Assembly: GCA_021613535.1 (NCBI GenBank) | Contig: CP075493.1 | Span: 10,141,179-10,205,178, forward strand | Direction: 5' to 3' | Source of the DNA: Adineta vaga | Taxonomy: Eukaryota > Animalia > Rotifera | Length of the DNA stretch: 64,000 bases | In this document: piece by piece, positions 1 through 64,000 of the stretch | How positions within the stretch are numbered: the stretch's first letter is position 1 | Layout: each line of letters starts with the position of its first letter | Program-made: the position numbers and the translations under genes | Notes under the pieces: model-generated | Seen by the model: the letters and a program-made list of their open reading frames with translations, nothing else | Database searches by the model: none | What the model was told of the DNA's origin: nothing

Positions 1-92
1 TCCACAAAGTAGCAATGAAACAGCTAAATATATGGCTGATTTAGTAATAGCTCATAATAAATATCTATTTTCAAAATTATCTTTTCTTTTAA

Positions 93-626
93 TTCTTTAG
101 GTTTGTAAAACAATCGGTTCGGATCGTGGAGCTCAATATGGTAAGTAAATTCTTGTGAATAGTTAGTTATTTTTCCCTACTACTGATGATCTCATTTCTC
201 AAGCTATTCTTACTTCTGTTGGAGCAAATTCAACATGTTATCCAGGCATTCTATGTGATGGCACTGAAACAAATTTTCATGAATGCAAATATGAACGATC
301 ATTAACAGCAACTAATACCAATGATTTATTTGCAATTATTACTCGATGTATCAGTAAGATTCTTTCTTCTAGGCAAAATTCTATTCATATTACAAATAAA
401 ATCATATGTTTTAGTTGATGGTGGATTTTCTCCTTGGTCTGAATGGTCTACATGTACAAAATCATGTGATACGGGTGAACAAACTCGTTCTCGAACATGT
501 ACACAACCATCACCTTCAATTCTCGAATCTGAATTTCATTCACTTAATTCTTCATTAGTCGGTCGGAATTGTACAGGAGATTATACGCAAGTTAAAACTT
601 GCAATGAACAAATATGTAAAACATAA
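93..626 (+). CDS. 3' terminal exons of a secreted SRCR + thrombospondin type-1 repeat (TSP1) protein. The gene starts upstream of the window. Exons about 93-133, 185-351 and 414-626.
   Basis: Translation ...CYPGILCDGTETNFHECKYERSLTATNTNDLFAIITRC matches the SRCR domain C-terminus (C.G.E..L..C...C). The following exon, GGFSPWSEWSTCTKSCDTGEQTRSRTC, is a canonical TSP1 repeat (WSxWSxW...CSxTCG). gtaagt donors at 133/134 and 352. Stop TAA at 624-626. Confidence 0.6.
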
Positions 627-676
627 ACCGGTTCTTTTTTTTCTTCTTTATTTACAAAAATAAATCTCTGACATAT

Positions 677-1670
677 TTAACGAAAATATCCCTCTACTGT
701 CCAAACACGATTATTAGTTGTAATTCGTTTATGTCGATATATTGCAAATGAACCACGAAATGAAGCGTTAGTGGCAGCATATAAGATTGGAAATAGTACA
801 GATTTCAATATGAGAATATAATAAGTAATTTGTAATGTACGCTGAATTGTTTTTGTATTGAGAAACGTAATTAAAACTCGAACACTTATCCATGGTAAAC
901 AAAGACATAGAAATGCTAAACTTAAAATTAAAACATGCCGTGTCATTTTCTTCTGTTCTACATAATGTTTACGATCGATTGAGTCAAGTCCTCTTGGTCT
1001 TTGTTGACATAGATGATGGGCAAGTAGAATCATTCCTATGAAAATACATAAAAGTGGAAATGAATAAATAACACCAATTTCGGTATAAGCCATCCATGGT
1101 GGATGATAAATTGAAGTTGTATACGTTGTGCAATACGATGTAATATTTGTTGTTGATGAAGTCATTGTTAAAAGATAATTTGATGAATTGATCATAAATG
1201 GTATTCCGTAAAAAAGAAATGAAGCAATCCATGTTGTAATCAATAATATGATTATATAACGACGACGAATATTTTTCGATAATTGTTTTAAATCATATAA
1301 ACGAACATATATCATAAATACAATACTATAGATAGTACAAGCCAAAGCACATGATTCACCTATAGCTAATGCTGTACATAATCTTGATGTTAATGGATTT
1401 CCATAAGCACTAACAAAACGCATTGGAAGAACAAAACTTCCAATAAATAGATCGATAAATGCTATACCTAAGATAAACATATTTGACCAATGTTTTCCAT
1501 CTGCACGAACAATATATGTTATAAATACACAAATCTAAAAGTTGATCTTAATAAGTCTGAAATATTCGATCGAATTCAAAACTTACATTTCCAATAATAA
1601 TTGCAGCAATAAATGCTAATAAAGCAAGTTTTTCCGGTATGGATGATGAATCTTCGTATTCTACTGCCAT
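677..1670 (-). CDS. Rhodopsin-like 7TM G-protein-coupled receptor. Two coding exons (1670..1587 and 1534..677), about 313 aa.
   Basis: ATG at 1670-1668 (MAVEYEDSSSIPEKLALLAFIAAIIIGN). gtaagt donor as revcomp of 1581-1586; ttttag acceptor at 1535-1540; phase consistent. Exon 2 shows seven hydrophobic helices, DRY-region-like 'LCQQRPRG' after TM3, 'CLCLPW' in TM6 and 'NASFRGSF' after TM7. Confidence 0.65.
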
Positions 1671-1706
1671 TTTACTTTATCAATCACAAATAAAAGAAAG
1701 AGATTT

Positions 1707-1725
1707 TATATATATATATACATAA
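1707..1725. repeat. (TA)n dinucleotide microsatellite
   Basis: tatatatatatatata read directly at 1707-1725 in the GPCR 5' flank. Confidence 0.9.
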
Positions 1726-3001
1726 TGAAATTGGAAATGAAAATGCAAACTTCGTCAATCGTAATTGAAGTGGGCGAATATGTGACTTCCCTTTTAATTT
1801 ACACTTTACTTATGCAAAGTGTTATATGAGCAAATAATTCAATACCATTAGAATTTAAATTGACGTCGTTTTTTTCTTCTCAACTGAATTTATATTGTCA
1901 ATCAAAACTTTATAAATTATTCTTTGAAATTATATTTATTTGAAGAAGAAAAAATCGACGACATATTACAGTACGTTGTTTATTATTCATAGTGTCAATT
2001 AAATTCATATTATAAACATGTCAGAAGAAAAGGCGTCTATGAATTATTATTATCTTTATATTTATAATAGGTTGATTTTCAAACACTTTGACATTGTCGC
2101 TATGTTTGGGATAATTATTTAGTGACAATAAATTAATAACCTTTATGATTTTACTTTCAACAACTTGAACCAGAAATAAGAGGAAAACATATAATTTAAT
2201 AGGTTTTAAAACTGATGACATTTAAATAAAGTTCGGCATTATAATTAAAAAAGAATAGAAAAGAAAATTGCTTAATGTATTTGTTTGCAAAATATCAATA
2301 AGGTGGACAGTTGCATCACCGATAGTGAGTCTTGCATGTCGTTTGATTGTACTTTAGACAATCGACTCAATAATTGAAAGGCATGTGAATATCATTTGTG
2401 ACCGAAAAATACGAAAAGAAAAGCTTACATATTATCTCAGTTGATTTATTATAGAATATCAGAACTAATTCATGCCGCATGCTTATATTTTCTTTCTTTT
2501 GTTATTTGTGATCGATCGTATAGTAAATTATTTTATTTCTTCACAGATTTAGATTGAGTCGTCGATTTTACAGCGCTCTTTTTCGTTCCAGATTTGACTC
2601 TTGCTGATGTTGAATTCACAGGCTAAAATATCAAGAGATGATATAGACAAAAATCAAGTACTCGCATACTAAAGAAGATAGTGGTCTTGAAGTGGATGCA
2701 TTTAAGTTGTTGTCGTTTATAGTCAAACTTGTAACTGCTTGATTGAGTGCAGGAACTCTTCCCTTCTTATACAATACGGCATTACGATAAAGTATGCCAA
2801 CAATTGATTGAGATATATAATGTAATCGCCCGTATTTCATTAGAAAATCAGGATACTTTTGTCCGTATTGCTCACGAATACTTTGAATACGTGATTTATC
2901 AATTGTATAACCAGTTTTGCCTGAATCAACTAAAACATAAATTAGACCAGATTAACAGACTGAAAATATCGAACTCTGTGCATTCGTTATCTAAAAAATC
3001 A

Positions 3002-5921
3002 CTAAATTGAATATTCGATAAAACTTAACATACTAGCTGATGCAAACATTCGAGCTAATTCAATAGCTAAACTTTGACAAGTACGTTGTCGATGTCCTTC
3101 ACTATTTTGATCAACAACGACTGCATGTAAATTATAAACTTCGCCATAACTTGTTGCACCTAATGTTGAAAGATAATAATCAATAATATCTTCAGCTGAG
3201 ATGGGTGTTGGATGTATAATCTTCTTGTCGGCTGCATAATCCAATGGAGGAACGGAATATTGAAGTTTAAATTCTGAACCCCAATAAACCTTTTTGTAAA
3301 AATAAAAAAGAATAAGTTAATAAAATAAATTAGTTATTTACAAAATATTTATCGCCATCCAAATCTGAGCCAGCAATTTTATGAAAATCAGGTCCTAACA
3401 GAATTCATCGATTTTAACCAATACAATCAATATATATTTTCTACTTACGATCTCCTTTCGTACTAAAAACAATAATATCATGTAAATCATACAATTCAGG
3501 TCGATCAACTGCATTTAATACCAACATATCACCAGCATACGGGCTGAAAAGAATGTAGCCTTTCATTAGAGTAAAAAGTTTGAAAGAAAATTACCAAGGA
3601 TTTTTTGTCACAATGACTTGTCCTTCTACACATTTATATTGACGATTTGGTAATGATTTACCATTATGATCTAATACTTCGTAACGAATAAAACATGTTC
3701 CTGGTTTTAATATTGTTTCAAATGCACAACCAAACATAAATCGACATTCATTTTCTGGTAAGGGAATTTTATTTTTTAATAAATGTCTAAAGACAAAGCC
3801 ATCAGTATGACATGTATAAGTAATCAGATCTTTACTCGGAATATATATAATTGGATGGAGCGTTCTGAAACCATTGTTCTTGTAGACGAAGAAATGTTTC
3901 ATTTGGAACACCAAGATCTGACATAAGAAGAATGATTTGATTATTTAATCGTGTTGGTGCTAAATAAAAATGAAAAATAAACATATCTTATTTTCGTTGA
4001 AAATGAATAGATTCATCCTACTTGCTACACTATGCTCACAAATCTCTAAAGTCCAGTCGTTACATTCAAATTTTTTCATTGATGGTCGAATTTTAATGTA
4101 AAATTGTTCGTTGGTCGATTGAGGATCAATAATTAGAAGACCTTTACAACCTGCCATTCGAATTTGATAAGCAGATGACATTATCTTTGAAATACAAACA
4201 GAATGCTATACGAATTCATATGATATTCGAACATACTGGAATATTTTCAGTGAAACGCTTGACTAAACCTTTCGAAATAAAGCCATTGCCATCAGTGAAA
4301 CAAAATCCATTTCGTTCGATATCATCGATACATCGAACACATATTTCTCCTTTCAGAACACGTTTGTTAAATTCTTGTTCGGTTTCACAATAAACCAATT
4401 TAATCTACAGATAGTTTTTAAAACTTTTCTTCGATCTTATTATTTTAACTTACGCCCGTTGGAGAACTCTTACTAAACCATAGACCTAATCTTGCAGCAT
4501 ACGTTCCTAGATTGTCAATTTGATTTAATTCACCTAGTTGTGATCGTTTTTGATGGACATCATTCAATGTTGATGTTTTCATAAACCAAAAAACATGTTC
4601 TTTAATCTGTGAATTGGATGATCCAAATAAATGAAAACGATCTCGACCAATTTCAATACCAGCTCGAAATATCTGTCGAAAATTATCAGTATTATTATTG
4701 AGATATTGATTAGGAGGATCAGGTTTTAAGTAAACAAGACAAAAATTATCAGCACCACCAAATGATTCATGACGCATAGCACGATGGCCTATGGTTTCTT
4801 CTTTTGGCATTATACAGAGACGCGTTGGCGTTATATGAACAACACCAACACGAAACAATTTACTTTTGTTCTAAAGCAATAGAAGATTTGATGAAATATC
4901 GATATTTATTATTGATTTACTTTTATTGCGATTTTATTAAATTCATCTCGATTGAATATAGTTGTCAAATCGAACCAATGACATGCTTGAAGTTCACGAA
5001 AAGCTTGTAGTGCTAATTGATAGAAACGTTCTTCATTCTCTTCAGCTAAGTCAACTAGTGTGCTTTGAAGTTGATCATTCATGAGATACTTATCATCAAA
5101 TACATATCCTAATGAATGAAGCATTGCCATAGCATAACTAGTTCCACGAGTTGGATACCAATTAAATTCAATTTTATCCCATAATTTACGTACATTTTGT
5201 TCGATAGATATCTTTGTATACAAGATTTTACACCGATGTACATGTCGCAAATAATTGAGAAACTGATCAGCAACAGATTTAGGAGAAATACGTATAAGAA
5301 TTTCACTACAAAGACTTATTGATTTGATAAGTGGTTGATCACCATATAATCTAAATAGAGAGAGATGAACTGAATGTCTGTTACAAATGTTCAATTAAAA
5401 TACTTTGAACTTTGCATATTATCGATCATTTGTACTTCTTTAATCAACTTATTCATGTTTATTATGATCTCTGCACGAGTATCGTAGTCTATGACGAAGA
5501 TATGTTTCTCAACATGACATATAGATAAAGTGAAACAAATCGTCGTTGTCACAGTATTTTGACATTTTAGCTGCAGTGTATTTTGATCAGAAAGTGTCAT
5601 TGTCCATTGAGGTGCTCCAATGTAGGATATGTCATGAATAAGAAACTTTGACGTTGAGAGTAGAGAGCCGAATGATACACGAATATCTTCGCCAATATTA
5701 GTGTTAAATTGTATAAATTTATGTCTGCGATTGGATGGTAAATTGATTGAAAGCCAAATTTGTGGATTTTGATGAATTAACGAAGAGAATTTCAAATGGA
5801 TGTCATTAGCCTGTGTTATTGAACATGAAAAAGAAATCTCTTTTTTATTCTTAATATATCTTGTAGATAATCCAATAGATGATGAAATTGAATCAACTAC
5901 ATTAGCTGGTACATTATACAA
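3002..5921 (-). CDS. Eukaryotic cellular RNA-dependent RNA polymerase (RdRP, RDR/EGO-1/QDE-1 family); multi-exon, about 850-900 aa.
   Basis: Minus-strand exons contain the diagnostic RdRP block ...GQVIVTKNP(C/W)... followed, after short introns, by PYAGDMLVLNAVDRPELYDLHDIIVFSTKGD and LLGPDFHKIAGSDLDGD (revcomp of about 3370-3420). The catalytic DLDGD motif is present. Flanking exons (4445-4858, 4909-5394, 5391-5921, 3002-3244) are collinear on the same strand. Confidence 0.75.
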
Positions 5922-6826
5922 TATACAATCGATAGAATCTCTAAGTAAAACAAGAAATTAAAATTAAACGACGGAACCAGATTGGATCACCAATCCGCAA
6001 AATCACTTACTTTAATTTACTCATGCTTTGCCCGTCGTAAAAATATTGTGCTCTATGGATGTCAGACAACCATTGTTTCAAAAGCAAAATAGAGAAAGAA
6101 CGAAACTACGTTTGACTTTTACACATGTATTTCTTTCTTTCTTTCCCTCACTTGTTGAGTTTCTTGATAAAAGAAAAATATTCAACGATAATGATTGCAC
6201 AATCACTGGGAAATACTCAATAAATTCTTTGTTACAACTTTGCTAGTATTTAAAGAGTATCCATTACAACTCAATTGGTATCTGAAACATTCGGTCAGTT
6301 AGTATACACTACATGAATCACTTTTACAATCTCAAATCATAAAATTTATTTAACTTTTCAAATAACAGGTAAACTTTTGTTCATCCAATAGATATGTGTA
6401 TTTTTTTTCTCATATAAATAAGTAAAATAAATCAAAGAACAAGCACAACTCAATAGAATATGAATATAACATAGATAATAAAGAAGAAACAACAACAGAA
6501 AAAAAAATACAAAAAAAAAGAAGTTAATTTTCTAATGATCATGATAACAATGATAGTATTCAAAACATTTGCATAAAATTCAAAATAAATCTAAAGTATG
6601 ATTTTGTTCTTTTCGAAAATGTTCTCTTTGTTCACAAATAATGTATAGAGATTTCAATGTTCGACTAGGAAATTCTGTTAGAATAATAAATGATTAAAAG
6701 ATATATGGAATGAAATTCGTAGCACACAGAAAATATGTTTAAAATGCAATAGAGAAGTAAAAAATGAAACAGAGAGTACACGAGTATCGAATGTGTGACT
6801 AAAAATTAAATCATTTCAATAAAATG

Positions 6827-9800
6827 TTATGCCGTCAACACTGCGCGTTCCAAATACCATCGTTGTTTCGAATGATTTCCTTCTTCACATGGAGCTAAAA
6901 TAGAATTATGTATAGAAAATAATTCTTTCACTTTATCATCAATTTGACTTACCAACAATTATTTTACCGGATTGTGTTTTTGAATCAACAATCATACATT
7001 GACCAGATTTAACATGTTTTATATGTTTTGTCTAGAATTATAAATTGTTTGAACAACAAAATAGGAAATGAATGAAGAGAACTTACTTCATTATTATAAT
7101 TCCAGATTTGTTTATCATTTCCTTCGGAACATTTTTGTAGTTTAACTATTGTGTTTGCATTACTTTCAAAGCATAAATCATCGAAACGTAGTTGTCCTTT
7201 TTTGGAATAGATCAGAATCTATAGAAAATAATATAGTAAAGAATGAGTACTTATTATTAAGAACAAAGTTAGAGTGCATAGAACAAAAAGAAATCTAGGA
7301 ATTGTGAGATGTTAATGGATTAGTTTCAATGAATGCATCATGTGTTCAAAATAAACATGTATCGATTTTAAACACTTGAAAACTAGACTGTAATCAACAA
7401 TTATTCATTTATGCTACTCTAATACCGTATATATTATTAACTCATTCATATGATGATTACTTTCTAATATTCAAATTCGATGCATGCCAATTTGGTGATA
7501 AATTTAGATTCAACAACAAAATGTTTGCATGCATAAATCACCTTTCTTTGCCCCATGGGCGAATAAGAACAACAATCAACATGCAGAAACAAGAACTCTT
7601 TTTTTTCACATGCTCTATCTTCCAACCTGATTCACGGCTGCTATAGGTGAATCGATTCGATCCAAACAAGTTTGTGTATTTATCGTTGCGGTACGATTTG
7701 CTTTTTGAGTACCGAACGCATTATGAGCAGTCAAACAGGATTTTAATTCGTTACGTATCTGAAAATAGATGAAGAAAACAGATTAATATACACACCTGAT
7801 TAGTACTATCATGTTGGCAAGGAGAAATGCCTGCATTTTGATTCACTCCATTATCGATATTATATCCCAGTGAATCAGCACAACCTTGTCCTTCATTTTT
7901 CAACTAATCAATATGAGAAATAGAGGTTCCAGATAAGAAATATAATCTGAACGATGATCAAAAAGATACAGAGACAAAAAAAATAAACTCACCGCTCCAA
8001 CATGATGAAAATGTATTGGCAAAGACGTTTCAGGATAAATGTTTTCTAAATACCATTGAAAATCTTTACATTGAAGACGTTGACGTAATGCAAGACGTTC
8101 GGATACATCACCAGCGTCCACACGTTTCAAGTCTATGTAAACAACCATAATACTCTCTCTAATTCAATCGATTATAATACAAACCAGGCATAACTGCATA
8201 GACAAAATCTTTGTATTTATCAAGCCATACTTCAACAAGACGTTTATTATTATGAAAAATAACAGTTCCTGTACCACCGGGAAACGTATATGGTGTTTGT
8301 TTACGAAATACATGACCGACATGACTACCTTGAAAAAAGAAAGAAAACAAAAATTCAATTAAAATCTATCGATCAATATTAGACTTACATGGATGAATGA
8401 GAACTTTGCCACCACATTGCCAAACACGAAATGACATTTCTAAATTTTCACCACCCCAAACTTCCATGCCTGGATCATAAGCACCTATTTCATAAAAATA
8501 TTCACGATTGATTGTAAACAAACCACCTGCCATTGTTGGAGATCTACGAAATCAAATGGAAATATTTAAAAGAATCAAGATAAGATTAGTCTTTTTTTAT
8601 TGTACAATAATGGTAATGAATGATCACGATTTCGTCGAAGTTCTTCTCGTTGTGGAACTGGATACCAACGAAAATTTAATCTCCAATTGAATCCACCCTA
8701 AAGAATCAACGAATAATCTTAACTGATTACGTCAGTTGAAGTTTTACAATACCCAAGTCATATCACTACCAGTTAAATAAGCAAAATCATTGTCACTAAT
8801 AACATCAATTATTGGACATACAACAGCCGTTCTAAAAATGAATTGATTTAAGAAAACGATTATCAATCGACGCGGGTACTATATTCTTCTTTGTACATAC
8901 CTATCTTTCTTTACTTCGTATAATAGATATTCAAGCCATCCAGGTGAACATTCAATATGTGCATCAAGAAACGTTAATGTATCTCCTGTAGCTATTTCAG
9001 CACCTGAAAATGCAATGAAAGAACATAAATATATATATATGTAGGTATTCATGTTTTCATTTTGTTTACTCTACCTCGTAGACGAGATTTCATTAATCCT
9101 AACCGTTCATTATTTCTCAATATACGAACTGTTACAGGTAAATCTTTTATAAATGTCTCCAATGTATCTTTTAGATAGGCTATAATAGAGAAAAATCGAT
9201 GAAACGAAAAAAAAGATGATTATAATAAATGCATACCACGATTGACACTAGCATCATCAACCATAATAATTTCCCTGATGTATTTTGTTGGACTTCGAAG
9301 TATAATACTTGTTAATGTACGAAGTAATGTTGAATTACCTTCGTTATGAAATACAATAACGATTGATGTTGTCGGTAAATCAACTGGAAATTTATGTGCA
9401 AGACAACTAAAATATAAAAATAAAGAAATCAGTTTTCAGATGAAATGATAATCAACAATCGAACCTTGATGATCGTTGATCTTTAATTGATCGATTTAAA
9501 GCTACAAGGTCAGAAGCGAGAATGTTAAATTGATTTTCTGCAAAACGTTTTTTCGCTTCGCTTTGTAATTCAGAAGGAATAACAACAGCACGTCCAGCTT
9601 CACCATGCCAATTAGTTGGATTTGTTACACCTGTTATGAGAAGAAAGCTTTTCTTTTTTACCTGATATTTTATCAAATTTCATGTCAAACCTGGTGCAAC
9701 TTCCCACCATCGACGAATCACGCTAGTCGTTGTTATTACATTTTGTATTCCATTAATAAATTGTGTTCTATTTCGATATTTTCTTCGATCAATAACTATT

Positions 9801-10048
9801 TTTGGATGTATTGGAAGACTACGGTCAGATACTTGAGAATGACTATCGACTACTAAAGCTGATGTTCGTGAACAAGGAAGAATAATTTCTTTCGTACAAT
9901 CAGAAAATAACATTATAAAAAAGACATCAATAAATATCCAAAATAATGATGTATAAATAACTACATGAAGATATTGACGTTTCCATAAACGAAATCGTTT
10001 AAAGAAGACTTCCGTTGGTGTTGAATGATACGGTGAAAGGGGATTCAT
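6827..10048 (-). CDS. Polypeptide N-acetylgalactosaminyltransferase (GalNAc-T, GT27 family) with C-terminal ricin-B lectin domain. Type-II membrane protein, multi-exon.
   Basis: N-terminal exon (10048 down) has a short cytosolic tail plus TM ([22 protein letters not shown]). Mid-gene revcomp of about 8400-8470 gives [17 protein letters not shown] (GalNAc-T Gal/GalNAc-T motif). The 3' exons (6840-7200) encode QxW-type ricin-B repeats (...[14 protein letters not shown]..., ...[11 protein letters not shown]...). Stop at 6827-6829. Confidence 0.75.
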
Positions 10049-11330
10049 TGAGAAGCACCAAGATTGATTATAATTTTATAGGATGTTAATATAAATGAAA
10101 TAAAAATCTAAAAAGAAAATAGACAAATAACATATATGTATGTATATATGAACCAATCTAAACGATCATCCTTGATTTGTTTATCGAGAAAAAAGAGAAC
10201 TTACTGCGCAAAAGAAACTTGATTATATTGTTGTATTGACATAGAAATTCAGAATTCTTATTCAAATAAATGATATAGAAAGAACAGCATTATTTCCTGA
10301 CGGAGGCGTTTCAATGGTAAAATAAGTAGACATGCAATGTAAATTGAGGAAATAACATACTTTCTCTCTTTCTCTCTCAAGTAGATGTTTATCTTTTCTT
10401 TGCCACGTGTACATATAAATAAAAGGTAGTATGCATTTTATCAATACACGATTAAATTCTCATTGATACTTTATTAAATATATTCTTCATAAGATGTTAC
10501 TTAATTTACTGTTGTTTTGTTTGATTTGAAACCATTTTTTCTATGATGTTAAAGAACAACCAGTAGAAGACATCTTTGATAAATGATAAGAATGCGACGA
10601 CATATGGTAGTATAGATGGGCTTAGTTATTGATACATAAAGAATCAAGAGAAACATTTTCTTTTCTTATGAATACAGATACTTCCTGTTAACTCATTTAT
10701 AAAACGAAACAATTGTATTTTCGACGAATAGATATTTTACAGATATCAGTATTTTTCAAGCCATAAATCTTCGTCTATTGTAAATGTTTGAAACTTCTCA
10801 CAAAAATTTTACAAAAAACGATAATAGGATCCTCCACAAGGCTTTATCATGTAAATACAACAAATCAAGGTTGTTTTATCGGTTTTTATATTCTTTTAAT
10901 CTCTAGCTTTTCGTAAAAAACAAATATTTACATTGTTCTTCATTTCAATTTCATTGACTAATTGCTGAATGCTTCTTCTACATCAACAATAATAGTTATA
11001 AATACACTCTTTTTCTAAAATAATTGTTTTTAAAATTGAATTTTTTTTAATCGATATTTAATACTGAGAAGCGAATTTAAAGCTCTATTCGATTTGAAAG
11101 TATCTAGATTATAAAAGCAAAGGGATAAGTTCGTTGAAATTTTGTATTTCTGTTTGATTGAATTTTGAAGTTGTTTATTATAGCGCCTATCATTGAGACT
11201 ATTGCAATGATTAAATTTGTCAAAAGTATATGAACAATTTTGAATTTGTCGCATGATCAGATTCGCCATGAATTCATAAAAGTAGGATACAAGAGTTCAG
11301 TTCACATTTATTAAGCAGAAGAAAGAAAAA

Positions 11331-11558
11331 TTAAAGTTTCGTTGATCGTGTTTCTGTTCTAAGAACTTGAATAATTTGTGCAAGTGCATCAGGATGAACA
11401 CCACTTTCAAGTAATCGAACACATGAAGTTAATGTTTTCTTATCTAGACCAGTATTGAGCAGTTGAGATAATTCATGAAGACAATCGAGTGCTTCACGTG
11501 CTTCATTTGTTGAAGATTCACTAGCTGTTGTTGTCGAAGCTGATTTAATGATTGGCAT
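11331..11558 (-). CDS. MZT1: MOZART1 / mitotic-spindle organizing protein 1 (gamma-tubulin ring complex subunit); single exon, 75 aa.
   Basis: Intact 75-aa ORF ...ALDCLHELSQLLNTGLDKKTLTSCVRLLESGVHPDALAQIIQVLR. It closely matches the MZT1 core (LxEIS.xLNTGLD..TL..CV.L.E.G..PEAL...I.ELR). Confidence 0.7.
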   Translation of the reverse strand: MPIIKSASTTTASESSTNEAREALDCLHELSQLLNTGLDKKTLTSCVRLLESGVHPDALAQIIQVLRTETRSTKL

Positions 11559-11756
11559 TGTTTTTTTTGCTTATCTTAAAACAAAACAGATAAACTGAAC
11601 ATTTGTTTATTTAAAAGAAAACAAATAATAAATAAATGTTTTTTTATTCACATTAAAACAAATAATAATTCCACTGTTGTACGACATAAAAAGAAAAGAA
11701 AAGAAAATAGATGAATCTGACAAGAAGAATAAAACGTTGGAAAAAGAAAAACAGAT

Positions 11757-14089
11757 CTAATTTCTTGTTCGCTTTGATAATTTCTCAATTTCTTTACTCA
11801 ATGTGTCTACATTTTCTTTGAGTGTTAAATTCTTCAAAAGTGTATCTTCGAGAACGGATTGCAATTTTCCCATGATATCTAATGCTGTTTCCAATGTCAT
11901 TGGTGCTGATTGATCAAATATTTTATTTGTTGTTTGATGATTAGCAGTTGTTGCTGTTGTTGTTGCACGATTATATAATGTTGCCATCAATGATGTTGAT
12001 GAAGAATTTGATCGAGTTTTATTTGCTAATTGTTGTTTGACTAAATCAGATTCATTTGATGTGTACATAAAACTTTCTTCATTCATTGCATAGGATTGAA
12101 TGATTTTACGTTTATTCTGTAAATCTTGTGTGAGTAACTGTATATGATCGTTGAGAAATTCAATTTTTTCATTACGTCGTACAAGTAGTTTTTGTTGTTT
12201 TAATAGTTTATCGATTAATTTTTGACGATCAATATCAACAATACTGACGATAACTTCTTGTTCATCATCAGCAGGAACTAATTGTTGTTGATGTTGATGA
12301 CGACGATTATCCGATGAATGAGTTGATGTTTGATCAGGTGTTGAGTTGAGTATAGGAGGAGCCATATCACTTAATGAGCTATAAGAACCTGTTGGAGATC
12401 CACGACTTGATGAATTATCACCGAGATTTTCTTTAACTGGAATGCTTCTTGTTTGACTAAATTATTAGAAATATCAAGAAATCAAAATGTAATGTATATT
12501 TTTTATAAACAATTACCTAGTTTGTAAAGCAGGCGATGGCCCATCATCATTAGTTGCAGTTTTAGTTTTTTGTAATTGTTGCAATTGTTTAATTAAATCT
12601 TTCGTATTTGCTTGATGTTTCTTTTTTAATGTTTGTATTTCAACTAAACTATCATCATATTGTTTAACAATTTGTTCATGTGATTTATTTAAATTTTGTA
12701 ATTTCTCATCTAACTCTTTTATTTGATCTTTCACTGATTTTTCTATTGTTTCTAATTGTACAATTCGATTATGTTGTTCTTCATTAGTTTTTTTCATTTC
12801 TTCATGTTCTCCACTTATTTGTTGATGTAAATTTTGAAGTTGTTCATAATTTGTTTGTAGAATGGAGTTTTTCTCTGTTAACTTTTGTGTTAATTCAAGA
12901 TATTGATGTTCTTTTTCAAGTAATTGTCTTAAATCAGCATTATCAGCTAAGGTTTGATTATGGAGATTTTCGATTTGTTTTAATCGTGATATTTCAATGG
13001 AATCTTGTTCACGTGCACCTAATAGATCATCATATAATTTTTTTGTTGTTTCTTTTTCACGAATAGAATTTTGACGAAAATTTTCAATCACATTTTCTAA
13101 TGCAACACGATCTTCATCAGCCGATTTCAATTTTTCACGAAATTGATTATTTTCTTCTTGAAGATTTGTTAAGTTTGCTTTCAATGAATTATGTTCATTG
13201 AGTAAGGTATCGAAAGCTTGTGTACGTTCATCATCAGATGGAATGGCTTGAACAGCTAAATAAAAACAAGTTATTATAGAAAGAAGAAAATACAATGTGA
13301 ATATGTTAGTTCTTACTATCAGTAAGTTGTTTACATTGTAAACTGAGTTGTTCATTACGTTCATGTTGTTCATTGAGATCTTTTTTTAAACGTTCATTTG
13401 ATTCTCGTTGTTCTCTCAACTGTTGAGATTCTCCTTTCAAATGATTTAATGTTGATTTTAATGTTGCATCTATGGATAGATTTAATTCTTTAACTTTTTC
13501 TAAATCTTTTTTCGTTGTTGTTAATTCTCCTAATTTATTTTCATAGGCTTGTTGTAATTTCGTGTTCATTAATTTCAATTCAGCTAGTTTCATTTGTAAA
13601 TTATCTCTTTCTTTGAGTAAGTCATTGTTTTTCGTCGTTAAAATTTCACAACGTTTATCCGAATCTAACTTCGATTTTTCGGCTTGAGCATACCGCATAA
13701 CAGTCGATTGTTTCTCACGAGAATATTCGTCTTTCTGACGAGCCAATACCGTTTCATAATGTTGTTGACAAGCAACAAAACGTGCATTGAGTTCAGATAT
13801 TTCATTACTTTGATTTGTGACAATTGTTGAGAGACGAGCAATTTCAAGTTGATCGGGATTTATTGTAACTTCGGTTTCTGAAAAGAAAGAAAAGTGACTG
13901 ATTCGAAATACACATCGATGGACGTACAAATTAAGAATTCGTAAATAATTCGAAGAAAAAGAAATCTTTACCTGTCTTTTCCACTTCTAAATTGTCATTG
14001 GTTGGTTCATTCTCAGATGAATTATCTAACTTCATCTCAACTGATTGTTCTTCACCAGTAACTTCTTTTGAAGAATCACTTGCTTCCAT
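11757..14089 (-). CDS. Long coiled-coil protein (golgin/TMF-like); about 3 exons, about 700 aa.
   Basis: ATG at 14089 (MEASDSSKEVTGEEQSVEMKL...). The long heptad-rich exons 13306-13929 and 12513-13373 (LKERDNLQMKLAELKLMNTKLQQAYENKL...; EEMKKTNEEQHNRIVQLETIEKSVKDQIKELDEKLQNL...) and 11757-12365 are joined by short introns. No TM. Identity beyond 'coiled-coil' is not resolvable by eye. Confidence 0.55.
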
Positions 14090-14470
14090 TGTGTTCTATT
14101 CTTCCAACAGATCAATTGAGATTCATCTAGAAAGAAATATTAGTCATATTCTTCCATATCTCGATTGATTTTTTTCTGATTATTTCTCCCCGTTCAATGC
14201 ACAAGACTCAACAACAGAGACAAAAAAAAATAAACAAAAAAAAGAAAATTTGTTTTTCCGTCCAAGGCATATAAAAAAAACGAAAGAAAAAAGAAAATAG
14301 TTAGTATCCGTATATATATGTTCATAAACAAAAGAATAGATTGATTAATTTTAGTCTGTCTTTCTTTTGCTTATTAGCAAAGCTATGTACATATAAAGCG
14401 ACAAAATAATGTTCACAAGTAACAAAGCGACTAGAGCTTGGAAATGAAAAATAAAGAAAGACGATGCAAG

Positions 14471-16315
14471 TTATTTTCCATACAATTGTGCAAGGAAATC
14501 TCCCAGACTGATAAATGTTGTTGGATCTGTTCTTTGAGTATGATTCCATATATAAATAGCTAATCCACTAATTGTTAATGTTACACCCCAAAGAACGATA
14601 CGTGGTAATGCAGCTGGATGTTCATCGCGACCAATGATATCCAAAGATTTGTTTTCGTCATTGTCAGTTAGAGAAGAATCTTTTCCGTATCGTTTACGAA
14701 GAATAGTTTCCATCGATGGATTTTCAATAGATTCACTAAAAACAGAAAATAAGATTATTTTCTTGATTGTAAAATTGAAATTCTTCTTACCATTTTCTTC
14801 TCCATTCATCATTCAATAGATCAAGTGTATCTGGATGATGATTTCGAAATAGATGTAGAGATCTTTTAATAATCTCTTCCCAATGATTACTATCTAATTC
14901 ACTAGGTAAACGTGTTAGATATTGATGCAAGGATGGCATATCACAGTCAGTAGATAGAACTTGCTTTGAATGAAAATTAACAATCTAACAAACAAATATA
15001 CAATAATTTGTTCGTACATAAATAAATAAAGAATAAATCAATTACTTCGGCAGCAACATAAACTGGCATAAGGAAGTGCGAAACAATAAAGAGATCATAC
15101 AGTCGAAGGATTGTATCAAGATTATCTAATACATGTGAATACCATGTGATGAACCATGATAATGCAAACATAACATTTCCAACACCACCTCTATAGTCAG
15201 ATGTCATATAGAAAATGTAATCGATTTTATCGTTAAAAACTCACCTCTGCATGTATTCTGCACATTCACTATTGATAGAGTTGATAAGTGGCATTAGATA
15301 ATAAAGTAGATCACGCGTTTTTTCCATTGTTGATTCCATAAAATCTCTATAGTTATATGAAGAAGAAAAAACATTCAAAAACAGATCTCTTAACCATTAA
15401 TAGTGATGTTTACTAGTCAACTGACATTACTCGATTAGATTAAAACAAATTGCTTGAGGGTGGGTATGGGATCGAAAAAAGATATTTACTTGAAATGCGA
15501 CTTTGTTATTGTATCAATAAATGGAAGGCATAAATCTGCACCGAGCACAAGTAAAAAAGTCAAACAAATATCATGATAACCCTTAAAATAAAAGATGAAT
15601 TCTTTTTCTTCAGATGTTGATAATATTGTTAAGACTTTACCTGATAATAATTTAGATAATCATGTTTGATTAGAATTTTAACAATAACAACAATTAATTC
15701 TTCTTGCAATTCAATGCGATCCGAATCCGAATAATCTATATCGATGAAAACAATCTTAGTTTCTATATAATATCCAAAAAAAAAGAAAAGATATCTTCAT
15801 ACTTGGTGGAAATCTTTTTAACGTTCTTTCAACATCCATTCGAACTTGTCCATAGTATCGATGTGATTCAATTTGATTTTTATCTAAACATATCATTTTG
15901 TGAAATAATGATATAGAGAAAATAGAATAATGGAAATACCTGCAGCATAAAAATCAATTCGACAAGAATATTTCTTATTTATTTGATCGAAGTCTACTGG
16001 ACAATAAGTAGGACAAGGGATTAATAAAGGCCAAATCTGTTGTCGATACGATTTTGTTATCAATCCATTCATTTTCGCATATTTTTGTAATTTCTCTTTA
16101 TTATTTTTCATTAGATATTTTTCAATACGATCGGATTTATTTTTAGTAACGATTAAGAAATTTTCATCATCACTTAACGATAATGATCCGTTCGTTGTTA
16201 TGGATGACGAAATCATTTCGGAATGTGCATCTTCCATTAATGCTGAATCATGATCCGAATCCGAATCCGAACTGTTTGTATCCAATTGATAATATTCATC
16301 GATTGTTACCATCAC
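14471..16315 (-). CDS. TBC-domain Rab GTPase-activating protein with C-terminal transmembrane anchor (TBC1D20-like); multi-exon.
   Basis: Exon 14977-15207 encodes ...VMFALSWFITWYSHVLDNLDTILRLYDLFIVSHFLM..., matching the conserved C-terminal helices of the TBC/RabGAP domain (..WFlt.F...l....vlrlWD.fl). The final exon (14471-14812) carries a hydrophobic helix LWGVTLTISGLAIYIW followed by a short tail, as in ER-anchored TBC1D20. N-terminal exon 15893-16315. Confidence 0.5.
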
Positions 16316-16577
16316 AATAGAAAAAGAAAATCAAACTAGGATATTATCTTATCAATTCAACCGTAATAACATATGTGACAATAGGAATATGATGATGATG
16401 AATAGTTTGTTGTTTTTTTCATTCTCATGAAATTATTTCTTTTTTGGAGCTACTTGTTATTGTAAGAAGGAAAGAGATTGTAGCTCGATCTATAATGTTG
16501 TCATTGTCGGATGTCGAACCAATGAAATGATTTCTTAGCAAAACAAAACGAGATTTTTATTTTATTTTTCTTATTTT
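16316..16577. promoter_or_regulatory. Putative shared (divergent) promoter region between the head-to-head TBC-RabGAP (-) and sorting-nexin (+) genes.
   Basis: About 260 bp separate the two initiator ATGs (16315 on the minus strand, 16578 on the plus strand). This is inferred from gene arrangement only; no motif was verified. Confidence 0.3.
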
Positions 16578-19500
16578 ATGAATGGATCTTCGATGATTGC
16601 TAAACAATTTTATCTTATCGGTGGACTATGTCTAATCTGGAGTATATTTGGTATTGAAAGAACTATTTATTGGTTATTATTGTTTCTAACCATTATTTTT
16701 GGGTTCGTTTTTTTTCATGTCTTGTTAAAGATTTCAATGTAAACCATTATAATTTAGTTTTATTTTGCATTTGATTTTTCATAAACAAACATGGTCAAAA
16801 TCAAATCCACTCTATGATCATATTAAAACATCATTTATTAAAGCAAAATTAGTTACTCATGTGAGTCAAAACTAAACTAATCGAGTACACTAGTAAAATT
16901 TCCGAGAGCAAAAGCAAATAAATCAGACGAATCATTCATTAGCTCTAAAGATCTGGAGAAGATGAATACATGTGACTTAAGTACTTAGTTGTTGATAACA
17001 TATCTAAAGATGAGATAGAGTATCTCTAGATAAACATTTAGTGACATCAGTAAATCATATGTTGATCGAAATAGATCCTTATCGAATATTTTCATATTCA
17101 AACCGTTTATGAATTCTGACGCAGAAGAAAAAAAATCTCTTGTTTCTTTTGTATTCAAAGTGAATCGAGATTTTTCTCGTTTTAGATTACTGATATCGAA
17201 TTTGATGCATCATCACGTTCGAAATCATCAAAAACATTGAATGATCGTGTGTCATTAACAGGAATATCTGATATTGATGAATCACTCTGTGAAGTAAAAT
17301 TCAATTCTCTCAAAAAGTAAAGCAGAATTTTCTATTCTCTTTTCATAGTTAATCAATTTATTTGTTCGTGATTATGTTGAAATTTGGTATAAAACTCAAC
17401 TAAGTTCCGATGAATTATTCATTGACGATGTAAAAAATGGTATCTATATAACGATTCGTCATTTATCCGAAAGGTAGTATATAATCTTCTTAATTAAAAT
17501 CTAATTTTTCTCTTATCGAATGTTTTCTTTCATATTAGATTACGTGAAATCGATTGGTTAGATTTTTGTACGGGAACGGTTGTCGATAGTTTTGCAACGC
17601 ATGTTCGATTATATCGAAAAGCTAAAGAACGCATGCGTTTAGAACAATCGACAGATATTCGATCATGTTTTTTCGATTTGGAAGCTGAATATGAACGAGG
17701 AATTTGTCGAGATGATGTCTGTTTGGATAAAGATAAAGAAAAAGGTTAGTTCTCTTTTTTTTTAATACTGTATTCAATTAACAAATGAAACGTTTTGTTC
17801 TTCTAGAATTCCTTCGAGATATTGTAGACGTTCTTTTGTATATACTTTTGCCAGCTAATGAATTCCGTTGTGTACCAGCTCGAATACTTATTCGAGTATG
17901 TTGAATGAAATTGATTGATTATCATGTGACTTTTGGTTTTGAATAGGAAATTGCAGTTAATCTTGGTTTAGTACCATTTATTGATATGTATTCTGATCCT
18001 GATGCTATCAATCAATTGATTATTAAAATGGTAAAGAAAAAGAAAAGAAAAGATGATTTCTATGTCACATTTCATATTCAGTGTCAACAAATTCCACTAA
18101 CCATCGAAAATTTTCTTCTGGTTGTTCGAACTACCGATTCGAAAGTTGAATTAAGTACATTAATTGAACGACTTGATATTGAAACAAGTCGATGGCGATC
18201 TAAAGATACTGGAGGAGAGAATGGTAAAACAAATTTTGCGTGATAGTTTGTTTATCTTACTATGAGATTAATTTCATATTTTAGATGCAGAAATTCGTGC
18301 AATATTGAATAGTTATCAATACTTGAGGAAAATACTCAACGAACGATTAGATGTTCAAGTTCGATTAGAACCAATGATATATGTAAATGCTTTTCTTGTC
18401 AATCAAGTTTGTTGAATAACTTAGTTTTGTTTATCTCTAGGATGATGATGATATATTACCAAAAGTATCTTATCGAGAATTACCTTTAACAGAAATTTTG
18501 AACAATTGTAATGGTTTAGATTATTTTCTAAGTAGATTTTTTTAGTATTGATCTAATCAAGTCTATTAATCAATTTATTTGTAGAATTTCTTCAATCAAT
18601 TGGTGCTGTTGGTTATGGAAATTTTTACTTGAATGCAGAAGTCAGAATGATTGATTGGATATAAACGAAAACTTCGTTTTACTTTGAATATTTAGGCATT
18701 TCGATGTGCTGGTATTACAGCCGTTCAACAAAATGCAAATGCAACAGAGGAACAACAACAAGCTAATATAGCGATTTTGCGAAATATGGCAAAAGATCTT
18801 ATCGAACAATATTTTCTTCCAACTGTAAGTATTTTATCTTTAGTCGAATCATCTAGATATCGAACATCCGTTTGTAATCGAATTGAATTCAATGTTACTT
18901 TTCTGTATTTAGGGAACAATAAAATTACCTATGGATGAAAATTTAATAAATAAAACTTTGCAAATTATACAAACAGGAACAATCGATGAAACACTACTTG
19001 ATGAACTTCAAATAAAAGTATGTTTGTATTACTTTTCTTCGAATAGATGTTCTTATTTTATGTTTCATTAAATAGGTATTTGAAATTCTCTCATCCGATA
19101 AATATTATGGTCAATTTAGAACAACACCACAATATTTAAAAGTCTTAAGCGAAATTGATTTTACTGATTCACTTCATGATAATTCCGGTGTGTTTTTATT
19201 ATGACAATATCAATTGAAAACACGAACGTTTTATGTATTTATTTATTTTTTCACTTTAGATGCTTTATCCTTATCCAGTAATAATAGTAATGAAATATTG
19301 AATGATATCAATGAACCTCATCAGTCAAGTCCTGGAGTGAGTACAGGCAGTACAACGGCATCTATACCTGATACACTAGATAATATAGAGAATTATTTGA
19401 TTACTACTGAAATAAATGATTCTGGTAATAAGTTTTTCTATAATCGATCGAATTTGTACGAATATCAGTTTCTTTTTCTCAATAGGTATATGTTGTGAAA

Positions 19501-21362
19501 AAGGTGAAAAATATGCAATTTATGTGATATCTGTATCTTGTAAACCATTACATGCAACTATGGATGATCAAACACGTGAATGGATAACATATCGTCGTTA
19601 TAGTGAATTTAATGATCTTCATATGACTGTAAAAAAACGTTTTCCAGCTCTACGTGAATTCATTCATTTACCTAATAAAAACTTCATGAATAATACTAGC
19701 CAAGAAATACGAGTCAAACGACAAAAAGAATTAAATGATTATTTAGCTGTATGTTGAAATATTTTCTTTTCCATCTTCGTTAAATAATTATTTTAATATT
19801 TTTTCATCTATAGACATTAACAAAACCCAAAGTTCTACTTAATAATCCAGGTCTTGGTGAACTTTTACTCAAATTCTTACGAAATCAAGCAATGGAAACA
19901 TGAACAAACAGAAATATCTCGAAAGGTAAAATTCTATTTTTGAATAAGTCATTCATTCTTCTCATCATCGGATAGATACGTTTAAGTTTCTTTGATCAAT
20001 TTATATTTATCTATTGATTTTATCTTGTAGGATTTTTTTTCATCAACGGTTTGTTTCGTTTCTATAGTTTATTATCACAAGTAGTTCTGTGTGCACATAT
20101 ACTTTAAGGATATTGTTTTCTTTTGTTTCATGTTTTTGAAATAGTTTGTAAATTATTTTCTCAAATTTGATATATTTCTTTTTTTCTCTATTTATACAGA
20201 TGGATACGTTGGTCAATCCATTCAAACAAGCATCCATTGGTATTGTTAAAGGCGTTTCAAAAATTGGTGGTGGATTAACCATTGTATCGGATAGTGTAGT
20301 AGAAAATGCTGGTAAAATCTTTCGAACCAATGGAAATAATGCGAATCGATTGAATATAAATTTGAATAAAGATTCTCAAACATTTTCTATTGTTGAAGAA
20401 ACACAAGCAGAGGTAAACGAACAAATTTGTATGTTTTATTTTCATTGTCTTAATGATGATATTAGAATGCTAAGAACATTCCACTTCGTGTATTGTTGGT
20501 GATTATGGATGAAGTTTTTGATCTTAAACAGAAAAATATGTGGTTTCGTTCGAGATTTGTTGCGATTTTAAAACGATTTCTAAGAGCATTTATGGGCGAT
20601 TCAGTCAATCGGTATATTATTTAATTTTGTATTATTCACATCGCGCTTATTTTCTTTTTCTCTCTCTTAGACGCATTGCAACGTTTGTTCAACATTGGAC
20701 ATCAGCAAAGAAAATTGCAAAAGAAATTTCTCGATTCATGTATGAAAGTTATTTATAATGATTTCGAATTAATTCTGATTTTTCTTTATAGAGAAGCATT
20801 CTGGCCAAATGGTGTACTAGCTGATAAACCATCTGAACGTGATGAAAGTATACGAAATGTGACACAAGTATTATGTAAAGCAAAACTACTCGGCATTGTT
20901 TCAGGTACACTATTGATTAGCGATTCATTTTGATTACTCATATTGATGGATATTTTAGACGAACTTCGTCATATTATTGGCAGTGAAACAACTCGTCGTG
21001 GTTTATTACGTTTATTTGAATTATTACAGAATGAAACATTTAATCGTCGATTTGTTTATATTGTTATTGAAGCTTTATTGATCAAATTATTTCGACCGAA
21101 TGATTTACATTTAATATTTGAAAAACTTTATTCTCAATCTGAACGTGTTAAAGAAGAATATCGACGACGAATTTTTGAACAGGAACATTATCATAATGGT
21201 ATTGTTGTCAATCAATCACATTATGGTGATTCCAATCAACGACCTTATTATCTCAGTCGTTTATCTGTACGAACTGATGATAATATTGCTTTACATAGAT
21301 CCGCTAGTATTCAACAGCAACAAAAAGTTCTTCCTCGAAGTTTTTCAAAAATATCACGATAA
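16578..21362 (+). CDS. Sorting nexin of the SNX13/14/19/25 class (2xTM - PXA - RGS - PX - PXC/Nexin_C); about 12 exons or more.
   Basis: ATG at 16578. N-terminus MNGSSMIAKQFYLIGGLCLIWSIFGIERTIYWLLLFLTIIFGFVFFHVLL gives two TM helices. Exons 17250-17900 are PXA-like (LINLFVRDYVEIWYKTQL...). Exons 18290-18830 resemble RGS (...AFRCAGITAVQ...). Exon 19500-19757 is a PX domain (YAIYVISVSCK...WITYRRYSEFNDLHMTVKKRFP...RQKELNDYL). Exons 20200-21362 are Nexin_C-like. Stop at 21360-21362. Confidence 0.65.
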
Positions 21363-21461
21363 ATTTTCTTTGTTTTTTTCTTCTCTTCCGGTGATTTCAT
21401 TTATTTTCTCTTTCTTTCTCCGTCCAACTGAATGATCCCACTATGATTGCATATATATAAA

Positions 21462-21480
21462 CATATATATATATATATTA
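21462..21480. repeat. (AT)n microsatellite in the SNX 3' flank
   Basis: atatatatatatatatatta read directly. Confidence 0.85.
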
Positions 21481-23069
21481 TTAATAATTAATTTTTTTGT
21501 AAATTGTCTGATAAATAATATTTTTCTTCTTTCTCTTTTTTCGCTATGTATATTTCTCTGATATGTGCTTGTCCTCTCTCCTTAACTATAACAGTGTAAT
21601 TTGGTAATGAGTTATTTCTTCCTCTTCGAATATCATTTTGTTCTCGGTATTTCGAACCAGAATATATATCAATGACATAAGAGTATAGTTTTATTTCTTG
21701 ATTTACTAACAGAAATATGAATTATGAATAAATAAATACATAAATACATGGTCATATGATTTTCAATTGAAACTTATTACGCATACGAACATATGTTCAA
21801 AAGAATAGTTAAATATTCTTATGTAATAAACTCATCCATCAGTCATAACAAGAATAACAATATTGTATAGTAATGGACTTGAAATGTATGTCTATATAAG
21901 TGTTACAAAAAAGATAGATCTATTGCGATATTTTTTTACAGGATACAAACATTCGCCCCCGTTTATATCGATACTCCTACTCGTTAGAAAGATAAGATGT
22001 CCTTGATGTTATCTGGCAAAAGAAAGAAGAGTGACAGTAAATGAATATATGATTATCATCTTTTTGAGAAATAATAACGATATGAAACAAAATAAGTCTA
22101 TTAATTTAACGCACGATTACATATTTCAATCCTTTGGTTTTTTGATTTTCAAAGAACTTTTTTGTTATTTTTCTATCTTAAGAAAAATAGAAAATAAACA
22201 TTATTTACTAAGTATAGTACAGTTCTATGGATGTGTCCGGATGTTCTATTCAAAGTTCTTTTCTTTCTTTTCCTTTTGCTACTGTTATTATTATTTAGTC
22301 GTCGTTTATCTGGCCGTGAGGCGAGCGACTTTCCAATCAGCATTGGATATAACTGTACTGATATATCAGCAAGAATGAGAAGAGAGAAGAAAAGAGAAAA
22401 TTGTCTCCGTATTTTTTAGGGCTGCAACTACGTACATATATAAATGCATACACACACTATCCTTCTTCTAGAATACGTTGTCGTTTTCTTCTTCTCTTTT
22501 TGTTGACGTTGTTAGTTGTCTCCAGTATCCGTGCCAGAAAAGATCAGAAAAAAAACGTTATTGCCTTTTCTTTTTGTTCTTTTTTGTACATGTTCTTTGG
22601 GATAATCGAGTTTCTCTATTCTTTTTGCCGAATAGAGTATTATTAAGAACTGGATAGTAAGAGAAAAATAGAAGATTTTCCCAAAACAACATCAGAAAGC
22701 TATCGTCGTTGTTGTCTTCGTGATCGTGTCGATATTTAATAGGAAACACAGGAGAGAAGAAGGAACGAGAGAGGGAGCGAAGGAGGTTTTTCTCGAAAAC
22801 AACTATTGAGTATATGCATTGGCTAAAACTTCTTTCAAATGTAAGACTAAGAAAATTCCATAGAGAATGTAATACATATAAATAATCAGTGTTTGTATAT
22901 GAATATGTGATAACAATAATTGAGCAACTGTTCTTGCTCAATCAATCACTAGTTGTCCTCTACTTCTTTCTTCTTTTCTTTTCTTTTTTTTTTCGGAGTC
23001 TATTACGTCGTAATTATATCTTCTAAACAATCACATTGTAGAAATATCCAAATAGATTTATCAGAAATC

Positions 23070-23732
23070 ATGCGTTCATCTTACGATCCACATCATCATT
23101 CATCATTATCTTCATTGTCTAATCGTAATTACCGTCATACAACTCCATCAACCTATTTAGATCTAGGTTCAACGATTGGTGGAAGTGAACGAGCGGAATT
23201 TCGTGATCGTTATCAAAATCGAGTAAGAAAATTTTTTTCTTTGATTTTTATATAAAAAAAAAACATTGATTTTCTTCGACAGTATGCATGGCTTGAAAAA
23301 AATCATGTCAATGAAGTTGGTTCAACATATAATACATTAGGTAAAAAAGTTGATCATAAACCATCAGCATGGAGATGTGAAGATCAAGCTGAAGCTGGAA
23401 AGTAAGATGAATTTGTATGAAAATGAAACTAAAGAATATGATTTGTTTTGTTATTTAAGAGAATTCTTACGCATGAACGATGAATGTGCTGATAAAATAT
23501 ACGATATTCGTGAACAGAGTGACATGAATCGTGAATTTCTTCTCAATGCTGATGGTGTTGCACCAAGATTTTATCAAATGGAAGCTGATGCTGTATGTAG
23601 AATAATAAAAAATTGTTTGTTTTTCGAGAAATAATTCTTTTTTTCTTTTAGTTAAAAAATCGTTACGAATTAAATAATATGAAACGTAAATTAGAGGGTA
23701 TTAAACAATTACGTGCTCGTTTATTCAAATAA
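23070..23732 (+). CDS. Small conserved-looking protein of unknown function; 4 exons, about 165 aa, coiled-coil C-terminus.
   Basis: ATG 23070. Exons are MRSSYDPHHH...RAEFRDRYQNR | YAWLEKNHVNEVGSTYNTLGKKVDHKPSAWRCEDQAEAGK | EFLRMNDECADKIYDIREQSDMNREFLLNADGVAPRFYQMEADAV | LKNRYELNNMKRKLEGIKQLRARLFK*. All junctions have GT/AG and consistent phase. Confidence 0.4.
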
Positions 23733-25676
23733 TAATTCAATGATTTTTCACTACACTTCAACAAAAATATTTTAGTTTATTTTTAATTTGTATTTATCAA
23801 TTCTGGTGACATACAAAAGCACAACATATTAACGGTCGGAGATCGATTTAATATATAATTTGTTTTTGATTTTCTCATTTTTCTTTCGTTTCTATCTACC
23901 GTTCATTTCTTTGCTAACCCTCTACACAATTCTCTAATTTCAACAATCATAATCAAACAAACGAATATTAACAAGGTTGATCTGTTGAATTTCTCTCTCT
24001 CTTTCTCTCTCGTCTTTTTTTTGTAATAACTTTGAATGATAAAAATAAGAACACATATATCAACTATTCATATACACATACATACTTAAATAAATATCCC
24101 AGTAAAATACCCACAGATGAACAGTTGTTGAAAATATTTGAATCAAACTACTAGATATCATTAAAGAAATTATTGATGAGACTGTGTAATTAATCGAAAG
24201 AATATGGTGTCAAATGCACACAAGAATATCATAGAATCGATCGATACCGCACCGATTAACACGGATGATTGATTTTGACTTATAAAAAACAAATCTATCA
24301 TTTATTTACAAAAATTATTTTGTTTTCATTGATGAGAACCCTTTGCTAATAATTAGAGAAAATAAACTCTAAAAAAGACGCGACTCACTACATATGACCT
24401 ACCAAATAATCATATGAGTAAAGCAGTTCTTATACGTCCGTAAACGGTCATGTACGACTATGCTGTTTTTTACCTGGAAACATCAAGTGTTTCAAAACTG
24501 CATTGTTTATTTTAGAAAATAAGGTTAGAAAAGAAGATCTAGAAAGATTACGATTGAAAAAACAACTGAACTGAATTATATTTTATACTTCTTTCAAAAT
24601 AGTGACTTTTTGCGATCATACTGATGAAGATGATATATGCACTGAGCTATCAATGCAAGAATCTCTGCTTTTTGTTCATCATTTATCACAAGTACAGTTT
24701 GATATTGTCCATTGTCAAACATATAGTTTGCTTCTTGCAAGGCTATTTATGTTACGAAAATAAAATCGAAACAGAAGAAAATTTCACGAAGATGTCGAAC
24801 TAAACCTAAGATCAAGTTCAACGCAAGCAATATATCTCAACATCAACAAGGTTCACCATGGAATTCAAAAACATATTGTACATGTGCACTTTGCTTTCGA
24901 CAGCAAAATATATTAAAAGGTATAAAATCGAAAATATTGATTAAAAAACATTCCTATTATTTCTTAGAGATATGTTTGATTTAAATACAATATATTTATT
25001 ACTTTCAAACATGTCGAATCAAAGTGTACGCTCTCGTATTCTGAGTCAATTGTAAAGTAGCGTGTATTATTTATGATGTGTACATCTGCCATAGCAAACA
25101 GTGTATTTCAATATTCTTTGTTAAAGTAAAAAATTTCATAGAGTGATGACTCATCATCTGTCTTATATTGAATGATTAATATAAAACATTTTCCATCAAT
25201 CAAAAAGTAAACCAATAATTTTTAATTTCTTAAAATAAAATTTTCTTCGACCTTTGTACTAAAGAAATGATTTGATTTTCTATCTGACGGTGATGTCGCT
25301 AGTGTCGTTTTAGAAAAAACACAAAGACCTCTACACATAATGAATGTCAATGTAGATCATTATGGCTGTTGATCCTCAACATTTTGTAAATGTAAAATGT
25401 GGATAATGAAGTTGGATCAGCTGGAATTTCTTTTGTCAAAAGTTCGTCAATTACAAATATTGTTTATTCTCTTTAGATTCTCTGGTCAAGCCTAACCAAA
25501 AAACTAAAAACACTATTTTATTATCTTATTCATATTTTGCAATTGAATTATTCAATTAAGATCGACACTTTGTCATTAATTTTTATTATTAGTTTTTTTC
25601 ATTTCTCTGCATTTTAATTTATTCAAATCTCTAAACGTTAATATTCAAAATACATTCTTTTGTTTCTTCGAATCAA

Positions 25677-26790
25677 ATGGCAGCCGGCACACATATGGCT
25701 GCAACACAACAAGCAGCTGATGATCAAGCATCATCACTTTATTTTTCTGGTATATGTCAAACAATATCAGTTAAATGTCAACATCGAAATGAAAATGGTT
25801 TACTAACATGTTCAAGAAATCTTTATGTGTCGTGTAGGCTTTTCTCTTTGGTTTTATTCATTTTCATTTAATTCGATTCAAATTTTAGGTCCACATTGTC
25901 ATTTACTACTTTGTATTGATCATATTCATGAACATGAAAATTTACTACGATATGAAATTGAACAATTAATCAATGGTATAATGATACAAATAATATTTTC
26001 TAATGTTGACGTATTGTTTTTTTCTCTTTATGAATAGAAACTAACATTGTGAAAGCAAATATTCGTGCATTATTAACAACTTCTCAGCAGCAACCATCAT
26101 CAACTACTGCACAAGTTCTTGATGAAAAACAACGTACACTATGTGAATTACTTGAACGATGGGCTACTGTTGGAAAAATTTCTATGTCACAAGCAGCACT
26201 TATTCAACACCAATGTGGTTATATTAGTCAAACTACTCAACAACAAGCAGCTGCAGCAGCAGCATCAACTGCAGCCGCTGCTGCTGCTGCACTTGCTGTT
26301 GGAACAACAAATCATCATGTTGCTCATCATGCAGTAACTGCACAACAAAATGGTACTGGTACGACGAATTCAAATAAACTTCCATCACATCATCAACAGC
26401 ATCATACAAATAGTGCACAAGGAAATCATCATCAAACTAATTCACATCATCACGATCGATCCTCACAGCAATTAGCAGTGAATGTAGTTAAAAAAAGACG
26501 AAGTGGGAAGAATAAAATTGTTACACTATTGATGAAAAATGCTGAAGGAGAATATGAATGTGTATGTATCTTAAATTTCCTATGAATCGAATATTTCTTG
26601 CTACTCATTTCTTAACTCAGAGATCGTTTTCTATCTGTCTAGTCGAAGAAGGAAAATTTGTTTTGCATTAAACCATAGTGTTTTGTATATTTGCGTCAAT
26701 AATTAAAAATCCTTTTTTTTTCTTTCTTTTAGCCAAATATTCAATGTCGGAAGTCTCTCAAATGTCAAGGAATCACGGCACATGTTAAAG
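25677..26790 (+). CDS. Gln/Ala/His-rich low-complexity nuclear-type protein, unknown family; about 4 exons.
   Basis: ATG 25677. Exons 25870-25990 (GPHCHLLLCIDHIHEHENLLRYEIEQLINGI) and 26049-26570 carry poly-Ala/poly-Gln/His tracts from GCA/GCT/CAA/CAT runs. The terminal exon 26740-26790 is PNIQCRKSLKCQGITAHVKACAVDWLKENGQYLNLN*. Confidence 0.35.
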
Positions 26791-27675
26791 CTTGTGCAGT
26801 TGATTGGCTGAAAGAAAATGGGCAGTATCTTAATTTAAATTAACTATCATTAACAATGAGCAAAGAGACAAACAAAACTATGTTTTTGTTTTCGTTTTTG
26901 TTTTTACAAAGCTCGCATTCTTCTCCACATGTAATTGATCATCGCTGTAGTTTGTCTCTGTACATAAGTTTTTTTTCTTCTCTGTATGTTTATGTGAGTA
27001 TCTTGTTCAACTTGTATACATCGTCTGTATCCTTCTTCTAGTTGATTCCTATTCTAAAATTCAACACTGATATGTATTGCGAAAATCAGACAAAAAAACT
27101 CGAAAACTTTCTTTTTCATTTATGTGTGTATGTGTGTGCTATGTCGTCCCTTTTCTCTCTCAACTTACAGATATATGTATAAGACCGAAATGAGAGAAAA
27201 TATCTTCATCTGTCTCTTTTTTTTTGTGTATGTTTCTGTTGTAACAAAGTTTTTTCTTTTCATATTCCTTTCAAATGCAACAGACAAAAAGCAGAAAACA
27301 AAATTTTTTTTTGGTTCGTTTTTTCTAGATTTTTTGTTAATAAAATGTCAACAAGAACAAAACTATTGTTCAATATTTCATATAAAATAACCATTAAAAC
27401 CTTGTTATGCATATGAATATACAGAAAAGAAATTTCATTGAATTGCGCAAGTACATTCTTTCCAACACGTGGTGAAAGAACGTTGATTTATGATTTATAC
27501 GAGGTTTTGCGTGTCTGTTCTTTCTATTTTGACGCATACTGTCGTCTAATATATGAGTCATCACCCAACACGTCAGTCTCCGTATTTTTTCTCAACTATT
27601 TAAATAGCACAAAAACAAAACGACCAATTCATTCTTCATAAAATTTCACATTAAAAAGTAACTTTACAAATTTTC

Positions 27676-30600
27676 ATGTCTCCATTAAGTGGCAAGACAT
27701 TTGTACTTGAGCTTGGTCGAGAAATTCGTTTTAAAGCTAAACAAGAACTAATTAACTATTTACGTGAACAAAATGCGCAGATTTCATATATATTAACTGC
27801 TAGCGTAGGTTTTTCTCTCTCGACATATCTGAATCATTATCGATTGAAACTTATTTTTACTCTAGACGGATTATGTTTTGGTTTCGAATGATATTGATAC
27901 ATATAAAACTCGTCGAGCAAAACAACTCGGCATACCATTGGTTAATGTTGATTATATTCATGAATGTCGTAAATCAGAAGTTGGAAAAGAACCATCTGAT
28001 ATTAAACGATTTATTGTGACATCAGCAGAAGATAAAGAAAACTTCTCAAAAACTGGTACTATACCAGTTTCAGGTTAATATACGAAGGTTTCTTTAGAAA
28101 ACTTATATTAATACTTCTTCTTCTTTTGCATAGGAGGAGGAAGTTCGTCAGGTAGTGTAATAAAACCTGTTAAATATGATGTATCAAAAATCAAAATATG
28201 GAATTCTGATGATGTGGAATTACCATGTTTCGATGAAATTACACATGCTGAAATTGGCAAATGGGCAATCTTCAAAGTAAAAATCTTGAGATAATCAATT
28301 GACTCTATTCATTTTCTTGCCGTTTTCAATAGGAAACAAACGATCATTCAGATATTCATTTTGCGCTTGAATTACAAATCATTTCCGAAGAATATTATCA
28401 TCAACAAACAAATAATGATTATCAATTTCGATTTCGTTATGAAAAACAAACAATTATCAGTTCGAAAGGTAAAACTTCATTAATTCAATATGCCTTCAGT
28501 CATGATATTAATGAATTACATCAATTATTTGCATCGTACTATTATCGTATTGCAACAATGCCAAGAATAACTCGAATTCGAGAATTATTACCCGATAAAT
28601 TAGGTTCCAAATTATTATTACGTGTAAGTTACTTTTCTTTCTTTTGCCATAGAAAAATATATTCTTCAATTTTAGTCATTATTTCTTCATCGAATTGATA
28701 CACAAATGCTCGATGATAATGTTTGTCAATTGATTGAATCACTTTGGATTGAATCGATTGGAGATTTAAATAAGATTCTTTCTGTTCAACCTGAATCGAT
28801 TGCATTGAAAACAGTATGACAATAGAAAAACAAATGTATTTGAATGTTTATTGTTTTTTTTTCTCAAATATTCTTTTAGATTATCGAGGCTGAAGCTGCT
28901 TTACTTGAAATCAAATCTGGTGGTGAATCAGCATCGGAAGCAGAAACTCGTTTCTATTCACTGATTCCTCATCAATATTCATATCTTATCGATCTTATAA
29001 CAAATCGACGTGCCTTAATAGATAAAATTGATTTATGTCAGGTATATCTTCTTTGCTTGTTGATCATTTCATTGGCTAAATTTTCAAAATTTAGATGTTA
29101 CGTGATATGCTTACGATCAATGAATTAACGAATTGGAATATTAAAGCATCAATTGAAGCAAAATATCGAGCATTAAAATGTCATATTGAAAGTATCGATA
29201 GAGATAGCCATGAATACTCGACCATTAATAATATGATTCATTCATCAACAGATTCGTACGTATTTTTGAATGATTAGAACTCTTTTGAAAAGTATTTGAG
29301 ATTCTTATAGGAATGAAAAAGTCATTGTTCATCACATCTATAGTGTTGCAAAACAAATAGATGCATTGAATTTTCGCTCAACACTTTTTAATCAGAAACA
29401 ACTTTTTCATGGATCGAAATATAATAATTTTCTTGGTATTCTCTCACGGTAAATCAATTTAATAAAAGTTCTTTCCAAACATTCATATTTTTTTTCTTGT
29501 TATTTAGTGGTTTAATGCTACCAAAACTAGTTGTAGATGATCTAGGAGTGGCACGTACTGATTTTGGATGTTTGGGATATGGAATTTACTTTTCGGATTC
29601 TGTTTCAACATCTTTAAAATATACAACATCAAGTACAACTTGCCCTGGTCGACGCCTATTATGTATATCTCAAGTAGCATTAGGAGAATCAGCAAAATAT
29701 TATTCATATGCAACGAATTTAACTCAACCACCAGAAAATTGCCATAGTACACATGGAGTAAAGAAGACCAATGAAAATAATTCGAAATTTTTCGTAAGAA
29801 ATTTCCTAGTTTTTATTTCGATAAATTGAAATTATTTAGGATGATGAATATGTAATCTATAATCTTGATCAACAACGTTTACTCTACATTGTTGAAGTTT
29901 CATGGCAACCACATGATGTTATTGATCAACCATTGAAACTATTACCAATTATTCGTGATCATTCAACAAAACAGTTAACGAGTTCGAAAAACGAAAGTAA
30001 TTGCAAAATTTTACAATTCACTCTTCATTAATATAAATCTTTAACTGCATTTTTAGTGGATATACCATCATCTATCGAAGATGAAGTAATTCAAGTAGCA
30101 GAACAGGATTATGGTTTAGTTTGTCCATCATCAGGTCAATTAGTGCCATTGAAAGCATTTCATATTCGCGCTCAACTTGTTGATGTAACTGGTGAAGTAT
30201 GTTTAATTACATTGCTCCTTCTTTCAATCAATATTATCTATAAATATTTGTTAGGTAGTACTTTATCAAGTATATCATAATACAAGTTCAGTTCCAATCG
30301 AAGCTAAATATGTGTTTCCATTGGAAGAAAATTGTTCTGTGTGTGGTTTCGAAGCTCATATAAACAATAAAGTTATTAAGGGTGTTGTAAAAGAAAAAGA
30401 ACAAGCGAAACGTGAATATCGTGAAGCAATCGAAAAAGGTCATGGTGCATATTTAATGCATCAAGAACAACCTGAAGTTTTCAGTGTATCTGTCGGTAAT
30501 TTACCAGCAAATTGTGAAGTGATTATCAAGATTACTTATGTTGCAGAATTATCAATTGAAAATAATGATATTATCTTTCGTTTTCCAGCAAAAGTAGCTT

Positions 30601-32560
30601 CATGGCAATCGAAACAAGCTTTAGAAGCAAAAGATCAAACAATTCTTCCATCGATTAATCTTGAACAAGATAATTCGTCAATGAAATCCGTTGAATTTAG
30701 TTTGAAAACATCTATTCGTATGCCATACGAAATTAGTAAATTATTCTCTCCGACGCATCGTCTTCGACGGAAAGTAACCGATTGTTTAGCCATGATTGAA
30801 CTCGTTGATAATGTTCTATTAGAAAAAGATTTTATTCTTTCTATAACATTAAAAAGTATAAATTTACCACGAATGTTAAATGAAACATATGTTGTCTCGG
30901 ATGAAAACAATAATATCGAATTAAATGATGAACAATCTCAAGCATGTATGTTAACATTTTATCCGAAATTTGAAATGACAAATAATATCAATGAATTTGT
31001 GGAAGTCGTTTTTATTATTGATGTATCAAATTCAATGGATGGTAATCATGTTCAACAAGCAAAACAATTAGCACATTTATTTTTAACAAATATGAACAAT
31101 AATGATGGAAATATTTATTTTAATATTGTTACCTTTGGATCAGGTAAGATCGGATGAAGTGAGTTTGATTAATTTTCTTTTCGTTCTTTTAGATAATGAT
31201 GAATGTTTTCCTATCTCATCACCAAATACAAAAGAAAATATTGATAAAGCAAAGCATTTCATTTTGGTTTGTATTATCCTATCAGTTCTTTTGTTCTTGA
31301 AGAAAATCTTCTCTTTTGTAAATTATAGCATTCACTTGATCATCGTGGTAATACTGATCTTTTCTCTGTTCTTCGTCAATATTCTCTCCTTCCATCTCCA
31401 TGTAAACTTGGTCGACAATTTATTCTTCTTTCTGATGGACATATCAATGATTTGAATTCAATTATAACTTTACTAGAAAATCAACCATCTATGGCACATG
31501 ATCGATTCTTTACATGTTCAATTAGTGATACATCAAATAAACATCAATTAAAACAATTAACTAATGGAGCACATGGTGGCGGTTTAGCAACTGTATTTGA
31601 TTCAAACTATCGTTCAAAATGGAAATCGAAAGTTCTTCTCATTCTTGAACATATTCGTCAACCATGTGTAACAAATATATCAATTGATTGGCATGGAAAT
31701 CTTGATAATCAACAAGTTAAATTTACCAATCAAGCACCAAAAATGATTCGATCCTTATTTAATGGTATGCGTTTAACTGTCTATCGATTTATTCAAAATT
31801 GTCATAAAGCAACATTGACAGCAATGATTAATGATCAAGAATTTGTTACAACTGTATTCAGTAATAAAATGACAGAAACACGAGGAACAATTTTACATTG
31901 TTTAACGGCACGTGCAATTATTCATGATTATGAAAATGGTATATTGCATGTAGATGAAAGTGAAAATGAACTGATGAAAAAACAATATAAACAAGATTTA
32001 ATTGACTTGAGTATAAAATATTCTGTTGTAAGTTCATTTACAAGCTTTGTGGCTATTGAAGAACGTGATGGACAAGCACTTGAGCCAGGTAGAGTTTTAA
32101 TTTCAGATTAAAATAAGATTGAAAAACTTTTCTTTCTTTTTCTTTTCTTTTCTTTTCTTTTCTTTATTAGGTGTTCGCTTACTGGATGTGATGCTTGAAC
32201 ATGATATTGATTTATTGCCATATATTGGTTGGGATGGTGATCGATCACAGATTCAAATAATTAAAGAAAAATTACTGGATGCAAAACATTTATTTGATAG
32301 TGCATCGATATCAAATAAGATTCAACTAACAACTGAATATGAAAAACTTTGTCAAAATATATCTTATCGTTCTGGTGGCGATGCAAAATATGATTTAATG
32401 TTGGCAATTATTGAAACGTACAGAACGATGCTAAAAGAAAATAATAAAGCATTAGAATTAGAAGAAAAAATGCAGCTTGGTAAAATTGAATTGTTTTTTA
32501 TTATGTATTTAGTCGAATTGATTTTGTATTCATAGAACTATTGACTGAAATAACAAATGC
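27676..32560 (+). CDS. Vault poly(ADP-ribose) polymerase (PARP4/vPARP)-like gene: BRCT - PARP catalytic - VIT - vWA; 15 exons or more.
   Basis: Exons 27676-28078: BRCT-like (GKTFVLELG...; ...GIPLVNVDYIHEC). Exons 29300-29830: PARP catalytic core with the H-Y-E triad (LFHGSKYNNFLGILSRG; GYGIYFSDSVSTSLKY; DDEYVIYNLDQQRLLYIVEV). Exon 30312-30600: VIT domain (KGVVKEKEQAKREYREAIEKGHGAYLMHQEQPEVFSVSVGNLPANCEVIIKITYVAEL). Exons 30990-31700: vWA (EVVFIIDVSNSMDG...IVTFGSG...QFILLSDGHINDLN). This domain order is specific to PARP4 among PARPs. Confidence 0.75.
32140..32166. repeat. (CTTTT)n pentanucleotide microsatellite inside a PARP4-like intron
   Basis: cttttcttttcttttcttttctttt read directly. Confidence 0.85.
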
Positions 32561-32945
32561 AACGGCTGATGAAAGAAAGATATTGGAAAAACGTTTGGAA
32601 GAAGTTAACGCACGTATTAATACAGCTGAATCGTTAGTTAAATTTGTAATAGGAGACAAATTTTAGAAATTTTGATTCTTGTTTTAGGGAAAGCCAAGAC
32701 GAAGGTGCAAGTAGCGAGGACATCGATAGTTCTCAAGATTCCTGCGACGAAGAAGTAAACTGTAGTAATATTCTTCTTCGGACTGTAAGTTATTTATCAA
32801 AGTATTGAAAAAACTTTCTGAAACTAAATAACTGTCATTTCTTTCTATGAAAAGTGTTCAATGGGTGGTGACGATTCATGTATGGATAGTGCATTTGCAA
32901 ATATTATTCTAAATACTTTGTGTTGTTGTATATTTTATAGATTCA

Positions 32946-35900
32946 ATGGTGGATTGCGATATAGACTATCCTCTTGATTTTGAAGTTTCCTCTACAGCTT
33001 CTAAGCCAGCTATGAATCCATATAAATCAAAAGGCACAGCCATTGCTTTAAGTTCGTCTCATGATGAATCTGAAGGATCTGATGATATGGGTTTTGGCTT
33101 ATTTGATGACGGCGTACCTGCATCATATTCACCAGTTGTATCGAACAAATTGCGCTCATCAATGATAGACGATAAGAAAGATACAGAAAAAATTGCGGCG
33201 GCTGCAAAGATACCTCAAATGCTCGAAACTATGAGAGAATACGAAGATGATGAAGACGAAGCGGACGATTTTGGTTTTGATTTGTTTGGCGATTATTCTT
33301 CGTCATCACCAGCTGCTACAGTGAATCTTATAGAAAAAGAGGAACATAGTAAACGAAGCACGAGTTTAGCGAAAAGACAATCACCACCAAACGTACAAGT
33401 AACTCCCATCAGAGATTTACTTGAAGAAACTAAAGATCTTCTTAAATCTAATTTAAATAAGATTTTAGATAGAAGTAAGTATACTTTGAAACACATTTTT
33501 CTTTATTTATATTTGTAAATTTATTATTATATTCAATAATAGGTGACATGCTTTCTTCTCTGTCCATAAACGATGAACGAGCCAGTCCAAAGAAACGCAA
33601 GGAAGTATCAAAAAAGGAATCTAAACCAGTACCTTCTGATTCAGCTGTTTTTTCAAACTTGTCACATACATCCCATACGTCTCAAATACCAACAACACAA
33701 AGCTTCAGTTTTTCTAATCTACATTCACAACCACAACAGCAGCAGCAGCAACATCTGAAACAGCAAGAATCTTCGATAGATGGTGATAAGTGCCTCATAA
33801 CGCCGGCATTGTTTGATTTTACAGGCAGCAGTCTTTCGGCGAACAGTGCAGATTTCATATCTGCAACGGCATCCGCACCCTCATTTTCATTTTCGAACAC
33901 TGCGTTCAACAACTATTATCAGAGTGATGTATTGCCAGACTTTGGTATTTCAACTCTGCCTCACCCTAGCATGCCATCCTTTACGTTTGGTGCGCCTCAA
34001 TTTAACAACAATACGTGCAGTGATCCATTCTCTACATCGGCTGGCACTCTTTCGGCAAGTACAAATATGGGCTTTAATACTGGACCACCACCACCACCTC
34101 CTCCTATGGCTGCTGGATTTTTTGGTAGCACACCACCTAGTTCCAATTCTTTGTTTCAACCAACCACTGCTAGTGGCATGTCATACAATCCTCTGTTGCC
34201 AGATGCGATGCTTCAACAAGTACTGCTACCAGCACAACCTCCTCCTCCTATGGCTGCTGGTTTCTTTGGCAGTACTATGTCGCCAGGTGCGGTTTTTCAA
34301 CAACTACCACTACCACCACCACCACCACCTCCTCCTCCTATGGCTGCTGGTTTCTTTGGCAGCACTACATCTAGTTCCAATTCTTTTTATCAACCAACTA
34401 TTGCTACTGGCATGTCATATAGTCATATGCCACCAGGTGCTATGCCTCAACAAGTACTACTACCACCACCACCACCACCACCTCTTCCTGCTCCTCCACG
34501 ACTTCAATCAATAAAAACAATAGCAAATGAATCGGGTTTCAAAATGTCATTAGCTGATGACGAGGAATCATCTCCGATGTATTCTGCGTTACAGCATAAA
34601 CAACGCTCGAGCATGGTGTCACGAGATAGAGGTCGTGGAGTAGTTTTCGGAGGAAGATGCGCAACTGATGGAGCTGAAGTATTAAGTGGGAAAAAATCAG
34701 AGATCATTAAAGAAATATCTGTAAATGATTGTGCTCGATATTGTGACGTATGTGTAGACAAAATAACATTTAAATCTTATACAAAATACTTTTCTTATTG
34801 TAGACACGTTCCGACGAAGCCTCTAATGCACCAGTAAAATCTGCAACATCAGACTATACAGAAGACTACAATATATTTAGTAAAAAGAAATCGAGTTCCA
34901 AACGGTACGAATTTTAGAAAGACAAAATACCATTCATGTTCACTAAAATGGAGCTATTAAATTTATTTTAGTGCACCCGAGAAGAAACCAGTGACCAAAT
35001 ATGTTGACGATTGTCTGTACGATCTTTTACTACTTGATGTTACACCACTTGGTTTAGGTATTGAAGATGTGAATGGTGAAATGTGTACAATTATTGAACG
35101 CAATCGTACAATTCCAACGAAATCAAACGTTTATTCTATATTTACCAATGCTTATGCTTATCAGACAACAGCTACTATACGTATTTTTCATGGTCAACAT
35201 AAATTAACAAAATATAATGTTAGTAAAATACTTACACAATTGAAATCGAATTGAAATAATTTTATTTTGTTTTAGATATTTCTTGGTGAACTTATTCTTA
35301 AAGATTTAACACCAAATTTTGCTTCACAAACATTACAAATATCAATTGTTATGGATGTTGCTAATAGTTTCCTACAAGTCAATGCGGAAGAACCACGATC
35401 AGGAGCTAAAGCTATGATTAAAATTAGTGCATCAGATTGTAAGAATCCATTAACCAATATGTATTCAAAATAAATCGTATGTATTTAAATTTATTATAGA
35501 TTCACTTAGTGCAACCGAAATTGAACGACATATTACATATGTCGAAAGTGATCCTAACTATAGAGCTGTAGATTTTAACGATGCACAAAAAAATAATCGT
35601 CAATACAAGGTCGGTACCAGCTTTCAGAAAACAAATTCATTCTAAATCTCGATTATTTTAGTTGAAAGGTGATACAGAAAGTACGGCCATTCGTTTTACA
35701 GGTAATATAGAAAGTTCGAACGATGTTTTCAATTTTGATCGACCAAAAACTATTCAATTAATTTCAACAACTCTAAATGAAATTAAAAAAATACAATTAC
35801 CAAATGGATCGTTCGATATCAATGAAGATTTTACTAAATTATTTTCAATTCCGATGAAAAATTTTGATGAACTTAAAAAATACTTATGTTCACAAGGTTT

Positions 35901-36327
35901 TAATTCATTTGGTAAGAATGAATAAAAAATGATAAAATAATCTAGAAGAAGAATCTTTTCTTTTAGCATTAAATGTACAACAAGATATTATACATCTCAT
36001 TGCAACAGGTATTGTTCTTCTACAATTGTTATTACAAGTACCCGTATCGGATAGAAAAGGATATTTAGTTCCATTCGATAGTGAACAATTAAAAGTAAGA
36101 AACGAAATTCTGTTGTTTGTTTTTTCTTTCGATTGATTGATTTGATTTCTTTTCAGACGATTTTTCATTGTCATTTACCGAAAGTTTTGATAGAAAATGT
36201 TAATAAAGCAATTGATTTTTATGAACAAAAACGTTTACGCTGTGGAATATATTGTGAACAATTAGAATTGAAATATTCATCATGGGAAAAATTGATTCAA
36301 TACGGAATTTTTCAAATCGAAAATTGA
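32946..36327 (+). CDS. Composite ORF region downstream of, and possibly continuous with, the PARP4-like gene: acidic ribosomal-stalk-P-like motifs, polyproline repeats, HSP70 substrate-binding-domain-like module, conserved C-terminal region.
   Basis: Exon 32946-33476 contains DESEGSDDMGFGLFDDG and DDEDEADDFGFDLFGD. Exon 33541-34790 has three repeats of P(7-11)MAAGFFGST. Exons 34975-35240 / 35279-35450 / 35500-35610 encode LLLLDVTPLGLGIEDVNGEMCTIIERNRTIPTKSNVYSIFT...IRIFHGQ...IFLGELILKDLTP...LQISIVMDVANSFLQVNA...YSLSATEIERHITYVESD, collinear with the HSP70 SBD-beta and start of the lid (LLLDVTPLSLGIET.GGVMT.LI.RNTTIPTK...VYEGER...LLG.FEL.GIPPAP...I.V.FDID.NGIL.V.A...LSKEEIERMV.EAE). All junctions were hand-checked and are in phase. 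Terminal exons 35650-35925, 35960-36100 and 36150-36327 end ...LIQYGIFQIEN*. Confidence 0.5.
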
Positions 36328-36983
36328 ATGAACTTATTTACTTATCTCTCTTAACCACGAAATAAACAAAATGAAAACATTTCTTTTTCTCTTGCTTGTA
36401 TCACTTTAAACGAATAAATATTTTTATGCTAACAAAAATGTAACGATATGTATTTATCGAACATATGCATTGTTATCAAGGGTTTGAAAATAAGTTTTGG
36501 TATACGAACGAATAGAAATACGGAATCTAATACTAAGAATCAGATACTTTTCATTTCGAATTATTTCTTTTAACATAAAAGTTTACATCTGGATATCTAT
36601 ATTTCACTCTCTTTTGATGAATACAAATATCTGGACAAATACCAGCTAAGAAACCCACAATAATATTCAACTTAGTTTATGATAGCACGATATAATGTCC
36701 GCAAATATTTCCAGGCTCATCCAACCATATATCGACATCACAACATGTTTTCATTCGTTCTCTCTCGAATATCGATTAAATATCAAAGAACGACTGGTAT
36801 TCTCTTTCTATATTTTTCTATTATTCGTATAATATCTCGGCATATAAAAAGGAGGCGTGACTAGCGGCTTTCTTTCACTTATTACCTCATTTTTACAAGT
36901 ATCCGTTTTCGTCGATTCAGTAAGTTAACATCATAGTTAAAGAAATAGTTTCTTCTATCGATATTGAACTTCTTAGATTTATA

Positions 36984-37526
36984 ATGCAAGCTACCGCCGG
37001 TATCCAAAAACTTAAAGGTACTTGGGAATACGTTGATGGTGAACATTTCGATGATTACATGAAAGAAATCGGTGTCGGTTTCGCTCTTCGTCAATCAGCT
37101 AAATTAATTAAACCAAAATTGATCATTCAAGAAAATGGAGGTAAATGGTCACTCAAAAGTGAATCAACCCTTAAGACAGCTTCATATGAATTTACACCTG
37201 GCACTGAATTCGATGAAACTCGTCTCGATGGTGAAAACTGTAAAGTTAGTTCAACTAAAATCTTGGAAAAACTTATCTTTTTCATCTGTCTGTTTATTTA
37301 GTCCATAATCAAATTTGAAAATGATAAATGGGTACACACAATGCGCGATAAAAATGGTAAAGAATCGACAGTTACACGATGGGTTGATGATCTAGGTCAA
37401 CATCAAGTTGTAAGAGAAAAAAAACGATTTTTTTTCCTTCTGAAAGTTGAACTTTATTTTTTCCTCTTATAGGACATGAAAGCTGGCAGTGTTACAGCTC
37501 GCCGTTGGTACAAACGTGTTGATTAA
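36984..37526 (+). CDS. Cytosolic fatty-acid-binding protein (FABP / iLBP lipocalin family); 3 exons, about 137 aa.
   Basis: MQATAGIQKLKGTWEYVDGEHFDDYMKEIGVGFALRQSAKLIKPKLIIQENGGKWSLKSESTLKTASYEFTPGTEFDETRLDGENCKV | SIIKFENDKWVHTMRDKNGKESTVTRWVDDLGQHQV | DMKAGSVTARRWYKRVD*. The G-x-W signature, beta-barrel periodicity and ...R.Y.R C-terminus are typical of FABPs. GT/AG introns at 37250-37299 and 37393-37472. Confidence 0.75.
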
Positions 37527-38199
37527 ATCTGTTTTTAATCAACATCATCAACATCATTATCACACGCGTTGCAGAACAACTAGAAGATATCTTTCTATCT
37601 TTTATCATTATTGATTTGCTTTTGGTTTTTTGATCATATTCGTTTTTTATACAACCGTAAAAAAAGAAAGTAGCAACAGATGTTTTCCTTCTTTTCTGTT
37701 GTGATCTTTTCTTTTCTTTTGTATGCGTGTGTGTGTAGTTGGTTTTTGAAAAAAAAACTATAATAAACACAAAAAAAGCTATAAAATGAAATATTTGTTA
37801 ACTGCTTCGAATGTTATTTGAAACATGGAGAATGAAAAACATGATACTATTTGCGTTATTCACTATGGAAAGGGTACGTATCTTTCTATAAATAAGTTAC
37901 CAAATACAAACAGGCATTTCAACTAATCGCGAAATTAAATCACATCCAACGTCTGCATATATCAACATATTTTTCCTATCATATTCCATGCTAAAAAAAA
38001 CTTTTTTTATTATTAAATTTCATCAAATAATTATATATCATAAATAAGTGTACATGTTCACTTCACTCATCGATTTTGAAACTAATTCGAAAGAATTCTC
38101 CTATTACCATGTTTTTTTTTCTTATACTGTTGAAATCGATACGTCAATACAAAAACACGATGAAACTTTCTGCTCTCTCTCACTATTTTTTTTATGTCA

Positions 38200-39317
38200 A
38201 ATGGCGAAACTCAGTAACGAACAACAAGAAACGGAACTTGCTCAATCTCCGGACGTGGAATCAATAAATGAAACGACTCAAATTGAACAATCGCATTCGA
38301 AATCCCTGATTGAATCTCTTCTTTTTGCTCAAACTCAAGAGAATGATACGAGAAAAAAGAAGATCAAAACTAATCGTCAAAAAGAGCTAGTAATCCTGTT
38401 TGAATAAATCTGATTCTTTTCTTTGTTCTTCTTCTTTCTCTCTCTCTCTCTAGGAACGTTTAACAAAAGCAACAAAAAGTATATTTAGTTGTTGTGAAGA
38501 ATTGAATATTATATGTGAACGGATTGATTCAATTCTATCAACTCATCGAACAATACTACTTCCTGTTTGTCGTTCACTAGATATACTCAATTCCGGTCGT
38601 TTATCTTATGAACAATTTCGATTGAGTAATACTAAAACTTTCTAGTTAGTTTTTTTTGTCAAAAAGAACAACTTTCGTTTTATTCATAGTAATCAGAGAT
38701 TTCTTGCCGGAGATGTCATTAGAGGATAGTTTTGTTCTTACAAAATTATTTCAAGTCAATGATTCGATTGATTATCGAACAATGTTAGATGACAAATTGA
38801 ATAGTGGTATCCTACGTTTTATTACGCCTTTGTCTGTTCCTCAATCATCAGAAACTATTCTTGAAAAGAGTCCACTCGTACCAAATGACTCGTTACAATT
38901 TAATCATTCTAAGTAGCATTAATATCTACTGTAATGGAAAATGTTTCTTCTCTTTTTTTCAGATCGAGATATCTAATAGTACATGTTCGTCTGATTACTT
39001 TCGATTCCTATGACGCATATCTCGGTCATGTTCATCTGACTGTTTCTGATCAAATCAGTATTTATACTCTATCAAAGATACTCATTGATGAAACAGATCT
39101 AGTTACAAAATCTATTAGTATATTTCGTGAAAAAATACAATCACGAAATACTCTTCTTGATCCACAACGTTCACTTGAAAGTTATGGTTACATAGGAGCA
39201 TATGGAGATGGTACACATCAACAACAATTTCCAAAATTTACATTCTATTATGATTTTCTACCAATGCACATTGGTCGTGATTGTCCAATATTGAAATGTG
39301 ATTATTACATGAAATGA
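38200..39317 (+). CDS. Uncharacterised protein; about 4 exons.
   Basis: Collinear exons: MAKLSNEQQETELAQSPDVESINE... (38200-38400); ERLTKATKSIFSCCEELNIICERIDSILSTHRTILLPVCRSLDILNSGRLSYEQFRLSNTKTF; exon 38680-38916; terminal exon 38960-39317 (...LITFDSYDAYLGHVHLTVSDQISIYTLSKILIDETDL...DCPILKCDYYMK*). No family recognised by eye. Confidence 0.3.
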
Positions 39318-41717
39318 ATGATTGGATTTAGAATATCTCTTCAGTGTGTTACATAAATGAAAGAAAAATAAAATTAACATCATACATAACGGAAATGGTA
39401 ATGATTAAGAAAATATGCATTGCTTTTACTTCATTTCTTTTTTTGTTCAATAAAGTCCATTTACTATATAAACTAATTTTATGCAAAGTAGCTATTTGAC
39501 TTAAGGTAATAGGCAAAGAAATGAAAAGGTCGAAGAGTGAAGTTTGCTTCGATCATATTTTGCCTCATGATCAATATGTATTTGTGTTTCTTTACTTAGA
39601 AAAATATTTTATACGTAGTAGTCAACATCGTAAATCGACTTTTTATGGGCTTGAATGCTCAATTACAGTGAATTTTTCATTTTCTACAAGCTAAAAAAAG
39701 ACTGATTAGATCGTAATCCATTCTAATCTCTCATTTTTTCATTAGGAGTTTAAAAGAAAGAAAATTACGCAGATAGTGGCAACTAAATCATATTCACAAA
39801 GGGCATACATACACACCCACTTAATATTCATCTTGAATCTTTTTTTTTGGTTTTCTTCGTTCATCATCATATGCTAAATATTCTTTGGATGGTACTAGAA
39901 AAACCAGTATTTCAATTATTTGAGATAGATCAGAGACGGTTGTTGACGATAGAGAGAAACAAAATATTCGATTATAATATATGACGATATTTCTGACCTA
40001 ACAACAACATTCAAATACTTCTTAATAATGGCAAGGATGATAAAAACGAAGAATGACATAAGAATGAAAATGATTTGGTTGACATTCATTTCGGCTGTTC
40101 TTTCTATTTTCTTTCTACTCATCAGACCTCTTATCTATCTGCTCATCCTTTTCCGTTCTTCTATCATGGAATTTATTCGATTGTGTGTAACTCTTCTATT
40201 CCGTTCGAATATGATCTGTCTACATGCTCAAGAAGACATTCGTCACAGTCAATAATAGTATAGCCAAAGGCAAATAAGAAAAGGTGATGATGATCAGCAT
40301 CATAATGCCAATAGAGAAAAAGAGAGACATAGAAACAAACTGAGAGATAGATATAGAGAAAAAGAATGAGCCGAAGTGCCGTCATTGGATTTTCTTTCTC
40401 TCTTACTCTCTTCTTCTTTTTCTTCTTCTCTATGAAAGAAGTTTTCTCTTTCTATACCAGTCGGATACCATTTAAACGATTTCGAGTGCGTTAAATGTTC
40501 TTAGAATAATTGATGTCTCAACATACTACTCATGAATGGACATCTATTAATCATAGCAACATGAAAAATTATTGAAGTTCAAAGTCAAACAACAAAACTT
40601 ACATACTCTGTTTACAAAAAATATGTCTCGCAGTAACATTCGATCAAATAGCAGCAGACCTTTTTGTAAGTACCATTGTCTTTCATTGCTTCTTTTCTAT
40701 TCATAAGAAACAAATGATTTGAATTTTTTATGACGCATTACATTAATAGTTACTATTCATATATGTTATACTTTTGCCAATTTTATTTTGACATCCATCT
40801 ATCTTCATTAGAAAATACACTGTACAACGGCAAGTAAAACTTGATCTATGTCAACTCGATTAGTTAATTCTTATCTTTTCTTTCGATTCTTGTTAGTCGA
40901 AGTGTATCAATGTTATGCATGAGAAAATTTCCATTAGTATTCAGTTTCAAGGAAGCATCTCTAACAAAAAAGAAAGTCTTCGAATGTTTTGTTTTCATCG
41001 AATTATAGAACAAGTAAAGCGTGTTATTACGATCTGATTATCAACTTAGTATCGACCATTATCAAATTATTTATATTAATGAGGTGTCCTCAAATGACAA
41101 AGTCATTTTAATTCTGTTGAAAAGAAGAAAAAAAACTCTTTCCTAGTGACAAATATAGATTTTCATTATGAAACTTCAACCAAGAAATCTTCTCTTTCCT
41201 TTGTTTCATAGAAATCAATTATTTAAATGGAAAAATCTCTTCTATTTCCTATTTGTGTCTCATACTTATATACCTGTAGTGATCACAGCATGCTAGTTGA
41301 TTAGCGAAAAAGATCTTTTTTTTTTGTGAAAAGCATGCTTAAGAATAGAATCATACACTACATGCTGTTATACTATTACAATAACAAGTTTCCATCTTTG
41401 CTCCAGTCGATCACGTATAGCTTGCAAAGACTTTTGCATCTTTACTATCGTTTCTAATTTGATCAATGATGAAATGAATAATATAACACATTTAACCTTA
41501 GCAAAAAAGAGAAAGAAAGAAAAACAAATTGATAATCATGTCGATAAGAATTTTCTCCAGATGCAAGTATAAGAGTACTGAGGGAATACAACAAAAAAAA
41601 ACAACATATGAATAACATGAAAACAAAATTCTCTTTTTGATGTCATCATTTTCCTTTTCCTGTTTCATTTGACTTCATCTCTTCATCAATTTAGATCGAG
41701 TTAAAGTTGTCAATGGC

Positions 41718-42902
41718 ATGTGTTCAACAACATCCATAGATGAAATTGAAAATATTCATCTACTCAACGTTCTCAATTGGTCACCTTTCGAAGATTCAAA
41801 TATCAATAAATCATCAACAACAATTAAAGATGATAATGATTCTAAGTTAAAGAACTCTTACAATGCCGTACAACTTTCAATTGAATTACAAAAGAAAATG
41901 TTAAAGTAAACAAACATCACTAAGATTTTTTTTTCATATTGTTTTATTTAGTTTAAAATCTTTATTTGTTGATTCATCTGGTCATCTTGTAAACTATTCA
42001 CAACTACGTTCAAGTAGTGTTTACAATGATTTATGTGACATGGCGAAATATTTAACGACAATCAATCTTGATAATGTCACTGAAAATGAAAGAAAAACGT
42101 TTTTTATCAGTAATTATCAATAGATATCGATTTTTTGCTTGTAGAAGAGAAATACTTTCGTTTTTAGATCTTTATAATGTCTTGACCATTCATGGGATTG
42201 CATCGTTAAGTGATTTACCAAAATCTACTTTTGATTTAAATCAATTCTGGAAAACGACAGCTTATAAAATCGGTCCACATATTTATTCATTAGATGACAT
42301 TGAACATGGCATCTTACGCGGTTCGAAAAACTTCACATGTTTCATATAAATTCATAAACAAGAGAATGTCTGCTTTTTTAGGTAACAAACCTCATTCAAA
42401 TTGTACTCAACGACATTTTACATATAATGATCCTCGTACAAGATATTGCATGCGTCGTTGTGATCCACGTATTCATTTTGCATTGAACTGTGGAGCACGA
42501 TCATGTCCAATCATATCTATTTACTCATCAACAAATCTTGAAAAAGCTTTGAATATGTCAACAACATCATATTGTAATGCAGAAATCGATATTATTCCTC
42601 AAAATGCTGAAATTCATTTATCGAAAATCTTTCTTTGGTATAAAACTGATTTTGGACGTACAGAATCAGAAGTGCTACGGTAAGTTTTCCATTCATTTCA
42701 TCTTCTTAATCACGTGTAATATTTGAATTTTAGTTGGATTGCAAATTATATTGACGAACCAAAACAATCATTACTGAAAACTGTACTAGAACAACATGGA
42801 ACCAAAGATGGTATACAAATTTCATATAAAATCTATGATTGGATGTTGAATAATCATGATGGTTTAATATCGAGTACGACTAATGTCAATCTTTGTCAAT
42901 AA
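41718..42902 (+). CDS. DUF547-domain protein; about 5 exons.
   Basis: Spliced translation ...ERKTFFI|NLYNVLTIHGIASLSDLP...QFWKTTAYKIGPHIYSLDDIEHGILRG|NKPH...DPRIHFALNCGARSCPIISIYSSTNLEKALNMSTTSYC...LSKIFLWYKTDFG matches the DUF547 core (kLaFfINlYNalviH...; hFALnCGA.SCP). Stop at 42900-42902. Confidence 0.6.
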
Positions 42903-43889
42903 AATGATGATTGTTAACATTTAGTTCTTGAACTTGTACTGATAAGAAAAGAAAGACAGTTTATTTTTTGTTTTGTGAAGAATAATAATAAAAAAGGACG
43001 AAAAACAAAGAGTGAAAATGCAAGGAAATAGCCAACATCAAACATTACAATAAAATGAATTATGTTTGTGATGTGTCTATGTATGATTCTTTCAACATTT
43101 AATAGTTGAAAGAATACAATATTAGTCAAGCTATCTGAAGCTTGTGGCCAAAAATATAGATGAAACTATAATAGATCTTGTTTCGATTAAGTAGAAAATG
43201 ATGAACAAAACCTTGTTTCGTAACATGATTTTTGATTGCTTGACATACAGGAAGGTGTTCATCATTCGACTGATCGTCACAGACCTGATTTAAAATAATT
43301 AAAAATCGTATGATCATCCTGGAGCTCGTTTACAAGGAATCTAATGGTGAGAATAGTCAACTGAACGAATATCTTGTGATTCTACAATTTTATATAAATA
43401 TACAACAGCGATCTGACTAAGATATTGCTGTATTATCAAAACAGAACAAAATGGCACCTCAAAAGCAAAAAGAATTCAAGATTTAAATGAATATCTTTAC
43501 ATATGTTTTATTATGATCGAAGTGTGATGCAGTCGGTGAAAAACAGACGACGTGTGTTCGAAATGGAAAAGTGATTAATTTCAAATCTGAAGAATTTATT
43601 AGTTACTTGTTTCACGAGATTGTTTCGTCTAATGTAAAATAGAAACTCTCATTCCCATGTGAATTCAAGCATGATAGTTATCTTTGTAATTTTTACGAAA
43701 CAACAGATTAAAACAATAAAAAAATATTCGCAACGAGTCTTCTCATATACTTGGTACACCTATTACCGACATATTGTATCAATGAGATCAAAAATAGTAG
43801 CGTCATTTTCTAATTTAAGTGACGATTCAGAGTGTCAAAAAAGATGAATTTCAAAATGCAGTTATTTATTCCACTTCATCTGTTATCTA

Positions 43890-44930
43890 ATTGGAAAGAT
43901 CTCTTCTATTTTCTATTTTTGTCTCATACTAATATACCTGTGGTGATCACAGCGTGTTAGTTGATTAGCGAAAAAGATCTTTTTTTTGTGAAAAACATGC
44001 TTAAGAATAGAATCATACACTACATGCTGTTATACTATTACGATAATAAGTTTCTATCTTTTCTATTTTCATCTTTATTATCGATTCTAATTTGATCAAT
44101 GGTGAGACGAATAATATTACACATTTAGCCTTAGCAAAAGAAGAAAGAGAGAAAGAAAGAACAACAAATTGATAATCGTGTCGATGAGAATTTTCTCTAA
44201 CTGCAAATATAAAAGCACCAAGAGGATGCAAAGAAAAACAACATATAAATAACATGAAAACAAAATTCTCCTCTTGATCTCATCCTTTTTCTCTTTCTGT
44301 ATTCTTCAAAGATTTAAATACTAGTAAATCATCAGCAACAATCAAAGATGATAATGCCACCGGAAACGAACGAAAAATGTTTTTTATCAGTAATTATCAA
44401 TCGATATCGAAAGATTCGCTTGCAGAAAAGAAACGTCTTCATTTTTAGATCTTTATGTCTCGATCATTCATGAAATTGCATCGTTAAGTGATTTGCCGAA
44501 ATCTATTATTGATTTGAATCAATTTTGAAAAGCAACAGCTTTACTTATGAAATTTATTTTGCGTTGAATTGTGGAGTACGATCATATCTATCTGTTCATA
44601 AACAAATATTTAAATTCAGAAGTGTTGAACTATAATATTCGATATTATCGATTATAAGTTGTATTGATAGATTATATTTATAACGTTAGGATGTCGAGTA
44701 CAGTTAATGTCAATTTTTATCAATGTAAAATTATGATTGTTAACATTTCATTCTTGAACTTATGATGATAGGCGAAGAGTCATATTAAACAGGAAGAACA
44801 GTGTACGATATTATCAAATAAAGAACAAAGGAATGATTTATTTCAGAAATCGAAAAAAAAGGTGAAAATGTAAGGAAAGAGACAACATCAAACATTACAA
44901 TAAAATGAATTATTCTTTTGATATGTGTAT
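43890..44930 (+). pseudogene. Decayed tandem duplicate of the upstream DUF547 gene plus its 5' and 3' flanks.
   Basis: Near-identical flank blocks: 41221-41420 vs 43890-44070 (...tctcatact[t/a]atatacctgt[a/g]gtgatcacagc[a/g]tg[c/t]tagttgattagcgaaaaagatc...) and 42990-43090 vs 44860-44940 (...caacatcaaacattacaataaaatgaattat...). Exon remnants survive at 44300-44600 (...tttttatcagtaattatcaatcgatatcga...; ...tgcatcgttaagtgatttgccgaaatct...; gcgttgaattgtggagtacgatcat) with deletions and no intact ORF. Confidence 0.7.
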
Positions 44931-45184
44931 ATTTTTGTGGAAGGTCAATATTGATATTTCAACTATCACAAACGGCGATAGATAATGATAATATTTTTGA
45001 TATGTAAAATTTTTTCATTATTAAATATTCGCATCTGACTACTCACAAAAACAAAGAATGGAATATCTATCTTCATAGAATTTACCAGAGGTATAATGAT
45101 ATGTAAAGGAGCCAAAAAAATGGAATCAAATGAAACAACATTCACCGGTGGGGTTAACACTATTAGAATACGTACGAACTAATT

Positions 45185-47162
45185 TTAATCATATGCACTT
45201 AAACCTTCTTGACTATGAGAAAACGAATTATTAACCATCATAATTGGTTCTGTTAAATATTGTTGATCTGTTGTTGATTTAATAGCTCGATAATGTAGTT
45301 CATCTGTTGTTGTACTTTCTTTTAATGGTAAGATTTCATTCGGTATATCAACGAGACAATGAAAAATATCGTATGAAGGTGATAAAATACGTTTTTCGAA
45401 AAGACTTTTAGCTAATTGAGACACAATCAGTATTGTTGCCAAACTTATAAGCATGCATAAACTTTTCGGTGGAATATATGGACCAAAATGAATTGTTGCT
45501 GGAATACCTACTAATGGTTCACCAATTAGAAATCGAAAGACAAAACCAGTAATATATGCTGCTAATGAACCATACGTATTTGTGTGTGGAACATAAACAA
45601 CACAAAGTAATTGAGGAAACAATATGACATAAACAAGATCCGAACTTAAATACCAAAGGACATAAATTGATGAAACGAGAATACCTATTCCAGCAGCTCC
45701 AATTCCAACAAGAAATATTCCGATACGCATGACAAGTAAGACTTCTCTCTCAGATGCCTAGAGTATTTACAATGTTATAAGATGATATTGAAAGAAAAGA
45801 ATACATACTTGATCACGAAAAACAAGTTTCCAGATATTACGAGCAAACATCGAACTAGCACTGAGTACACTTGAATCAGCACTAGACATAACTGCAGCAG
45901 AAACGGCACCTAAACCAATGAATCCAATAAATTTTGGACATAAATGTAATAGAACTAATGGTAGAATTAATTTTGCTGCTTCAGGCGAATGAATATCTTT
46001 GTTAATGTCATAATCTGTCATATTCCAATCTAGGAACAAGAAAAAATATATTAGTATGAATATCGATGAATATTTTTCTACAAACCGGTTGATTTTGCAA
46101 TCGCTCCGATGAGTACAGGTGGAATTGCCAAAACGATACATCCCACTGCAGCACAGAAGGATAGATACATTGCCTTTTTTGCTGATTTTGCTGATAGAAC
46201 ACGTTGAAAATATACCTAAAAGCCGTAGAACAGAAGAAAGTGATTAGATTAATTCATCGCAATGTTTGTAGCATGCAATAACACACAAAAAGAAAGCTAA
46301 TATGAAAAGACGTCTTGATAGTCACGCAAAACAAAACAAAGAAGGATTTTGATTTACCTGCCATGGTATTCCACCAAAGATTAAGAGTAACATACTATCT
46401 GTCCATTCTACCATTTGTGATTTCTCAAGATGTCCACGCCATTCAGGCCATGTTAACCTGATATCACCCACACTTTTATGACTCATAGCAAATGGAACAG
46501 CAACCCATAGGCCAACGAAAATGAATCCAAGTTGAACAACATCTGTATAAGCTACCGAATATAGTCCACCGAAGAGAGTATAAATGATCACAACCGCAGC
46601 TAGAAATAGTTTGAAATCATCAATTATCTCATTCCTACATTAACATCTTGAAAAATGATTCACCTGACAAAATAATTGATGCTGTTATTGAAACATCGGT
46701 GAAAATGACACTAATTGTTGCTCCTAATGCTGATAGAATAGCTGCTGACCAAAAGACTTCTCCAAGTAGTGCTGGAATAAATAATAATCCACCCATTCGT
46801 TGTCCATATTTACGTTGAAATGGATCGAGCATAGTAACATATCCAGCATCACGCATCGGTTGGGCAAATAATAATCCTCCAATAACTAAACTAATAGCAT
46901 AACCAATTGGTGCTTGACAAGCAAGAAGACCAGTAGAAAAAACTTGTTCAGCCGTCCCATTGATATAAGCTCCTCCCACCCAAGTTGCTGTCATTGTAAA
47001 AATTCCAACTAATAAACCGATATTTCTTCCAGCTAACATAATCTCTTCGGTATCGGGTGTTTTTTCCGATGATTTTTGTTTTCGTCCAGCCCATATTCCA
47101 ACAATTAAAATTAGAACATAAAAAACAATAACGGCTGCAAGACCACCAAGATGTACACTCAT
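45185..47162 (-). CDS. CHT1: High-affinity choline transporter (SLC5A7 / CHT1; SLC5 sodium:solute symporter family); multi-exon.
   Basis: N-terminal exon [28 protein letters not shown]...[109 protein letters not shown] is nearly position-for-position alignable with vertebrate and nematode CHT1 (...VFYLLIL.VGIWA...[29 protein letters not shown]...[60 protein letters not shown]). Downstream exons (46322-46591, 45767-46141, 45185-45730) continue the 13-TM fold. Confidence 0.8.
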
Positions 47163-48660
47163 TGTCTAAAAAATGATAAAATCCGTTCTTTCTTTAACAT
47201 CGGAAAAAGAAAACTGAAGGAATAGTATCTTCTAACCGGAAGTTTCTTTTGCCAATAGGAAATTAATTGAGAGAGGGTATAGATGAATAGAGAAAAAAAA
47301 ATGGTGAAGTATCATAGAAAGATAATGGTATTCAAAAACGAGAATAACATTATTGTTTAATGTCATTCAAAGTTCTCCTTTTTTTTGCCTTCTTCTCTTC
47401 TTCTTTTTTCCTCTGCTCCTTCTCTCTTTTCAACTGAATCACATAAATTTTTCTTGCCAATTAATTTTTTTCTAAAAAAATTACAGACAATAAACTTACG
47501 GACGAGTTGATCGTATATTTGTATTTTACGGGTTGATGTTTGTTCCCGTTTCTGTTTCTCTCTATCTCAATTCTGTTTCTATTACAATGAACATCATATT
47601 AGTTTCTTTGTCGCTCGATATTTTCCTTTTTTTTTCTTTTTCTTTAACTTCTTCTATCAAAATGCATGCACTGCGCGGTTTAACGAGGAAGATTTTGCCT
47701 TGGAACAGTAACTAGACAATTCATTTATTTGATTATAGATATATATATTCCATAAGAACATCGTCGAGATTAGACCGAAAAAACACGATTTGTTTTTCGA
47801 TAGTTCTGTTCATGCATTCACTGAGAAAGAGGAATGAGCAGGCGTTTTTCTTCTATCTCTTTTTTTTCTCTCTTAATGATACCATGTCAGCCGAGATTGA
47901 GCACGGTTGGAATGACAATCATCGTTCCAAAGATAGGCTAGATGTGACAAGGGAATTCGATAGAGAAAAAAAGAGAAAAAAATATAGATAGATGAATAGA
48001 CAGAAGATTTTTCTACTTCCTTCTTTTGAAAAAAAAACAAACAAAACCATTCAGAGATATATAAGTAGTGAATGTCATGATTATTGTTACGATACATTTC
48101 GATTTAGCGATTAATCTTAAATCTTCTTCTTACCGCGATGAAATTGAAACCTAAGAAAAACATGTCGTTCTGATCTGTTTATTGAAGCAAATAAAGTTGA
48201 TTCATTCGAAACAACATCGTTGTTTCGAATTAGTATGAAGAAAAAAATCATTGATATAAAATTATTAGCACAATTATGTTTCATAGATTCAGAAAAGATA
48301 GCTAATCTTTCGTCATCGACGATGTACATGCATGAGAGAATGAAAAAAGCTAAATAATGACCTGTTAACTGTTGCATAATTTGAAACTAGCAGCCCATTA
48401 TTTATGATAATGATAGCTGATGATGTTAATAACAAATAATAACGTTTGCTTCTTTCTCTTTTTTTTTGATGAGATAGATCATCGGAATTTGTACTAGAAG
48501 AAGTTCTCTTTTAATTATATGAATAGTTGTGAAAGATATCATTTCGTATTGCTATAGGATCTCGATAATACTTTCGTTTTATTTGAATAAAAAAAAATCG
48601 TATCGTTGATTGTATAACTTACTAAAAGTTAATTAAAAACAAAAGAAGTGAAATTATAAA

Positions 48661-51600
48661 TTACGTGGATGAATCTTGAGTACTAATTACATTTAACAAA
48701 GTAAGTGGTAAGTCATGTAAAGTAAGTTTATTATCAATTACAACATCGATAGTACCTGTTAAAGATAAAGGAATCTTGCCAGCTAATAGAGGTGTTAGAA
48801 GAGACACCATTGTTGCTAATTTTGCTGTAATTTTAACATCAATGTACTCTGTTAAAACTTCGGCAAAAGGACCAATATCGATACGCTGATTATCAGTAAC
48901 AGTGCCAACTTGTTTATCTTCGTTTAATTCAGCACCATAATCTGCTCTGACATTAATTCGTGTCACAGCTAATGTTGAACTAAATGGGTTTTTCAATACA
49001 AGACGTGTCGAAAGTGTTTTGACAGTACCAAGTGGAATACCAAGTATTTGTAAAGCGCTTAGTTTTTTCAAAAGAACTTCTCGAACAAGTGTTCTGTCAC
49101 CATAAAGGCCAGGAGCTGTTGCCTGAATCTGTAAACCAGCAATAGCTGTCGATAATAGAGGAACATTTGTTCCTACTGAATTATTTGGTAATATTCCATG
49201 TAATTCTACATCATTATCTATTCCACATATCATACGAGAAATAAATTGTCGAGCTACATCAGTATTTTTAGGTGTGATAGTAAATGTTCCTGTTGCATTT
49301 AATATTGTACTATTCCCTTTAGGATCAAGATAAAATGGATCGATAATAACTAAACCAAGAGAAGTTCCACTAGTTTTATCACGTAAGTCAAGCGAAAGAC
49401 GACCACCATCAAGAATATTAACAACCGATGGATTAGTCATTTTTGTTGTTATATGAAGTGCTAGTTCATTGGACGAGATTGCTCCTGTTAGATCAATCTC
49501 ATCAATATGTAAAAGTCCATTAGCAAATCGATCATAACCCGTCAAAATAAGAGTATCACTTACTGGAATATCCGTTAAAGTAATATTACCAATTCGAACT
49601 TCTGCTAATGCTGTAGCTAAACCATTAATTGTTACTGATACACTTTTTTTCAAAACAAGATCAGCAGCAAATGCTTGAAATGATGTTCTATCTAATACAA
49701 TAAGTTCTTGTTTAAAAAAATTCATCGAAAGCTCATTAGTTGTTTGATTATGTTGAACAGGCAAATCATGAAGTATCATTTGACCCATATTAGGTCCATT
49801 ATTAAAACGCATCATATAATCAATACTTGTTGTTAAGGCTTTGAATGTCATGTGAACATTTGATGGTAATTCAAATAAAACAGATAATTCACCTGTCACA
49901 TAAACTCTACTAACGTTTGCTCGATCAAATTCAATACCAAAATCTAATACTTCAACTCGACGAATTAATTGTGTTTGTATGCCATCAAGATCTGCTTCTA
50001 TAGAAAGACCACTGATCGTTAAATCCATACCAGTAGGATTTTCACTTGTAGATAAATCATGAAACAAGGTTACTGATTGTATTTGATTATTGAGATATGC
50101 AGAAAAAAAATTACCAACAACAGGTAAATCACTTTCTTCTCTTGGAACAAGTAGACTAAAACGAAGAATAATTATAATCAAATAAAAATATTCATTGGTA
50201 ATTATACAAACCCGTAAAGCATCATATTATTACTGCCTGGTGTCAGAGCTAGGATATCAATTGGTACATGACCAATAACTGTTCCAGTATCAGTATCAGC
50301 CATTAAAAGTTCAAATTTTTCCAGTCGAACATCAGTCACACCAGAATTTCCAATCGTTACATTGATAGAAATTCGAAGAGCATTATTAGTTTCTCCGTCG
50401 ACTGTGATGGCATGCACACGCACATCACTAAGACCTTCAAGACCAACTAACGAAACATCATTCGAAATAGAAATACCATTACTATTCAAAGCACCAAGAG
50501 CGAATGAACCAGTAATAGATGCGATGCCAACAACACGAAAATGAATCTGATCAGTTTTATTTGCATTGATGAAATTTTGAGCAAACTTCTCATAAGCTTT
50601 TCCCGTACCACTAATTAATAAATATCTGTCATTGAATGCTGATTCAAATGTAATACTATCTATTTGTTTTACTGCTGCTTCAGAAACATTTAACATGCCA
50701 ACAGGATTATTATCATAATAAAGAAAAACACCCATGTCCATTGTTTGAATTTGAAGTGGAGATTGTTGGCCAAGAGGTGAATTGATTTTAAAAGTAATCG
50801 ATGCTGATAATTTGACTTTCTTTTCAGTTGCTGATGGAATAAGTGACATCGAATTGAATATCAATGAAGGAATTAATTGCTCATCAAAAGTTGGCATTGG
50901 AACAATCAATGAGAGACCTTTCATACCATTGGCAAGTAAAGAATACGAAGTAGCATTTGGTCCAGCTACTGCACCGACTCGACTCGTTTTACCTATGAGA
51001 AAATTTTCGATAACATCAGAAAGAGCTTTATATGCTTCAGGAGATTTTGATTGTAATTCACCAGAAAACGGTACCGCATTTGCACCAGAATGTAAAGTTA
51101 TATTACTATCAATCGAATTAACATAACCAATCGTTTGATCATTATAACGTAAAGAAAAGTGTAATGCACCTATACGAAAAGAAAATGAGGTTAGAGAAAC
51201 AAATTAGCGAAAGATTTCTTTTACCAAGATCAATGTTAAATATTGATGGATTACCAATTTCGATAATAATATCCACAAAAATATGTTTTGCAGTCGATCG
51301 ACGAAGATCAACTGTTTTAATACTTACATTTTGAAGACCATTTAAAGCATTGAGTGTTACTTTTTTATTAAATGGAATATTCGAATAAGTAGGCATTACG
51401 GTCGATATCGGTTGAATCGATGCTTTTGCTGTTAAATGCCATACAACACTGGATTCAAATATAAGCGAACGAGTGAAATTATTAAAAGCTCCAAGATTAG
51501 ATACAACAAATGGCGAATCAATGGGAATGATAGTCGGTTGATCACCATCTCCAGTAATCTTGATCGATTGTTCATTTCTTACAACTCCAACATCATCAAC

Positions 51601-52152
51601 ATTGATGATAAGTGGTGAAAGAATTGTTGCTGGAATTGATCCAGTACGAGATAATTCTAATTCAGCTCGTAGACGAAAACTATCATTTTTAATATCTTCA
51701 ATATTAATCGATCGAAAAGATAATTCAGTTTTTTCAATCGTTGAACGAACAATCGCTGGAACAATAACATAGAGTACAATTATAATGCTAAGAAGAATTA
51801 TAAGTAAAGCAATAGCAATACATAAAAGAATAAATAATTTTCGACGCATTTGAAAACCTTCAAAACGACCACACATTGTACAAAGTGTTACTTTTTTCGA
51901 TGATGATTTTATCGGTCTATCCAGCCAATCTATTTCGTCGTCTTCATTAGATGATGATACTAATTCTTGTTTGTCATTAGATGTCTTCAAATTAGTTTTT
52001 ACATAATCCTCGGCAAAGTCTCCAGTAAAATCACCAGCATTGCTACTAGATGTTTTAATGTAAGCTACAGACTGATCTGAAGAATCAGATTTTTTTTTAC
52101 CCATTGATAAATTTATATCTGAAACGAAAGAAATAGTAGAGAATATTTTCAT
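48661..52152 (-). CDS. Very large (about 1,100 aa) single-pass type-II membrane protein built of repeated beta-rich modules; family uncertain (LEA_2 / DUF3712-like architecture).
   Basis: Three collinear exons (51142-52152, 50202-50924, 48661-50181) separated by about 20-220 bp introns. N-terminal cytosolic region, one TM (LFILLCIAIALLIILLSIIIVLYVIVPAIV), then reiterated about 100-aa segments ending in patterns like ...N.S.F.I.L.......G... (e.g. ...IEIGNPSIFNIDLG; ...ISINVTIGNSGVTDVRLEKFEL; ...ITTKMTNPSVVNILDGGRLSLDL). Confidence 0.45.
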
Positions 52153-53791
52153 TAATTAAGCTCTAAATCCAGAAATTGTTTATCGTATGAAATGTATAGT
52201 TTTATAAAAGCCGACAAAGTGTAAAAGAGCAATCTCTTTTCCTCATAATAATATTTAAAATTGTTTTTATTTTATACGCAGTTTTACAGTTATCTGTTTT
52301 AGTTTCTCGTCAGTTCGTTTTCAATCTGCTTCCTAAAGAATCTGCGAATATTGATAACTTTGTTTTTTTTGCCTTGTCTTTATCAACTGTAGATAAAGAA
52401 TAGATGAATTTCATTGATGAAGATGTCGTTACATTTTGAAAAATATTTTAAATGTAAGTGTAGTATTGATATTCGTTTGTTCGTTCGTACTTATATTTAA
52501 AGTTTGCGGACTTATATTTCAGGTATCAACAGAGCACGCCGTAAGTTTTCATTGGCTCCTCTAAATATATTTACATGAATATATACAACAGATTTTTCTT
52601 AGACCATCAATCAGATGACATAGAAATCGAGTAAACCGATAAGGAATACAAAAATGCTTTTAATCAATCGCCAAAAATAATACTTTAATCTCTATATTTG
52701 TATTTTCATCACTTGTAAAGATATACAGGATAAAATGATCACTCCTGAATTATTTTCATTATGTTTCAATCGAAAAAGGTCATACTATCTTCTCAGTAGG
52801 ATCATTCGATTCCCAGATAGAATATCTAACGAAATATCATATATCTAAGCTTGTTTTCTTTCAAACGTAATAAATCTATTAATAATGTCATCTGGTAGCA
52901 TGATATACATTCCATCGAGTAATAAGTTATGAAAATCATGCTAGATTAACGAATGCATCTGGAGATTATGTATATCAAAAAATGGGTGACATATTATGTT
53001 GATCTCATCAGAATTAAAAAGCATCAGTCATTTTATTAAAAATGTTCGATGATTACAAGATGCGTACTTATTATTCATTCCTGTATATCATCATTTTCTT
53101 TCCCGGTTTTGCAGTATAGAAATATTTTTCTCGATATTTTCGAAGAATATATTGGACATCATGTTCACAATACGTCGAATAATTAAACCTCAATACTAAT
53201 CGATGCTTCCTTTTTTATGTATACAAATGTATGCATGCATGTTTGCATAGAGTTTTTCAGTGCACGTTCATCAGCTAAAGACCAAAATGAATAAGAACTA
53301 TCAGTTTTGTACACATCTCTCATGATAGCTTACCACCTAGCGTATGTCGATGTACGAGTTGATATTCTTTCTCACTAATCTGCGTTTTATCTCGTTCTTT
53401 GGAGTGTATCTGCTTATTATTATTATGTTTTTTCACGTGTTTTTGATAAGCCACACCCATATAGTGCCATATATTTCACTCAATAGACATCTCATGTAAA
53501 TAAATTATATTTTTCGACAAATTTTTTAGTTGCATTTTTCTGAATTTTGTTTTTTGGTTGCACTTGAAATTTAAACGTCCTCTCAACATCGTTGACTATT
53601 TCATATTTTTTTCTTTCACAACTACGACTACTTATTTATAGTAACAGCAAAAGAAAGAAGCGGAACGGCAAGAAAAGAAAAGCAACACACTCCAAATAAA
53701 CATATACACTCTAAGCACATGATAGTTATATAACGCAGCATAACAAAATAAATTCATAAGCATTAGTGCAAAGTTATTTTATTAAAATAAT

Positions 53792-55100
53792 ATGTCGCAG
53801 GTATGTAGAATTCAATATATTTGATTACTTATTTTTCATAATATCTTTAGTCAGATAACTTCTCAACGCGTGTTGGTCGAATGCGATGTGGAAGAAAAAA
53901 ACGAAGAAAAGAAGAAGATAAATGCTTGGTATGTGGCGATTCGTCGATAGGAATCAATTTTGGTGTTCATACCTGTTCACCTTGTAAAGCATTTTTTCGT
54001 CGAAATGCTATTAAACTTGGTGTATGTTTTTTTATTTTCTTTCTCTTGTAAAATATATCCGTTGATACTTTATTTCTTTAGACATTCGAATTCATTTGCT
54101 CAAAAAATGGAGATTGTTCGATAACAAGTGATACACGTCGATTGTGCAATTGTTGTCGCTTAGCTAAATGTTTTCGCATGGGTATGGATCGAAATTATAT
54201 TCGTACAGAAGATGAAAAATTGCAAAGAAACCAATTAATTGCATACAATAGACAAAAACGTGCTGAAAACAAAGAAATTGTATGTAATTTTGTTTATTCG
54301 TCTATACTGATGTGATTGTACGTATTCATATTTAGATTAAACCAGTAAATCTATTAAGATATTCGCATGAAAATTATTCATATCTATCAACAAATGATCA
54401 AACATTATTAACAAATATTCTTCGTGCATATGATGAAAGTTGTAATACATTGAGATATGATGAACTTTTAAAGATGCCCAATGATGAAACTTTATCATTA
54501 CAAAGATTTATGAATGGCATGTCACATGTATATCTTGCCTTAGTTAATTATCTTCGACAAGTACCTCAGTTTACTAATTTACCAATCGAAACAAAGATAG
54601 CTTTGTTAAAAAGCAATCTAAATCAAATCATTCGTTTAAATAGTGCATTAATTATACAAGCTACAGGTGCTGTTGAAGATGTTAGTACTGTTGCATTTAA
54701 ACGTGTCTTTCCGGATGATCTATATTCTGAATTATGTAAATGTGTTGCAGGTATTTTTCCATTTGTTTATGATCCAATATTTCTTAAATTAATATTTGTC
54801 GTATTAACTTTTTTGCCCAGTTTAAGTATTCGTTTCGATCTTAATCAAACACTAATACATCCCGAAAATACTTTTACAATTCAGAACATCTATATAGAAT
54901 TACTATGGCGTTATATTTTATATCGTTGTTCATCGTACCGACAAAGTGTTCAACTTCTAACAACATTTATTACTCGACTTCTTCATTCACAGATAGTTAG
55001 TGAAAAACTGAGCGGATTTATTAGTAAAATATCACCAAATCAAGGCAATCAATTAGAACCAATTATGAGAGCAATGTGGCTTGATGAAAAGAATAAATAA
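53792..55100 (+). CDS. Nuclear hormone receptor (C4 zinc-finger DBD + ligand-binding domain); 4 exons.
   Basis: Exon 1 is MSQ (gtatgt donor at 53801). Exon 2 is ...[43 protein letters not shown] (first zinc finger, C-x2-C-x13-C-x2-C). Exon 3 is [41 protein letters not shown] (second finger). Exon 4 (54300-55100) is an LBD with an AF-2-like end ...[15 protein letters not shown]. Confidence 0.75.
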
Positions 55101-55545
55101 TTTAATTTCAAATTAATAAACAGTATTCACATAGCATTTCGAATGAATTTTCATTTCTAACTTCCTCAGTTCGAGTATTCTTCATGTTAAACTCGTTTTG
55201 TTTCGTTTATAATTTATATATAGTGAAAACATGATTTTATCATGCTTGAATTCAACGATTTTCAATGGAAAGAAACTGTTTGGAATTATTGAGAAATCCA
55301 AGCACGTACATATATTTTATCTTTCTCTCTCTCTCCCTTTCTTCCTTTTTCATTGATGATTATTAAAGTTTATCAAGTTATATAAAATCAACCAATGTCG
55401 ACGTTCCACCTGGTCGTTCTATTTGAGCATTATAAAAATGTCAATGCTGTCTTTCATTCTCGCATATGGTTGGCATTCTGTCAGTACAAGTTAGCAGTGT
55501 CTCAATACAAAGTCAAATAACTAACGACTATAGAAGAAAAATATA

Positions 55546-56006
55546 ATGAAAAAGTTCCTTGTGGTATTATTATTTCTAATTTATATACTATATTCAAAAG
55601 CGGAAAAATCAAATAATAAGAAAAAGGTAATGGAATTTTGTTTGATGAGATATTAAAATAGACGTTATCATTTGTAGAATCTTAGATCAATGGATGAATC
55701 ATTCGAACGAAGTAATTAGAAATAGTTTTCTTGATTTTCTAAAAACGTATGTGGTTTTGTTAAGTTAAGAGCTTAAAATATCCAGCAGATCCCATTGAAT
55801 CGGTTCATTCAGATATTCCAGGTGATCCACAGATCAAAATTCGCTTTGCTGGTACGAACGAAGAAGATGATGGGGATGCAACAATTTCTATTGATACTGA
55901 ACCAGAAATAGAAGTAGACGACGACAACGACGAAGAAGATATTACTCCAATAAAGAAAAAAAAACTGCCGAAATCGAAAACTGAAGATATTCATTCTTTT
56001 CTCTAA
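55546..56006 (+). CDS. Small secreted acidic protein; 2 exons, hypothetical.
   Basis: MKKFLVVLLFLIYILYSKAEKSNNKKK (signal peptide) | gtaatg ... ag | ...DPIESVHSDIPGDPQIKIRFAGTNEEDDGDATISIDTEPEIEVDDDNDEEDITPIKKKKLPKSKTEDIHSFL*. Confidence 0.3.
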
Positions 56007-56487
56007 TTTATCAATAAATGCTATGCAGACAATATTGATTATTTAGTCTACAACTCTTGATGAATTCATCAAATAGAGTAGCTACTCTTAAATCCATGAA
56101 TGACATGAGAAAGTATACATAGCGAAACACTAGTTAATAATGAGATTAACATGTTTTTCTAATTCTTAATAAAAGTACTTCGCTATTCTTTCAAATACAT
56201 CGATTTTAATGACTTTAAATTCAGTTATATCAAAATCTTGTACATTGCATTTCATGCTAGATTATTTATTCATATTGAAAAACTATTCTTAATGAAATAA
56301 AGTAAATTAGACTCGTATCGTATCGAATAATAAAGAAACTAAATTGCTTGTTTAAAATAATAGATTTTTATCAAATATATATGCGTAGAATCAATGTTTT
56401 TTACCACCAGACTCGTCTCGACTATAAAAAAAAGATAAAAACAATGAAGAAACTCTCAAATATCAAAAATAATTTCTAATTCAACAC

Positions 56488-57008
56488 TTACCCTGTTGAT
56501 TGTTGTTCACGTGTATTTTTATTTGCATTTAAAATTTTGGAAACTTCTGGACTTTTTTTTACATAATTCGTATAAACATAATAAGAACCAATAACAAGTA
56601 CAATTCCGAGACCAATCGTACCCCACGGAGTTGATGATTTACCCACTGGTGGTCTAGAAAGAAACGATTTGATTTTAATTCCGAACGAATGAGAGATATT
56701 TTATGTAATGAAATTCGATCATTCTCGTTAACTGTTTTTCCTTTTGAAAAACCAGAAGCATAAACTCACGTCTGAGATGATCCACCAGTAGGTTTTGATT
56801 TTGTCGGATCTGTAGACGTTGTTCGTTGTTCAGCATCTCGCATAGCCATATCTGTGCCATCAGCTGATCTTGATGCTTGAGAAAGATTTGCTGATGCACC
56901 TGAAGATTGAACTTTTGTACCACCACCGGATGTATTAGTTGTACTTGCTGCGCGACAAATATAAGCAGCTCGTGATATAATAACTTGTGACTGACGGCAA
57001 AGACTCAT
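56488..57008 (-). CDS. Small single-TM protein; 2 exons, about 135 aa, hypothetical.
   Basis: Exon 1 is MSLCRQSQVIISRAAYICRAASTTNTSGGG...KPTGGSSQ (gtgagt donor). Exon 2 is TPPVGKSSTPWGTIGLGIVLVIGSYYVYTNYVKKSPEVSKILNANKNTREQQSTG*. The N-terminus looks like a mitochondrial presequence (R/S/A-rich). Confidence 0.35.
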
Positions 57009-57215
57009 TATTTGAAAATACGTATATATCTATAATAAACAATAATAAATCATAGATATATTTAATTAATATCAAGAGAAAAAAAAACGAGTACGAATCT
57101 GAAGAGAAACACATTGAATACATAGAAGTTTGCTCAGTTAAGTGGAAAGACATATAGCTGAATATTATCAACCAGTAATTATATATGAAGAGATTTTGTC
57201 CTGAGTATTCTTGTT

Positions 57216-59822
57216 TCAACAAGATTTTTTTTGTTGATTATTACTATTGAAATTAACAATGGAAAATAAGAACTGCATTAATTGACTATGTCGATCTTGT
57301 GATGCTTCATCACTATCATTAATTCGATGTCGAAGTGAACGTAATTCATTGTTAATCATTTCAATCAAATTATGAAATACATTTTCATTGGTTAGTTGAT
57401 TTTGATCAATCATTGATGGTGTTAATAAACACGAATTTCTTTCTGAACTATTTCTTGGATAGGGAGGTTTTTCATCTATATTTGTCTAAAATGCAGAAAA
57501 AAAAGAATTTCAAATCTTCTTTTCTTTTTTTTCTTCAAATATTCGACTAACCTTTATATTCTTAGGAAGTGATTGTTTCGTTGTTAACATATTCGTACGC
57601 TGATATCGAAGAAAAACTGTATAATCAATTTTAATCTGTACTCCATATGAATCTTTTAAAATTTCATTAACATGTATCCATATATAGTGTGATTCAGTTA
57701 ATTTCCAAAATTTAGTCAATTCTTCAACTGTCATACTTTCATCAGTTAAACGAACACGTATACCCAGCCATGGAAGTGTTCGAATCGATTCTGGACATAC
57801 GTAAATATCCGAAAAAGAAACTTTACTTTCATTACCAAAATCAACAAAAAAAATCCAAGCTTGTTCATTTTGAACATCAACGTTTTTCACCCATGCACGA
57901 TAATATTGACCATCGTCAACGTATCGAGCAACAACGAGTCTAAAAGAAAATAGAATGAAACTTCAGGTAGTTCTTTTCTTATAGATAAAAATCTACGTTT
58001 TAACTTGAGGTATTTGAAGATATTCTCGATTTGGTATATGATTTTCATTCAATTCATTAATTGCTCGATCAATAATAGTACTATTGTCATTCATAAGTAA
58101 GACATAAAATGAATCATCTTTTGCATTAAATGAACTAAGTAAAGCTTTGAATTCATCATCAACTGCTAGTTGCATTTGATATCGGAATTGTTCAGTTAAT
58201 TCATCTTCAATTGGTAGTATTTTCTTGAAAAGAAGAACATAATTTAGATATTTAATATGAGAGTAAAACATACTTTAGGTGAAAGTAATCGTTGAATTTT
58301 ATTGTTAATATTGTGTCCATTCTTAAAAAGAAGTATTTTTCCACCGAATGTATCATGAGAATCATTAACAATAACTTCATATTCATCTTCACCAAGTAAT
58401 GTTATACATTGAGTAATAATATCAGACGGTACTAATTTATCTTGTTCGGGTACACCATCGAGATGGCACATTATGGAACAAGCTGGTTCATTATAGAATT
58501 CATTGGGTAAATGACGAATATAGTTTGAATTGATTTCTACCGGAATTTTCATACCCCAATCCAAATAAAGAACCGTTGCTGACGAATAATCAGATAATAC
58601 ATGAAGTATACGACAACGAAACCATCGTCCTTCATGAAAGCATGCACATATTCGATTGATTTCTGGTCTATAAAAGTGTTCGATAACAGAAGATTTGATA
58701 AATGATCAAACGTACTTGAACGATTGAGTTGAAACAGAATTCGATTGAAGATCTGGATGTGCTGCCATTTTATGAAGAAGATAACAAGCTCTTTTGAAAT
58801 CTTCATGTAACATTAGCTAGAGAGAATAGAATAGAGCTATTTTCGATGAAGAAAATAAATAAATAACTAATTAACTCACATGAACAATTGATGAACTTTG
58901 AGGATGCGATATGTGTACTCGTTTTAATTTTTGACCACGTTCTAATGGTTTATGTTCTGGTATATCCATCAGTGCTGATGAGAATGAGGATTTTATTTTT
59001 ATTTGACTATTATTTGTATTCGATGATGAACGTTGTTCAGGATTGATAGAATGAAAAGCAGATGTAGCTGTTTGAATAAGAGATGAAGGTGTTAGTGATG
59101 ATGAATTTGTTTTGAACGAAGAAATATTTTGAAAATCGTTAAGAGTATAATTATTCGCTTTTCTTATCGATGAAGTTGAAGTAAAAAATGCTGACATCGA
59201 TCGAGTTGGTCCAGCTGGTGCAACGATTGCTGTTGGACGTGTTGATATATCAGCAGGAGGTTTTGCTGTTAATGAAATGGGTGGTTTTGATTGATTATTT
59301 ATTTGTTGAGTTTCTATCACAAAAAGTCAAATCTGTTCTTGCTGTGCATGAAAATAGTCTATGAATTTTACCAATATGATTATGACGAATGAAATCTGTA
59401 GAATCAACATGACCAATATCGGGTTTTGGAAACCAATATTCTGATTGTTTATTGTTTGTTGATTCATTCGGTTTATCATTCGTATCATCAATCATATTCA
59501 TTTGAGGTAAGTCAGCTTTTTGACTACAAACATTTGGTTTCGTTTTATTCTTTTGTTGACCATTGACTAATGGACGAAGATTACGAATTGCAGCTTCTAA
59601 ATCAGTATTAATTGTGATTGATGACGATTCAGATGAACTTCGTGATTTAATTGTTAAATCAGTTTCATTTTGATTATCTTCAAATCGTTCAGAATTGCAG
59701 TTCGATATAGATAATTGATTTTCAACATCTGTATCATTATCATCATTTTTTATACGATGAACATGTGTTAAATGAGAACTAATACGAACACTACCACGGT
59801 AGCTACGAATTGGACGTTGCAT
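57216..59822 (-). CDS. Tandem-Tudor-domain protein (TDRD-like); about 6 exons.
   Basis: Exon about 58250-58640: HEGRWFRCRILHVLSDYSSATVLYLDWGMKIPVEINSNYIRHLP (Tudor core: G.W.RA.I......v.fiD.G..e.v....l). Exon 57510-57890: ...VKNVDVQNEQAWIFFVDFGNESKVSFSDIYVCPESIRTLP (second Tudor). N-terminal exons 58871-59822 are Ser/Asn-rich and low-complexity. Confidence 0.6.
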
Positions 59823-59957
59823 TTATCTGAATTTAGACGATCATTCAATGAGCAAAATCAATGAATATTTACTGAAGTTATTTCTTTTATCTAAAAATTA
59901 GCACCATACAAAAAATAGTTCGTTTTTATCCACTGAGAAAATAGAAGTAAAAAAATA

Positions 59958-59990
59958 CAAGTTTAATCATTATCATTATCATTATCATTA
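59958..59990. repeat. (ATTATC)n hexanucleotide repeat; on the minus strand it encodes the (ND)n C-terminal tail of the IMP-like peptidase.
   Basis: cattatcattatcattatcattatc read directly at 59958-59990; translates to ...HDNDNDNDND* on the minus strand. Confidence 0.85.
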
Positions 59991-60057
59991 TCGTGTAATG
60001 TTAATTTTGTTCCGAAACGTTGTGGTGGCCAAATAACGTATAGTGCTAGTCCAGTAA

Positions 60058-60680
60058 CTAATCCTCGGGGAATCTAAAAATAGTATTTGATACTATGTCA
60101 TTTCTTGAAATTAAACTTACACAACCAAAATGACGACTATCATAGCTATCACGTTTATTGTCACCTTCGATCCATATATGACCTTTCGGTACGCGTGTTT
60201 CTCTTTGTTTTATTGTATCACTAGAAAAAGAAAAAAAAGATCTGATCAATGAAATAACTATTTATCTTCTTAAATTAGTTGCTCACTAAATTATTTCATC
60301 TTCTAATGCTTTGACACGTTTAATCATGAAAACACGTGGTTCACGTGGAGATCTAATAAAATCAAAGATATTGTTTGACATAGGAATATCATCGAAAACA
60401 TACTCAAGTGATATTATATCACCTTTTTGTAGACAACTATCATCGATATTCCATCGTTTTATCAATACCCAATCACTATGTAAGCCAGTCGGATTAAGTA
60501 AAGGCTATATAAAATAAACTTATCATCAATAAAGGAGAGAACTTTTAATATACCTGCATGGATTTTCCAGCAACAAGGGATAATGTTGCTACTCTATCCA
60601 TAAAAGTAATAAGACATGGAAGTGAAAAAACAGCACCTTTTAATCCATATTTTAAAAATTCTCCCAATCTCTATTCAGAG
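60058..60680 (-). CDS. Mitochondrial inner-membrane protease subunit (signal peptidase S26 family, IMP1/IMP2-like); 3 exons or more, 5' exon not located.
   Basis: Exons: (R)LGEFLKYGLKGAVFSLPCLITFMDRVATLSLVAGKSMQ (catalytic Ser in the GxSMxP context), then ...DWVLIKRWNIDDSCLQKGDIISLEYVF..., then ...PKGHIWIEGDNKRDSYDSRHFGCV|IPRGLVTGLALYVIWPPQRFGTKL...NDNDNDND* (the S26 'GD...S.DSR.FG.V....I.G......WP' box). Confidence 0.65.
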
Positions 60681-61064
60681 AAGATATATGCAAATCAATA
60701 AAACTCAAAGAAAATCAAATCATCAATCTACCATATCATAGTATTATCAAAATAAAAGCAAAACAATATCAATCTAGAGAAAAAGATTCATTTCATTATT
60801 ATTAATTTCTTATTAAATATTAGTTAAATAAACTGGATAAAATGTAATTGAAAAGCAATGTCAGAACACTCGAAGAAAAAAAAAGAACTAAAACTAGAAT
60901 CGAATGAGATTGAATGTCTCCTATCATAGACAGTTCAATATTTCTTTTCCAATAATTCATTAAACATTTTTTGATTTTATATCATCAAAAACCGTTTGAA
61001 CATTTTGAAAAACCTATCATAAAATAGATGTTAATAGTTTAGAATTATATTTTTATTTGATCAA

Positions 61065-61905
<841 letters not shown>

Positions 61906-62066
61906 GACAATATATTTGTATCTATAAAAAAAAACAATTATCTCTATTTTTTTCACAAAAAAATGTCTGGACATTCATAATCTCAAATTACAAAAGATAG
62001 AAAAAAAATAATTTTTTCAAAAGAAATAACGAAATAATTGAAAAAGTGTAGTGAGAAAAAAATGAT

Positions 62067-63653
62067 TTAATGTTGTTGCACATATTTATCAATTAGCATT
62101 TTCAAATTTTTATTCGAGTAAATTTGTGTGTTTTTTATCGAAATATTCATCATTGGACTTGTTTGTTTTTTTGTAATCCATTCTTCTATAGCTTTTCGTT
62201 CATACGTATAACCATCGCATACACATACTGGATCTGTCATTAATTCATGTGTTATTGGACATAAGAATTCATTTGGTATCGTTGCTTGATCAGTATCAGC
62301 TGATTTGGAATTTTGTTCGTTTTTTTTCGTTGAAATTTGTTGTACAAATAGTTTATGTCTCAATGAGCTAAGTTCATTCAATAACTTTTCATTTCTATTG
62401 AATAAATCTAATAATTCACTATCAGATTTTGACAATAAATCATTTCCTGTTAAATTTAACTTTGTTTTGACATTAAATTGTTCGAGCCATTGATGTACCA
62501 TTTCATTAGTCCATTGATCAATTGGATGTATTTTAAATTGATAATTTTGTGATTTCTTCTCTTCTCTATCTTCGATATCATTTTCATTATCACAATAATC
62601 GATTTTCCATATATTCACCATACGATCATTCGAACCTGATGCTAGATATTGGCCATCTAATGAAAAAGAACAACATGTAACATAACGCGCATGTGCATCA
62701 AATTGATATACAAGATGACCAGTTTCATAATTCCAAATAACAATCGTTTTATCACCTGAACCACTTGCTAAATAATGTTTAATACCAAATGAAACACACA
62801 TAACAGCACACGAATGCTTTTTTAAAGTTCGAATATGTGTTAGTTGATGTTTCGATGATGATGAGCAATGCCAAATTTTTACACAATTATCATTACCACC
62901 CGACGCAATCAGATAGGGTGGATGATGATGATGATGATGATGACTTTCAGTGGATGAAGGAGAAAGAACATCAACACATGTTACACCTAAATCATGTGCT
63001 TCACGTTCAAAATGAATATGACCAGTAAATGAAGAATCAACAGTCCATAGTTTAAGATCACCATAAAATGAACCAGATATAAGTAAATTTGAAAAGAATC
63101 GCAAGGCTACAATCGATGCCGAATGACCAACAAAAGTTTTAACTGGTCGCGAAGATATAGCAGTTATATCCCATAAATTTATTAATTCATCATCACCAGC
63201 TAAAAATCAAATATTGAATTCTTTTTCTTTCGTATGTGACTAAAAAATAAATAGTTAACCTGTTGCTAATAGTACACCATCCAATGAAAATTGACAAACA
63301 CGAATGGGAGAACCACTATCATGTTTATATTCTTTTAATACACTGATTGTTGTTAAATCCCATACAAGGCAAGTTCCATCAGTGGAAACAGATGCCATAT
63401 ATTTTGTTGTTGAATCATTTTTCTCATTGAGAATAGGTGAAAAAGCAAGGCAATGTACTTGATATGTATGTCGCGTTAGTGTTGTTGATGATTGATCATT
63501 TAAATTCCATAGTCGAACTGTTTTATCAGATGAACATGAAGCAAGTAATGGTGAAACTGAATGAGTCGGTGAAAATATAACAGTATTTACATCCGATGTA
63601 TGTCCACGTAATGTCTGAACTAATCGAATGGATACTGGCGAAACGTCACTCAT
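62067..63653 (-). CDS. WD40-repeat + C-terminal U-box protein (WDSUB1-like E3 ubiquitin ligase); 2 exons (63653..63255, about 63196..62067).
   Basis: WD40 blades throughout (GHTSDVNTVIFSP...VRLWNL; ...GTCLVWDL; ...IVIWNYETG; ...NDRMVNIWKI). C-terminal U-box EFLCPITHELMTDPVCVCDGYTYERKAIEEWI. An internal His7 run HHHHHHHPPY is encoded by (ATG)n/(CAT)n at about 62923-62945. Confidence 0.7.
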
Positions 63654-64000
63654 GATTTAAAACAATTGATAAAGAGAAAGTTTTTTAAACGATAACTTCA
63701 AAGTCAGAACAAATAAACAGTCATGATGAATAATAATCATCTACGAACGATATGATGACAAACAAGAATCTTTTTCTTTTTTTAGAAGTCAAACATAAGA
63801 TTGATTGAGAATGAAAGAGACCAATCAAACATATACAGCTTTTCCGAAGTAATTACTGAATAGATGCGCCCTCTTACGATGAGATAACAGGTGAAGAATA
63901 TATTTCATTTTACTGTTAATTGAAATAGTGCGATTGTGTATCATTTAAACATCATGCATCATTATCTATATTAAATTAGCTATTGTCAATAATAAGATTT

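Follow-up and report, generated by a model that had tools for sequence, protein, structure and literature searches.

The 64,000-nucleotide stretch of Adineta vaga DNA analysed here (the window) carries on its minus strand a spliced gene for a cellular RNA-dependent RNA polymerase (RdRP), running from an ATG at 6024 to the end of a stop codon at 2533. The initial annotation had placed such a gene at 3002-5921: it does lie there, with its frame uninterrupted, but its true span is wider. The model has 13 exons and 12 introns of 47-104 nt, all GT-AG (24 canonical splice sites), and the 2799 nt coding sequence translates to 932 amino acids with no internal stop. At ~30% GC, ~8% of random codons would be stops, giving a chance of ~1e-34 for 932 open codons over 13 exons; the frame is therefore not a chance one. 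Intron positions and phases agree with those of an independently annotated ortholog from the bdelloid Rotaria, described below.

The first exon (6011-6024; all exon coordinates are on the minus strand) is only 14 nt long, ATG AGT AAA TTA AA; its Rotaria equivalent has 8 nt and the same phase 2. Exon 2 (5404-5940) encodes an N-terminal region, and exon 3 (4921-5350, 430 nt) a conserved region predicted to be all-helical (YAMAMLHSLGYVFDDKYL...). The match to the Pfam RdRP family (PF05183) begins in exon 4 (4454-4870), at residue 340 or about nt 4834. After it come exon 5 (4237-4404) and exon 6 (4022-4184, 163 nt), the latter of which carries the conserved SAYQIRMAGCKG motif. Exon 7 (3836-3959, 124 nt) is followed by exon 8 (3595-3786, 192 nt), ending ...VIVTKNP plus TG; exon 9 (3449-3543, 95 nt), reading C-PYAGDMLVLNAVDRPELYDLHDIIVFSTKGD; exon 10 (3342-3394, 53 nt), the catalytic-loop exon, reading RPDFHKIAGSDLDGDKYF; and exon 11 (3034-3289, 256 nt). 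Exons 3 and 6 through 11 are the seven that are equal in length in Rotaria. The RdRP core ends in exon 12 (2670-2929), where the alignment to Arabidopsis RDR2 stops near residues 868-872, about nt 2763.

The catalytic peptides quoted in the initial annotation (...VTKNPC, PYAGDMLVLNAVDRPELYDLHDIIVFSTKGDR, PDFHKIAGSDLDGD, and KYF...) are all recovered in the spliced frame. The cysteine bracketed there as VTKNP(C) is correct, and is assembled from the TG of exon 8 and the C of exon 9. The peptide PDFHK is also genuine, but the LLG placed before it was translated from the 3' end of intron 9; the real junction reads ...KGDR-PDFHK. Once exact junctions were defined, neither a frameshift nor a stop was found in the catalytic exons. 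The model is at its least certain in exon 13 (2533-2622), a predicted Ser/Thr/Lys-rich tail with the stop codon: the last intron (2669-2623) and this Ser/Lys-rich exon (2622-2533) had no support among the homologs compared, and both are missing from the Rotaria ortholog. Without the last splice the protein would stop at 2631 (...SSLVCEYLIFVYIIS).

The gene is flanked by animal-type genes, for a GalNAc-transferase and, downstream, a rhodopsin-type G protein-coupled receptor (GPCR), and its GC content resembles that of its surroundings. Exons of neighbor genes match A. vaga I4U23_003255 and I4U23_003277 at 100% identity. A search of the window found no second RdRP copy. A protein database search did not return the product of this locus, and two of its single-exon ORFs had no exact record in a protein look-up; this copy seems to be absent from the publicly available A. 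vaga proteins.

By profile match and motif content, the protein is a eukaryotic cellular RdRP with all core motifs intact. The spliced translation matches PF05183 with E = 5e-103 and 346.2 bits, the gathering cut-off being 23.8. The intact DLDGD active site that had been proposed is present, with all three aspartates of the metal-binding triad kept (GAT TTG GAT GGC GAT, 3365-3351, minus strand). The best solved-structure match is to Arabidopsis RDR2 (PDB 7eu0, 7roz; E = 1e-45), with DLDGD aligned on DLDGD, and this loop falls in the same column across 40 aligned RdRPs. The three core motifs, QIRxAGCKG, TKNPCPYAGD, and SDLDGD, are all kept, as in 39 of the 40; they include the family motifs Q-I/F-R-x-x-G-x-K-G (SAYQIRMAGCKG) and K/R-N/S-P-x-x-x-x-G-D (VTKNPCPYAGD), present and aligned. 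The intact site makes catalysis plausible, and by analogy with its family the protein would take the catalytic-core fold of the solved RdRP structures.

The DLDGD loop is the alpha-type variant, and similarity is greater to RDR2 (1e-45) than to Neurospora QDE-1 (5e-16). The plant RDR1/2/6 alpha subfamily shares this loop and the QIRxxGxKG and KNPC...GD motifs, and its chemistry is presumed to be alike. Identity to RDR2 is only about 29%, however; the plant accessory domains PF26252, PF24823, PF26250, and PF26253 were not detected in the A. vaga copy, and the plant loop reads HPGD where the A. vaga loop reads YAGD. RDR2 is coupled to Pol IV, which animals do not have. The animal alpha-type RdRPs (Ostrea, Saccoglossus, Anneissia, Branchiostoma, Centruroides), with which the nematode enzymes EGO-1 and RRF-1 belong, have the top non-bdelloid scores against the bdelloid clade profile (300-355 bits) and the same motifs, but identity is again about 29-30%, and at both termini they carry longer, different extensions. 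Among the best profile matches, those from animals are named "RNA-dependent RNA polymerase 1" or "6-like", and that from Ephedra is named RDR2. QDE-1, with its DYDGD-type loop, is a member of another subfamily. It is in the same superfamily, with an aspartate-triad loop (PDB 2j7n), but is a far weaker match, limited to about 65 aligned residues around that loop.

The N-terminal 340 residues have no Pfam match even at E<=10. The structure prediction for exon 2 is poor (pLDDT 53), confidence being moderate (pLDDT about 68-84) in just the first ~55 residues; these are predicted as beta-alpha-beta-beta-alpha-beta, an order of elements also seen in ferredoxin-like, RRM, or KH-type domains. The exon 3 prediction is all-helical, at pLDDT 73. 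Foldseek searches of the PDB with the exon 2 and exon 3 models gave no significant match (best E = 0.075 and 2.8).

By protein search, the nearest relatives are found only in bdelloids, at 49-60% identity, and all matches above 36% are from Rotaria, Adineta, or Didymodactylos. In an exhaustive search with a profile built from 12 bdelloid homologs, scores were at least 400 bits inside the bdelloid clade, falling to 355 bits outside. The suggestion that the gene would serve as a taxonomic marker is borne out to this extent: its close relatives are only bdelloid rotifers, and the window is from A. vaga. The kind of gene was already known here and is largely expected, since 51 RdRP-domain proteins have been published for A. 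vaga (Nowell 2021, PMC7943196), within the bdelloid RdRP expansion (RDR I and RDR II) to which this clade belongs.

Among the A. vaga proteins, I4U23_017674 (P0005, 1268 aa) has about 51% identity to the new protein over all 932 residues. It is one of several long bdelloid RdRPs (P0002-P0007) that fall in the same bdelloid-only clade (100% bootstrap) and share the N-terminal region and motifs. The long forms also carry a conserved C-terminal domain of ~350 aa, with no significant Pfam match, which the short copy in the window lacks; no remnant of it was found downstream, and a search of the whole window gave only noise (E of at least 0.3). I4U23_017674 stands two locus tags away from I4U23_017676, a paralog of the adjacent GPCR gene at 65% identity, and is on that account a probable homoeolog. 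The locus is probably a nuclear, intron-containing, alpha-type cellular RdRP gene of a bdelloid-only clade, the short copy of a likely homoeolog pair whose partner is on another chromosome.

A syntenic ortholog is found in Rotaria sp. Silwood2 (P0001, 910 aa; CAJNVN010000046.1 and CAJOBM010001520.1), at 60% identity. It has the same upstream genes in the same orientation (MOZART1-domain gene, GalNAc-transferase, RdRP), identical intron phases, and the same short form, without the C-terminal domain. There are differences: one intron is 925 nt in Rotaria and 52 nt in A. vaga, and the downstream neighbor is a WD40 gene rather than the GPCR. Another is in the catalytic loop, which reads SSLGGD in both Rotaria assemblies where A. 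vaga has SDLDGD. The Rotaria ortholog is therefore without two of the three catalytic aspartates, and the orthologous lineage can apparently dispense with catalysis. A protein search found no short-form ortholog in A. ricciae or A. steineri.

Between Adineta and Rotaria, amino-acid identity is 60% for the RdRP and about 77% for a neighbor gene. By the Nei-Gojobori method, pN for the RdRP is 0.22 and pS 0.45 (omega about 0.4), and omega is about 0.3-0.4 for the RdRP and both neighbors (0.33 for the GalNAc-transferase). These values are crude, synonymous sites being AT-biased and near or probably at saturation, and serve only to reject neutrality; a single estimate covers both the A. vaga and the Rotaria branch. 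Evolution of the RdRP has been non-neutral.

If the A. vaga copy functions as its family does, the three DLDGD aspartates would hold catalytic Mg2+, and the enzyme would synthesize complementary RNA on single-stranded RNA templates. The product could be double-stranded RNA, as a Dicer substrate, or short secondary small RNAs loading onto Argonautes; according to a published hypothesis, bdelloid RdRPs would in this way amplify the silencing of transposons and foreign genes in A. vaga. Bdelloids are ancient asexuals, and their unusually large RdRP and Argonaute sets lead the candidate explanations of how transposons and foreign DNA might be controlled without sex or ping-pong. The piRNAs of A. 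vaga have no ping-pong signature, for which RdRPs have been proposed to compensate (Nowell 2021, PMC7943196), and this makes an RdRP-based amplifier attractive. The siRNA-amplification capability read from the gene in the initial annotation is what family membership would suggest, although among animal RdRPs secondary siRNA synthesis has been demonstrated only for the nematode enzymes (Pinzon et al., 2019, PMC6396948).

The enzyme could conceivably be active outside small-RNA amplification, for example in some other RNA-templated synthesis. Amphioxus RdRPs have intact sites, and a role unrelated to RNAi has been speculated for them (Pinzon et al., 2019, PMC6396948), so that an intact site does not by itself place an animal RdRP in RNAi; the dozens of bdelloid paralogs (PMC7943196) also leave room for new functions. 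RNAi amplification is nevertheless the sole established function of the family (PMC6396948), and the absence of ping-pong in A. vaga again speaks for an amplifier. We consider a role of this other kind unlikely.

It is somewhat harder still to see the short copy as a redundant homoeolog drifting toward loss of function, or as a protein already non-catalytic, with DLDGD merely not yet eroded. Some of the observations above would fit: the Rotaria ortholog has lost its aspartates with the frame still open, the C-terminal domain is missing, and the protein search returned neither a product of the locus nor a short ortholog from A. ricciae or A. steineri. In the NJ tree, Adineta and Rotaria are also farther apart in the short pair, at a distance of about 0.48, than in the long forms, where it is about 0.28. 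Measured from the duplication node, however, the short A. vaga copy (about 0.26) and its long partner (about 0.28) have diverged alike; the 932 codons are open, the 24 splice sites canonical, and every core motif intact; and pN is half of pS, with omega, by the same crude method, near that of the GalNAc-transferase.

A tentative reading, which we put forward as a possibility well short of even odds, is that the short copy may be a homoeolog between two fates. After the bdelloid genome duplication the partner would have kept or gained the ~350-aa domain, while the short copy stayed catalytically equipped in A. vaga and became catalytically dead, with its frame open, in Rotaria. If so, there may be a conserved non-catalytic scaffold role for RdRPs, or a lineage-specific specialization, in the bdelloid silencing machinery. 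No new kind of system is involved. What is new is the resolved gene model of one A. vaga copy, a probable homoeolog pair in which one member has an entire domain more than the other, and the loss of catalytic aspartates in the Rotaria ortholog; the A. vaga/Rotaria pair is a handy natural experiment on which bdelloid RdRPs still polymerize RNA.

The initial annotation also raised horizontal acquisition of the gene, which our results do not support. In its remaining form the proposal would be that the bdelloid clade came from a non-animal donor, ahead of bdelloid diversification, with introns gained later. Plants and fungi did top the non-bdelloid matches in a first word-indexed search, but when ranked by the profile search, the top seven named matches outside the bdelloids come from animals (oyster, acorn worm, crinoid (two), sponge, scallop, and brittle star), as are nine of the top 10. 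An NJ tree sets the bdelloid clades next to animal RdRPs, and plant RdRPs in a separate clade with 100% support. Within the bdelloids, the A. vaga copy and its Rotaria ortholog group at 89%, and these with the long forms at 100%, as does the bdelloid clade itself. The placement beside animals is weakly supported, with 44-56% at the deep nodes of a sample that has no nematode sequences, and a position inside the alpha clade would be tentative in this tree, which is without labelled beta and gamma references. The 12 spliceosomal introns at conserved positions, the animal neighbors, the synteny between Adineta and Rotaria, and bdelloid-wide conservation extending to an outgroup copy in Didymodactylos also argue against horizontal transfer, and for metazoan alpha and gamma RdRPs generally vertical descent with many losses has been argued (Pinzon et al., 2019, PMC6396948). 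A non-animal donor is improbable on this evidence; the data modestly favor an animal over a horizontal origin for the clade, a question left open by the 2021 survey.

A viral RdRP insertion or contaminant can be dismissed, the match being to the cellular family PF05183 and to no viral RdRP family, the gene being spliced, of local composition, syntenic with Rotaria, and set among neighbors identical to A. vaga proteins, and viral RdRP domains not having been found in bdelloid proteomes (Nowell et al., PMC7943196). Elsewhere in the window, the tandem-Tudor gene reported at 57216-59822 is also present, matching PF00567 in two stretches (E = 9e-25).

Between 6100 and 2450 on the minus strand, placing introns by their GT...AG ends gives an RdRP gene of 13 exons and 12 introns, with its ATG at 6024 and a stop codon ending at 2533 (exons at 6024–6011, 5940–5404, 5350–4921, 4870–4454, 4404–4237, 4184–4022, 3959–3836, 3786–3595, 3543–3449, 3394–3342, 3289–3034, 2929–2670, and 2622–2533). 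The introns are 47–104 nt long, with GC contents of 12–34%, mostly below that of the coding sequence (33%); GC is ~30% across the entire window, which, AT-rich and with very short introns, looks eukaryote-like. The 932-aa product is free of stops and frameshifts. Every RdRP peptide listed in the initial annotation is found in this spliced protein, and the Cys of TKNPC is split by the exon 8/9 junction, as had been guessed; the “LLG” read ahead of PDFHK proved to be intron read-through, the true junction being KGDR–PDFHK. A gene is present at 3002–5921, where it had been placed, but this range leaves out mini-exon 1 as well as exons 12 and 13. No second RdRP gene was found, leaving one within the 64 kb.

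The protein's sole Pfam match is to PF05183 (RNA dependent RNA polymerase; E = 5e-103), scoring 346 bits where the cut-off is 23.8. Failure to match this family and stops in the catalytic exons were the two outcomes named beforehand as counting against a cellular RdRP gene with an intact DLDGD site; neither was found, and the claim therefore stands. That the locus is a genuine member of the RdRP family is close to certain. Its best solved-structure matches are to Arabidopsis RDR2 (7eu0, 7roz; 1e-45), whose DLDGD aligns with that of the window protein; Neurospora QDE-1 is a much weaker match (5e-16). When it is aligned with RdRPs of bdelloid, other animal, plant, fungal, and protist origin (41 sequences in all), the window protein proves to have all three hallmark motifs: SAYQIRMAGCKG, VTKNPCPYAGD, and SDLDGD. 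The enzyme is probably catalytically competent.

Residues 1–340 have no Pfam match, and the AlphaFold models for their two coding exons range from weak to moderate in quality. The opening ~55 residues are modeled in beta-alpha-beta-beta-alpha-beta order, an RRM or ferredoxin-like topology (pLDDT ~68–84), and the second exon as helical; neither model has a significant match among solved structures. The N terminus may form an RNA-binding module like that of plant RDRs.

By protein database search, the closest relatives are all from bdelloid rotifers (Rotaria and Adineta, 49–60% identity), followed by plant and fungal RdRPs at 26–30%. Two other exons in the window, described at the close of this account, are 100% identical to A. 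vaga proteins, which identifies the DNA as A. vaga, in a chromosome-scale assembly. No product of the locus itself was found in a database containing the flanking A. vaga proteins, and the locus is suspected to be unannotated in this species. The best match is a 910-aa protein from Rotaria sp. Silwood2 (60% identity). Exact mapping onto its contig shows that eleven introns agree in position and phase (2,2,0,0,0,1,2,2,1,0,1) between the two genes and that seven exons are equal in length, which independently supports the splice model and demonstrates orthology. A MOZART1-domain gene, a GalNAc-transferase, and the RdRP share order and orientation in both species. Outside this block synteny has been broken by a rearrangement, since the gene directly upstream of it in Rotaria (contig L001:1–1400) matches window positions 25271–26611, ~13 kb further off and on the opposite strand relative to the Rotaria arrangement. 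The downstream neighbor of the RdRP also differs: a GPCR in the window, a WD40 gene in Rotaria.

The Rotaria ortholog has lost two of the three catalytic aspartates, reading SSLGGD instead of SDLDGD (KIGRSSLGGDKYF over the catalytic-loop region, against KIAGSDLDGDKYF in the window protein). Two Rotaria sp. Silwood2 assemblies agree on the DNA (AGA TCA AGT TTA GGT GGT GAT; L001:13577–13597 and L002:12564–12584), and in each the 910-codon frame stays open and every intron position is kept. No other sequence in the 41-RdRP alignment has both of these leading aspartates substituted. Evidently this lineage can survive without the catalytic triad, which the A. vaga copy retains. Divergence rates point the same way: the Adineta–Rotaria distance in a neighbor-joining tree (700 columns, 200 bootstraps) is ~0.48 for this short pair, against ~0.28 for the long forms described below. 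Amino acid identity between the genera is ~60% for the RdRP and ~77% for the adjacent GalNAc-transferase. By a crude method pooling both branches, pN is 0.22 and pS 0.45 (omega ~0.4, similar to the 0.33 and 0.29 of neighboring genes); with pN half of pS, evolution has been non-neutral overall, the Adineta and Rotaria branches taken together.

Six longer bdelloid RdRPs (1268–1317 aa), including A. vaga I4U23_017674, align across the full 932 aa at ~51% identity, and carry a conserved C-terminal domain of ~350 aa, missing from both the window protein and the Rotaria ortholog. Pfam gives no significant match for this domain, and a search downstream of the window gene found no trace of a remnant. 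Two locus tags from I4U23_017674, on another chromosome, is I4U23_017676, a paralog of the window GPCR (65% identity), mirroring the RdRP–GPCR adjacency in the window. Such mirrored pairs are expected for homoeologous segments of a degenerate tetraploid genome; given this nearby GPCR paralog, the short and long RdRP genes look like homoeologs of the ancient bdelloid tetraploidy. The tree agrees: the window protein pairs with the Rotaria ortholog (89%), and the pair joins the long forms (100%); the whole bdelloid clade has 100% support, with a Didymodactylos copy lying outside it (100%).

A search of 1.84 billion representatives with a profile built from 12 members of the clade yielded 5400 RdRP-family proteins. 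Fragments of the same clade score at least 400 bits; scores then drop to 355 and tail off gradually. Among named non-bdelloid matches, the top seven are all from animals (Ostrea, Saccoglossus, two from Anneissia, Oscarella, Argopecten, and Amphiura), with plants (Ephedra RDR2, Adiantum, Xanthoceras), one amoebozoan, and one microsporidian interleaved lower down. Two proteins from other bdelloid RdRP lineages (P0056, Didymodactylos; P0061, Rotaria sp. Silwood2) reach only ~296–298 bits, and are outscored by mollusc and echinoderm RdRPs as well as that of an acorn worm (332–355 bits for oyster, acorn worm, and crinoid); some bdelloid RdRP lineages are therefore as distant from each other as from those of other animals. 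In the tree, the bdelloid groups lie beside animal RdRPs, and plants form a separate clade (100%). Horizontal acquisition, raised in the initial annotation, is unsupported: the gene has 12 conserved introns and ordinary animal neighbors, although the nodes joining bdelloid and animal groups have only 44–56% support. Pinzon et al. (2019, PMC6396948) argue that the alpha and gamma RdRPs of animals were inherited vertically and lost many times.

Bdelloid genomes average 38.9 RdRP-domain proteins, whereas the figure is 2.5 for monogononts and 0.65 for reference eukaryotes; A. vaga has 51, bdelloid-specific clades RDR I and RDR II have been described, and RdRPs have been proposed to amplify small RNAs in A. 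vaga, which lacks ping-pong (Nowell et al., 2021, PMC7943196). A 2025 study likewise reported A. vaga piRNAs without a ping-pong signature, a lack that may be offset by the multiple Rdrp copies. Genes of this kind, their occurrence in A. vaga, and their presumed role are thus already published, as are the expansion to which the window gene belongs and the genome itself. The homoeolog relation and the aspartate loss in Rotaria were not found in the literature consulted; these are the only new points, and mildly so.

By analogy with its family, the DLDGD aspartates would bind Mg2+ in the catalytic core, and the enzyme would make complementary RNA on single-stranded templates, yielding either dsRNA as input for Dicer or short secondary RNAs to be loaded onto Argonautes; this copy may conceivably amplify silencing of transposons or foreign genes. 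A small-RNA function is a reasonable expectation for a family member, with the chances of a part in amplification about even. Amphioxus RdRPs with intact sites, for which a role outside RNAi has been speculated (Pinzon et al., 2019), and the dead Rotaria ortholog both counsel caution.

The Tudor gene noted earlier is real (56500–59822, minus strand): its concatenated large exons match PF00567 (E = 9e-25) in two separate stretches. Tudor proteins often partner Piwi/piRNA machinery; this gene is 50 kb from the RdRP, and nothing connects the two. A gene at 48661–52155 (minus) has unusually long exons (stretches of 337, 333, and 521 aa) and matches to DUF3712 (PF12505) and LEA_2 (PF03168). Because DUF3712 is mostly fungal, this could be a horizontally acquired, desiccation-related gene of a type common in bdelloids. 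A long exon at 33548–34837 (plus), whose exact ORF is absent from the gene index, encodes a protein of low complexity in which PPPPPP-MAAGFFGST units recur and Gln/Ser-rich stretches are present. Ordinary animal genes include a VIT and von Willebrand A protein (30255–32108, plus), a nuclear hormone receptor ligand-binding domain (54336–55097, plus), a WDSUB1-like WD40 and U-box gene (62070–63206, minus; exon 100% identical to A. vaga I4U23_003277), and the rhodopsin-family GPCR directly downstream of the RdRP (680–1670, minus; exon 680–1534 100% identical to A. vaga I4U23_003255).

Follow-up and report, generated by a model that had tools for sequence, protein, structure and literature searches.

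A single gene of the bdelloid rotifer Adineta vaga very probably encodes a PARP4 orthologue that joins BRCT, HD-ART and VIT-vWA modules, a linker, an Hsp70-type substrate-binding domain (SBD) and a homologue of the MVP-interaction domain (MVPID), a judgement that includes the mechanism proposed below. The predicted coding region, a splice model built by hand, occupies 27676..36327 on the + strand of the window, which is the whole 64,000-nt stretch of DNA analysed, and its 27 exons specify a protein of 2361 aa. This makes it almost double the length given earlier. The initial annotation had placed it at 27676-32560; the start and the domains stand, and the end does not: position 32560 falls inside exon 16 and the coding sequence runs on for another 3.7 kb to 36327. 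Because the shorter interval covers about 57% of the protein, the linker, the Hsp70 SBD and the predicted vault-docking domain had been missed. The features of the locus are as follows, with the evidence for each in brackets.

27679..27967, +, BRCT domain, aa 2-77, with intron 1 inside (Pfam BRCT 27.5 bits, cut-off 21.3)
28073..28602, +, stretch at the PARP4 WGR position, aa about 113-250 (position only)
28618..29899, +, catalytic module, made up of a helical domain at aa about 256-380 and an ART fold at aa 395-572 (8sx1_A, Pfam PARP)
30101..32274, +, ITIH-like region, VIT and vWA (Pfam; human PARP4 alignment collinear to residue 1224)
32275..32630, +, conserved helical segment past the ITIH-like region, aa 1261-1360 (tblastn, kept in rotifer homologues)
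32631..34902, +, low-complexity linker, aa 1361-2005, roughly 650 aa (composition in 50-aa windows)
33069..33113, +, ribosomal P-stalk-tail-like motif 1, SEGSDDMGFGLFDDG, aa 1445-1459 (P-protein C-terminal peptide match)
33252..33293, +, P-stalk-tail-like motif 2, EDEADDFGFDLFGD, aa 1506-1519 (motif search)
34106..34366, +, three repeat units in which poly-Pro precedes MAAGFFGST, aa 1768-1854 (read from the translation)
35012..35597, +, Hsp70 inter-domain linker DLLLLDV, beta-sandwich SBD and first part of lid helix A, aa about 2020-2175, exons 22-24 (Pfam HSP70, 1ckr_A)
35773..36324, +, helical domain at the C-terminus, a homologue of PARP4 MINT/MVPID, aa about 2217-2361, exons 25-27 (hhalign, hmmsearch)

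Gene structure

The model opens with an ATG at 27676 and closes with a stop codon at 36325-36327. All its introns are GT-AG and 46-83 bp long, and they leave a single unbroken frame; the first 17 exons (27676 to 32784) likewise form an open frame once spliced, their introns being GT-AG and 46-82 bp long. The locus corresponds to the A. vaga protein I4U23_003265 of NCBI, annotated as a hypothetical protein, which departs from our model at three points and is 100% identical to it where both models agree. When the orthologues P0003 and P0004 and the paralogue P0020 were used as tblastn queries, conserved blocks fell inside model exons only, at 27676-32633 and 35039-36324, and the linker showed no similarity to these homologues. 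The linker exons (32688-34904) are predicted from splice signals and frame continuity, and the single 27-exon mRNA is a prediction whose least certain splice is exon 18 (32855-32879), a 25-bp micro-exon.

The missing homology support for the linker exons would also suit two adjacent genes, a BRCT-PARP-VIT-vWA gene ending within 32.7-34.9 kb and a separate downstream gene for the Hsp70 SBD and MVPID. Some public Rotaria models do split the locus into an N-terminal protein (about 1350-1400 aa) and a C-terminal protein, and C-terminal-only proteins of 600-800 aa are known too. We nevertheless regard two genes as very improbable. Canonical short introns maintain the frame throughout, and several independent full-length public models of 2100-2580 aa, from A. 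vaga, A. steineri, A. ricciae and three Rotaria species, join the two halves. RNA-seq-informed A. vaga models contain PARP and Hsp70 Pfam matches within one gene, and human PARP4 is laid out alike, with a long disordered linker ahead of its MVPID (PMC10450202).

The single gene is one of several bdelloid PARP4 paralogues. Since bdelloids carry multiple copies, and published expression data are not tied to the exact copy at 27676..36327, it might be imagined as a pseudogene, decaying or already without function in the degenerate tetraploid genome. This is barely credible here, since the open frame, 7086 nt spread over 27 exons, is free of stops and frameshifts, and domain-core, metal-site and catalytic residues are conserved.

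Domain core and family assignment

The initial annotation had identified a PARP4 orthologue by the order BRCT, PARP, VIT, vWA, and a Pfam-A search of the spliced protein recovers all four domains in that order and where they had been placed. Among proteins of solved structure, human PARP4 ranks far ahead of all others (644 bits, E 5.3e-192, query 212-1260); the alignment is collinear over 1049 residues, running from human 201, which corresponds to aa 212, to human 1224. The next family is PARP1 with 74 bits, PARP1 and PARP2 reaching merely 73-74 bits. This gap, the collinear domains and the additional MVPID homologue bear out the orthology. The nearest non-rotifer matches are proteins named PARP4-like by NCBI from chiton, urchins, nemertean and fish; those of the chiton Liolophura, the urchins Lytechinus, the nemertean Tubulanus and the acoel Convolutriloba share the BRCT/PARP/VIT/vWA core at 35-40% identity.

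At the N-terminus, the BRCT domain gave generic BRCT matches in the PDB, which did not single out the crystal structure of the PARP4 BRCT. The following stretch gave no match to Pfam WGR even at E 10, so that WGR is not detected by profile search in the rotifer protein; simple profile searches fail to pick up the WGR of human PARP4 as well (PMC10450202). The exons of the catalytic module align with the PARP4 catalytic domain, triad included, as the orthology would have them do: the HD-ART crystal chain 8sx1_A matches over aa 256-578 with E 1.3e-57. Pfam PARP catalytic covers aa 395-572 (87.3 bits, E 1.3e-24), and PARP_reg stays below threshold at aa 309-369 (22.8 bits, cut-off 26.8). The VIT domain (aa 636-746, 30149-30539) scores 125.3 bits in Pfam with E 1.6e-36 and the vWA domain (aa 901-1055, 31002-31577) 50.2 bits with VWA_3 and 37.4 bits with VWA; the metal-site motif DxSxS of the latter lies at D907/S909/S911, where DVSNS aligns with human DCSSS. 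No Pfam family matched the helical segment at aa 1261-1360.

The order of BRCT, HD-ART with H-Y-E, VIT-vWA, long disordered linker and C-terminal helical MVPID is the same in human PARP4, named 'Protein mono-ADP-ribosyltransferase PARP4' in UniProt (PDB 8SX1, 8SWY, 9BW6/9BW7/11JF). The two proteins also share the vWA DxSxS motif, a Thr at the PARP1-K903 position and an acidic residue at the position of human D545. The rotifer protein is longer, with 2361 aa against 1724 aa, and alone possesses an Hsp70 SBD, inserted directly before the MVPID; its linker has the two P-stalk-tail-like motifs and the poly-Pro/GFFG repeats in addition. VWA5A and the ITIH heavy chains have the VIT-vWA module in common with it and are missing the BRCT and PARP catalytic module; ITIH proteins are secreted. 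An MVPID-like C-terminal domain exists in VWA5A too (PMC10450202).

Catalytic site

The motifs quoted earlier as HGS, GIYF and DEYVIY are present as LFH444GS, GIY484FS and DDE555YVIY. H444 (29408-29410), Y484 (29587-29589) and E555 (29846-29848) correspond to human PARP4 H438, Y477 and E547. From this intact triad the initial annotation had concluded that the enzyme is poly-ADP-ribosylating rather than mono-ART-like, which does not follow: PARP3 and PARP4 both keep H-Y-E and are both mono-ADP-ribosyltransferases, human PARP4 on account of an altered acceptor site (PMC10711553). What decides there is a residue that is Lys in PARP1 and PARP2 (K903/K469) and Thr in PARP4 (PMC10711553). In the rotifer protein this position is T491 (29608-29610), equivalent to human T484, and human D545 is kept as D553; at other acceptor-site positions, human N471, K516 and E544 are replaced by C478, Y524 and F552, respectively. 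Because the acceptor-site changes are common to both proteins, the rotifer ART is read as mono-ADP-ribosylating, and we predict a mono- rather than a poly-ADP-ribosyltransferase from these few aligned residues. A true chain-forming poly-ADP-ribose polymerase appears improbable. Besides the retained triad, it could invoke mammalian VPARP, originally described as a poly(ADP-ribose) polymerase; against it stand the mono activity of PARP3 and PARP4 despite H-Y-E, the Thr where PARP1 and PARP2 have Lys, and the conserved aspartate. A common shortcut is thereby corrected, since the H-Y-E triad does not equate to poly-ADP-ribosylation.

Linker and ribosomal stalk-like motifs

The linker, probably disordered to judge from its composition, is first acidic, then S/T/Q/N-rich and finally Pro-rich (50-aa windows). 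It contains two copies of the core DDMGFGLFD, which agrees with SDDDMGFGLFD, the peptide conserved at the C-terminus of P-proteins (PMC2632931), and six-frame translation of the whole window yielded these two sites only. Pfam Ribosomal_60s matches weakly, over profile positions 69-88 of 88 with 13.7 bits, far under the cut-off of 28.1. A member of the ribosomal P1/P2/P0 family was considered and rejected: the tail motif alone matches, the dimerisation/rRNA-anchoring domain is missing, and the motif is a mimic. What is common to the stalk proteins P0/P1/P2 and the rotifer protein is an acidic tail peptide of roughly 10 residues only, which in the rotifer lies internally in the linker and not at a free C-terminus, with no P-protein dimerisation domain. 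In the ribosome, the acidic tail of P0/P1/P2 binds translational GTPases, GCN2 and ribosome-inactivating toxins (PMC2632931). An acidic DMG[FY]xLFD linker motif recurs in urchin and acoel PARP4-like proteins; such mimics occur in rotifers, a sea urchin and an acoel and are absent from the four vertebrate PARP4s examined.

Hsp70 substrate-binding domain

The domain preceding the MVPID homologue matches Pfam HSP70 over profile positions 382-566 of 599 (E 3.4e-21) and the Hsc70 substrate-binding domain 1ckr_A in the PDB (E 5.8e-19), the SBD structures of Hsc70, BiP and DnaK being matched with E about 1e-18 to 1e-19. In comparison with Hsc70/HSPA8 and DnaK, the DLLLLDV linker and all SBD-beta strands are recognisable, and so is 'LS..EIER', where lid helix A begins. 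For the A. steineri orthologue, an AF2 model of low confidence has about 9 strands followed by one helix. The loop motif is FTNAYAYQTTATIRIF where Hsp70 chaperones have FTTYSDNQPGVLIQVY. Membership of the Hsp70 family itself was rejected, as no ATPase-like sequence lies upstream and the Pfam match is limited to the above positions. Unlike Hsp70 chaperones, the rotifer domain has no nucleotide-binding domain, complete helical lid or EEVD tail, and an ATP-driven chaperone cycle is therefore impossible. The SBD is strongly conserved among bdelloid paralogues, with FTNAYAYQTTA-IR-F invariant, and was seen in bdelloid homologues only; the PARP4-like proteins of chiton, urchins, nemertean and acoel gave no match to Hsp70 (PF00012).

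C-terminal domain and predicted vault docking

Profile comparison by hhalign relates the rotifer C-terminal domain to its vertebrate counterpart with 97.5% probability and E 5.9e-12, and hmmsearch of the rotifer profile against the PDB returned human PARP4 1574-1698 as its sole significant match (E 2.8e-6); phmmer with the single C-terminal sequence found no match. UniRef names the corresponding Rotaria fragments 'PARP4 MVP-ID C-terminal domain-containing protein', and nemertean and acoel PARP4-like proteins share the 'Y..LELG..W' C-terminal MVPID signature with the rotifer. Across bdelloid genera and paralogues, 32 columns are invariant.

Of the four MVP-contacting MINT residues in human PARP4, S1614 alone is kept; K1618 is replaced by N, Q1682 by R and R1689 by Q, the last being invariant in rotifers. 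The PARP4-contacting residues of MVP are conserved in vertebrates only (PMC12280208). The MINT contacts characterise the human interface and not the family as a whole. Their replacement weakens the case for vault docking and leaves that for orthology as it was. A PARP4-derived paralogue working outside vaults, as a free cytosolic or nuclear stress-response ADP-ribosyltransferase with its MVPID-like domain re-used for another partner, could account for the three replaced contacts, K1618 and R1689 among them. It would have arisen after bdelloid gene duplication and gain of the Hsp70 SBD. The reported vertebrate specificity of the MVP contacts (PMC12280208), the many bdelloid paralogues that carry further domains, for example Hsp70 SBD or EF-hands, and the classification of these genes with base-excision-repair PARPs by the authors of the A. 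vaga study (PMC10809525) all favour such a role. We still consider it unlikely, since the C-terminal domain is strongly conserved across genera and paralogues, its only PDB match is still PARP4 MINT, A. vaga has MVP and TEP1 and induces them together with PARP4-like genes, and co-evolution with rotifer MVP could account for the interface residues. Docking of the rotifer protein to vaults is predicted from the homology of its C-terminal domain.

Vault partners and radiation response

The initial annotation expected vault components elsewhere in the genome, and the A. vaga supplementary tables list three MVP genes (FUN_011957, FUN_013870, FUN_000291) and TEP1 (FUN_026027, log2FC 3.6) (PMC10809525). 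No vault RNA was found within the 64,000-nt window. PARP4-like genes are represented by FUN_013713 (log2FC 4.5), FUN_002086 (1.8) and FUN_024910 (2.1) (PMC10809525); these values apply to the PARP4-like family and are not provably those of the copy at 27676..36327. The MVP genes, TEP1 and the PARP4-like genes are all up after ionizing radiation (PMC10809525), and because they rise together the vault module is probably part of the rotifer stress response.

Proposed mechanism and significance

In the mechanism that we propose, the C-terminal helical domain would anchor the enzyme to the inner wall of the MVP cage, the long linker would allow the catalytic and ITIH-like modules to extend into the lumen, the BRCT domain would bind nucleic acid as in human PARP4, and the ART fold would take NAD+ and add single ADP-ribose units. 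More speculatively, the bdelloid-specific SBD would most likely recruit unfolded polypeptide segments as clients and the P-stalk-like acidic motifs translational GTPases or GCN2. A bolder generalisation, which we hold to be quite doubtful, makes invertebrate PARP4 a client-directed mono-ADP-ribosyltransferase and not just a vault passenger: linker mimics would recruit eEF2, eEF1A or GCN2, the bdelloid Hsp70 SBD would capture unfolded polypeptides, and the stress-induced vault would be an NAD+-dependent compartment.

The core identification is ordinary and adds little, PARP4-like genes being already in published A. vaga tables and orthologues auto-named in UniProt. Neither a lidless Hsp70 SBD nor P-stalk tail mimics in PARP4 were found discussed in the searchable literature. 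To our knowledge, what vaults do has yet to be established, and they are absent from the usual invertebrate models. A. vaga tolerates radiation and desiccation and induces MVP, TEP1 and several PARP4 paralogues upon irradiation, which makes it a usable system for vault function. The extra modules, a lidless SBD in all bdelloid copies and stalk-tail mimics common to urchin and acoel PARP4, provide testable hypotheses on PARP4 targets. If the client-directed role were true, the vault would modify damaged proteins or factors of translation while the animal recovers from drying or irradiation.

Gene model and domain content

The initial annotation had placed a PARP4 orthologue at 27676-32560. The start stands as the correct ATG, but the end falls within exon 16, and the open reading frame runs on to 36327. 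The window is AT-rich (~30% GC) and eukaryotic, with very short introns. Joining stop-free segments across canonical GT-AG introns, 46-83 bp long, yields a frame of 27 exons and 7086 nt, from the ATG at 27676 to the stop codon at 36325-36327, with a product of 2361 aa. When the orthologues of Adineta steineri (P0003) and Rotaria sordida (P0004) and an A. vaga paralogue (P0020) were compared with the window by tblastn, all conserved blocks fell inside exons of the model, spanning 27676-32633 and 35039-36324; no match was found between 32633 and 35039, which corresponds to a low-complexity linker. Two separate genes at this locus are unlikely, since the frame stays clean throughout the 27-exon model and several independent full-length models exist.

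The NCBI entry for this locus, I4U23_003265 ('hypothetical protein' [Adineta vaga], 2221 aa), shows 100% identity in the best local alignment, which covers 67% of the 27-exon model, and differs from our model in three places on the forward strand, at 33475-33940, 34720-34803 and 36095-36220. The NCBI model leaves out the opening of exon 20, splices from a later donor site near 34720 and lacks 18 residues (SEQLKTIFHCHLPKVLIE) near 36.1 kb, inside the MVP-interaction-like C-terminal domain. The 27-exon splice is better supported at this last place because the orthologues keep an equivalent of the stretch; judging from this comparison, an annotation error probably accounts for the deletion. Nearest in sequence are Adineta and Rotaria entries that UniRef calls 'Poly [ADP-ribose] polymerase'; after them come proteins named 'PARP4-like' at NCBI, from a chiton, sea urchins, a nemertean, an acoel, fishes and a frog. 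One gene adjoins the locus downstream:

36985-37527, + strand: FABP/lipocalin gene (Pfam Lipocalin, 1e-14)

The public PARP4-like model of A. ricciae (P0002) is joined to this same FABP, a case of conserved synteny combined with a gene-model fusion artefact.

A Pfam-A search of the spliced model bears out the four domains originally proposed, and adds a helical domain at a score under its cut-off.

Domains of the PARP4-like protein (Pfam-A scores)
aa 2-77: BRCT, 27.5 bits (cut-off 21.3)
aa 309-369: PARP_reg (helical domain), 22.8 bits, under the cut-off of 26.8
aa 395-572: PARP catalytic domain, 87.3 bits
aa 636-746: VIT, 125.3 bits
aa 901-1055: vWA (VWA_3), 50.2 bits

The assignment to PARP4 is upheld by structure databases. 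Against the PDB, full-length human PARP4 ranks first, at E 5.3e-192 and 644 bits, with query 212-1260 aligned to human 201-1224, and crystal chains comprising the helical and ADP-ribosyltransferase domains of the same protein come second (E 1.3e-57). PARP1/PARP2, the family ranking next, score only 73-74 bits. The vWA domain keeps the DxSxS metal-site motif (D907, S909, S911, opposite human DCSSS), and a conserved helical stretch (aa 1261-1360) comes after the ITIH-like region formed by VIT and vWA. The BRCT search gave no specific match to the human PARP4 BRCT structure. Structural work places a WGR domain between BRCT and the helical domain of human PARP4 (PMC10450202); WGR was not detected in the Pfam search of the rotifer protein, and the putative WGR region is assigned here from position alone.

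Catalytic residues and predicted activity

The H-Y-E triad is intact, since H444, Y484 and E555 align with H438, Y477 and E547 of human PARP4; that this copy is a pseudogene is very unlikely. The triad had initially been read as the mark of a poly-ADP-ribosylating enzyme. By itself, however, it cannot decide between mono- and poly-ADP-ribosylation: PARP4, like PARP3, retains H-Y-E yet catalyzes mono-ADP-ribosylation only, its acceptor site being disabled (Frigon and Pascal, PMC10711553), in human PARP4 mainly by Thr484 in place of PARP1 Lys903, along with the E544/D545 segment (PMC10711553). In the residue alignment, rotifer T491 and D553 correspond to human T484 and D545, and human N471, K516 and E544 are changed to C478, Y524 and F552. 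Taken together, these kept and changed acceptor residues point to a catalytically competent mono-ADP-ribosyltransferase as the best prediction for the rotifer protein. A true poly-ADP-ribose polymerase is unlikely, as T491 speaks against it.

A putative vault-docking domain

The C-terminal 145-180 residues are helical. Submitted as a single sequence, the last 182 aa found nothing in the PDB with phmmer. A profile built from nine rotifer proteins matched one made from the C-termini of four vertebrate PARP4s (97.5% probability, E 5.9e-12) and, against all of the PDB, only human PARP4 1574-1698 (E 2.8e-6). The domain that binds the major vault protein (MVP) in human PARP4 has been delimited as MINT, 1562-1724 (PMC12280208), or MVPID, 1570-1724 (PMC10450202), and in UniRef, C-terminal fragments from Rotaria bear the name 'PARP4 MVP-ID C-terminal domain-containing protein'. 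For the A. steineri orthologue, an AlphaFold2 model computed from a 10-sequence alignment suggests about nine strands and one helix followed by eight helices; it was used for this secondary-structure pattern only because its confidence is low (mean pLDDT 43, pTM 0.32).

Four MINT residues touch MVP, namely S1614, K1618, Q1682 and R1689 (Lodwick et al., PMC12280208), and the MVP residues touching PARP4 are conserved in vertebrates only (PMC12280208). According to the human sequence and the profile alignment, the rotifer counterparts are S (conserved), N, R and Q, the last of these invariant across all rotifer copies. Because of these substitutions at the interface, a paralogue no longer resident in vaults is a plausible reading. 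Going by the homology of its docking domain, the rotifer protein probably docks in vaults, with confidence lowered by the interface residues; the rotifer MVPID and MVP may have co-evolved as a pair.

An Hsp70 substrate-binding domain

An additional segment is inserted ahead of the putative docking domain:

35012-35597, + strand: Hsp70 substrate-binding domain (SBD) segment, exons 22-24

Encoded here are the inter-domain linker DLLLLDV, a complete beta-sandwich SBD and the beginning of lid helix A; unlike in Hsp70 chaperones, no ATPase domain accompanies them. The Pfam HSP70 match covers profile positions 382-566 (E 3.4e-21), and SBD structures of Hsc70, BiP and DnaK match at E ~1e-18 to 1e-19, cytosolic Hsp70 chains (72-73 bits) scoring marginally above BiP (70.8) and DnaK (70.5). 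Among 44 PARP4-like homologues, the HSP70 match is confined to Adineta and Rotaria proteins. When 1.84 billion representative proteins were searched exhaustively by HMMER with an SBD+MVPID profile, 40 matches at E <= 1e-30 were obtained; the nine non-Hsp70 clusters looked up among them belong without exception to bdelloids, namely Rotaria, Adineta and Didymodactylos, which branches early. Long matches in two stretches were considered as possible SBD fusions outside rotifers and rejected, being tandem or fused canonical Hsp70 models and a plant Hsp70. In the set of sequences surveyed the insertion is confined to bdelloids, and it therefore looks Bdelloidea-wide and lineage-specific. Strong conservation of the SBD between bdelloid paralogues argues that it is functional. 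Several bdelloid PARP4-like paralogues (P0016, P0018, P0028, P0030, P0031, P0034, P0035 and the A. vaga gene FUN_024910) carry calcium-binding EF-hand domains; the public models P0016, P0018, P0034 and P0035 combine them with Hsp70, and others list no Hsp70 match.

Ribosomal stalk-like motifs in the linker

The probably disordered linker of ~650 aa that follows aa 1360 is acidic, then S/T/Q/N-rich, then proline-rich. Three features stand out within it:

33069-33113, + strand: P-stalk-like motif 1, SEGSDDMGFGLFDDG, aa 1445-1459, exon 19, carrying DDMGFGLFD
33252-33293, + strand: P-stalk-like motif 2, EDEADDFGFDLFGD, aa 1506-1519, exon 19, carrying DDFGFDLFGD
34106-34366, + strand: poly-Pro run followed by MAAGFFGST, three repeats, exon 20

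Both motifs reproduce SDDDMGFGLFD, the conserved C-terminal peptide of the ribosomal stalk proteins P0/P1/P2, which serves as a handle binding translational GTPases, GCN2 and ribosome-inactivating toxins (PMC2632931, PMC11624264, PMC4267659). The Pfam Ribosomal_60s profile matches the linker weakly and at its tail positions only, and a six-frame translation of the window contains the motif at these two sites alone. It recurs in 13 of the 44 PARP4-like homologues, including those of Adineta and Rotaria, a sea urchin (P0039, EESDDDMGYDLFDEE) and an acoel (P0043, EEESDDDCGFALFDDY), and in none of the four vertebrate PARP4s sampled; a single one of 286 control proteins has it, and this is a Rotaria PARP4-like fragment. 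A literature search found no link between the motif and PARP4. In the stalk proteins the peptide ends the chain, whereas here it is internal and has no free end, so that binding of stalk partners is not guaranteed.

The protein carries PPPMAAGFFGST repeats. The exon 20 repeats lie within a stretch rich in S/T/N, together with SFSFS and SFTFG elements, and in the A. steineri orthologue many xLFG repeats take the place of the poly-Pro/MAAGFFGST units; the region looks FG-repeat-like.

Vault components in Adineta vaga

The expectation that MVP and TEP1 genes exist elsewhere in the genome is borne out by the supplementary tables of an A. vaga radiation and desiccation transcriptome (PMC10809525). 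They list as MVP FUN_011957 (repeats PF01505, PF17794 and PF17795, shoulder PF11978; best match Lottia, 2.5e-274), with FUN_013870 and FUN_000291 as further MVP genes, and as TEP1 FUN_026027 (TROVE, KAP P-loop, DUF4062, WD40; log2FC ~3.6 after irradiation). PARP4-like entries are FUN_013713 (log2FC ~4.5) and FUN_002086 (labelled 'PARP4', log2FC ~1.8), both with an Hsp70 Pfam match, and the EF-hand-bearing FUN_024910 (log2FC ~2.1). After ionizing radiation, expression rises for the MVP genes, for TEP1 and for no fewer than three PARP4-like genes (PMC10809525). That study discusses MVPs and 'PARPs' apart, places PARP4-like genes under base-excision repair or 'HSP', and does not treat these genes as one vault module (PMC10809525). 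The 120 best matches listed for a human MVP query were all vertebrate, and the presence of MVP in the rotifer is accordingly taken from these tables. The expression figures belong to the PARP4-like family, the present locus not being tied to one FUN identifier; no mitochondrial-carrier gene flanks it in the window, which argues weakly against its being FUN_013713.

Within the window there are no MVP or TEP1 genes, and an Rfam search of it at gathering thresholds returned nothing, hence no vault RNA. One gene was considered as TEP1:

62070-63656, - strand: WD40 and U-box gene, TEP1 beta-propeller Pfam matches under curated cut-offs

It was rejected as a generic WD40 protein on account of these below-cut-off scores.

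Other genes in the window

Two further genes were observed:

~2600-5960, - strand: gene for an RNA-dependent RNA polymerase of eukaryotic type (Pfam RdRP, 9e-18 at 4448-4870)
48664-52155, - strand: large gene with three or more DUF3712 domains and a weak match to LEA_2

DUF3712 is a mainly fungal family, and the latter gene is therefore a candidate for horizontal acquisition or a desiccation-related role.

Proposed function and significance

The enzyme would use NAD+ to mono-ADP-ribosylate its targets, its C-terminal domain would tether it to the MVP shell, and its BRCT domain may bind nucleic acid by analogy with that of human PARP4 (PMC12212138). More speculatively, clients could be brought to the enzyme or into the lumen of the vault as the animal recovers from desiccation or irradiation, unfolded segments by the SBD and translation factors or GCN2 by the stalk-like motifs. 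The assignment to PARP4 is correct and ordinary in kind, its extent and predicted activity needing correction. The modest novelty lies in the bdelloid-specific fusion with an Hsp70 domain and in the mimicry of the stalk tail, which together make the function of PARP4 and vaults more testable in a stress-tolerant animal.

What the first reader, a model, noticed from the sequence alone, without database searches (positions are those of the whole stretch)
32946..33480. Two copies of the ribosomal-stalk P-protein C-terminal motif (DDMGFGLFD) embedded in a non-ribosomal acidic exon
The exon encodes ...DESEGSDDMGFGLFDDG... and, about 75 aa later, ...DDEDEADDFGFDLFGD.... The first is essentially the invariant C-terminal tail of ribosomal P0/P1/P2 (EESDDDMGFGLFD). 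That tail recruits translational GTPases and is the docking site for ribosome-inactivating proteins. Finding it duplicated and internal in a large non-ribosomal protein, apparently downstream of or fused to a vault-PARP gene, is unusual. It could represent a stalk mimic (factor sequestration or docking) or an exon captured from a P-protein gene.
Basis: seen in the sequence. Interest (0 to 1): 0.65.

Follow-up and report, generated by a model that had tools for sequence, protein, structure and literature searches.

The report
Ribosomal-stalk-tail motifs inside vault PARP
One exon of a rotifer vault-PARP (PARP4) gene carries two copies of a short docking motif nearly identical to the tail of the ribosomal stalk proteins, and the same motif occurs in PARP4 of bivalves and social amoebae, which suggests an undescribed link between vault PARP and whatever proteins read the stalk tail.

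Summary
Window 32941-33474 (+) is exon 19 of a 26-exon, 2365-aa PARP4 (vault PARP) orthologue of a bdelloid rotifer. Its domain order is BRCT, PARP, VIT, VWA, helical domain, acidic linker, Pro/FG-rich region, HSP70 substrate-binding domain, MINT-like C-terminus. The exon encodes DDMGFGLFD (33081-33107) and DDFGFDLFGDY (33264-33296).

These two motifs are the only conserved islands in an otherwise fast-diverging, disordered linker across seven rotifer lineages. The same motif, with consensus EESD[DE]DMGF[GD]LF[GD]D[YG], occurs in 1-4 copies in PARP4 of bivalves (Magallana, Tegillarca) and four dictyostelids. I did not find it in vertebrate, echinoderm, tunicate, cnidarian or sponge PARP4.

A profile built only from the PARP4 motifs finds ribosomal P0/P1/P2 C-termini as its 28 best PDB hits. 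Pfam's Ribosomal_60s model scores the Dictyostelium purpureum PARP4 above its curated cutoff.

So this is neither chance nor a recent exon capture. It is an old, selected short linear motif of PARP4 that copies the P-stalk tail. The most likely function (inferred, untested) is docking of stalk-tail readers such as translational GTPases or GCN2 onto PARP4/vault. I found no paper that describes it.

The parts
27676..36327 (+). PARP4 (vault PARP) orthologue: 26 exons, 2365 codons plus stop
   Evidence: All introns are GT-AG and 46-138 nt long, giving a single ORF. Exon order is collinear with Rotaria loci L001-L004. Pfam finds BRCT, PARP_reg, PARP, VIT and VWA.
32941..33474 (+). Exon 19: acidic, disordered linker carrying both motifs
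   Evidence: Splice sites were read. The equivalent region of orthologue P0002 has AF2 pLDDT of about 25 and no secondary structure.
33060..33080 (+). Acidic/Ser lead-in HDESEGS of motif 1, comparable to the EESEES part of P tails
   Evidence: HMMER aligns DES.EGSDDMGFGLFD with EESEESDDDMGFGLFD of P1. The EG-x-DMGF pattern is shared by rotifer orthologues.
33081..33107 (+). Motif 1, DDMGFGLFD (flavour A, ...LFDD): P-stalk-tail-like short linear motif
33264..33296 (+). Motif 2, DDFGFDLFGDY (flavour B, ...LFGDY)
   Evidence: The LFGDY ending is shared with dictyostelid PARP4 copies.
32855..32879 (+). Inferred 25-nt mini-exon linking exon 17 to exon 19 in frame (uncertain)
   Evidence: In-frame alternatives exist: a single 152-179-nt intron from donors 32762, 32765 or 32789 to acceptor 32940. 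Transcript data are needed.
29206..29899 (+). PARP catalytic domain. H-Y-E triad candidates are H444 (29408), Y484 (within 29581-29592) and E555 (within 29843-29860).
   Evidence: Pfam PF00644, E 8.7e-25. The triad was read by eye against the PARP4 consensus of alignment A3.
30149..31577 (+). VIT and VWA domains. The VWA has a DxSxS MIDAS motif, DVSNS, at 31020-31034.
   Evidence: Pfam PF08487 E 5e-36 and PF13768/PF00092.
32173..32700 (+). Helical domain after VWA, related to the C-terminal half of the 14-3-3-like domain of dictyostelid PARP4
   Evidence: AF2 pLDDT is about 80 in orthologue P0002. jackhmmer links it to the 14-3-3 regions of P0087, P0091 and P0112, which Pfam identifies as 14-3-3.
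33587..33604 (+). PKKRKE, resembling an SV40-type nuclear localisation signal, just after the acidic exon
   Evidence: Read in the sequence. Not tested.
34085..34366 (+). Three PPPPPPPMAAGFFGST repeats in a Pro/FG-rich low-complexity region
   Evidence: TRF period 90, 2 copies, 80% match. Translation.
34988..35667 (+). HSP70 substrate-binding domain (beta sandwich plus start of the lid; no ATPase domain), exons 21-24
   Evidence: PDB phmmer hits Hsc70/DnaK SBD at E 4e-18. Pfam PF00012 covers profile positions 382-567.
35662..36324 (+). C-terminal domain homologous to the MVP-interaction (MINT) domain of PARP4
   Evidence: hhalign against the C-terminal 200 aa of 21 PARP4s gives probability 97.3%, E 2.5e-11 over 125 columns.

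Best explanation
Window 32941-33474 is exon 19 of a bdelloid-rotifer PARP4 (vault PARP) gene. It encodes part of the long disordered linker between the VWA/helical region and the C-terminal MINT-like vault-anchoring domain. The linker carries two copies of an old, selected short linear motif: an acidic (often Ser-containing) run followed by [MFL]-G-F-x-L-F-[DG]-D. This reproduces the C-terminal tail of ribosomal stalk proteins P0/P1/P2.

Shown here: gene structure, family membership, disorder, conservation, phyletic spread, and specific similarity to P tails.

Inferred mechanism: the motifs sit on a flexible tether, like stalk tails, and dock into the same hydrophobic-plus-basic grooves that read the stalk tail. 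Candidate readers are the translational GTPases eEF2, eEF1A, eIF5B and eRF3, ABCE1 and GCN2. Docking would bring these proteins to PARP4, and through the MINT-like domain to the vault interior. The outcome would be ADP-ribosylation or sequestration.

The Asp at +2 after LF could stand in for the free C-terminal carboxylate that an internal copy lacks. The two flavours, ...LFD[DN] and ...LFGD[YF], may have different preferred partners.
For: Gene and family:
- 26-exon single ORF.
- Pfam finds BRCT, PARP, VIT and VWA.
- MINT-like C-terminus, hhalign 97.3%.
- Synteny in Rotaria loci.

Selection:
- Across six rotifer orthologues the exon scores 10-15 (9-mer best-match BLOSUM) everywhere except two peaks: 40.3 at DMGFGLFDD and 34.5 at DDFGFDLFG.
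- Orthologous copies appear.

Age:
- Motif HMM hits of at least 9 bits (shuffle maximum 6.6) occur in Magallana gigas and Tegillarca granosa PARP4, in four dictyostelid PARP4s (up to 4 copies), and in three unnamed eukaryotic PARP4s.

Specific P-tail likeness:
- A profile of 23 PARP4 motifs finds 28 P0/P1/P2 sequences as its best PDB hits, always at their extreme C-termini (E 9e-5 to 0.11). The next hit is at E 0.59.
- Pfam Ribosomal_60s scores D. purpureum PARP4 at 43.7 bits (cutoff 28.1) and Cavenderia PARP4 at 25.7 bits.
- For the window exon, Ribosomal_60s is the best-scoring of only two Pfam families that match at E up to 10 (19 bits, E 0.0021, profile positions 68-88 of 88).

Disorder:
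- AF2 pLDDT is about 25 over the motif region of P0002, while the neighbouring domains reach about 80.

Consensus:
- D at -6 in 21 of 23, G at -4 in 20 of 23, F at -3 in 21 of 23, L at -1 in 22 of 23, F at 0 in 23 of 23, D at +2 in 16 of 23.

Established knowledge:
- MGFGLFD is the partner-binding short linear motif of the stalk. It binds translational GTPases, GCN2 and ribosome-inactivating proteins, and it is preceded by a CK2-phosphorylated acidic element (PMC11624264; PMC5086656).
Against: - No binding partner was tested or modelled.
- The motif is internal, whereas every known functional stalk tail is C-terminal.
- It is absent, by my scan of annotated proteins, from PARP4 of vertebrates, sea urchin, Styela, amphioxus, Hydra, sponge, nemertean, gastropod, leech, scorpion, unionid mussels and Pelomyxa. 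It is therefore not needed for core PARP4 or vault function.
- The conserved GD[YF] extension of flavour B is not part of P tails and hints at specificity of its own.
- The window's CK2-type serine context (SEGSDD) is weaker than EESDDD.
- No paper in the searched library links PARP4 or vaults with stalk clients.
Confidence: 0.4

Rival explanations
1. Same conserved short linear motif, but its reader is a PARP4- or vault-specific surface rather than a stalk client. Candidates are PARP4's own 14-3-3-like/helical domain, its VWA MIDAS site, the fused HSP70 substrate-binding domain, MVP or TEP1. The resemblance to P tails would then be convergent: an acidic patch plus a short amphipathic hydrophobic core.
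For: - Every motif-bearing PARP4 examined also has the helical/14-3-3-like domain, except P0069 and P0147, whose only reported match is the first roughly 115 positions of the profile, upstream of the helical domain, and which got no significant match. Dictyostelids have a full 14-3-3 domain.
- The VWA has an intact DxSxS MIDAS motif that typically binds an acidic ligand residue.
- Rotifer and oyster PARP4 both place an HSP70 SBD downstream of the motif.
- The alternating hydrophobic pattern M-G-F-G-L-F suits an extended peptide in a chaperone cleft (from my own knowledge, not tested).
Against: - AF2 of P0002 (VWA, helical domain and both motifs in one chain) left the motif region undocked at pLDDT of about 25. 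The alignment was shallow, so this is weak evidence.
- Sea urchin, amphioxus and Biomphalaria PARP4 keep the helical domain without the motif.
- Dictyostelids have the motif without an SBD.
- Convergence on a 13-residue consensus that includes two glycines and the acidic/Ser lead-in is a lot to ask of chance.
Confidence: 0.3
2. Flavour B (…LFGD[YF]…) is an FGDF-type ligand of the NTF2-like domain of G3BP. This is the same type of motif as the duplicated FGDF motifs of alphavirus nsP3 and of USP10. It would link PARP4 to stress-granule/RNP biology.
For: - FGD[YF] follows the conserved L in 10 of 30 listed copies. Window motif 2 is one of them. One unnamed protein (P0097) and R. sordida P0172 have exactly FGDF.
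- nsP3 also pairs an ADP-ribose-handling domain with duplicated motifs in a disordered region (my own knowledge).
- FGDF facts come from PMC4450067.
Against: - Both Phe residues are reported as essential (PMC4450067). Most PARP4 copies have Tyr at the second position, and whether Tyr is tolerated is unknown.
- The hydrophobic residue two positions before the first Phe (L/I/Y in nsP3 and USP10) is D or G here.
- Flavour A copies lack the motif altogether.
- The strongly conserved D-M-G-F part upstream would be unexplained.
Confidence: 0.1
3. The exon, or its motif, was captured recently from a ribosomal P-protein gene in the rotifer lineage.
For: - Near identity of motif 1 to the P tail.
- In Cavenderia the Pfam match extends over profile positions 48-88, including hinge-like Ala/Ser/Glu sequence. 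In D. purpureum one copy reads KKEKKEESHDDIGFGLFD. An ancient capture from a P gene therefore cannot be excluded.
Against: - The motif is present in PARP4 of bivalves and Amoebozoa, with the same LFGDY extension as in rotifers.
- In the window only 18-21 residues match the P-protein model and none of the N-terminal domain does.
- The two copies share little DNA beyond the motif codons.
- There is no P-protein gene elsewhere in the window.
Confidence: 0.03
4. Chance D/F/G low-complexity run in non-coding or intronic sequence.
For: The region is compositionally biased (acidic), and no transcript data were available.
Against: - The exon is open and framed by canonical splice sites that keep a 2365-aa ORF.
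- Motif scores exceed all 1880 shuffles.
- The motifs are conserved across at least seven rotifer lineages and three other clades.
Confidence: 0.01

Closest known systems
C-terminal tail (CTD) of eukaryotic ribosomal stalk proteins uL10/P0, P1, P2 (…EESEESDDDMGFGLFD)
   Same: - The grammar is the same over about 13-16 residues: an acidic, Ser-containing run, then D-M-G-F-G-L-F-D.
- Both are displayed on a disordered tether and present in several copies.
- Profiles cross-recognise each other.
   Different: - The PARP4 copies are internal, not at the free C-terminus.
- They are followed by D-[YG].
- A second flavour ends in LFGD[YF].
- There is no P-protein N-terminal dimerisation or rRNA-binding domain.
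- The host protein is an ADP-ribosyltransferase.
- Binding to translational GTPases, GCN2 or ribosome-inactivating proteins has not been shown.
PARP4 / vault PARP (vPARP clade, Clade 5 of Citarelli et al. 2010, PMC2964712)
   Same: BRCT, PARP catalytic domain in the middle, VIT, VWA, a long disordered Pro-rich linker and a MINT-like C-terminal domain. Animals plus Amoebozoa is the known range of the clade.
   Different: - The rotifer protein has an HSP70 substrate-binding domain inserted before the MINT-like domain. It also has a helical (14-3-3-related) domain and the stalk-like motifs.
- Vertebrate PARP4, the only version studied biochemically, lacks all three.
- Association with vaults in rotifers was not tested.
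FGDF motifs of alphavirus nsP3 and USP10 (ligands of the G3BP NTF2-like domain)
   Same: Duplicated, acidic, Phe-Gly-Asp-aromatic motifs in a disordered region (PMC4450067). Flavour B has F-G-D-[YF].
   Different: The second aromatic is usually Tyr, the upstream hydrophobic position differs, and the conserved DMGF half has no counterpart.
NSPA/ZZEF1, a non-ribosomal protein reported to carry P epitopes
   Same: A non-ribosomal protein with P-tail-like sequence, recognised by anti-P antibodies (PMC2150977).
   Different: NSPA has only two separate fragments, DDLG and GLFE, more than 2000 residues apart. The PARP4 copies are complete, contiguous tails.

Membership tests
PARP4 / vault PARP | N-terminal BRCT domain | tested here: met
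   Pfam PF00533, aa 2-77, E 3.8e-6.
PARP4 / vault PARP | PARP catalytic domain in mid-protein with an H-Y-E triad | tested here: met
   Pfam PF00644, aa 395-572, E 8.7e-25. H444, Y484 and E555 were read by eye against the PARP4 consensus. Catalytic activity was not tested.
PARP4 / vault PARP | VIT followed by a VWA domain | tested here: met
   PF08487 aa 636-746, E 5e-36. PF13768/PF00092 aa 901-1055. MIDAS motif DVSNS is present.
PARP4 / vault PARP | C-terminal MVP-interaction (MINT) domain | tested here: met
   hhalign of rotifer C-terminal domains against the C-terminal 200 aa of 21 PARP4s, including named vertebrate PARP4: 97.3%, E 2.5e-11. Plain phmmer against the PDB found nothing.
PARP4 / vault PARP | Physical residence in vault particles (binding to MVP) | not testable with these tools
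   Needs biochemistry. I did not check whether rotifers have MVP.
Ribosomal P1/P2/P0 proteins (Pfam Ribosomal_60s, PF00428) | Whole-protein score above Pfam's gathering cutoff (28.1 bits) | tested here: not met
   The window exon scores 19.0 bits, E 0.0021. The D. purpureum PARP4 homologue does pass, at 43.7 bits summed over its four copies.
Ribosomal P1/P2/P0 proteins (Pfam Ribosomal_60s, PF00428) | N-terminal helical dimerisation domain and hinge | tested here: not met
   Only profile positions 68-88 of 88 are matched in the window.
Ribosomal P1/P2/P0 proteins (Pfam Ribosomal_60s, PF00428) | Tail at the extreme C-terminus | tested here: not met
   The motifs are at aa 1449-1457 and 1510-1520 of 2365.
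P-stalk-CTD-type short linear motif (functional class) | Acidic run followed by the hydrophobic core MGFGLF(D) | tested here: met
   Motif 1 is identical over DDMGFGLFD. The PARP4 motif profile finds only P tails in the PDB down to E 0.11.
P-stalk-CTD-type short linear motif (functional class) | Located in an intrinsically disordered, flexible segment | tested here: met
   AF2 pLDDT of about 25 and no secondary structure in the orthologous region of P0002. The flanks diverge rapidly.
P-stalk-CTD-type short linear motif (functional class) | CK2-type serine in the acidic element (S-D/E-D/E-D/E) | tested here: inconclusive
   Dictyostelid and bivalve copies read EESDEDMGF. The window has SEGSDDMGF, where position n+3 is Met. 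Motif 2 has no Ser.
P-stalk-CTD-type short linear motif (functional class) | Binds translational GTPases, GCN2 or ribosome-inactivating proteins | not testable with these tools
   No complex prediction or binding assay was available.
FGDF-type G3BP ligand | F-G-D-F core in which both Phe and the Gly are essential (PMC4450067) | tested here: not met
   Window motif 2 has F-G-D-Y and motif 1 has F-D-D-G. An exact FGDF occurs only in P0097 and P0172.
HSP70 (for the downstream domain, not the motif) | N-terminal actin-like ATPase domain plus substrate-binding domain | tested here: not met
   Only profile positions 382-567 (linker, SBD-beta, start of the lid) are present. No ATPase domain is found anywhere in the gene.

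The most novel reading that the evidence does not exclude
PARP4 of rotifers, bivalves and dictyostelids displays genuine stalk-tail mimics on a flexible tether. With them it captures stalk-tail readers (eEF2/eEF1A-class GTPases or GCN2) and brings them to an ADP-ribosyltransferase that is anchored inside the vault. This would give the vault particle a direct, testable link to translation control.

A variant reading is a decoy. Abundant stalk-tail copies would soak up ribosome-inactivating toxins (Shiga-like toxins, RIPs) met by bacterivores and filter feeders.
Probability: 0.3. Interest if true: 0.85.

Novelty: new variant of a known kind. Interest (0 to 1): 0.66.

Why it matters
The function of vaults and of PARP4 has been unclear since the 1980s-1990s. 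The stalk tail is known only as a ribosomal element.

A selected, multi-copy stalk-tail copy inside PARP4, shared by Amoebozoa and spiralian animals, would be the first cellular non-ribosomal carrier of this motif that I am aware of. It yields a concrete experiment: peptide pull-downs, and LF-to-AA alleles in Dictyostelium, which has vaults and genetics.

It also shows that vertebrate PARP4 is a stripped-down version of an ancestral protein. The non-vertebrate versions carried a 14-3-3-like domain, stalk-like motifs and, in spiralians, an HSP70 substrate-binding domain.

If the partner turns out not to be a stalk client, the motif still marks the main conserved docking site of the PARP4 linker.

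Tried and rejected
1. Chance or low complexity: rejected.

2. Rotifer-specific exon capture: rejected after finding the motif in bivalve and dictyostelid PARP4.

3. Motif replaces the MINT domain. My MINT HMM found no MINT-like domain in the non-rotifer motif carriers. Reading their C-termini showed short divergent MINT-like sequences, so I dropped the idea.

4. Strict co-occurrence of motif with the 14-3-3-like/helical domain or with the HSP70 SBD: not found.

5. Cis-docking onto VWA or the helical domain. AF2 of P0002 with a 28-sequence alignment left the motifs disordered. This is negative but weak evidence.

6. Docking into the HSP70 SBD. AF2 of the oyster motif-plus-SBD fragment as a single sequence gave pLDDT 39 and was uninformative.

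8. Motif-2 30-mer against the PDB: no hits.

9. Rotifer C-terminal domain against the PDB by phmmer: no hits. Homology to MINT needed profile-profile comparison.

10. Matches to several other linear-motif classes were checked by eye from memory: clathrin box, AP2 and GAE appendage motifs, LIR, FFAT, FxxLF and pSxxF. None fits. These are leads, not tests.

11. The DnaJ G/F-region DIF motif resembles GLDIFGDY. I noted it as an idea because of the fused SBD and did not pursue it.

12. Literature strings GFDLFG, GFGLFG and GFNLFG, and 'ribosomal stalk' with ADP-ribosylation and PARP: nothing relevant.
Full report
**1. What is in the sequence.**
The window is AT-rich (about 30% G+C) and eukaryotic, with short GT-AG introns. 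Its closest protein relatives are bdelloid rotifers, Rotaria and Didymodactylos.

On the + strand the ORF at 32946-33518 encodes ...SHDESEGSDDMGFGLFDDG... and, 61 residues later...DDEDEADDFGFDLFGDY.... The coding unit is an exon at 32941-33474, with acceptor AG at 32939-40 and donor GTAAGT at 33475. It splices in frame to the next exon at 33543.

A strict pattern for the motif occurs only at these two places in all six frames of the window.

**2. The gene.**
Chaining stop-free segments through canonical splice sites gives one 26-exon ORF at 27676-36327, 2365 aa long, with introns of 46-138 nt.

- Pfam finds BRCT (aa 2-77), a weak PARP regulatory domain, the PARP catalytic domain (395-572), VIT (636-746) and VWA (901-1055). 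This is the PARP4/vault-PARP architecture (PMC2964712).
- The last 182 aa are homologous to the C-terminal MVP-interaction (MINT) region of PARP4s, by hhalign at 97.3% probability, E 2.5e-11. MINT is defined in PMC12280208.
- Between VWA and the C-terminus lie, in order: a helical domain, the acidic exon of the finding, an SV40-like PKKRKE, a Pro/FG-rich region with three PPPPPPPMAAGFFGST repeats, and a complete HSP70 substrate-binding domain without an ATPase domain.
- The same order of parts is kept in Rotaria loci L001 and L003/L004. One Didymodactylos protein model, P0125, joins the helical domain, SBD and C-terminal domain. One Rotaria model, P0002, joins VWA, the helical domain and both motifs.

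One junction is unresolved. Exon 17 ends in phase 0 and exon 19 begins in phase 1. The link is therefore either a 25-nt mini-exon (32855-32879) or a single 152-179-nt intron from an alternative donor. Every option keeps both motifs in frame. No transcript data were available.

**3. Conservation within rotifers.**
Seven rotifer lineages carry two copies each in the equivalent exon. They are the window, P0001, P0002/L001, the paralogue P0006/L002-4, and the metagenomic contigs L005, L007 and L008/9. In the partial model P0001 only one copy is seen. Examples are DEEGDDMGYGLFDDD with ESDRDLGFNLFGDY, and DYEGADMGFGLFDDD with ESDEDFDFNLFGAG.

An alignment-free profile scored the best 9-mer BLOSUM match of the window exon in six orthologues. 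It stays at 10-15 everywhere except two peaks: 40.3 at DMGFGLFDD and 34.5 at DDFGFDLFG. This is the signature of a short linear motif under selection in a diverging disordered linker.

AlphaFold2 of P0002 supports disorder. VWA and the helical domain reach pLDDT of about 80, while the motif region is at about 25 with no secondary structure and no docking.

**4. The motif is much older than rotifers.**
An exhaustive profile search found 332 homologues. The long ones checked (20 by source name; all 65 aligning as PARP4-like) are 1700-2500-aa PARP4 proteins.

I scanned 94 PARP4-like sequences with an HMM built from the motif. The maximum in 1880 locally shuffled controls was 6.6 bits. Hits of 9-30 bits appear in the following:

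- Magallana gigas PARP4: SSDESDVDDLGFNLFGDDD.
- Tegillarca granosa: EESDEEDEDLEFGLFGDGE.
- Heterostelium album, Dictyostelium purpureum (four copies, e.g. EESDEDMGFDLFGDYDDKP), Synstelium polycarpum and Cavenderia fasciculata.
- Three unnamed eukaryotic PARP4s.

No hit appears in PARP4 of frogs, lungfish, sea urchin, Styela, amphioxus, Hydra, Sycon, a nemertean, Biomphalaria, a leech, a scorpion, unionid mussels or Pelomyxa. Exons missed in annotation cannot be excluded for these taxa.

The consensus is E-E-S-D-[DE]-D-M-G-F-[GD]-L-F-[GD]-D-[YG]. There are two flavours...LF[DN][DN]... and ...LFGD[YF]. Most proteins with two or more copies have one of each, in rotifers and amoebae alike.

**5. 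How specific is the likeness to the stalk tail?**

- Motif 1's 30-mer hits only P0/P1/P2 C-termini in the PDB, 22 of 22 hits.
- A profile built solely from 23 PARP4 motifs finds 28 P0/P1/P2 sequences as its best hits among 177,635 PDB sequences. Every hit is at the extreme C-terminus (E 9e-5 to 0.11), and the next hit is unrelated at E 0.59.
- Pfam's curated Ribosomal_60s model scores D. purpureum PARP4 at 43.7 bits (cutoff 28.1) and Cavenderia PARP4 at 25.7 bits over profile positions 48-88.
- For the window exon, Ribosomal_60s is the best-scoring of only two Pfam families that match at E up to 10. The score is 19 bits, E 0.0021, over profile positions 68-88 of 88.

The window protein fails membership of the P-protein family. 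It scores below the cutoff, has no N-terminal domain, and its motif is not C-terminal. Its motif nevertheless belongs to the same sequence class as the stalk tail.

**6. Mechanism.**
Established knowledge is as follows. MGFGLFD is the partner-binding element of the stalk, preceded by a CK2-phosphorylated acidic element. It binds translational GTPases as a helix and ribosome-inactivating proteins in extended or helical form, and it is linked to GCN2 (PMC11624264). In ricin A chain, GFGLFD enters a hydrophobic pocket and the DDD run adds affinity. In trichosanthin, basic residues read DDD and a pocket reads LF (PMC5086656).

My inference is that the PARP4 copies present the same determinants on a flexible tether, in 2-4 copies, and dock the same class of grooves. 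The frequent Asp at +2 (16 of 23) may substitute for the missing terminal carboxylate. Human PARP4 is anchored by MINT near the vault waist, with its disordered linkers in the lumen (PMC12280208). In vault-bearing species the motifs would therefore be displayed inside the particle. I put about 0.9 on 'selected PARP4 short linear motif of the stalk-tail class' and about 0.35-0.4 on 'reads out through stalk clients'.

**7. Rivals.**

- **(a) A PARP4- or vault-internal reader** (14-3-3-like/helical domain, VWA MIDAS, HSP70 SBD, MVP or TEP1). Co-occurrence is suggestive but not exclusive, and the one usable AF2 test was negative.
- **(b) A G3BP-type FGDF ligand for flavour B.** The match is only partial: Tyr replaces the second Phe and the upstream position differs.
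- **(c) Recent exon capture.** Rejected. An ancient capture from a P gene remains possible, given the longer Pfam match in Cavenderia and KKEKKEESHDDIGFGLFD in D. purpureum.
- **(d) Chance.** Rejected.

**8. Novelty.**
Full-text searches found the tail string only in ribosomal-P contexts, plus NSPA/ZZEF1, which has only split partial epitopes. They found no occurrence of the PARP4 variants and no link between stalk and PARP. The PARP4 structural and evolutionary papers I read do not mention the motif.

I rate it a new variant of a known kind: a known motif class in a new, conserved, non-ribosomal setting. Interest is moderate to high. It offers a concrete handle on the unexplained function of PARP4 and vaults. 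That is tempered by its absence from vertebrates and by the lack of any binding evidence.

Noticed in passing
window 34988-35667 (exons 21-24): A complete HSP70 substrate-binding domain (interdomain linker DLLLLDV, beta sandwich, start of the lid) with no ATPase domain is encoded inside the PARP4 gene, just before the MINT-like domain. Oyster PARP4s (Magallana K1PUC2 aa 1433-1532, and Saccostrea) and Didymodactylos have it too, so it is not a rotifer oddity or an assembly chimera.
   Followed up: partly
window 32173-32700; homologues P0087, P0091, P0110, P0112: Dictyostelid PARP4s contain a full-length 14-3-3 domain after VWA (Pfam E down to 2e-26). The rotifer helical domain aligns to its C-terminal half. 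Sea urchin, amphioxus and Biomphalaria PARP4 keep it, while vertebrates retain only the first 25-45 residues.
   Followed up: partly
window 33081-33107 vs 33264-33296, and homologues: The motif comes in two flavours, ...LF[DN][DN] and ...LFGD[YF]. Proteins with two or more copies usually have one of each, in rotifers and in amoebae. This suggests two related but distinct readers.
   Followed up: partly
window 33587-33604: PKKRKE, an SV40-type NLS-like basic cluster, lies immediately after the acidic exon.
   Followed up: no
window 34085-34366: Three copies of PPPPPPPMAAGFFGST sit in a Pro/FG-rich low-complexity stretch (TRF period 90). FSFSN and FTFGAP elements upstream give it an FG-nucleoporin-like look.
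   Followed up: no
window 32855-32879 and 32942-32960: The putative 25-nt mini-exon and the start of exon 19 share a 19-nt direct repeat (TTCAATGGGTGGTGACGAT / TTCAATGGTGGATTGCGAT). This may be a duplicated acceptor region or a pair of alternative exons.
   Followed up: partly
P0069 (Magallana gigas PARP4) aa 1260-1317: Pfam reports an actin N-terminal fragment (profile positions 2-54, E 1.7e-9) upstream of the stalk-like motif and SBD. It could be a remnant of an actin/HSP70-fold ATPase domain or an annotation chimera.
   Followed up: no
window 36984-37470 (+): A fatty-acid-binding-protein/lipocalin-like gene (…[26 protein letters not shown]…) lies directly downstream of PARP4.
   Followed up: no
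Rotaria proteins P0165-P0185: Rotifers carry many PARP4-like paralogues (PARP-VIT-VWA). Some are fused in annotation to EF-hand or coatomer-delta domains. At least one, R. magnacalcarata P0165, has lost recognisable motifs in its acidic linker.
   Followed up: no
window 62067-63653 (-): A WD40-repeat plus U-box-like gene (…[28 protein letters not shown]…). Elsewhere in the window there are a GPCR-like ORF at 677-1480 (-) and long coiled-coil ORFs at 11757-13929 (-).
   Followed up: no

Follow-up and report, generated by a model that had tools for sequence, protein, structure and literature searches.

To our knowledge, decades of study have given no clear answer as to what vaults and PARP4, the vault PARP, do. 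Human PARP4 (9BW6/9BW7; PMC12280208, PMC10450202) is arranged in the order BRCT, PARP-regulatory/ART, VIT-vWA, disordered region, and helical MVP-interaction domain (MVP-ID), and the published domain maps consulted leave the disordered region without a folded domain. The MINT region anchors human PARP4 inside the vault, on the inner wall, and MINT fusions package cargo (PMC12280208). In these engineered cargo-MINT/INT fusions, the MVP-interaction domain is immediately preceded by the binding or cargo domain. Extra domains related to 14-3-3, actin, and ubiquitin have also been described on PARP4-like proteins (Perina et al. 2014, PMC4245714), which are clade-5 VIT-vWA PARPs that carry a conserved cytosolic module C-terminal to the ITIH-like region. 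The second system of relevance here is the Hsp70 substrate-binding domain (SBD). For the NR peptide, the human Hsp70 SBD on its own has a Kd of 11 μM, no worse a binder than the full-length protein with 9 μM, truncation of helices C-E weakens the Kd to 53 μM, and the Leu-rich linker of Hsp70 drives self-association (PMC3696110).

We analyzed a 64-kb stretch of Adineta vaga DNA, hereafter the window, in which a PARP4-like gene has the same domain order as human PARP4 but carries an Hsp70 SBD and ribosomal P-stalk-like motifs in the region that is devoid of folded domains in the human maps. The principle is that of the proteins of Perina et al.; the rotifer module differs in being an Hsp70 SBD and in having the linker on one side and an MVP-ID, which has been retained, on the other. 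The layout likewise resembles the engineered MINT fusions, except that the rotifer fusion is natural and conserved, its 'cargo' is a peptide-binding domain, and its incorporation into vaults is putative. The word Hsp70 has no occurrence in PMC4245714, and our search of the literature on PARP4 with Hsp70, decoy, or rotifer found no description of the Hsp70-SBD architecture. As appended PARP4 modules are already published, the novelty lies in the Hsp70-SBD variant and not in the principle.

Exons of the Hsp70 substrate-binding domain

The SBD is encoded by three exons on the + strand whose phases agree, separated by GT..AG introns of 57-67 nt:

34972-35218, + strand: SBD exon 1, with the interdomain-linker remnant DLLLLDV (12-residue segment at 35024-35059 or 35015-35050) and the N-terminal beta-sandwich strands
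35141-35188, + strand: family-invariant block FTNAYAYQTTATIRIF within SBD exon 1
35276-35438, + strand: SBD exon 2, the rest of the beta-sandwich strands
35500-35609, + strand: SBD exon 3, helix A SLSATEIERHITYVESD to 35552, then the onset of a weakly conserved spacer

A sequence-only reading of this stretch had assigned three phase-consistent exons to the SBD-beta and proximal lid of Hsp70. The peptide strings it quoted are correct, and the lid is represented by helix A only. Pfam PF00012 matches the spliced 173-aa peptide with an E of 3.9e-21 (75 bits), and the suspected restriction to part of the profile is borne out, the match being limited to positions 382-515 of 599. The matched span comprises the interdomain linker, SBD-beta, and helix A. 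The same peptide matches the solved SBDs of Hsc70, BiP, and DnaK with E ~1e-18 to 1e-19. When four full-length HSP70/BiP/DnaK proteins were aligned to the whole 64 kb by tblastn, only their residues ~387-536 found a counterpart, at 35039-35434. Neither strand yielded an NBD/ATPase domain anywhere in the 64 kb (other best matches E>4), in agreement with the earlier claim that none lies upstream. At the level of sequence comparison, the flagged exons are hence confirmed as coding for Hsp70 SBD-beta and helix A without the ATPase.

Compared with the SBDs of DnaK (1DKX), rat Hsc70 (1CKR/7HSC), and lid-truncated BiP (7A4U), the rotifer module has the same fold, with a collinear linker, an 8-stranded sandwich, and helix A. 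It differs from them in being embedded in another protein and in lacking the NBD, the R467 latch, the lid helices B-E (both conservation and the model extend no further than helix A), and the EEVD tail, the protein instead ending in ...YGIFQIEN after the MVP-ID. Lacking the NBD, the rotifer SBD would have no ATP-driven cycle and no J-protein/NEF control. The interdomain linker D-[VL]-LLL-D-V is nevertheless retained, and its leucines are kept throughout the family despite the absence of an NBD to dock. The AF2 model that we inspected is not of the window peptide but of P0001, its closest orthologue, which shares 66% identity with it in the segment aligned from the SBD to the C-terminus. Its SBD-beta comprises eight strands, is followed by helix A, and has a pLDDT of mostly 70-82; the part downstream of helix A is of low confidence. 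The best Foldseek matches of the P0001 model are the SBDs of DnaK, BiP, and Hsc70, with a root mean square deviation of 2.2-2.8 Å over 135-140 residues.

The SBD of P0303, the least-diverged relative, has 83% identity to rat Hsc70, 66% to BiP, and 58% to DnaK, and the segment 'RLSKDDIERH' agrees with Hsc70. Cytosolic Hsc70 is thus the most likely source judging from sequence. Horizontal transfer is common in bdelloids, and acquisition from bacterial DnaK by this route was considered; it was rejected on the basis of the same identities and the Hsc70-like segment.

The host gene

The exon chain was obtained by dynamic programming and then refined with homologues. The model and its upstream domains are as follows:

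27676..36327, + strand: PARP4-like gene model encoding 2364 aa in 27 exons, with 26 GT..AG introns 46-82 nt long
29206..29899, + strand: PARP catalytic domain, aa 389-566, PF00644 E=4e-24
29402-29419 (LFHGSK), 29575-29598 (GYGIYFSD), and 29840-29860 (DDEYVIY), + strand: H-Y-E motifs of the PARP domain
30149..31577, + strand: VIT and vWA (inter-alpha-trypsin-like region), VIT aa 630-740, vWA aa 895-1049

As proposed earlier, splicing makes the SBD exons part of a longer ORF chain, and the whole model is free of stops. A stop-free chain across the 8.65 kb takes a minimum of 22 GT..AG introns, versus 43-46 for shuffled sequences and the reverse complement. The domain order is BRCT, PARP, VIT, vWA, a long disordered linker, the Hsp70 SBD, and an MVP-ID homologue. 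Pfam recognizes BRCT, PARP_reg, PARP, VIT, vWA, and HSP70 in the model, with BRCT at E=1e-5 and PARP_reg at E=2e-4, under the curated cut-off, VIT at E=3e-36 (PF08487), and vWA at E=8e-13 (PF13768, VWA_3). The three motifs in the PARP domain are those that we take, by analogy with PARP1, to be H-Y-E, and the domain is a predicted ART catalytic domain. The VIT-vWA region shares 81-83% identity with the PARP4-like proteins of Rotaria sp. and, among the matches listed, 38-43% with named PARP4 of other animal phyla.

The SBD (about aa 2020-2165) closes the long disordered linker, lies ~50-60 residues ahead of the C-terminal MVP-ID, and is flanked on both sides by PARP4-orthologous parts, identified upstream by Pfam and downstream by hhalign. 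It is therefore an internal module of the bdelloid-rotifer PARP4 orthologue and not a free-standing domain. The earlier reading had allowed for a free-standing or a fused domain; only the fusion stands, and the PARP4-like and 'P-motif' proteins that it named as possible partners are one gene. The exact exon junctions are predictions, the least certain parts being the acidic linker at 32633-32940 and the intron at 33475-33542. Other introns of the model lie at 32089-32170, 32480-32535, 34748-34803, and 34905-34971.

Linker motifs and the MVP-interaction domain

Three further features lie on either side of the SBD:

33078..33293, + strand: two motifs of the acidic linker that resemble ribosomal P-stalk C-tails, SDDMGFGLFDD (33078-33110) and DDFGFDLFGD (33264-33293)
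34106..34366, + strand: three P(n)-MAAGFFGST repeats, a proline-rich FG-like linker upstream of the SBD
35662..36327, + strand: spacer and homologue of the PARP4 MVP-ID/MINT, exons 35662-35911, 35967-36094, and 36157-36327, stop 36325-36327

The best Pfam match of the P-stalk-like stretches is PF00428 (Ribosomal_60s), which covers two stretches at profile positions 69-88 of 88 but is sub-threshold (E=0.002). Similar motifs are present in the PARP4 models of Aplysia, Nucella, oyster, and sponge, and FG-like repeats likewise precede the SBD in P0195 and in Rotaria models. An hhalign comparison of bdelloid with vertebrate PARP4 C-termini gave a probability of 97.7% (E=2e-12, 133 columns), and clade B relatives have precomputed matches to PF26156 (MVP-ID). 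The homology is seen only by profile-profile comparison, as direct phmmer of the window C-terminus against the PDB returned nothing. PF26156 was also unmatched in the Pfam scan of the window protein, a scan that missed proteins with precomputed PF26156 matches as well. Among the four human MVP-contact residues, bdelloids keep S1614, whereas K1618 is replaced by Asn, Q1682 by Arg, and R1689 by Gln. Because just one of the four is conserved, vault docking of the rotifer PARP4 is an assumption, and co-evolution of the bdelloid MVP-ID with rotifer MVP is possible. MVP genes are present and stress-induced in A. vaga (PMC10809525).

Distribution among rotifers and other animals

PARP4 with an internal SBD was found in the bdelloids Rotaria, Adineta, and Didymodactylos. 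Public bdelloid gene models already contain the architecture, unnamed: PARP4 parts and SBD stand together in single models of R. sordida (P0158) and of D. carnosus (P0473). The order PARP-VIT-vWA-HSP70 is that of a Didymodactylos model of 2098 aa. On a monogonont-like rotifer contig, a single unbroken ORF of 5.3 kb encodes PARP-VIT-vWA-SBD (P0195), and an MVP-ID-like ORF follows it. The oyster PARP4 model K1PUC2 has a partial version of the arrangement, with half an SBD. The architecture had been put forward as novel, and we found no report of an SBD on PARP4; it is not unique to the window, given the other bdelloids, P0195, and, in part, K1PUC2.

Gene order and introns are shared as well. UBA, PARP4-N, SBD-MVP-ID, and lipocalin models follow one another in both Rotaria sp. 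Silwood1 and Silwood2, and A. steineri has the same order, but only from the PARP4-N model on. The SBD intron after ...LTKYN and the phase-1 intron preceding SBD exon 3 are common to bdelloid clades A and B. Paralogues of rotifer PARP4 carry calmodulin too, and the 14-3-3, ubiquitin, and actin modules on PARP4-like proteins were confirmed in our analysis. The SBD of the Didymodactylos paralogue P0356 is truncated; some copies can thus do without the module. Several long proteins with an off-position SBD from an exhaustive HMMER search (P0338-P0340, P0349, P0358, P0388, and P0389) resembled new fusions but were rejected, each being either a tandem or merged model of canonical HSP70 or a merge or construct of the Ig/GFP/TIR-HSP70 kind.

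Conservation and selection

Across the two bdelloid clades, identity is 58-70% for the SBD and 15-47% for the spacer, and the linker upstream of the SBD cannot be aligned. Set against the adjacent MVP-ID, the inter-clade identities are 58-66% for the SBD and 34-44% for the MVP-ID. The family shows no variation in the block FTNAYAYQ.T..IR.F.G.H..TK.N, and ~50 SBD columns altogether are invariant. Of 77 columns conserved in the family, the window SBD departs from the consensus in 8 (family range 0-13), which, with intact frames and splice sites, agrees with the earlier argument that the exons are not a dead pseudogene.

In the substrate pocket, the equivalents of DnaK I401, F426, A429, Q433, I438, and I472 are kept, and M404 and V436 are replaced by Val/Ile and Ala, respectively. 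The arch and outer loops are altered: in DnaK numbering, the changes are T403D, D431A, R445H, Ser/Ala in place of the R467 latch, and a 2-residue insertion. Relative to Hsp70/DnaK, the remodelled loops are L1,2, L3,4, L4,5, and L5,6, with the segments 'NAYAYQTTA' and 'EGEH.LTKYN'. Generic peptide binding of the Hsp70 type is not guaranteed because the arch and outer loops have changed. The loops were remodelled relative to Hsc70 and then became invariant within bdelloids, a pattern that suggests a ligand preference other than that of generic Hsp70.

Selection was assessed as pairwise omega by NG86. The SBD has an omega of 0.36-0.40 in Adineta-Rotaria comparisons (p ~1e-3) and of 0.58-0.70 within the Rotaria-like lineage, versus 0.03-0.28 for the PARP, VIT, and vWA domains. 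Omega is below 1 in all comparisons, but in three close Rotaria-like pairs neutrality gave p=0.12, 0.095, and 0.03 and was thus not rejected in two. Strong purifying selection on the SBD, which we had expected, is not upheld by the values of 0.6-0.7 in the Rotaria-like lineage.

Proposed function and alternatives

With moderate confidence, and by analogy with isolated SBDs, we propose that the Hsc70-derived SBD in bdelloid PARP4 would most likely be a nucleotide-independent peptide clamp beside the vault-docking domain. It would act like an isolated lid-truncated Hsp70 SBD, gripping an extended peptide without ATP, and would bring its ligand to PARP4 or the vault lumen and hold it there because the SBD adjoins the MVP-docking domain. 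Candidate ligands are a client, a specific partner, and the Leu-rich linker of the protein itself or of a neighbour. Overall, the protein would be a natural 'cargo adaptor-MINT' fusion.

A different role for the same module, which we regard as unlikely but as a serious competitor, is that of an integrated bait or decoy: the SBD would mimic host Hsp70, so that effectors or toxins engaging it are sequestered or ADP-ribosylated at PARP4 or the vault. Other lineages would use the modules that they carry there to the same end, namely calmodulin, P-stalk tails, the actin N-terminus, ubiquitin, and 14-3-3. Hsp70, calmodulin, P-stalk, actin, ubiquitin, and 14-3-3 are hub proteins that many toxins and effectors bind or need. 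Consistent with a bait, fragments of differing hub proteins occupy the vWA-MVP-ID position in differing lineages, and the fact that several of them are only partial (actin ~2-70, a P-stalk tail, half an SBD in oyster) suits mimicry better than full function. The SBD also has a raised omega compared with the rest of the gene. The insertion falls between vWA and MVP-ID, a region whose disordered part shows strong positive selection in mammals and has been proposed to be a host-pathogen interface (PMC4038475). The likeness to integrated-decoy receptors (plant NLR-IDs; NLRP1B, PMC13037943), in which a host-target fragment is fused into a larger protein, is conceptual only: PARP4 is not an NLR, and pathogen recognition or signalling by it would be hypothetical. 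None of these PARP4 proteins is known to be tied to a pathogen, effector, or immune read-out. Moreover, a faithful mimic would not have loops that diverged from Hsc70 and were then frozen across bdelloids, and omega below 1 everywhere also speaks against a bait.

The broader version, to which we give slightly less credence, takes the PARP4 tether as a modular bait array and vaults as an effector-trapping innate immune organelle. In animals at large, the disordered region ahead of the MVP-ID would have repeatedly captured fragments of Hsp70 SBD, calmodulin, P-stalk, actin, ubiquitin, and 14-3-3, and whatever grabs the SBD, or is grabbed by the clamp, would end up in the vault, there to be sequestered or ADP-ribosylated.

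It is improbable that the linker, SBD, and MVP-ID form a separate gene, transcribed alone to give an NBD-less SBD protein docked to vaults independently of the PARP enzyme. Annotations of Rotaria and A. steineri do give the locus as two models, one with PARP-VIT-vWA and one, of 478-706 aa, with HSP70, and the long exon of the window opens with an ATG at 33548. The split points, however, vary by assembly (gaps of 389, 216, and 62 bp), that of A. steineri is an N-gap inside a continuous proline-rich ORF, and elsewhere among the species the gene stands as one model or one ORF. In the window, the exons are linked in frame by an intron of 68 nt that has a strong GTAAGT donor, and a separate gene would leave the upstream PARP4 part without an MVP-ID. 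The several bdelloid assemblies that split the gene in two should have their models merged. An internal promoter may still produce a shorter linker-SBD-MVP-ID isoform.

We consider it quite improbable that the SBD is a functionless relic, namely a piece of Hsc70 that was exonised and drifts within a disordered linker tolerant of it. The omega of 0.6-0.7 that is not significantly below 1 in two of three close pairs would fit drift, as would the truncated or partial SBDs of the Didymodactylos paralogue and the oyster model. Against it, the frames are intact, the introns are shared, and the module has been kept in two old bdelloid clades and Didymodactylos; the invariant columns, an inter-clade conservation of the SBD exceeding that of the adjacent MVP-ID, and the significant Adineta-Rotaria omega are likewise at odds with drift. 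An ordinary HSP70 gene with an unrecognised upstream NBD exon, the case raised earlier as fatal to the reading, has next to no probability and is ruled out in the window, since tblastn found no NBD and the SBD exons are preceded by the proline-rich linker and PARP4 domains and followed by the MVP-ID.

The PARP4-SBD protein extends the published pattern of 14-3-3, actin, and ubiquitin modules to Hsp70, calmodulin, and P-stalk motifs. The PARP4 linker is an apparent hotspot of interaction-module capture, in the same region that is positively selected in mammals. As a rare natural case of an Hsp70 SBD without its ATPase, the fusion is relevant to chaperone evolution, and it offers a testable handle on what the clamp binds and on whether the ligand is packaged or ADP-ribosylated.

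Hsp70 module within a vault-PARP gene

The window is AT-rich (GC about 30%), and its GT..AG introns are very short. As the sequence-only reading had proposed, three exons of consistent phase encode an Hsp70 substrate-binding domain (SBD), with intervening introns of 57 and 61 nt:
34972-35218, + strand, SBD exon 1
35276-35438, + strand, SBD exon 2
35500-35609, + strand, SBD exon 3

The spliced peptide (173 aa) matches the Pfam HSP70 profile PF00012 with E=3.9e-21, and the solved SBDs of Hsc70, BiP, and DnaK with E about 1e-18 to 1e-19. The profile match is limited to positions 382-515 of 599, which comprise the interdomain linker, SBD-beta, and helix A. In a tblastn search of the 64 kb with four full-length HSP70/BiP/DnaK proteins, only residues ~387-536 were matched, at 35039-35434, and no nucleotide-binding domain (NBD) was found on either strand. 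This confirms the suspected lack of an ATPase domain and refutes an ordinary HSP70 gene. Nor is this copy a decaying pseudogene, as had been argued from its intact frames: it departs from the family in 8 of the 77 columns that are strongly conserved (family range 0-13).

To model the host gene, we searched by dynamic programming for a chain of exons free of stops and used homologues to refine it. The chain across 8.65 kb requires at least 22 introns, compared with 43-46 introns or no path for control chains (shuffles, reverse complement, and other window regions).

Features of the host gene (Pfam domains in aa of the model) and its neighbors
27676 (ATG) to 36327 (stop), + strand, PARP4-like gene, 27 exons, 2364 aa
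aa 2-77, BRCT
aa 303-363, PARP_reg, below the curated cut-off
aa 389-566, PARP
aa 630-740, VIT
aa 895-1049, vWA
aa 2025-2214, HSP70
20943-21359, + strand, upstream, weak sorting-nexin C-terminal match below the Pfam cut-off
36984-37298, + strand, directly downstream, lipocalin/FABP-family gene, Pfam E=8e-13
42294-42680, + strand, DUF547 gene, Pfam E=1e-14

The last 180 residues are homologous to the C-terminal MVP-interaction domain of PARP4 (MVP-ID or MINT; hhalign against vertebrate PARP4 C-termini, probability 97.7%, E=2e-12, 133 columns), and precomputed PF26156 hits are present in clade B relatives. Because PARP4-orthologous parts lie on both flanks, the Hsp70 module is, judged by homology, an internal part of a vault-PARP orthologue rather than the free-standing domain first entertained as one option, with predicted junctions at 32633-32940 (acidic linker) and intron 33475-33542. 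Window positions 36244-36270 (GIYCEQLEL) align to human PARP4 1682-1692. Arg1689, singled out in human studies as conserved and MVP-contacting (PMC12280208), is replaced by Gln in all bdelloid copies and K1618 by Asn; one of four human MVP-contact residues is kept. These changes suggest either co-evolution with rotifer MVP or an altered docking mode.

Bdelloid relatives and origin of the module

Over its N-terminal half, the protein shares 81-83% identity with PARP4-like proteins from Rotaria sp. Silwood1 and Silwood2 (dS about 0.4-0.7). This similarity points to a bdelloid rotifer near Rotaria as the origin of the window. High-scoring homologues of the SBD-to-MVP-ID part come from bdelloids only and form two clades:
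Clade A, window, Rotaria sp. Silwood1, Silwood2, R. socialis, R. magnacalcarata, A. steineri
Clade B, R. sordida, R. magnacalcarata, A. ricciae, A. vaga

Additional divergent copies are found in Didymodactylos carnosus, and UniRef labels some relatives 'PARP4 MVP-ID C-terminal domain-containing protein'. The SBD is a conserved module of rotifer vault PARP and not the unique architecture that had been considered possible. SBD-internal intron positions are identical in the two clades, which argues for a single ancestral insertion in bdelloids. In one D. carnosus paralogue (P0356/P0475), the SBD ends after the FTNAYGYQHTGIIKIFE strand and is directly followed by the MVP-ID. Half of the module is lost there, so it is evidently open to loss or degradation in some copies.

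In several assemblies the locus is annotated as a PARP-VIT-vWA gene and a separate 'HSP70' gene. Neighbor order is common to the window, Rotaria, and Adineta loci, and at the split loci it reads UBA, PARP4-N, SBD, and lipocalin, with DUF547 further along in A. steineri. The split point varies from assembly to assembly. In A. steineri (L006 ~9880-9900) it is a run of N within an unbroken proline-rich ORF; in Silwood2 (L001-L003 9612-10001) a GTAAAA donor directly precedes the annotated stop; in Silwood1 the break lies at L005 9784-10001. In R. sordida (P0158), A. vaga (P0156), and D. carnosus (P0473; 2098 aa, PARP 267-443, VIT, vWA, HSP70 1776-1923), a single model spans PARP or VIT-vWA together with the SBD, and precomputed Pfam lists give vWA and HSP70 in A. 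ricciae P0153 and P0159. These observations speak against a real split, and the splits look like annotation artefacts. A separate SBD-MVP-ID gene might supply a further isoform, but is unlikely to be the sole product.

Outside bdelloids, a metagenomic contig (P0195/L004; nearest named relative Brachionus calyciflorus, 50% identity) has a single unbroken 5271-nt ORF that encodes PARP-VIT-vWA followed by an FG-like linker and the SBD, with an MVP-ID-like ORF downstream. A related JGI protein, P0303, has vWA and an SBD with 83% identity to rat Hsc70, compared with 66% to BiP and 58% to DnaK; cytosolic Hsc70 is therefore the most likely source. Just before this least-diverged PARP4-embedded SBD, P0303 residues ~1075-1085 contain 'YEAVAYG', which resembles NPDEAVAYG from the helix that closes the Hsc70 ATPase domain. 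This remnant-like stretch suggests a capture breakpoint just inside the NBD. In the oyster PARP4 model K1PUC2 (P0270), a partial SBD (Pfam E=3.6e-12, profile positions 417-517) occurs alongside a P-stalk-like motif and a fragment from the actin N-terminus.

Fold, pocket, and selection

For the closest orthologue, P0001, which shares 66% identity with the window over the aligned SBD-to-C-terminus segment, the AlphaFold2 model has eight strands and helix A, with SBD pLDDT mostly 70-82. By Foldseek, the model aligns with the DnaK, BiP, and Hsc70 SBDs at 2.2-2.8 Å over 135-140 residues. Pocket and latch positions were assigned by alignment in DnaK numbering, after Zhu et al. 1996. I401, F426, A429, Q433, I438, and I472 are kept, M404 is replaced by V/I and V436 by A, and T403D is invariant in bdelloids. 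Further changes are D431A, R445H, a two-residue insertion ahead of F426, and S/A at R467, the latch residue. All 15 aligned bdelloid sequences share the block FTNAYAYQ.T..IR.F.G.H..TK.N without variation. That the binding loops are remodeled yet invariant argues for a ligand preference different from that of generic Hsp70. The Leu-rich linker DLLLLDV is conserved despite the absent NBD docking partner, no conserved sequence lies between helix A and MVP-ID, and EEVD is absent from the protein. Between clades, identity is 58-66% for SBD, 34-44% for MVP-ID, and 15-32% for the spacer, while the upstream linker is unalignable.

Nei-Gojobori omega (relative values only, as GC3 is 0.19 and dS is underestimated everywhere)
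BRCT-WGR, window vs Rotaria, 0.13
PARP, window vs Rotaria, 0.19-0.20
VIT, window vs Rotaria, 0.03-0.06
vWA, window vs Rotaria, 0.25-0.26
MVP-ID, window vs Rotaria, 0.34-0.35
SBD, window vs two Rotaria species, 0.58-0.70 (p=0.12 and 0.03 for omega<1)
SBD, Silwood1 vs Silwood2, 0.60 (p=0.095)
SBD, vs A. steineri, 0.36-0.40 (p about 1e-3)

The constraint gradient along 27676-36327 is steep, with VIT the tightest and SBD the loosest folded domain, and the linker is effectively unalignable. The SBD thus has a frozen core and a rapidly changing periphery. The gradient mirrors the fast-evolving disordered region of mammalian PARP4 (PMC4038475).

Linker motifs and other captured modules

The linkers carry short motifs:
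33078-33110, + strand, acidic linker, P-stalk C-tail-like SDDMGFGLFDD
33264-33293, + strand, acidic linker, P-stalk C-tail-like DDFGFDLFGD
34106-34366, + strand, proline-rich linker, three near-identical P(n)-MAAGFFGST repeats

The first two differ very little from the conserved tail at the C-terminus of ribosomal stalk P-proteins (top Pfam match PF00428, sub-threshold, E=0.002). On ribosomes, translation GTPases are recruited by this tail, and ricin-type toxins dock there. Similar motifs occur in PARP4 linkers of Aplysia, Nucella, oyster, sponge, and Rotaria. Upstream of the SBD, FG-like repeats are likewise present in the monogonont-like P0195 (SSSFGAGLFSSP, twice) and in Rotaria models, and could be clamp ligands or generic PARP4 linker features.

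After the ITIH-like part, invertebrate PARP4 proteins carry varied captured pieces of abundant conserved proteins (P0166, P0169, P0170, P0174, P0182, P0213, P0241, P0260, P0270). Among these, 14-3-3 occurs in lancelet, hemichordate, and monogonont-like rotifers, ubiquitin in molluscs and Brachionus, and a short actin piece, its first ~55-70 residues only, in echinoderm, sponge, and oyster. P-stalk tails are found as well, and precomputed Pfam lists give actin in cnidarian models and EF-hands in pearl oyster. In the clade B paralogues P0156 and P0158 (L007), calmodulin-like sequence lies a few hundred residues upstream of the SBD, complete in A. vaga P0156 (ADQLTEEQIAEFKEAF...) but cut short at its N-terminus in the R. 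sordida P0158 model, so that one tether holds calmodulin, SBD, and MVP-ID.

Proposed function and significance

The human Hsp70 SBD alone binds NR peptide without the NBD (Kd 11 uM, compared with 9 uM for full length), and removal of helices C-E weakens binding to 53 uM (PMC3696110). A related report concerns BiP (PMC4608358). Human MINT docks on MVP repeats 3-5 in the cage interior, and fusion to MINT serves to package cargo into vaults (PMC12280208). From these precedents, the rotifer module should be an ATP-independent, lid-less peptide clamp, tethered about 50-60 residues from the vault-docking domain. Docking in rotifers is itself an assumption, because so few human contact residues are kept. 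The clamp would deliver an extended peptide to PARP4 or the vault lumen. This peptide could belong to a client or to a dedicated partner, or could be the Leu-rich linker, either its own or that of a neighboring PARP4; in Hsp70 this linker favors self-association (PMC3696110).

Alternatively, the SBD may be a bait or decoy for pathogens, which we regard as less probable. It would fit the strong positive selection in mammals on the disordered region between vWA and the MVP-binding domain, a proposed pathogen interface (PMC4038475), the fragments of other hub proteins held by the equivalent region in other lineages, and the SBD omega, the highest among folded domains. A neutral relic is contradicted by the deep conservation of the SBD and by its introns common to both clades.

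Reviews of human PARP4 list BRCT-WGR-HD-ART, an ITIH-like region, a long disordered region, and MVP-ID, with Hsp70 unmentioned (PMC10450202, PMC12280208). 14-3-3, actin, and ubiquitin-related domains added to PARP4-like proteins were already described by Perina et al. 2014 for amoebae, Capsaspora, a choanoflagellate, lancelet, and sea urchin (PMC4245714). Hsp70, whose SBD rotifer PARP4 carries, goes unmentioned in that paper. The literature searched yielded no description of the PARP4-Hsp70-SBD architecture and no report of calmodulin or P-stalk cases in PARP4; PARP4-SBD gene models are already in public databases, unnamed. The fusion is a natural example of an Hsp70 clamp separated from its ATPase, and provides a testable entry point to the function of PARP4 and of vaults.

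What the first reader, a model, noticed from the sequence alone, without database searches (positions are those of the whole stretch)
41200..44940. Tandem segmental duplication generating a decayed pseudocopy of the DUF547 gene
A roughly 1.9-kb unit (promoter-proximal flank + DUF547 gene + 3' flank) is repeated about 2.7 kb downstream. The 5' flank (41221-41420 vs 43890-44070) and 3' flank (42990-43090 vs 44860-44940) are more than 90% identical with only scattered substitutions. The coding part of copy 2 has large deletions and no intact ORF, so the flanks are better preserved than the exons. This points to a recent duplication followed by relaxed selection. The conserved 5' block also contains a shared sequence, 'atacctgt[a/g]gtgatcacagc[a/g]tg[c/t]tagttgattagcgaaaaagatc', that may be regulatory.
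Basis: seen in the sequence. Interest (0 to 1): 0.55.

Follow-up and report, generated by a model that had tools for sequence, protein, structure and literature searches.

The report
Truncated decayed duplicate of rotifer gene
In the rotifer Adineta vaga, most of one gene of unknown function (DUF547) was copied once just downstream of itself without its promoter or first exon, and the copy has since decayed into an ordinary dead gene fragment.

Summary
The repeat is real and collinear. Window 41214-43080 (copy 1, 1,867 bp) recurs at 43878-44930 (copy 2, 1,053 bp), with 994 alignable bases at 86% identity.

The window is Adineta vaga. Copy 1 is the 3' five-sixths of an intact six-exon DUF547 gene that reproduces a public protein exactly.

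- The "promoter-proximal 5' flank" lies inside the gene's 1,029-nt first intron. The true first exon is at 40623-40665. Copy 2 therefore never had a promoter or a start exon.
- More than 90% identity holds only for the first 189 nt and the last 82 nt. Identity does not differ significantly between flanks and exon-derived pieces, and the position of the deletions fits chance.
- A 797-bp non-coding spacer of unknown origin (43081-43877) separates the copies.

Orthologous loci in A. ricciae, A. steineri and Rotaria, and an A. steineri paralogous DUF547-SSF locus (likely ohnolog), all lack spacer and copy 2. The duplication is therefore specific to the A. vaga lineage.

Exon substitutions, polarised with A. 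steineri, fall 41 on copy 2 and 9 on copy 1. Copy 2 keeps only four protein fragments, in three reading frames, with stop codons.

Verdict: an ordinary unprocessed, 5'-truncated duplicate pseudogene. Interest is low.

The parts
40623..40665 (+). Exon 0 of the intact DUF547 gene (MSRSNIRSNSSRPF + 1 nt). It lies outside the duplicated unit.
   Evidence: A six-frame search located the peptide. The six-exon model translates exactly to P0001 / UJR16365.1. The N-terminus is conserved in Adineta, Rotaria and Didymodactylos proteins.
40666..41694 (+). Intron 1 (1,029 nt, GTAAGT...TTTAG). The duplication's left breakpoint falls inside it, at about 41210-41214.
   Evidence: The long first intron is alignable in A. 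steineri, A. ricciae and Rotaria.
41214..43080 (+). Copy 1 of the duplicated unit (1,867 bp). It comprises the 3' 481 nt of intron 1, exons 1-5 with their four short introns, and 178 nt of 3' flank.
41695..42902 (+). Exons 1-5 of the functional DUF547 gene: 41695-41905, 41952-42109, 42168-42320, 42382-42679 and 42734-42902 (includes the stop). Introns are 46, 58, 61 and 54 nt.
   Evidence: Pfam DUF547 PF04784, E 2e-37, 128 bits against a cut-off of 27. 100% identical to the A. vaga protein.
41270..41306 (+). Conserved intronic motif ATACCTGTAGTGATCACAGCATGCTAGTTGATTAGCG. The copy-2 counterpart is at 43934-43970.
   Evidence: Two matches in the window against 0 expected. The motif is largely conserved in intron 1 of A. 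ricciae and A. steineri.
43081..43877 (.). Spacer or filler between the copies (797 bp, GC 30%). It is non-coding and of unknown origin. It opens with an 11-bp perfect inverted repeat (43086-43096 / 43106-43116).
   Evidence: It matches nothing elsewhere in the window or in 5 A. steineri loci, and pairwise blastn of window 38000-48000 and 37000-48000 against L006, L008 and L010 returned no block in the spacer beyond its last ~13 nt (43865-43877). The longest stop-free stretch is 69 aa. No protein homologues in any frame. No metagenome match for a 26-mer.
43878..44930 (+). Copy 2: a 5'-truncated, deletion-riddled DUF547 pseudogene fragment (1,053 bp).
   Evidence: 994 nt align to copy 1 at 86%. 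tblastn finds only residues 46-62, ~121-169 (with a stop), 219-241 (with a stop) and 333-343, in three frames. Intron 1 and intron 3 sequence is retained.
45185..47162 (-). Convergent neighbour: a sodium:solute symporter (SSF) gene. Its 3' end marks the ancestral downstream context of copy 2.
   Evidence: ORFs. Collinear with the SSF genes of A. steineri, A. ricciae and Rotaria.

Best explanation
In the A. vaga lineage, after its split from A. ricciae and A. steineri, a 1.87-kb segment was duplicated in direct orientation immediately downstream of itself. The segment runs from the middle of intron 1 of the DUF547 gene to about 180 bp past its stop codon. About 0.8 kb of unrelated filler sits at the junction.

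The upstream copy stayed attached to the promoter and exon 0 and remains the functional gene. The downstream copy had neither, so it was non-functional from birth. It has since evolved neutrally, accumulating about 14% substitutions, stop codons, frameshifts and about nine deletions of 17-238 bp that removed roughly 810 bp. At least one deletion occurred between short direct repeats.

Shown: collinearity, truncation, lineage specificity, and asymmetric relaxed constraint.
Inferred: the molecular mechanism of the duplication (end-joining or template-switch repair with filler DNA, versus unequal exchange followed by a later insertion), and the lack of function of copy 2.
For: - Collinear blocks have E-values down to 1e-110, and there are only two copies in the window.
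- The exact six-exon model places the left breakpoint 548 nt inside intron 1.
- A. steineri (5 assemblies), A. ricciae, Rotaria sp. and an A. steineri paralogous DUF547-SSF locus (likely ohnolog) all have DUF547 and the convergent SSF gene about 500 bp apart. They align straight across the point where A. vaga carries about 1.83 kb extra.
- In the intron block, d(copy1,copy2) is 0.12 raw, against 0.23-0.26 to A. steineri.
- Exon substitutions polarised with A. steineri fall 41 on copy 2 and 9 on copy 1 (p=6e-6). The same direction appears with two outgroups, 54 versus 7.
- Copy 2 retains intron sequence and only four protein fragments with stops.
- Deletion D2 is flanked in copy 1 by ACAATTAAAGATGATAATG / ACAATCAATCTTGATAATG.
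- Identity is homogeneous across blocks, and the deletion placement is compatible with chance.
Against: - The copy-2 branch shows about twice as many substitutions in exon-derived pieces (41/348) as in the intron-1 block (23/385), Fisher p=0.006. This is unexpected under strictly uniform neutral decay. It could reflect alignment noise or indel-associated mutation near the deletions, a later gene-conversion tract, or constraint on the intronic block.
- The origin of the 797-bp spacer is unexplained.
- No read-level, population or transcript data could be consulted. Assembly correctness and the silence of copy 2 are therefore inferred, not shown.
Confidence: 0.85

Rival explanations
1. Copy 2 is kept, at least in its intron-derived 5' part, because that block carries a functional element. 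This could be an enhancer, an intronic promoter or a small RNA containing the conserved GTGATCAC motif. The element now acts a second time, between DUF547 and the convergent SSF gene.
For: - The motif is conserved in the first intron of A. ricciae and A. steineri.
- Block 41214-41402 is the best-preserved part, at 91.4%, and has no large deletion.
- The copy-2 branch rate is lower in the intron block than in exon pieces (p=0.006).
Against: - Overall heterogeneity of identity is not significant (p=0.35 and 0.12).
- Sparing of the first 450 bp from deletions happens by chance in 19% of trials.
- Between species the block is no better conserved than the rest of intron 1 or the short introns: 69-74% to A. 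steineri and 62% to Rotaria.
- There are no Rfam or tRNA hits.
- Within the motif, copy 2 differs at 3 of 37 positions, which is the local average.
Confidence: 0.07
2. The two copies were homogenised locally by gene conversion after an older duplication, so the apparent age and the better-preserved ends are conversion artefacts.
For: - The ends (41214-41402 and 42999-43080) are 90-91% identical, against about 84% in the middle.
Against: - The differences are not significant and there is no sharp tract boundary.
- Absence of the copy from all outgroup loci independently supports a post-speciation origin.
Confidence: 0.05
3. The apparent duplication is an assembly artefact, either a falsely duplicated haplotype or a mis-joined paralogue.
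For: No evidence for it. It cannot be excluded directly because no reads were available.
Against: - The copies differ by 14% and by about 810 bp of deletions, and they are separated by unique sequence. False haplotype duplications would be expected to be near-identical (own knowledge).
- The A. steineri paralogous (likely ohnologous) locus is only 62-72% identical to the A. vaga locus, so copy 2, at 86%, is not a mis-joined ohnologue.
- The source contig is an 18.1-Mb contig.
Confidence: 0.02
4. Copy 2 is a retrocopy (processed pseudogene) or part of a dispersed mobile repeat, rather than a DNA-level tandem duplicate.
For: - The right boundary (~43080) lies about 20 nt after an AATAAA at 43058-43063 (sequence).
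Against: - Intron 1 sequence (about 420 nt) and intron 3 are retained in copy 2.
- No poly(A) tract follows either copy.
- The copy sits exactly adjacent to and collinear with its parent.
- There are no TE-like ORFs or terminal repeats and no further copies in the window.
Confidence: 0.01

Closest known systems
Unprocessed (duplicated) pseudogenes arising from partial tandem gene duplication
   Same: The copy is adjacent, in direct orientation and collinear with its parent. It retains introns, lacks the 5' end and promoter, and carries stops, frameshifts and deletions. Substitutions are concentrated on the dead copy.
   Different: A 797-bp filler of unknown origin lies at the duplication junction. 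Otherwise there is no difference in kind.
Putative decayed duplicates reported in bdelloid genomes (Nowell et al., bioRxiv 10.1101/226720: TBLASTN hits of predicted proteins to unannotated regions)
   Same: It belongs to the same organism group and is the same class of object: a protein-similar, unannotated region attributed to decayed gene duplicates.
   Different: Those hits were reported in bulk at a median of 30-35% amino-acid identity. This copy is younger (86% nucleotide identity), tandem, and datable against outgroup loci.
Processed pseudogene / retrocopy
   Same: It is a non-functional gene copy lacking a promoter.
   Different: Copy 2 keeps intron sequence, has no poly(A) tail and lies in tandem with its parent.

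Membership tests
Unprocessed tandem-duplicate pseudogene | Collinear similarity to a parent gene, including non-coding parts (introns and flanks) | tested here: met
   Five or more collinear blocks cover intron 1, exons, intron 3 and the 3' flank.
Unprocessed tandem-duplicate pseudogene | Disabling lesions and no intact ORF | tested here: met
   tblastn finds four fragments in three frames with in-frame stops. About 810 bp are deleted, and exon 0 and the ATG exon context are missing.
Unprocessed tandem-duplicate pseudogene | Relaxed constraint on the copy relative to the parent | tested here: met
   Polarised exon substitutions fall 41 on copy 2 and 9 on copy 1, p=6e-6. With two outgroups the split is 54 versus 7.
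Unprocessed tandem-duplicate pseudogene | Derived state: absent at the orthologous position in relatives | tested here: met
   A. steineri, A. ricciae, Rotaria sp. and an A. steineri paralogous (likely ohnologous) locus all lack it.
Unprocessed tandem-duplicate pseudogene | Not transcribed or translated into a functional product | not testable with these tools
   No expression data were available.
Processed pseudogene (retrocopy) | Introns absent, with a poly(A) tract at the 3' end | tested here: not met
   Intron 1 and intron 3 sequence is present in copy 2, and no A-tract follows 44930 or 43080.
Transposable element / dispersed repeat | Multiple dispersed copies, terminal repeats, or TE-encoded proteins | tested here: inconclusive
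   There are only two copies in the 64-kb window, no TE-like ORF and no protein hits for the spacer. The rest of the A. vaga genome could not be searched.
Assembly false duplication | Near-identical copies at haplotype-level divergence | tested here: not met
   Identity is 86%, with large deletions and a unique spacer. Read support could not be tested.
DUF547 (Pfam PF04784), parent gene | Pfam match above the gathering score | tested here: met
   128.4 bits against a cut-off of 27, E 2e-37, residues 103-230 of the 321-aa exon 1-5 query (124-251 of the 343-aa protein), covering profile positions 2-124 of 125.

The most novel reading that the evidence does not exclude
The intron-derived 5' block of copy 2 (43878-44300) carries the conserved GTGATCAC-containing motif. 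It could be maintained as a duplicated cis-regulatory element. Alternatively, because it lies just beyond the 3' end of the convergent SSF gene, it could be a template for antisense or small RNAs that cross-regulate the parent DUF547 gene. Under either reading the fragment is a co-opted regulatory duplicate rather than junk.
Probability: 0.05. Interest if true: 0.45.

Novelty: new member of a known kind. Interest (0 to 1): 0.13.

Why it matters
This matters little beyond annotation. It flags an unannotated pseudogene fragment that gene predictors or similarity searches could mistake for a second DUF547 gene.

It is a cleanly dated example of how a partial tandem duplicate decays in a bdelloid rotifer. 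The decay is deletion-biased, with at least one deletion between short direct repeats. The breakpoints and the filler could serve as one data point for studies of double-strand-break repair outcomes in bdelloids.

The parent gene family, DUF547, remains functionally uncharacterised; a full-text search returned 28 papers that mention it, and none of the 12 listed has it in its title or abstract.

Tried and rejected
- **Structured RNAs.** Rfam scans of 40000-46000 (E-value mode) and of the whole window (gathering mode), plus a tRNA scan, found nothing. The only hit was a chance sub-threshold bacterial sRNA.
- **Spacer origin.** I ran sensitive blastn against the window and the A. steineri loci. 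This gave only weak AT-rich hits, the best a 37-nt match to A. steineri intergenic DNA at E=0.002, which I judged to be chance. A six-frame ORF scan, a protein search with all stop-free stretches concatenated and a metagenome scan with a 26-mer were all negative.
- **Spacer as decayed upstream or downstream sequence.** I tested whether the spacer is a decayed copy of the sequence just upstream of the left breakpoint (40417-41213) or of the downstream SSF 3' end. There is no similarity, so I rejected both.
- **Independent A. vaga assembly.** The A. vaga protein is not in the gene-position index, so this could not be checked.
- **Small ORF at 40028-40255.** This ORF in the conserved upstream block is not frame-conserved in A. 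steineri, so I rejected it as a gene.
- **Deep conservation of intron 1 with Rotaria.** This first looked striking. The short introns and intergenic DNA align equally well, so it is not special.
- **MAFFT four-way alignment.** It over-aligned some copy-2 pieces, giving 78% exon identity. I therefore took the pairwise-based counts as primary.
Full report
**Source and parent gene**

The window has 30% GC. A five-exon reading of 41718-42902, with canonical GT-AG introns of 46-61 nt, gives a 321-aa protein. It matches Pfam DUF547 (PF04784, E 2e-37, 128 bits against a cut-off of 27).

A database search returns a 100% identical 343-aa protein, "hypothetical protein I4U23_003268 [Adineta vaga]", on an 18.1-Mb contig. 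It also returns orthologues in A. steineri (83%) and paralogues or orthologues in Rotaria and A. ricciae (about 72%).

- The 22 extra N-terminal residues are encoded partly by a separate first exon at 40623-40665.
- The six-exon model 40623-40665, 41695-41905, 41952-42109, 42168-42320, 42382-42679 and 42734-42902 translates exactly to the public protein.
- Intron 1 is therefore 1,029 nt (40666-41694).
- The MSR..SSRPFYRVK N-terminus is conserved in Adineta, Rotaria and Didymodactylos proteins, so exon 0 is real.

**Check of the observation**

The repeat exists and is collinear on the same strand.

| Copy 1 | Copy 2 |
|---|---|
| 41214-41663 | 43878-44300 (E 1e-110) |
| 41787-41838 | 44305-44356 |
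| 42046-42263 | 44326-44541 |
| 42471-42543 | 44552-44614 |
| 42850-43080 | 44674-44930 |

A global pairwise alignment gives 994 aligned positions at 86.0% identity. Copy 1 is 1,867 bp and copy 2 is 1,053 bp.

Neither DNA nor protein searches find a third copy in the window. The quoted motif occurs exactly twice, against 0 expected by chance.

The more-than-90% identity claim holds only for 41214-41402 (91.4%) and 42999-43080 (90%). 41432-41662 is 85.5% and the exon-derived pieces are about 84%.

**What the "5' flank" is**

The left boundary of the repeat (~41210-41214) lies 548 nt inside intron 1. The duplicated unit is therefore the 3' half of intron 1, exons 1-5 with their short introns, and 178 nt of 3' flank.

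Copy 2 never contained the promoter or exon 0. The copy was a 5'-truncated gene fragment from the moment it formed.

**State of copy 2**

tblastn of the parent protein against 43081-45150 recovers only these fragments:
- residues 46-62;
- residues ~121-169, with W to stop in "NQF*K";
- residues 219-241, with a stop;
- residues 333-343.

The fragments lie in three different frames.

About nine deletions of 17-238 bp, measured relative to copy 1, remove roughly 810 bp. The 220-bp deletion between 41838 and 42058 is flanked in copy 1 by an imperfect 19-nt direct repeat, ACAATTAAAGATGATAATG / ACAATCAATCTTGATAATG. Copy 2 keeps one hybrid copy of that repeat. This is the signature expected of slippage or microhomology-mediated deletion (the mechanism is inference).

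Intron 1 sequence and the whole of intron 3 are retained, so copy 2 is not a retrocopy.

**Polarity and age**

I fetched the following comparison loci:
- orthologous loci from five A. steineri assemblies;
- A. ricciae;
- Rotaria sp. Silwood1;
- an A. steineri paralogous DUF547-SSF locus, likely the ohnolog.

In every one, DUF547 is followed after about 500 bp by a convergent sodium:solute symporter (SSF) gene.

A. steineri aligns to window 39965-42976 and then directly to 44822-47982. A. ricciae aligns to 38069-42995 and then 44821-47996. Rotaria aligns to 40022-43044 and then 44674-47993, with its single 3' region matched by the ends of both copies.

So about 1.83 kb (spacer plus most of copy 2) is an insertion specific to the A. 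vaga lineage. Copy 1 carries the ancestral upstream context and copy 2 the ancestral downstream context, as expected for a tandem duplication.

In the intron-1 block, raw distances are 0.12 between the copies and 0.23-0.26 to A. steineri. JC-corrected values are 0.13 versus 0.28-0.31. The duplication is therefore roughly 40-47% as old as that species split. It is not especially recent.

**Selection**

Polarising with A. steineri, exon-derived sites show 41 changes on copy 2 and 9 on copy 1 (binomial p=6e-6). A four-way alignment with two outgroups gives 54 versus 7, though that alignment over-aligns some pieces.

Copy 1 is under purifying selection and copy 2 is not.

**Are flanks better preserved than exons?**

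Not demonstrably.
- Identity is statistically homogeneous across the eleven aligned blocks (chi-square p=0.35) and across the intron-1, gene-body and 3'-flank classes (p=0.12).
- Flank versus exon identity gives Fisher p=0.2.
- Randomly re-placing the nine observed deletions leaves the first 450 bp as intact as observed in 19% of trials.

One residual asymmetry exists. On the copy-2 branch, exon-derived pieces changed about twice as often as the intron block (41/348 versus 23/385, p=0.006). GC content differs too little to explain this (0.31 versus 0.29).

Candidate explanations are alignment noise and elevated mutation next to the many deletions, a gene-conversion tract, or constraint on the intronic block. 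I could not discriminate among them. This is the only observation that keeps a functional reading alive.

**The motif**

ATACCTG..GGTGATCACAG..TGATTAGCG is largely conserved in intron 1 of A. ricciae and A. steineri, so it may be a real intronic element of the parent gene.

Several points limit this:
- The surrounding block is no better conserved between species than the rest of intron 1 or the short introns.
- No Rfam family or tRNA matches it.
- In copy 2 it differs at 3 of 37 positions, which is the local average.

**The spacer**

43081-43877 (797 bp, GC 30%) shows the following:
- no significant similarity to anything in the window or in the five A. steineri loci, and no alignment block beyond its last ~13 nt in the L006, L008 and L010 comparisons;
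- no long ORF;
- no protein homologues in any frame;
- no metagenome match.

It is not a decayed copy of the sequence upstream of the left breakpoint, nor of the SSF 3' end. It begins with an 11-bp perfect inverted repeat.

Its origin is unexplained. It could be filler captured during the repair event that made the duplication, or a later insertion. Both are inference.

**Artefact?**

14% divergence, large deletions and a unique spacer are not what I would expect of a false haplotype duplication (own knowledge). The A. steineri paralogous (likely ohnologous) locus is only 62-72% identical to the A. vaga locus, so copy 2 is not a mis-joined ohnologue. Read-level confirmation was not possible.

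**Comparison with what is known**

This is a textbook unprocessed, partial tandem-duplicate pseudogene. Nowell et al. (bioRxiv 10.1101/226720) already attribute many unannotated protein-similar regions in bdelloid genomes to decayed duplicates. They also describe the bimodal intron-length distribution into which the 1-kb intron 1 fits. A full-text search for DUF547 returned 28 papers, none of the 12 listed naming it in title or abstract.

**Verdict**

The core interpretation is right but wrong in three details: promoter, preservation of flanks, and recency. The object is ordinary: a new member of a known kind, of low interest.

Noticed in passing
window 40050-40400: A non-coding block upstream of DUF547 exon 0 is 80-94% identical to A. 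steineri and 72-90% identical to Rotaria sp. That is as well or better conserved than the DUF547 exons (A. steineri 77-89%; Rotaria 76-83%). A 75-aa ORF within it (40028-40255) is not frame-conserved, so the block is probably a promoter or 5'UTR element rather than a gene.
   Followed up: partly
window 40666-41694: The first intron of DUF547 is 1,029 nt, while the other four are 46-61 nt. A long first intron is retained at the orthologous loci of A. steineri, A. ricciae and Rotaria.
   Followed up: partly
window 41270-41306 (and 43934-43970): A motif of about 37-45 nt containing the palindrome GTGATCAC is conserved in intron 1 across three Adineta species. Its function is unknown.
   Followed up: partly
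window 43086-43116: The spacer opens with an 11-bp perfect inverted repeat, ATTCTTTCAAC / GTTGAAAGAAT, separated by 9 nt. It sits right at the duplication's right breakpoint.
   Followed up: no
L009/L010 4001 (Rotaria sp. Silwood1); L006 12743-19584 (A. ricciae); P0010 (A. steineri): Several public gene models look imperfect. Rotaria P0006 and P0003 lack the conserved MSR..RPFY first exon. The A. ricciae model fuses the SSF and DUF3712 genes into one 1,688-aa product. A. steineri P0010 lacks the conserved RKTFFIN segment.
   Followed up: no
window 45185-47162 (-) and loci L001-L010: The convergent gene pair DUF547 -> <- SSF symporter, about 500 bp apart, is conserved across Adineta, Rotaria and the A. 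steineri paralogous (likely ohnologous) region. A. vaga is the only locus where the gap has grown to 2.28 kb.
   Followed up: yes
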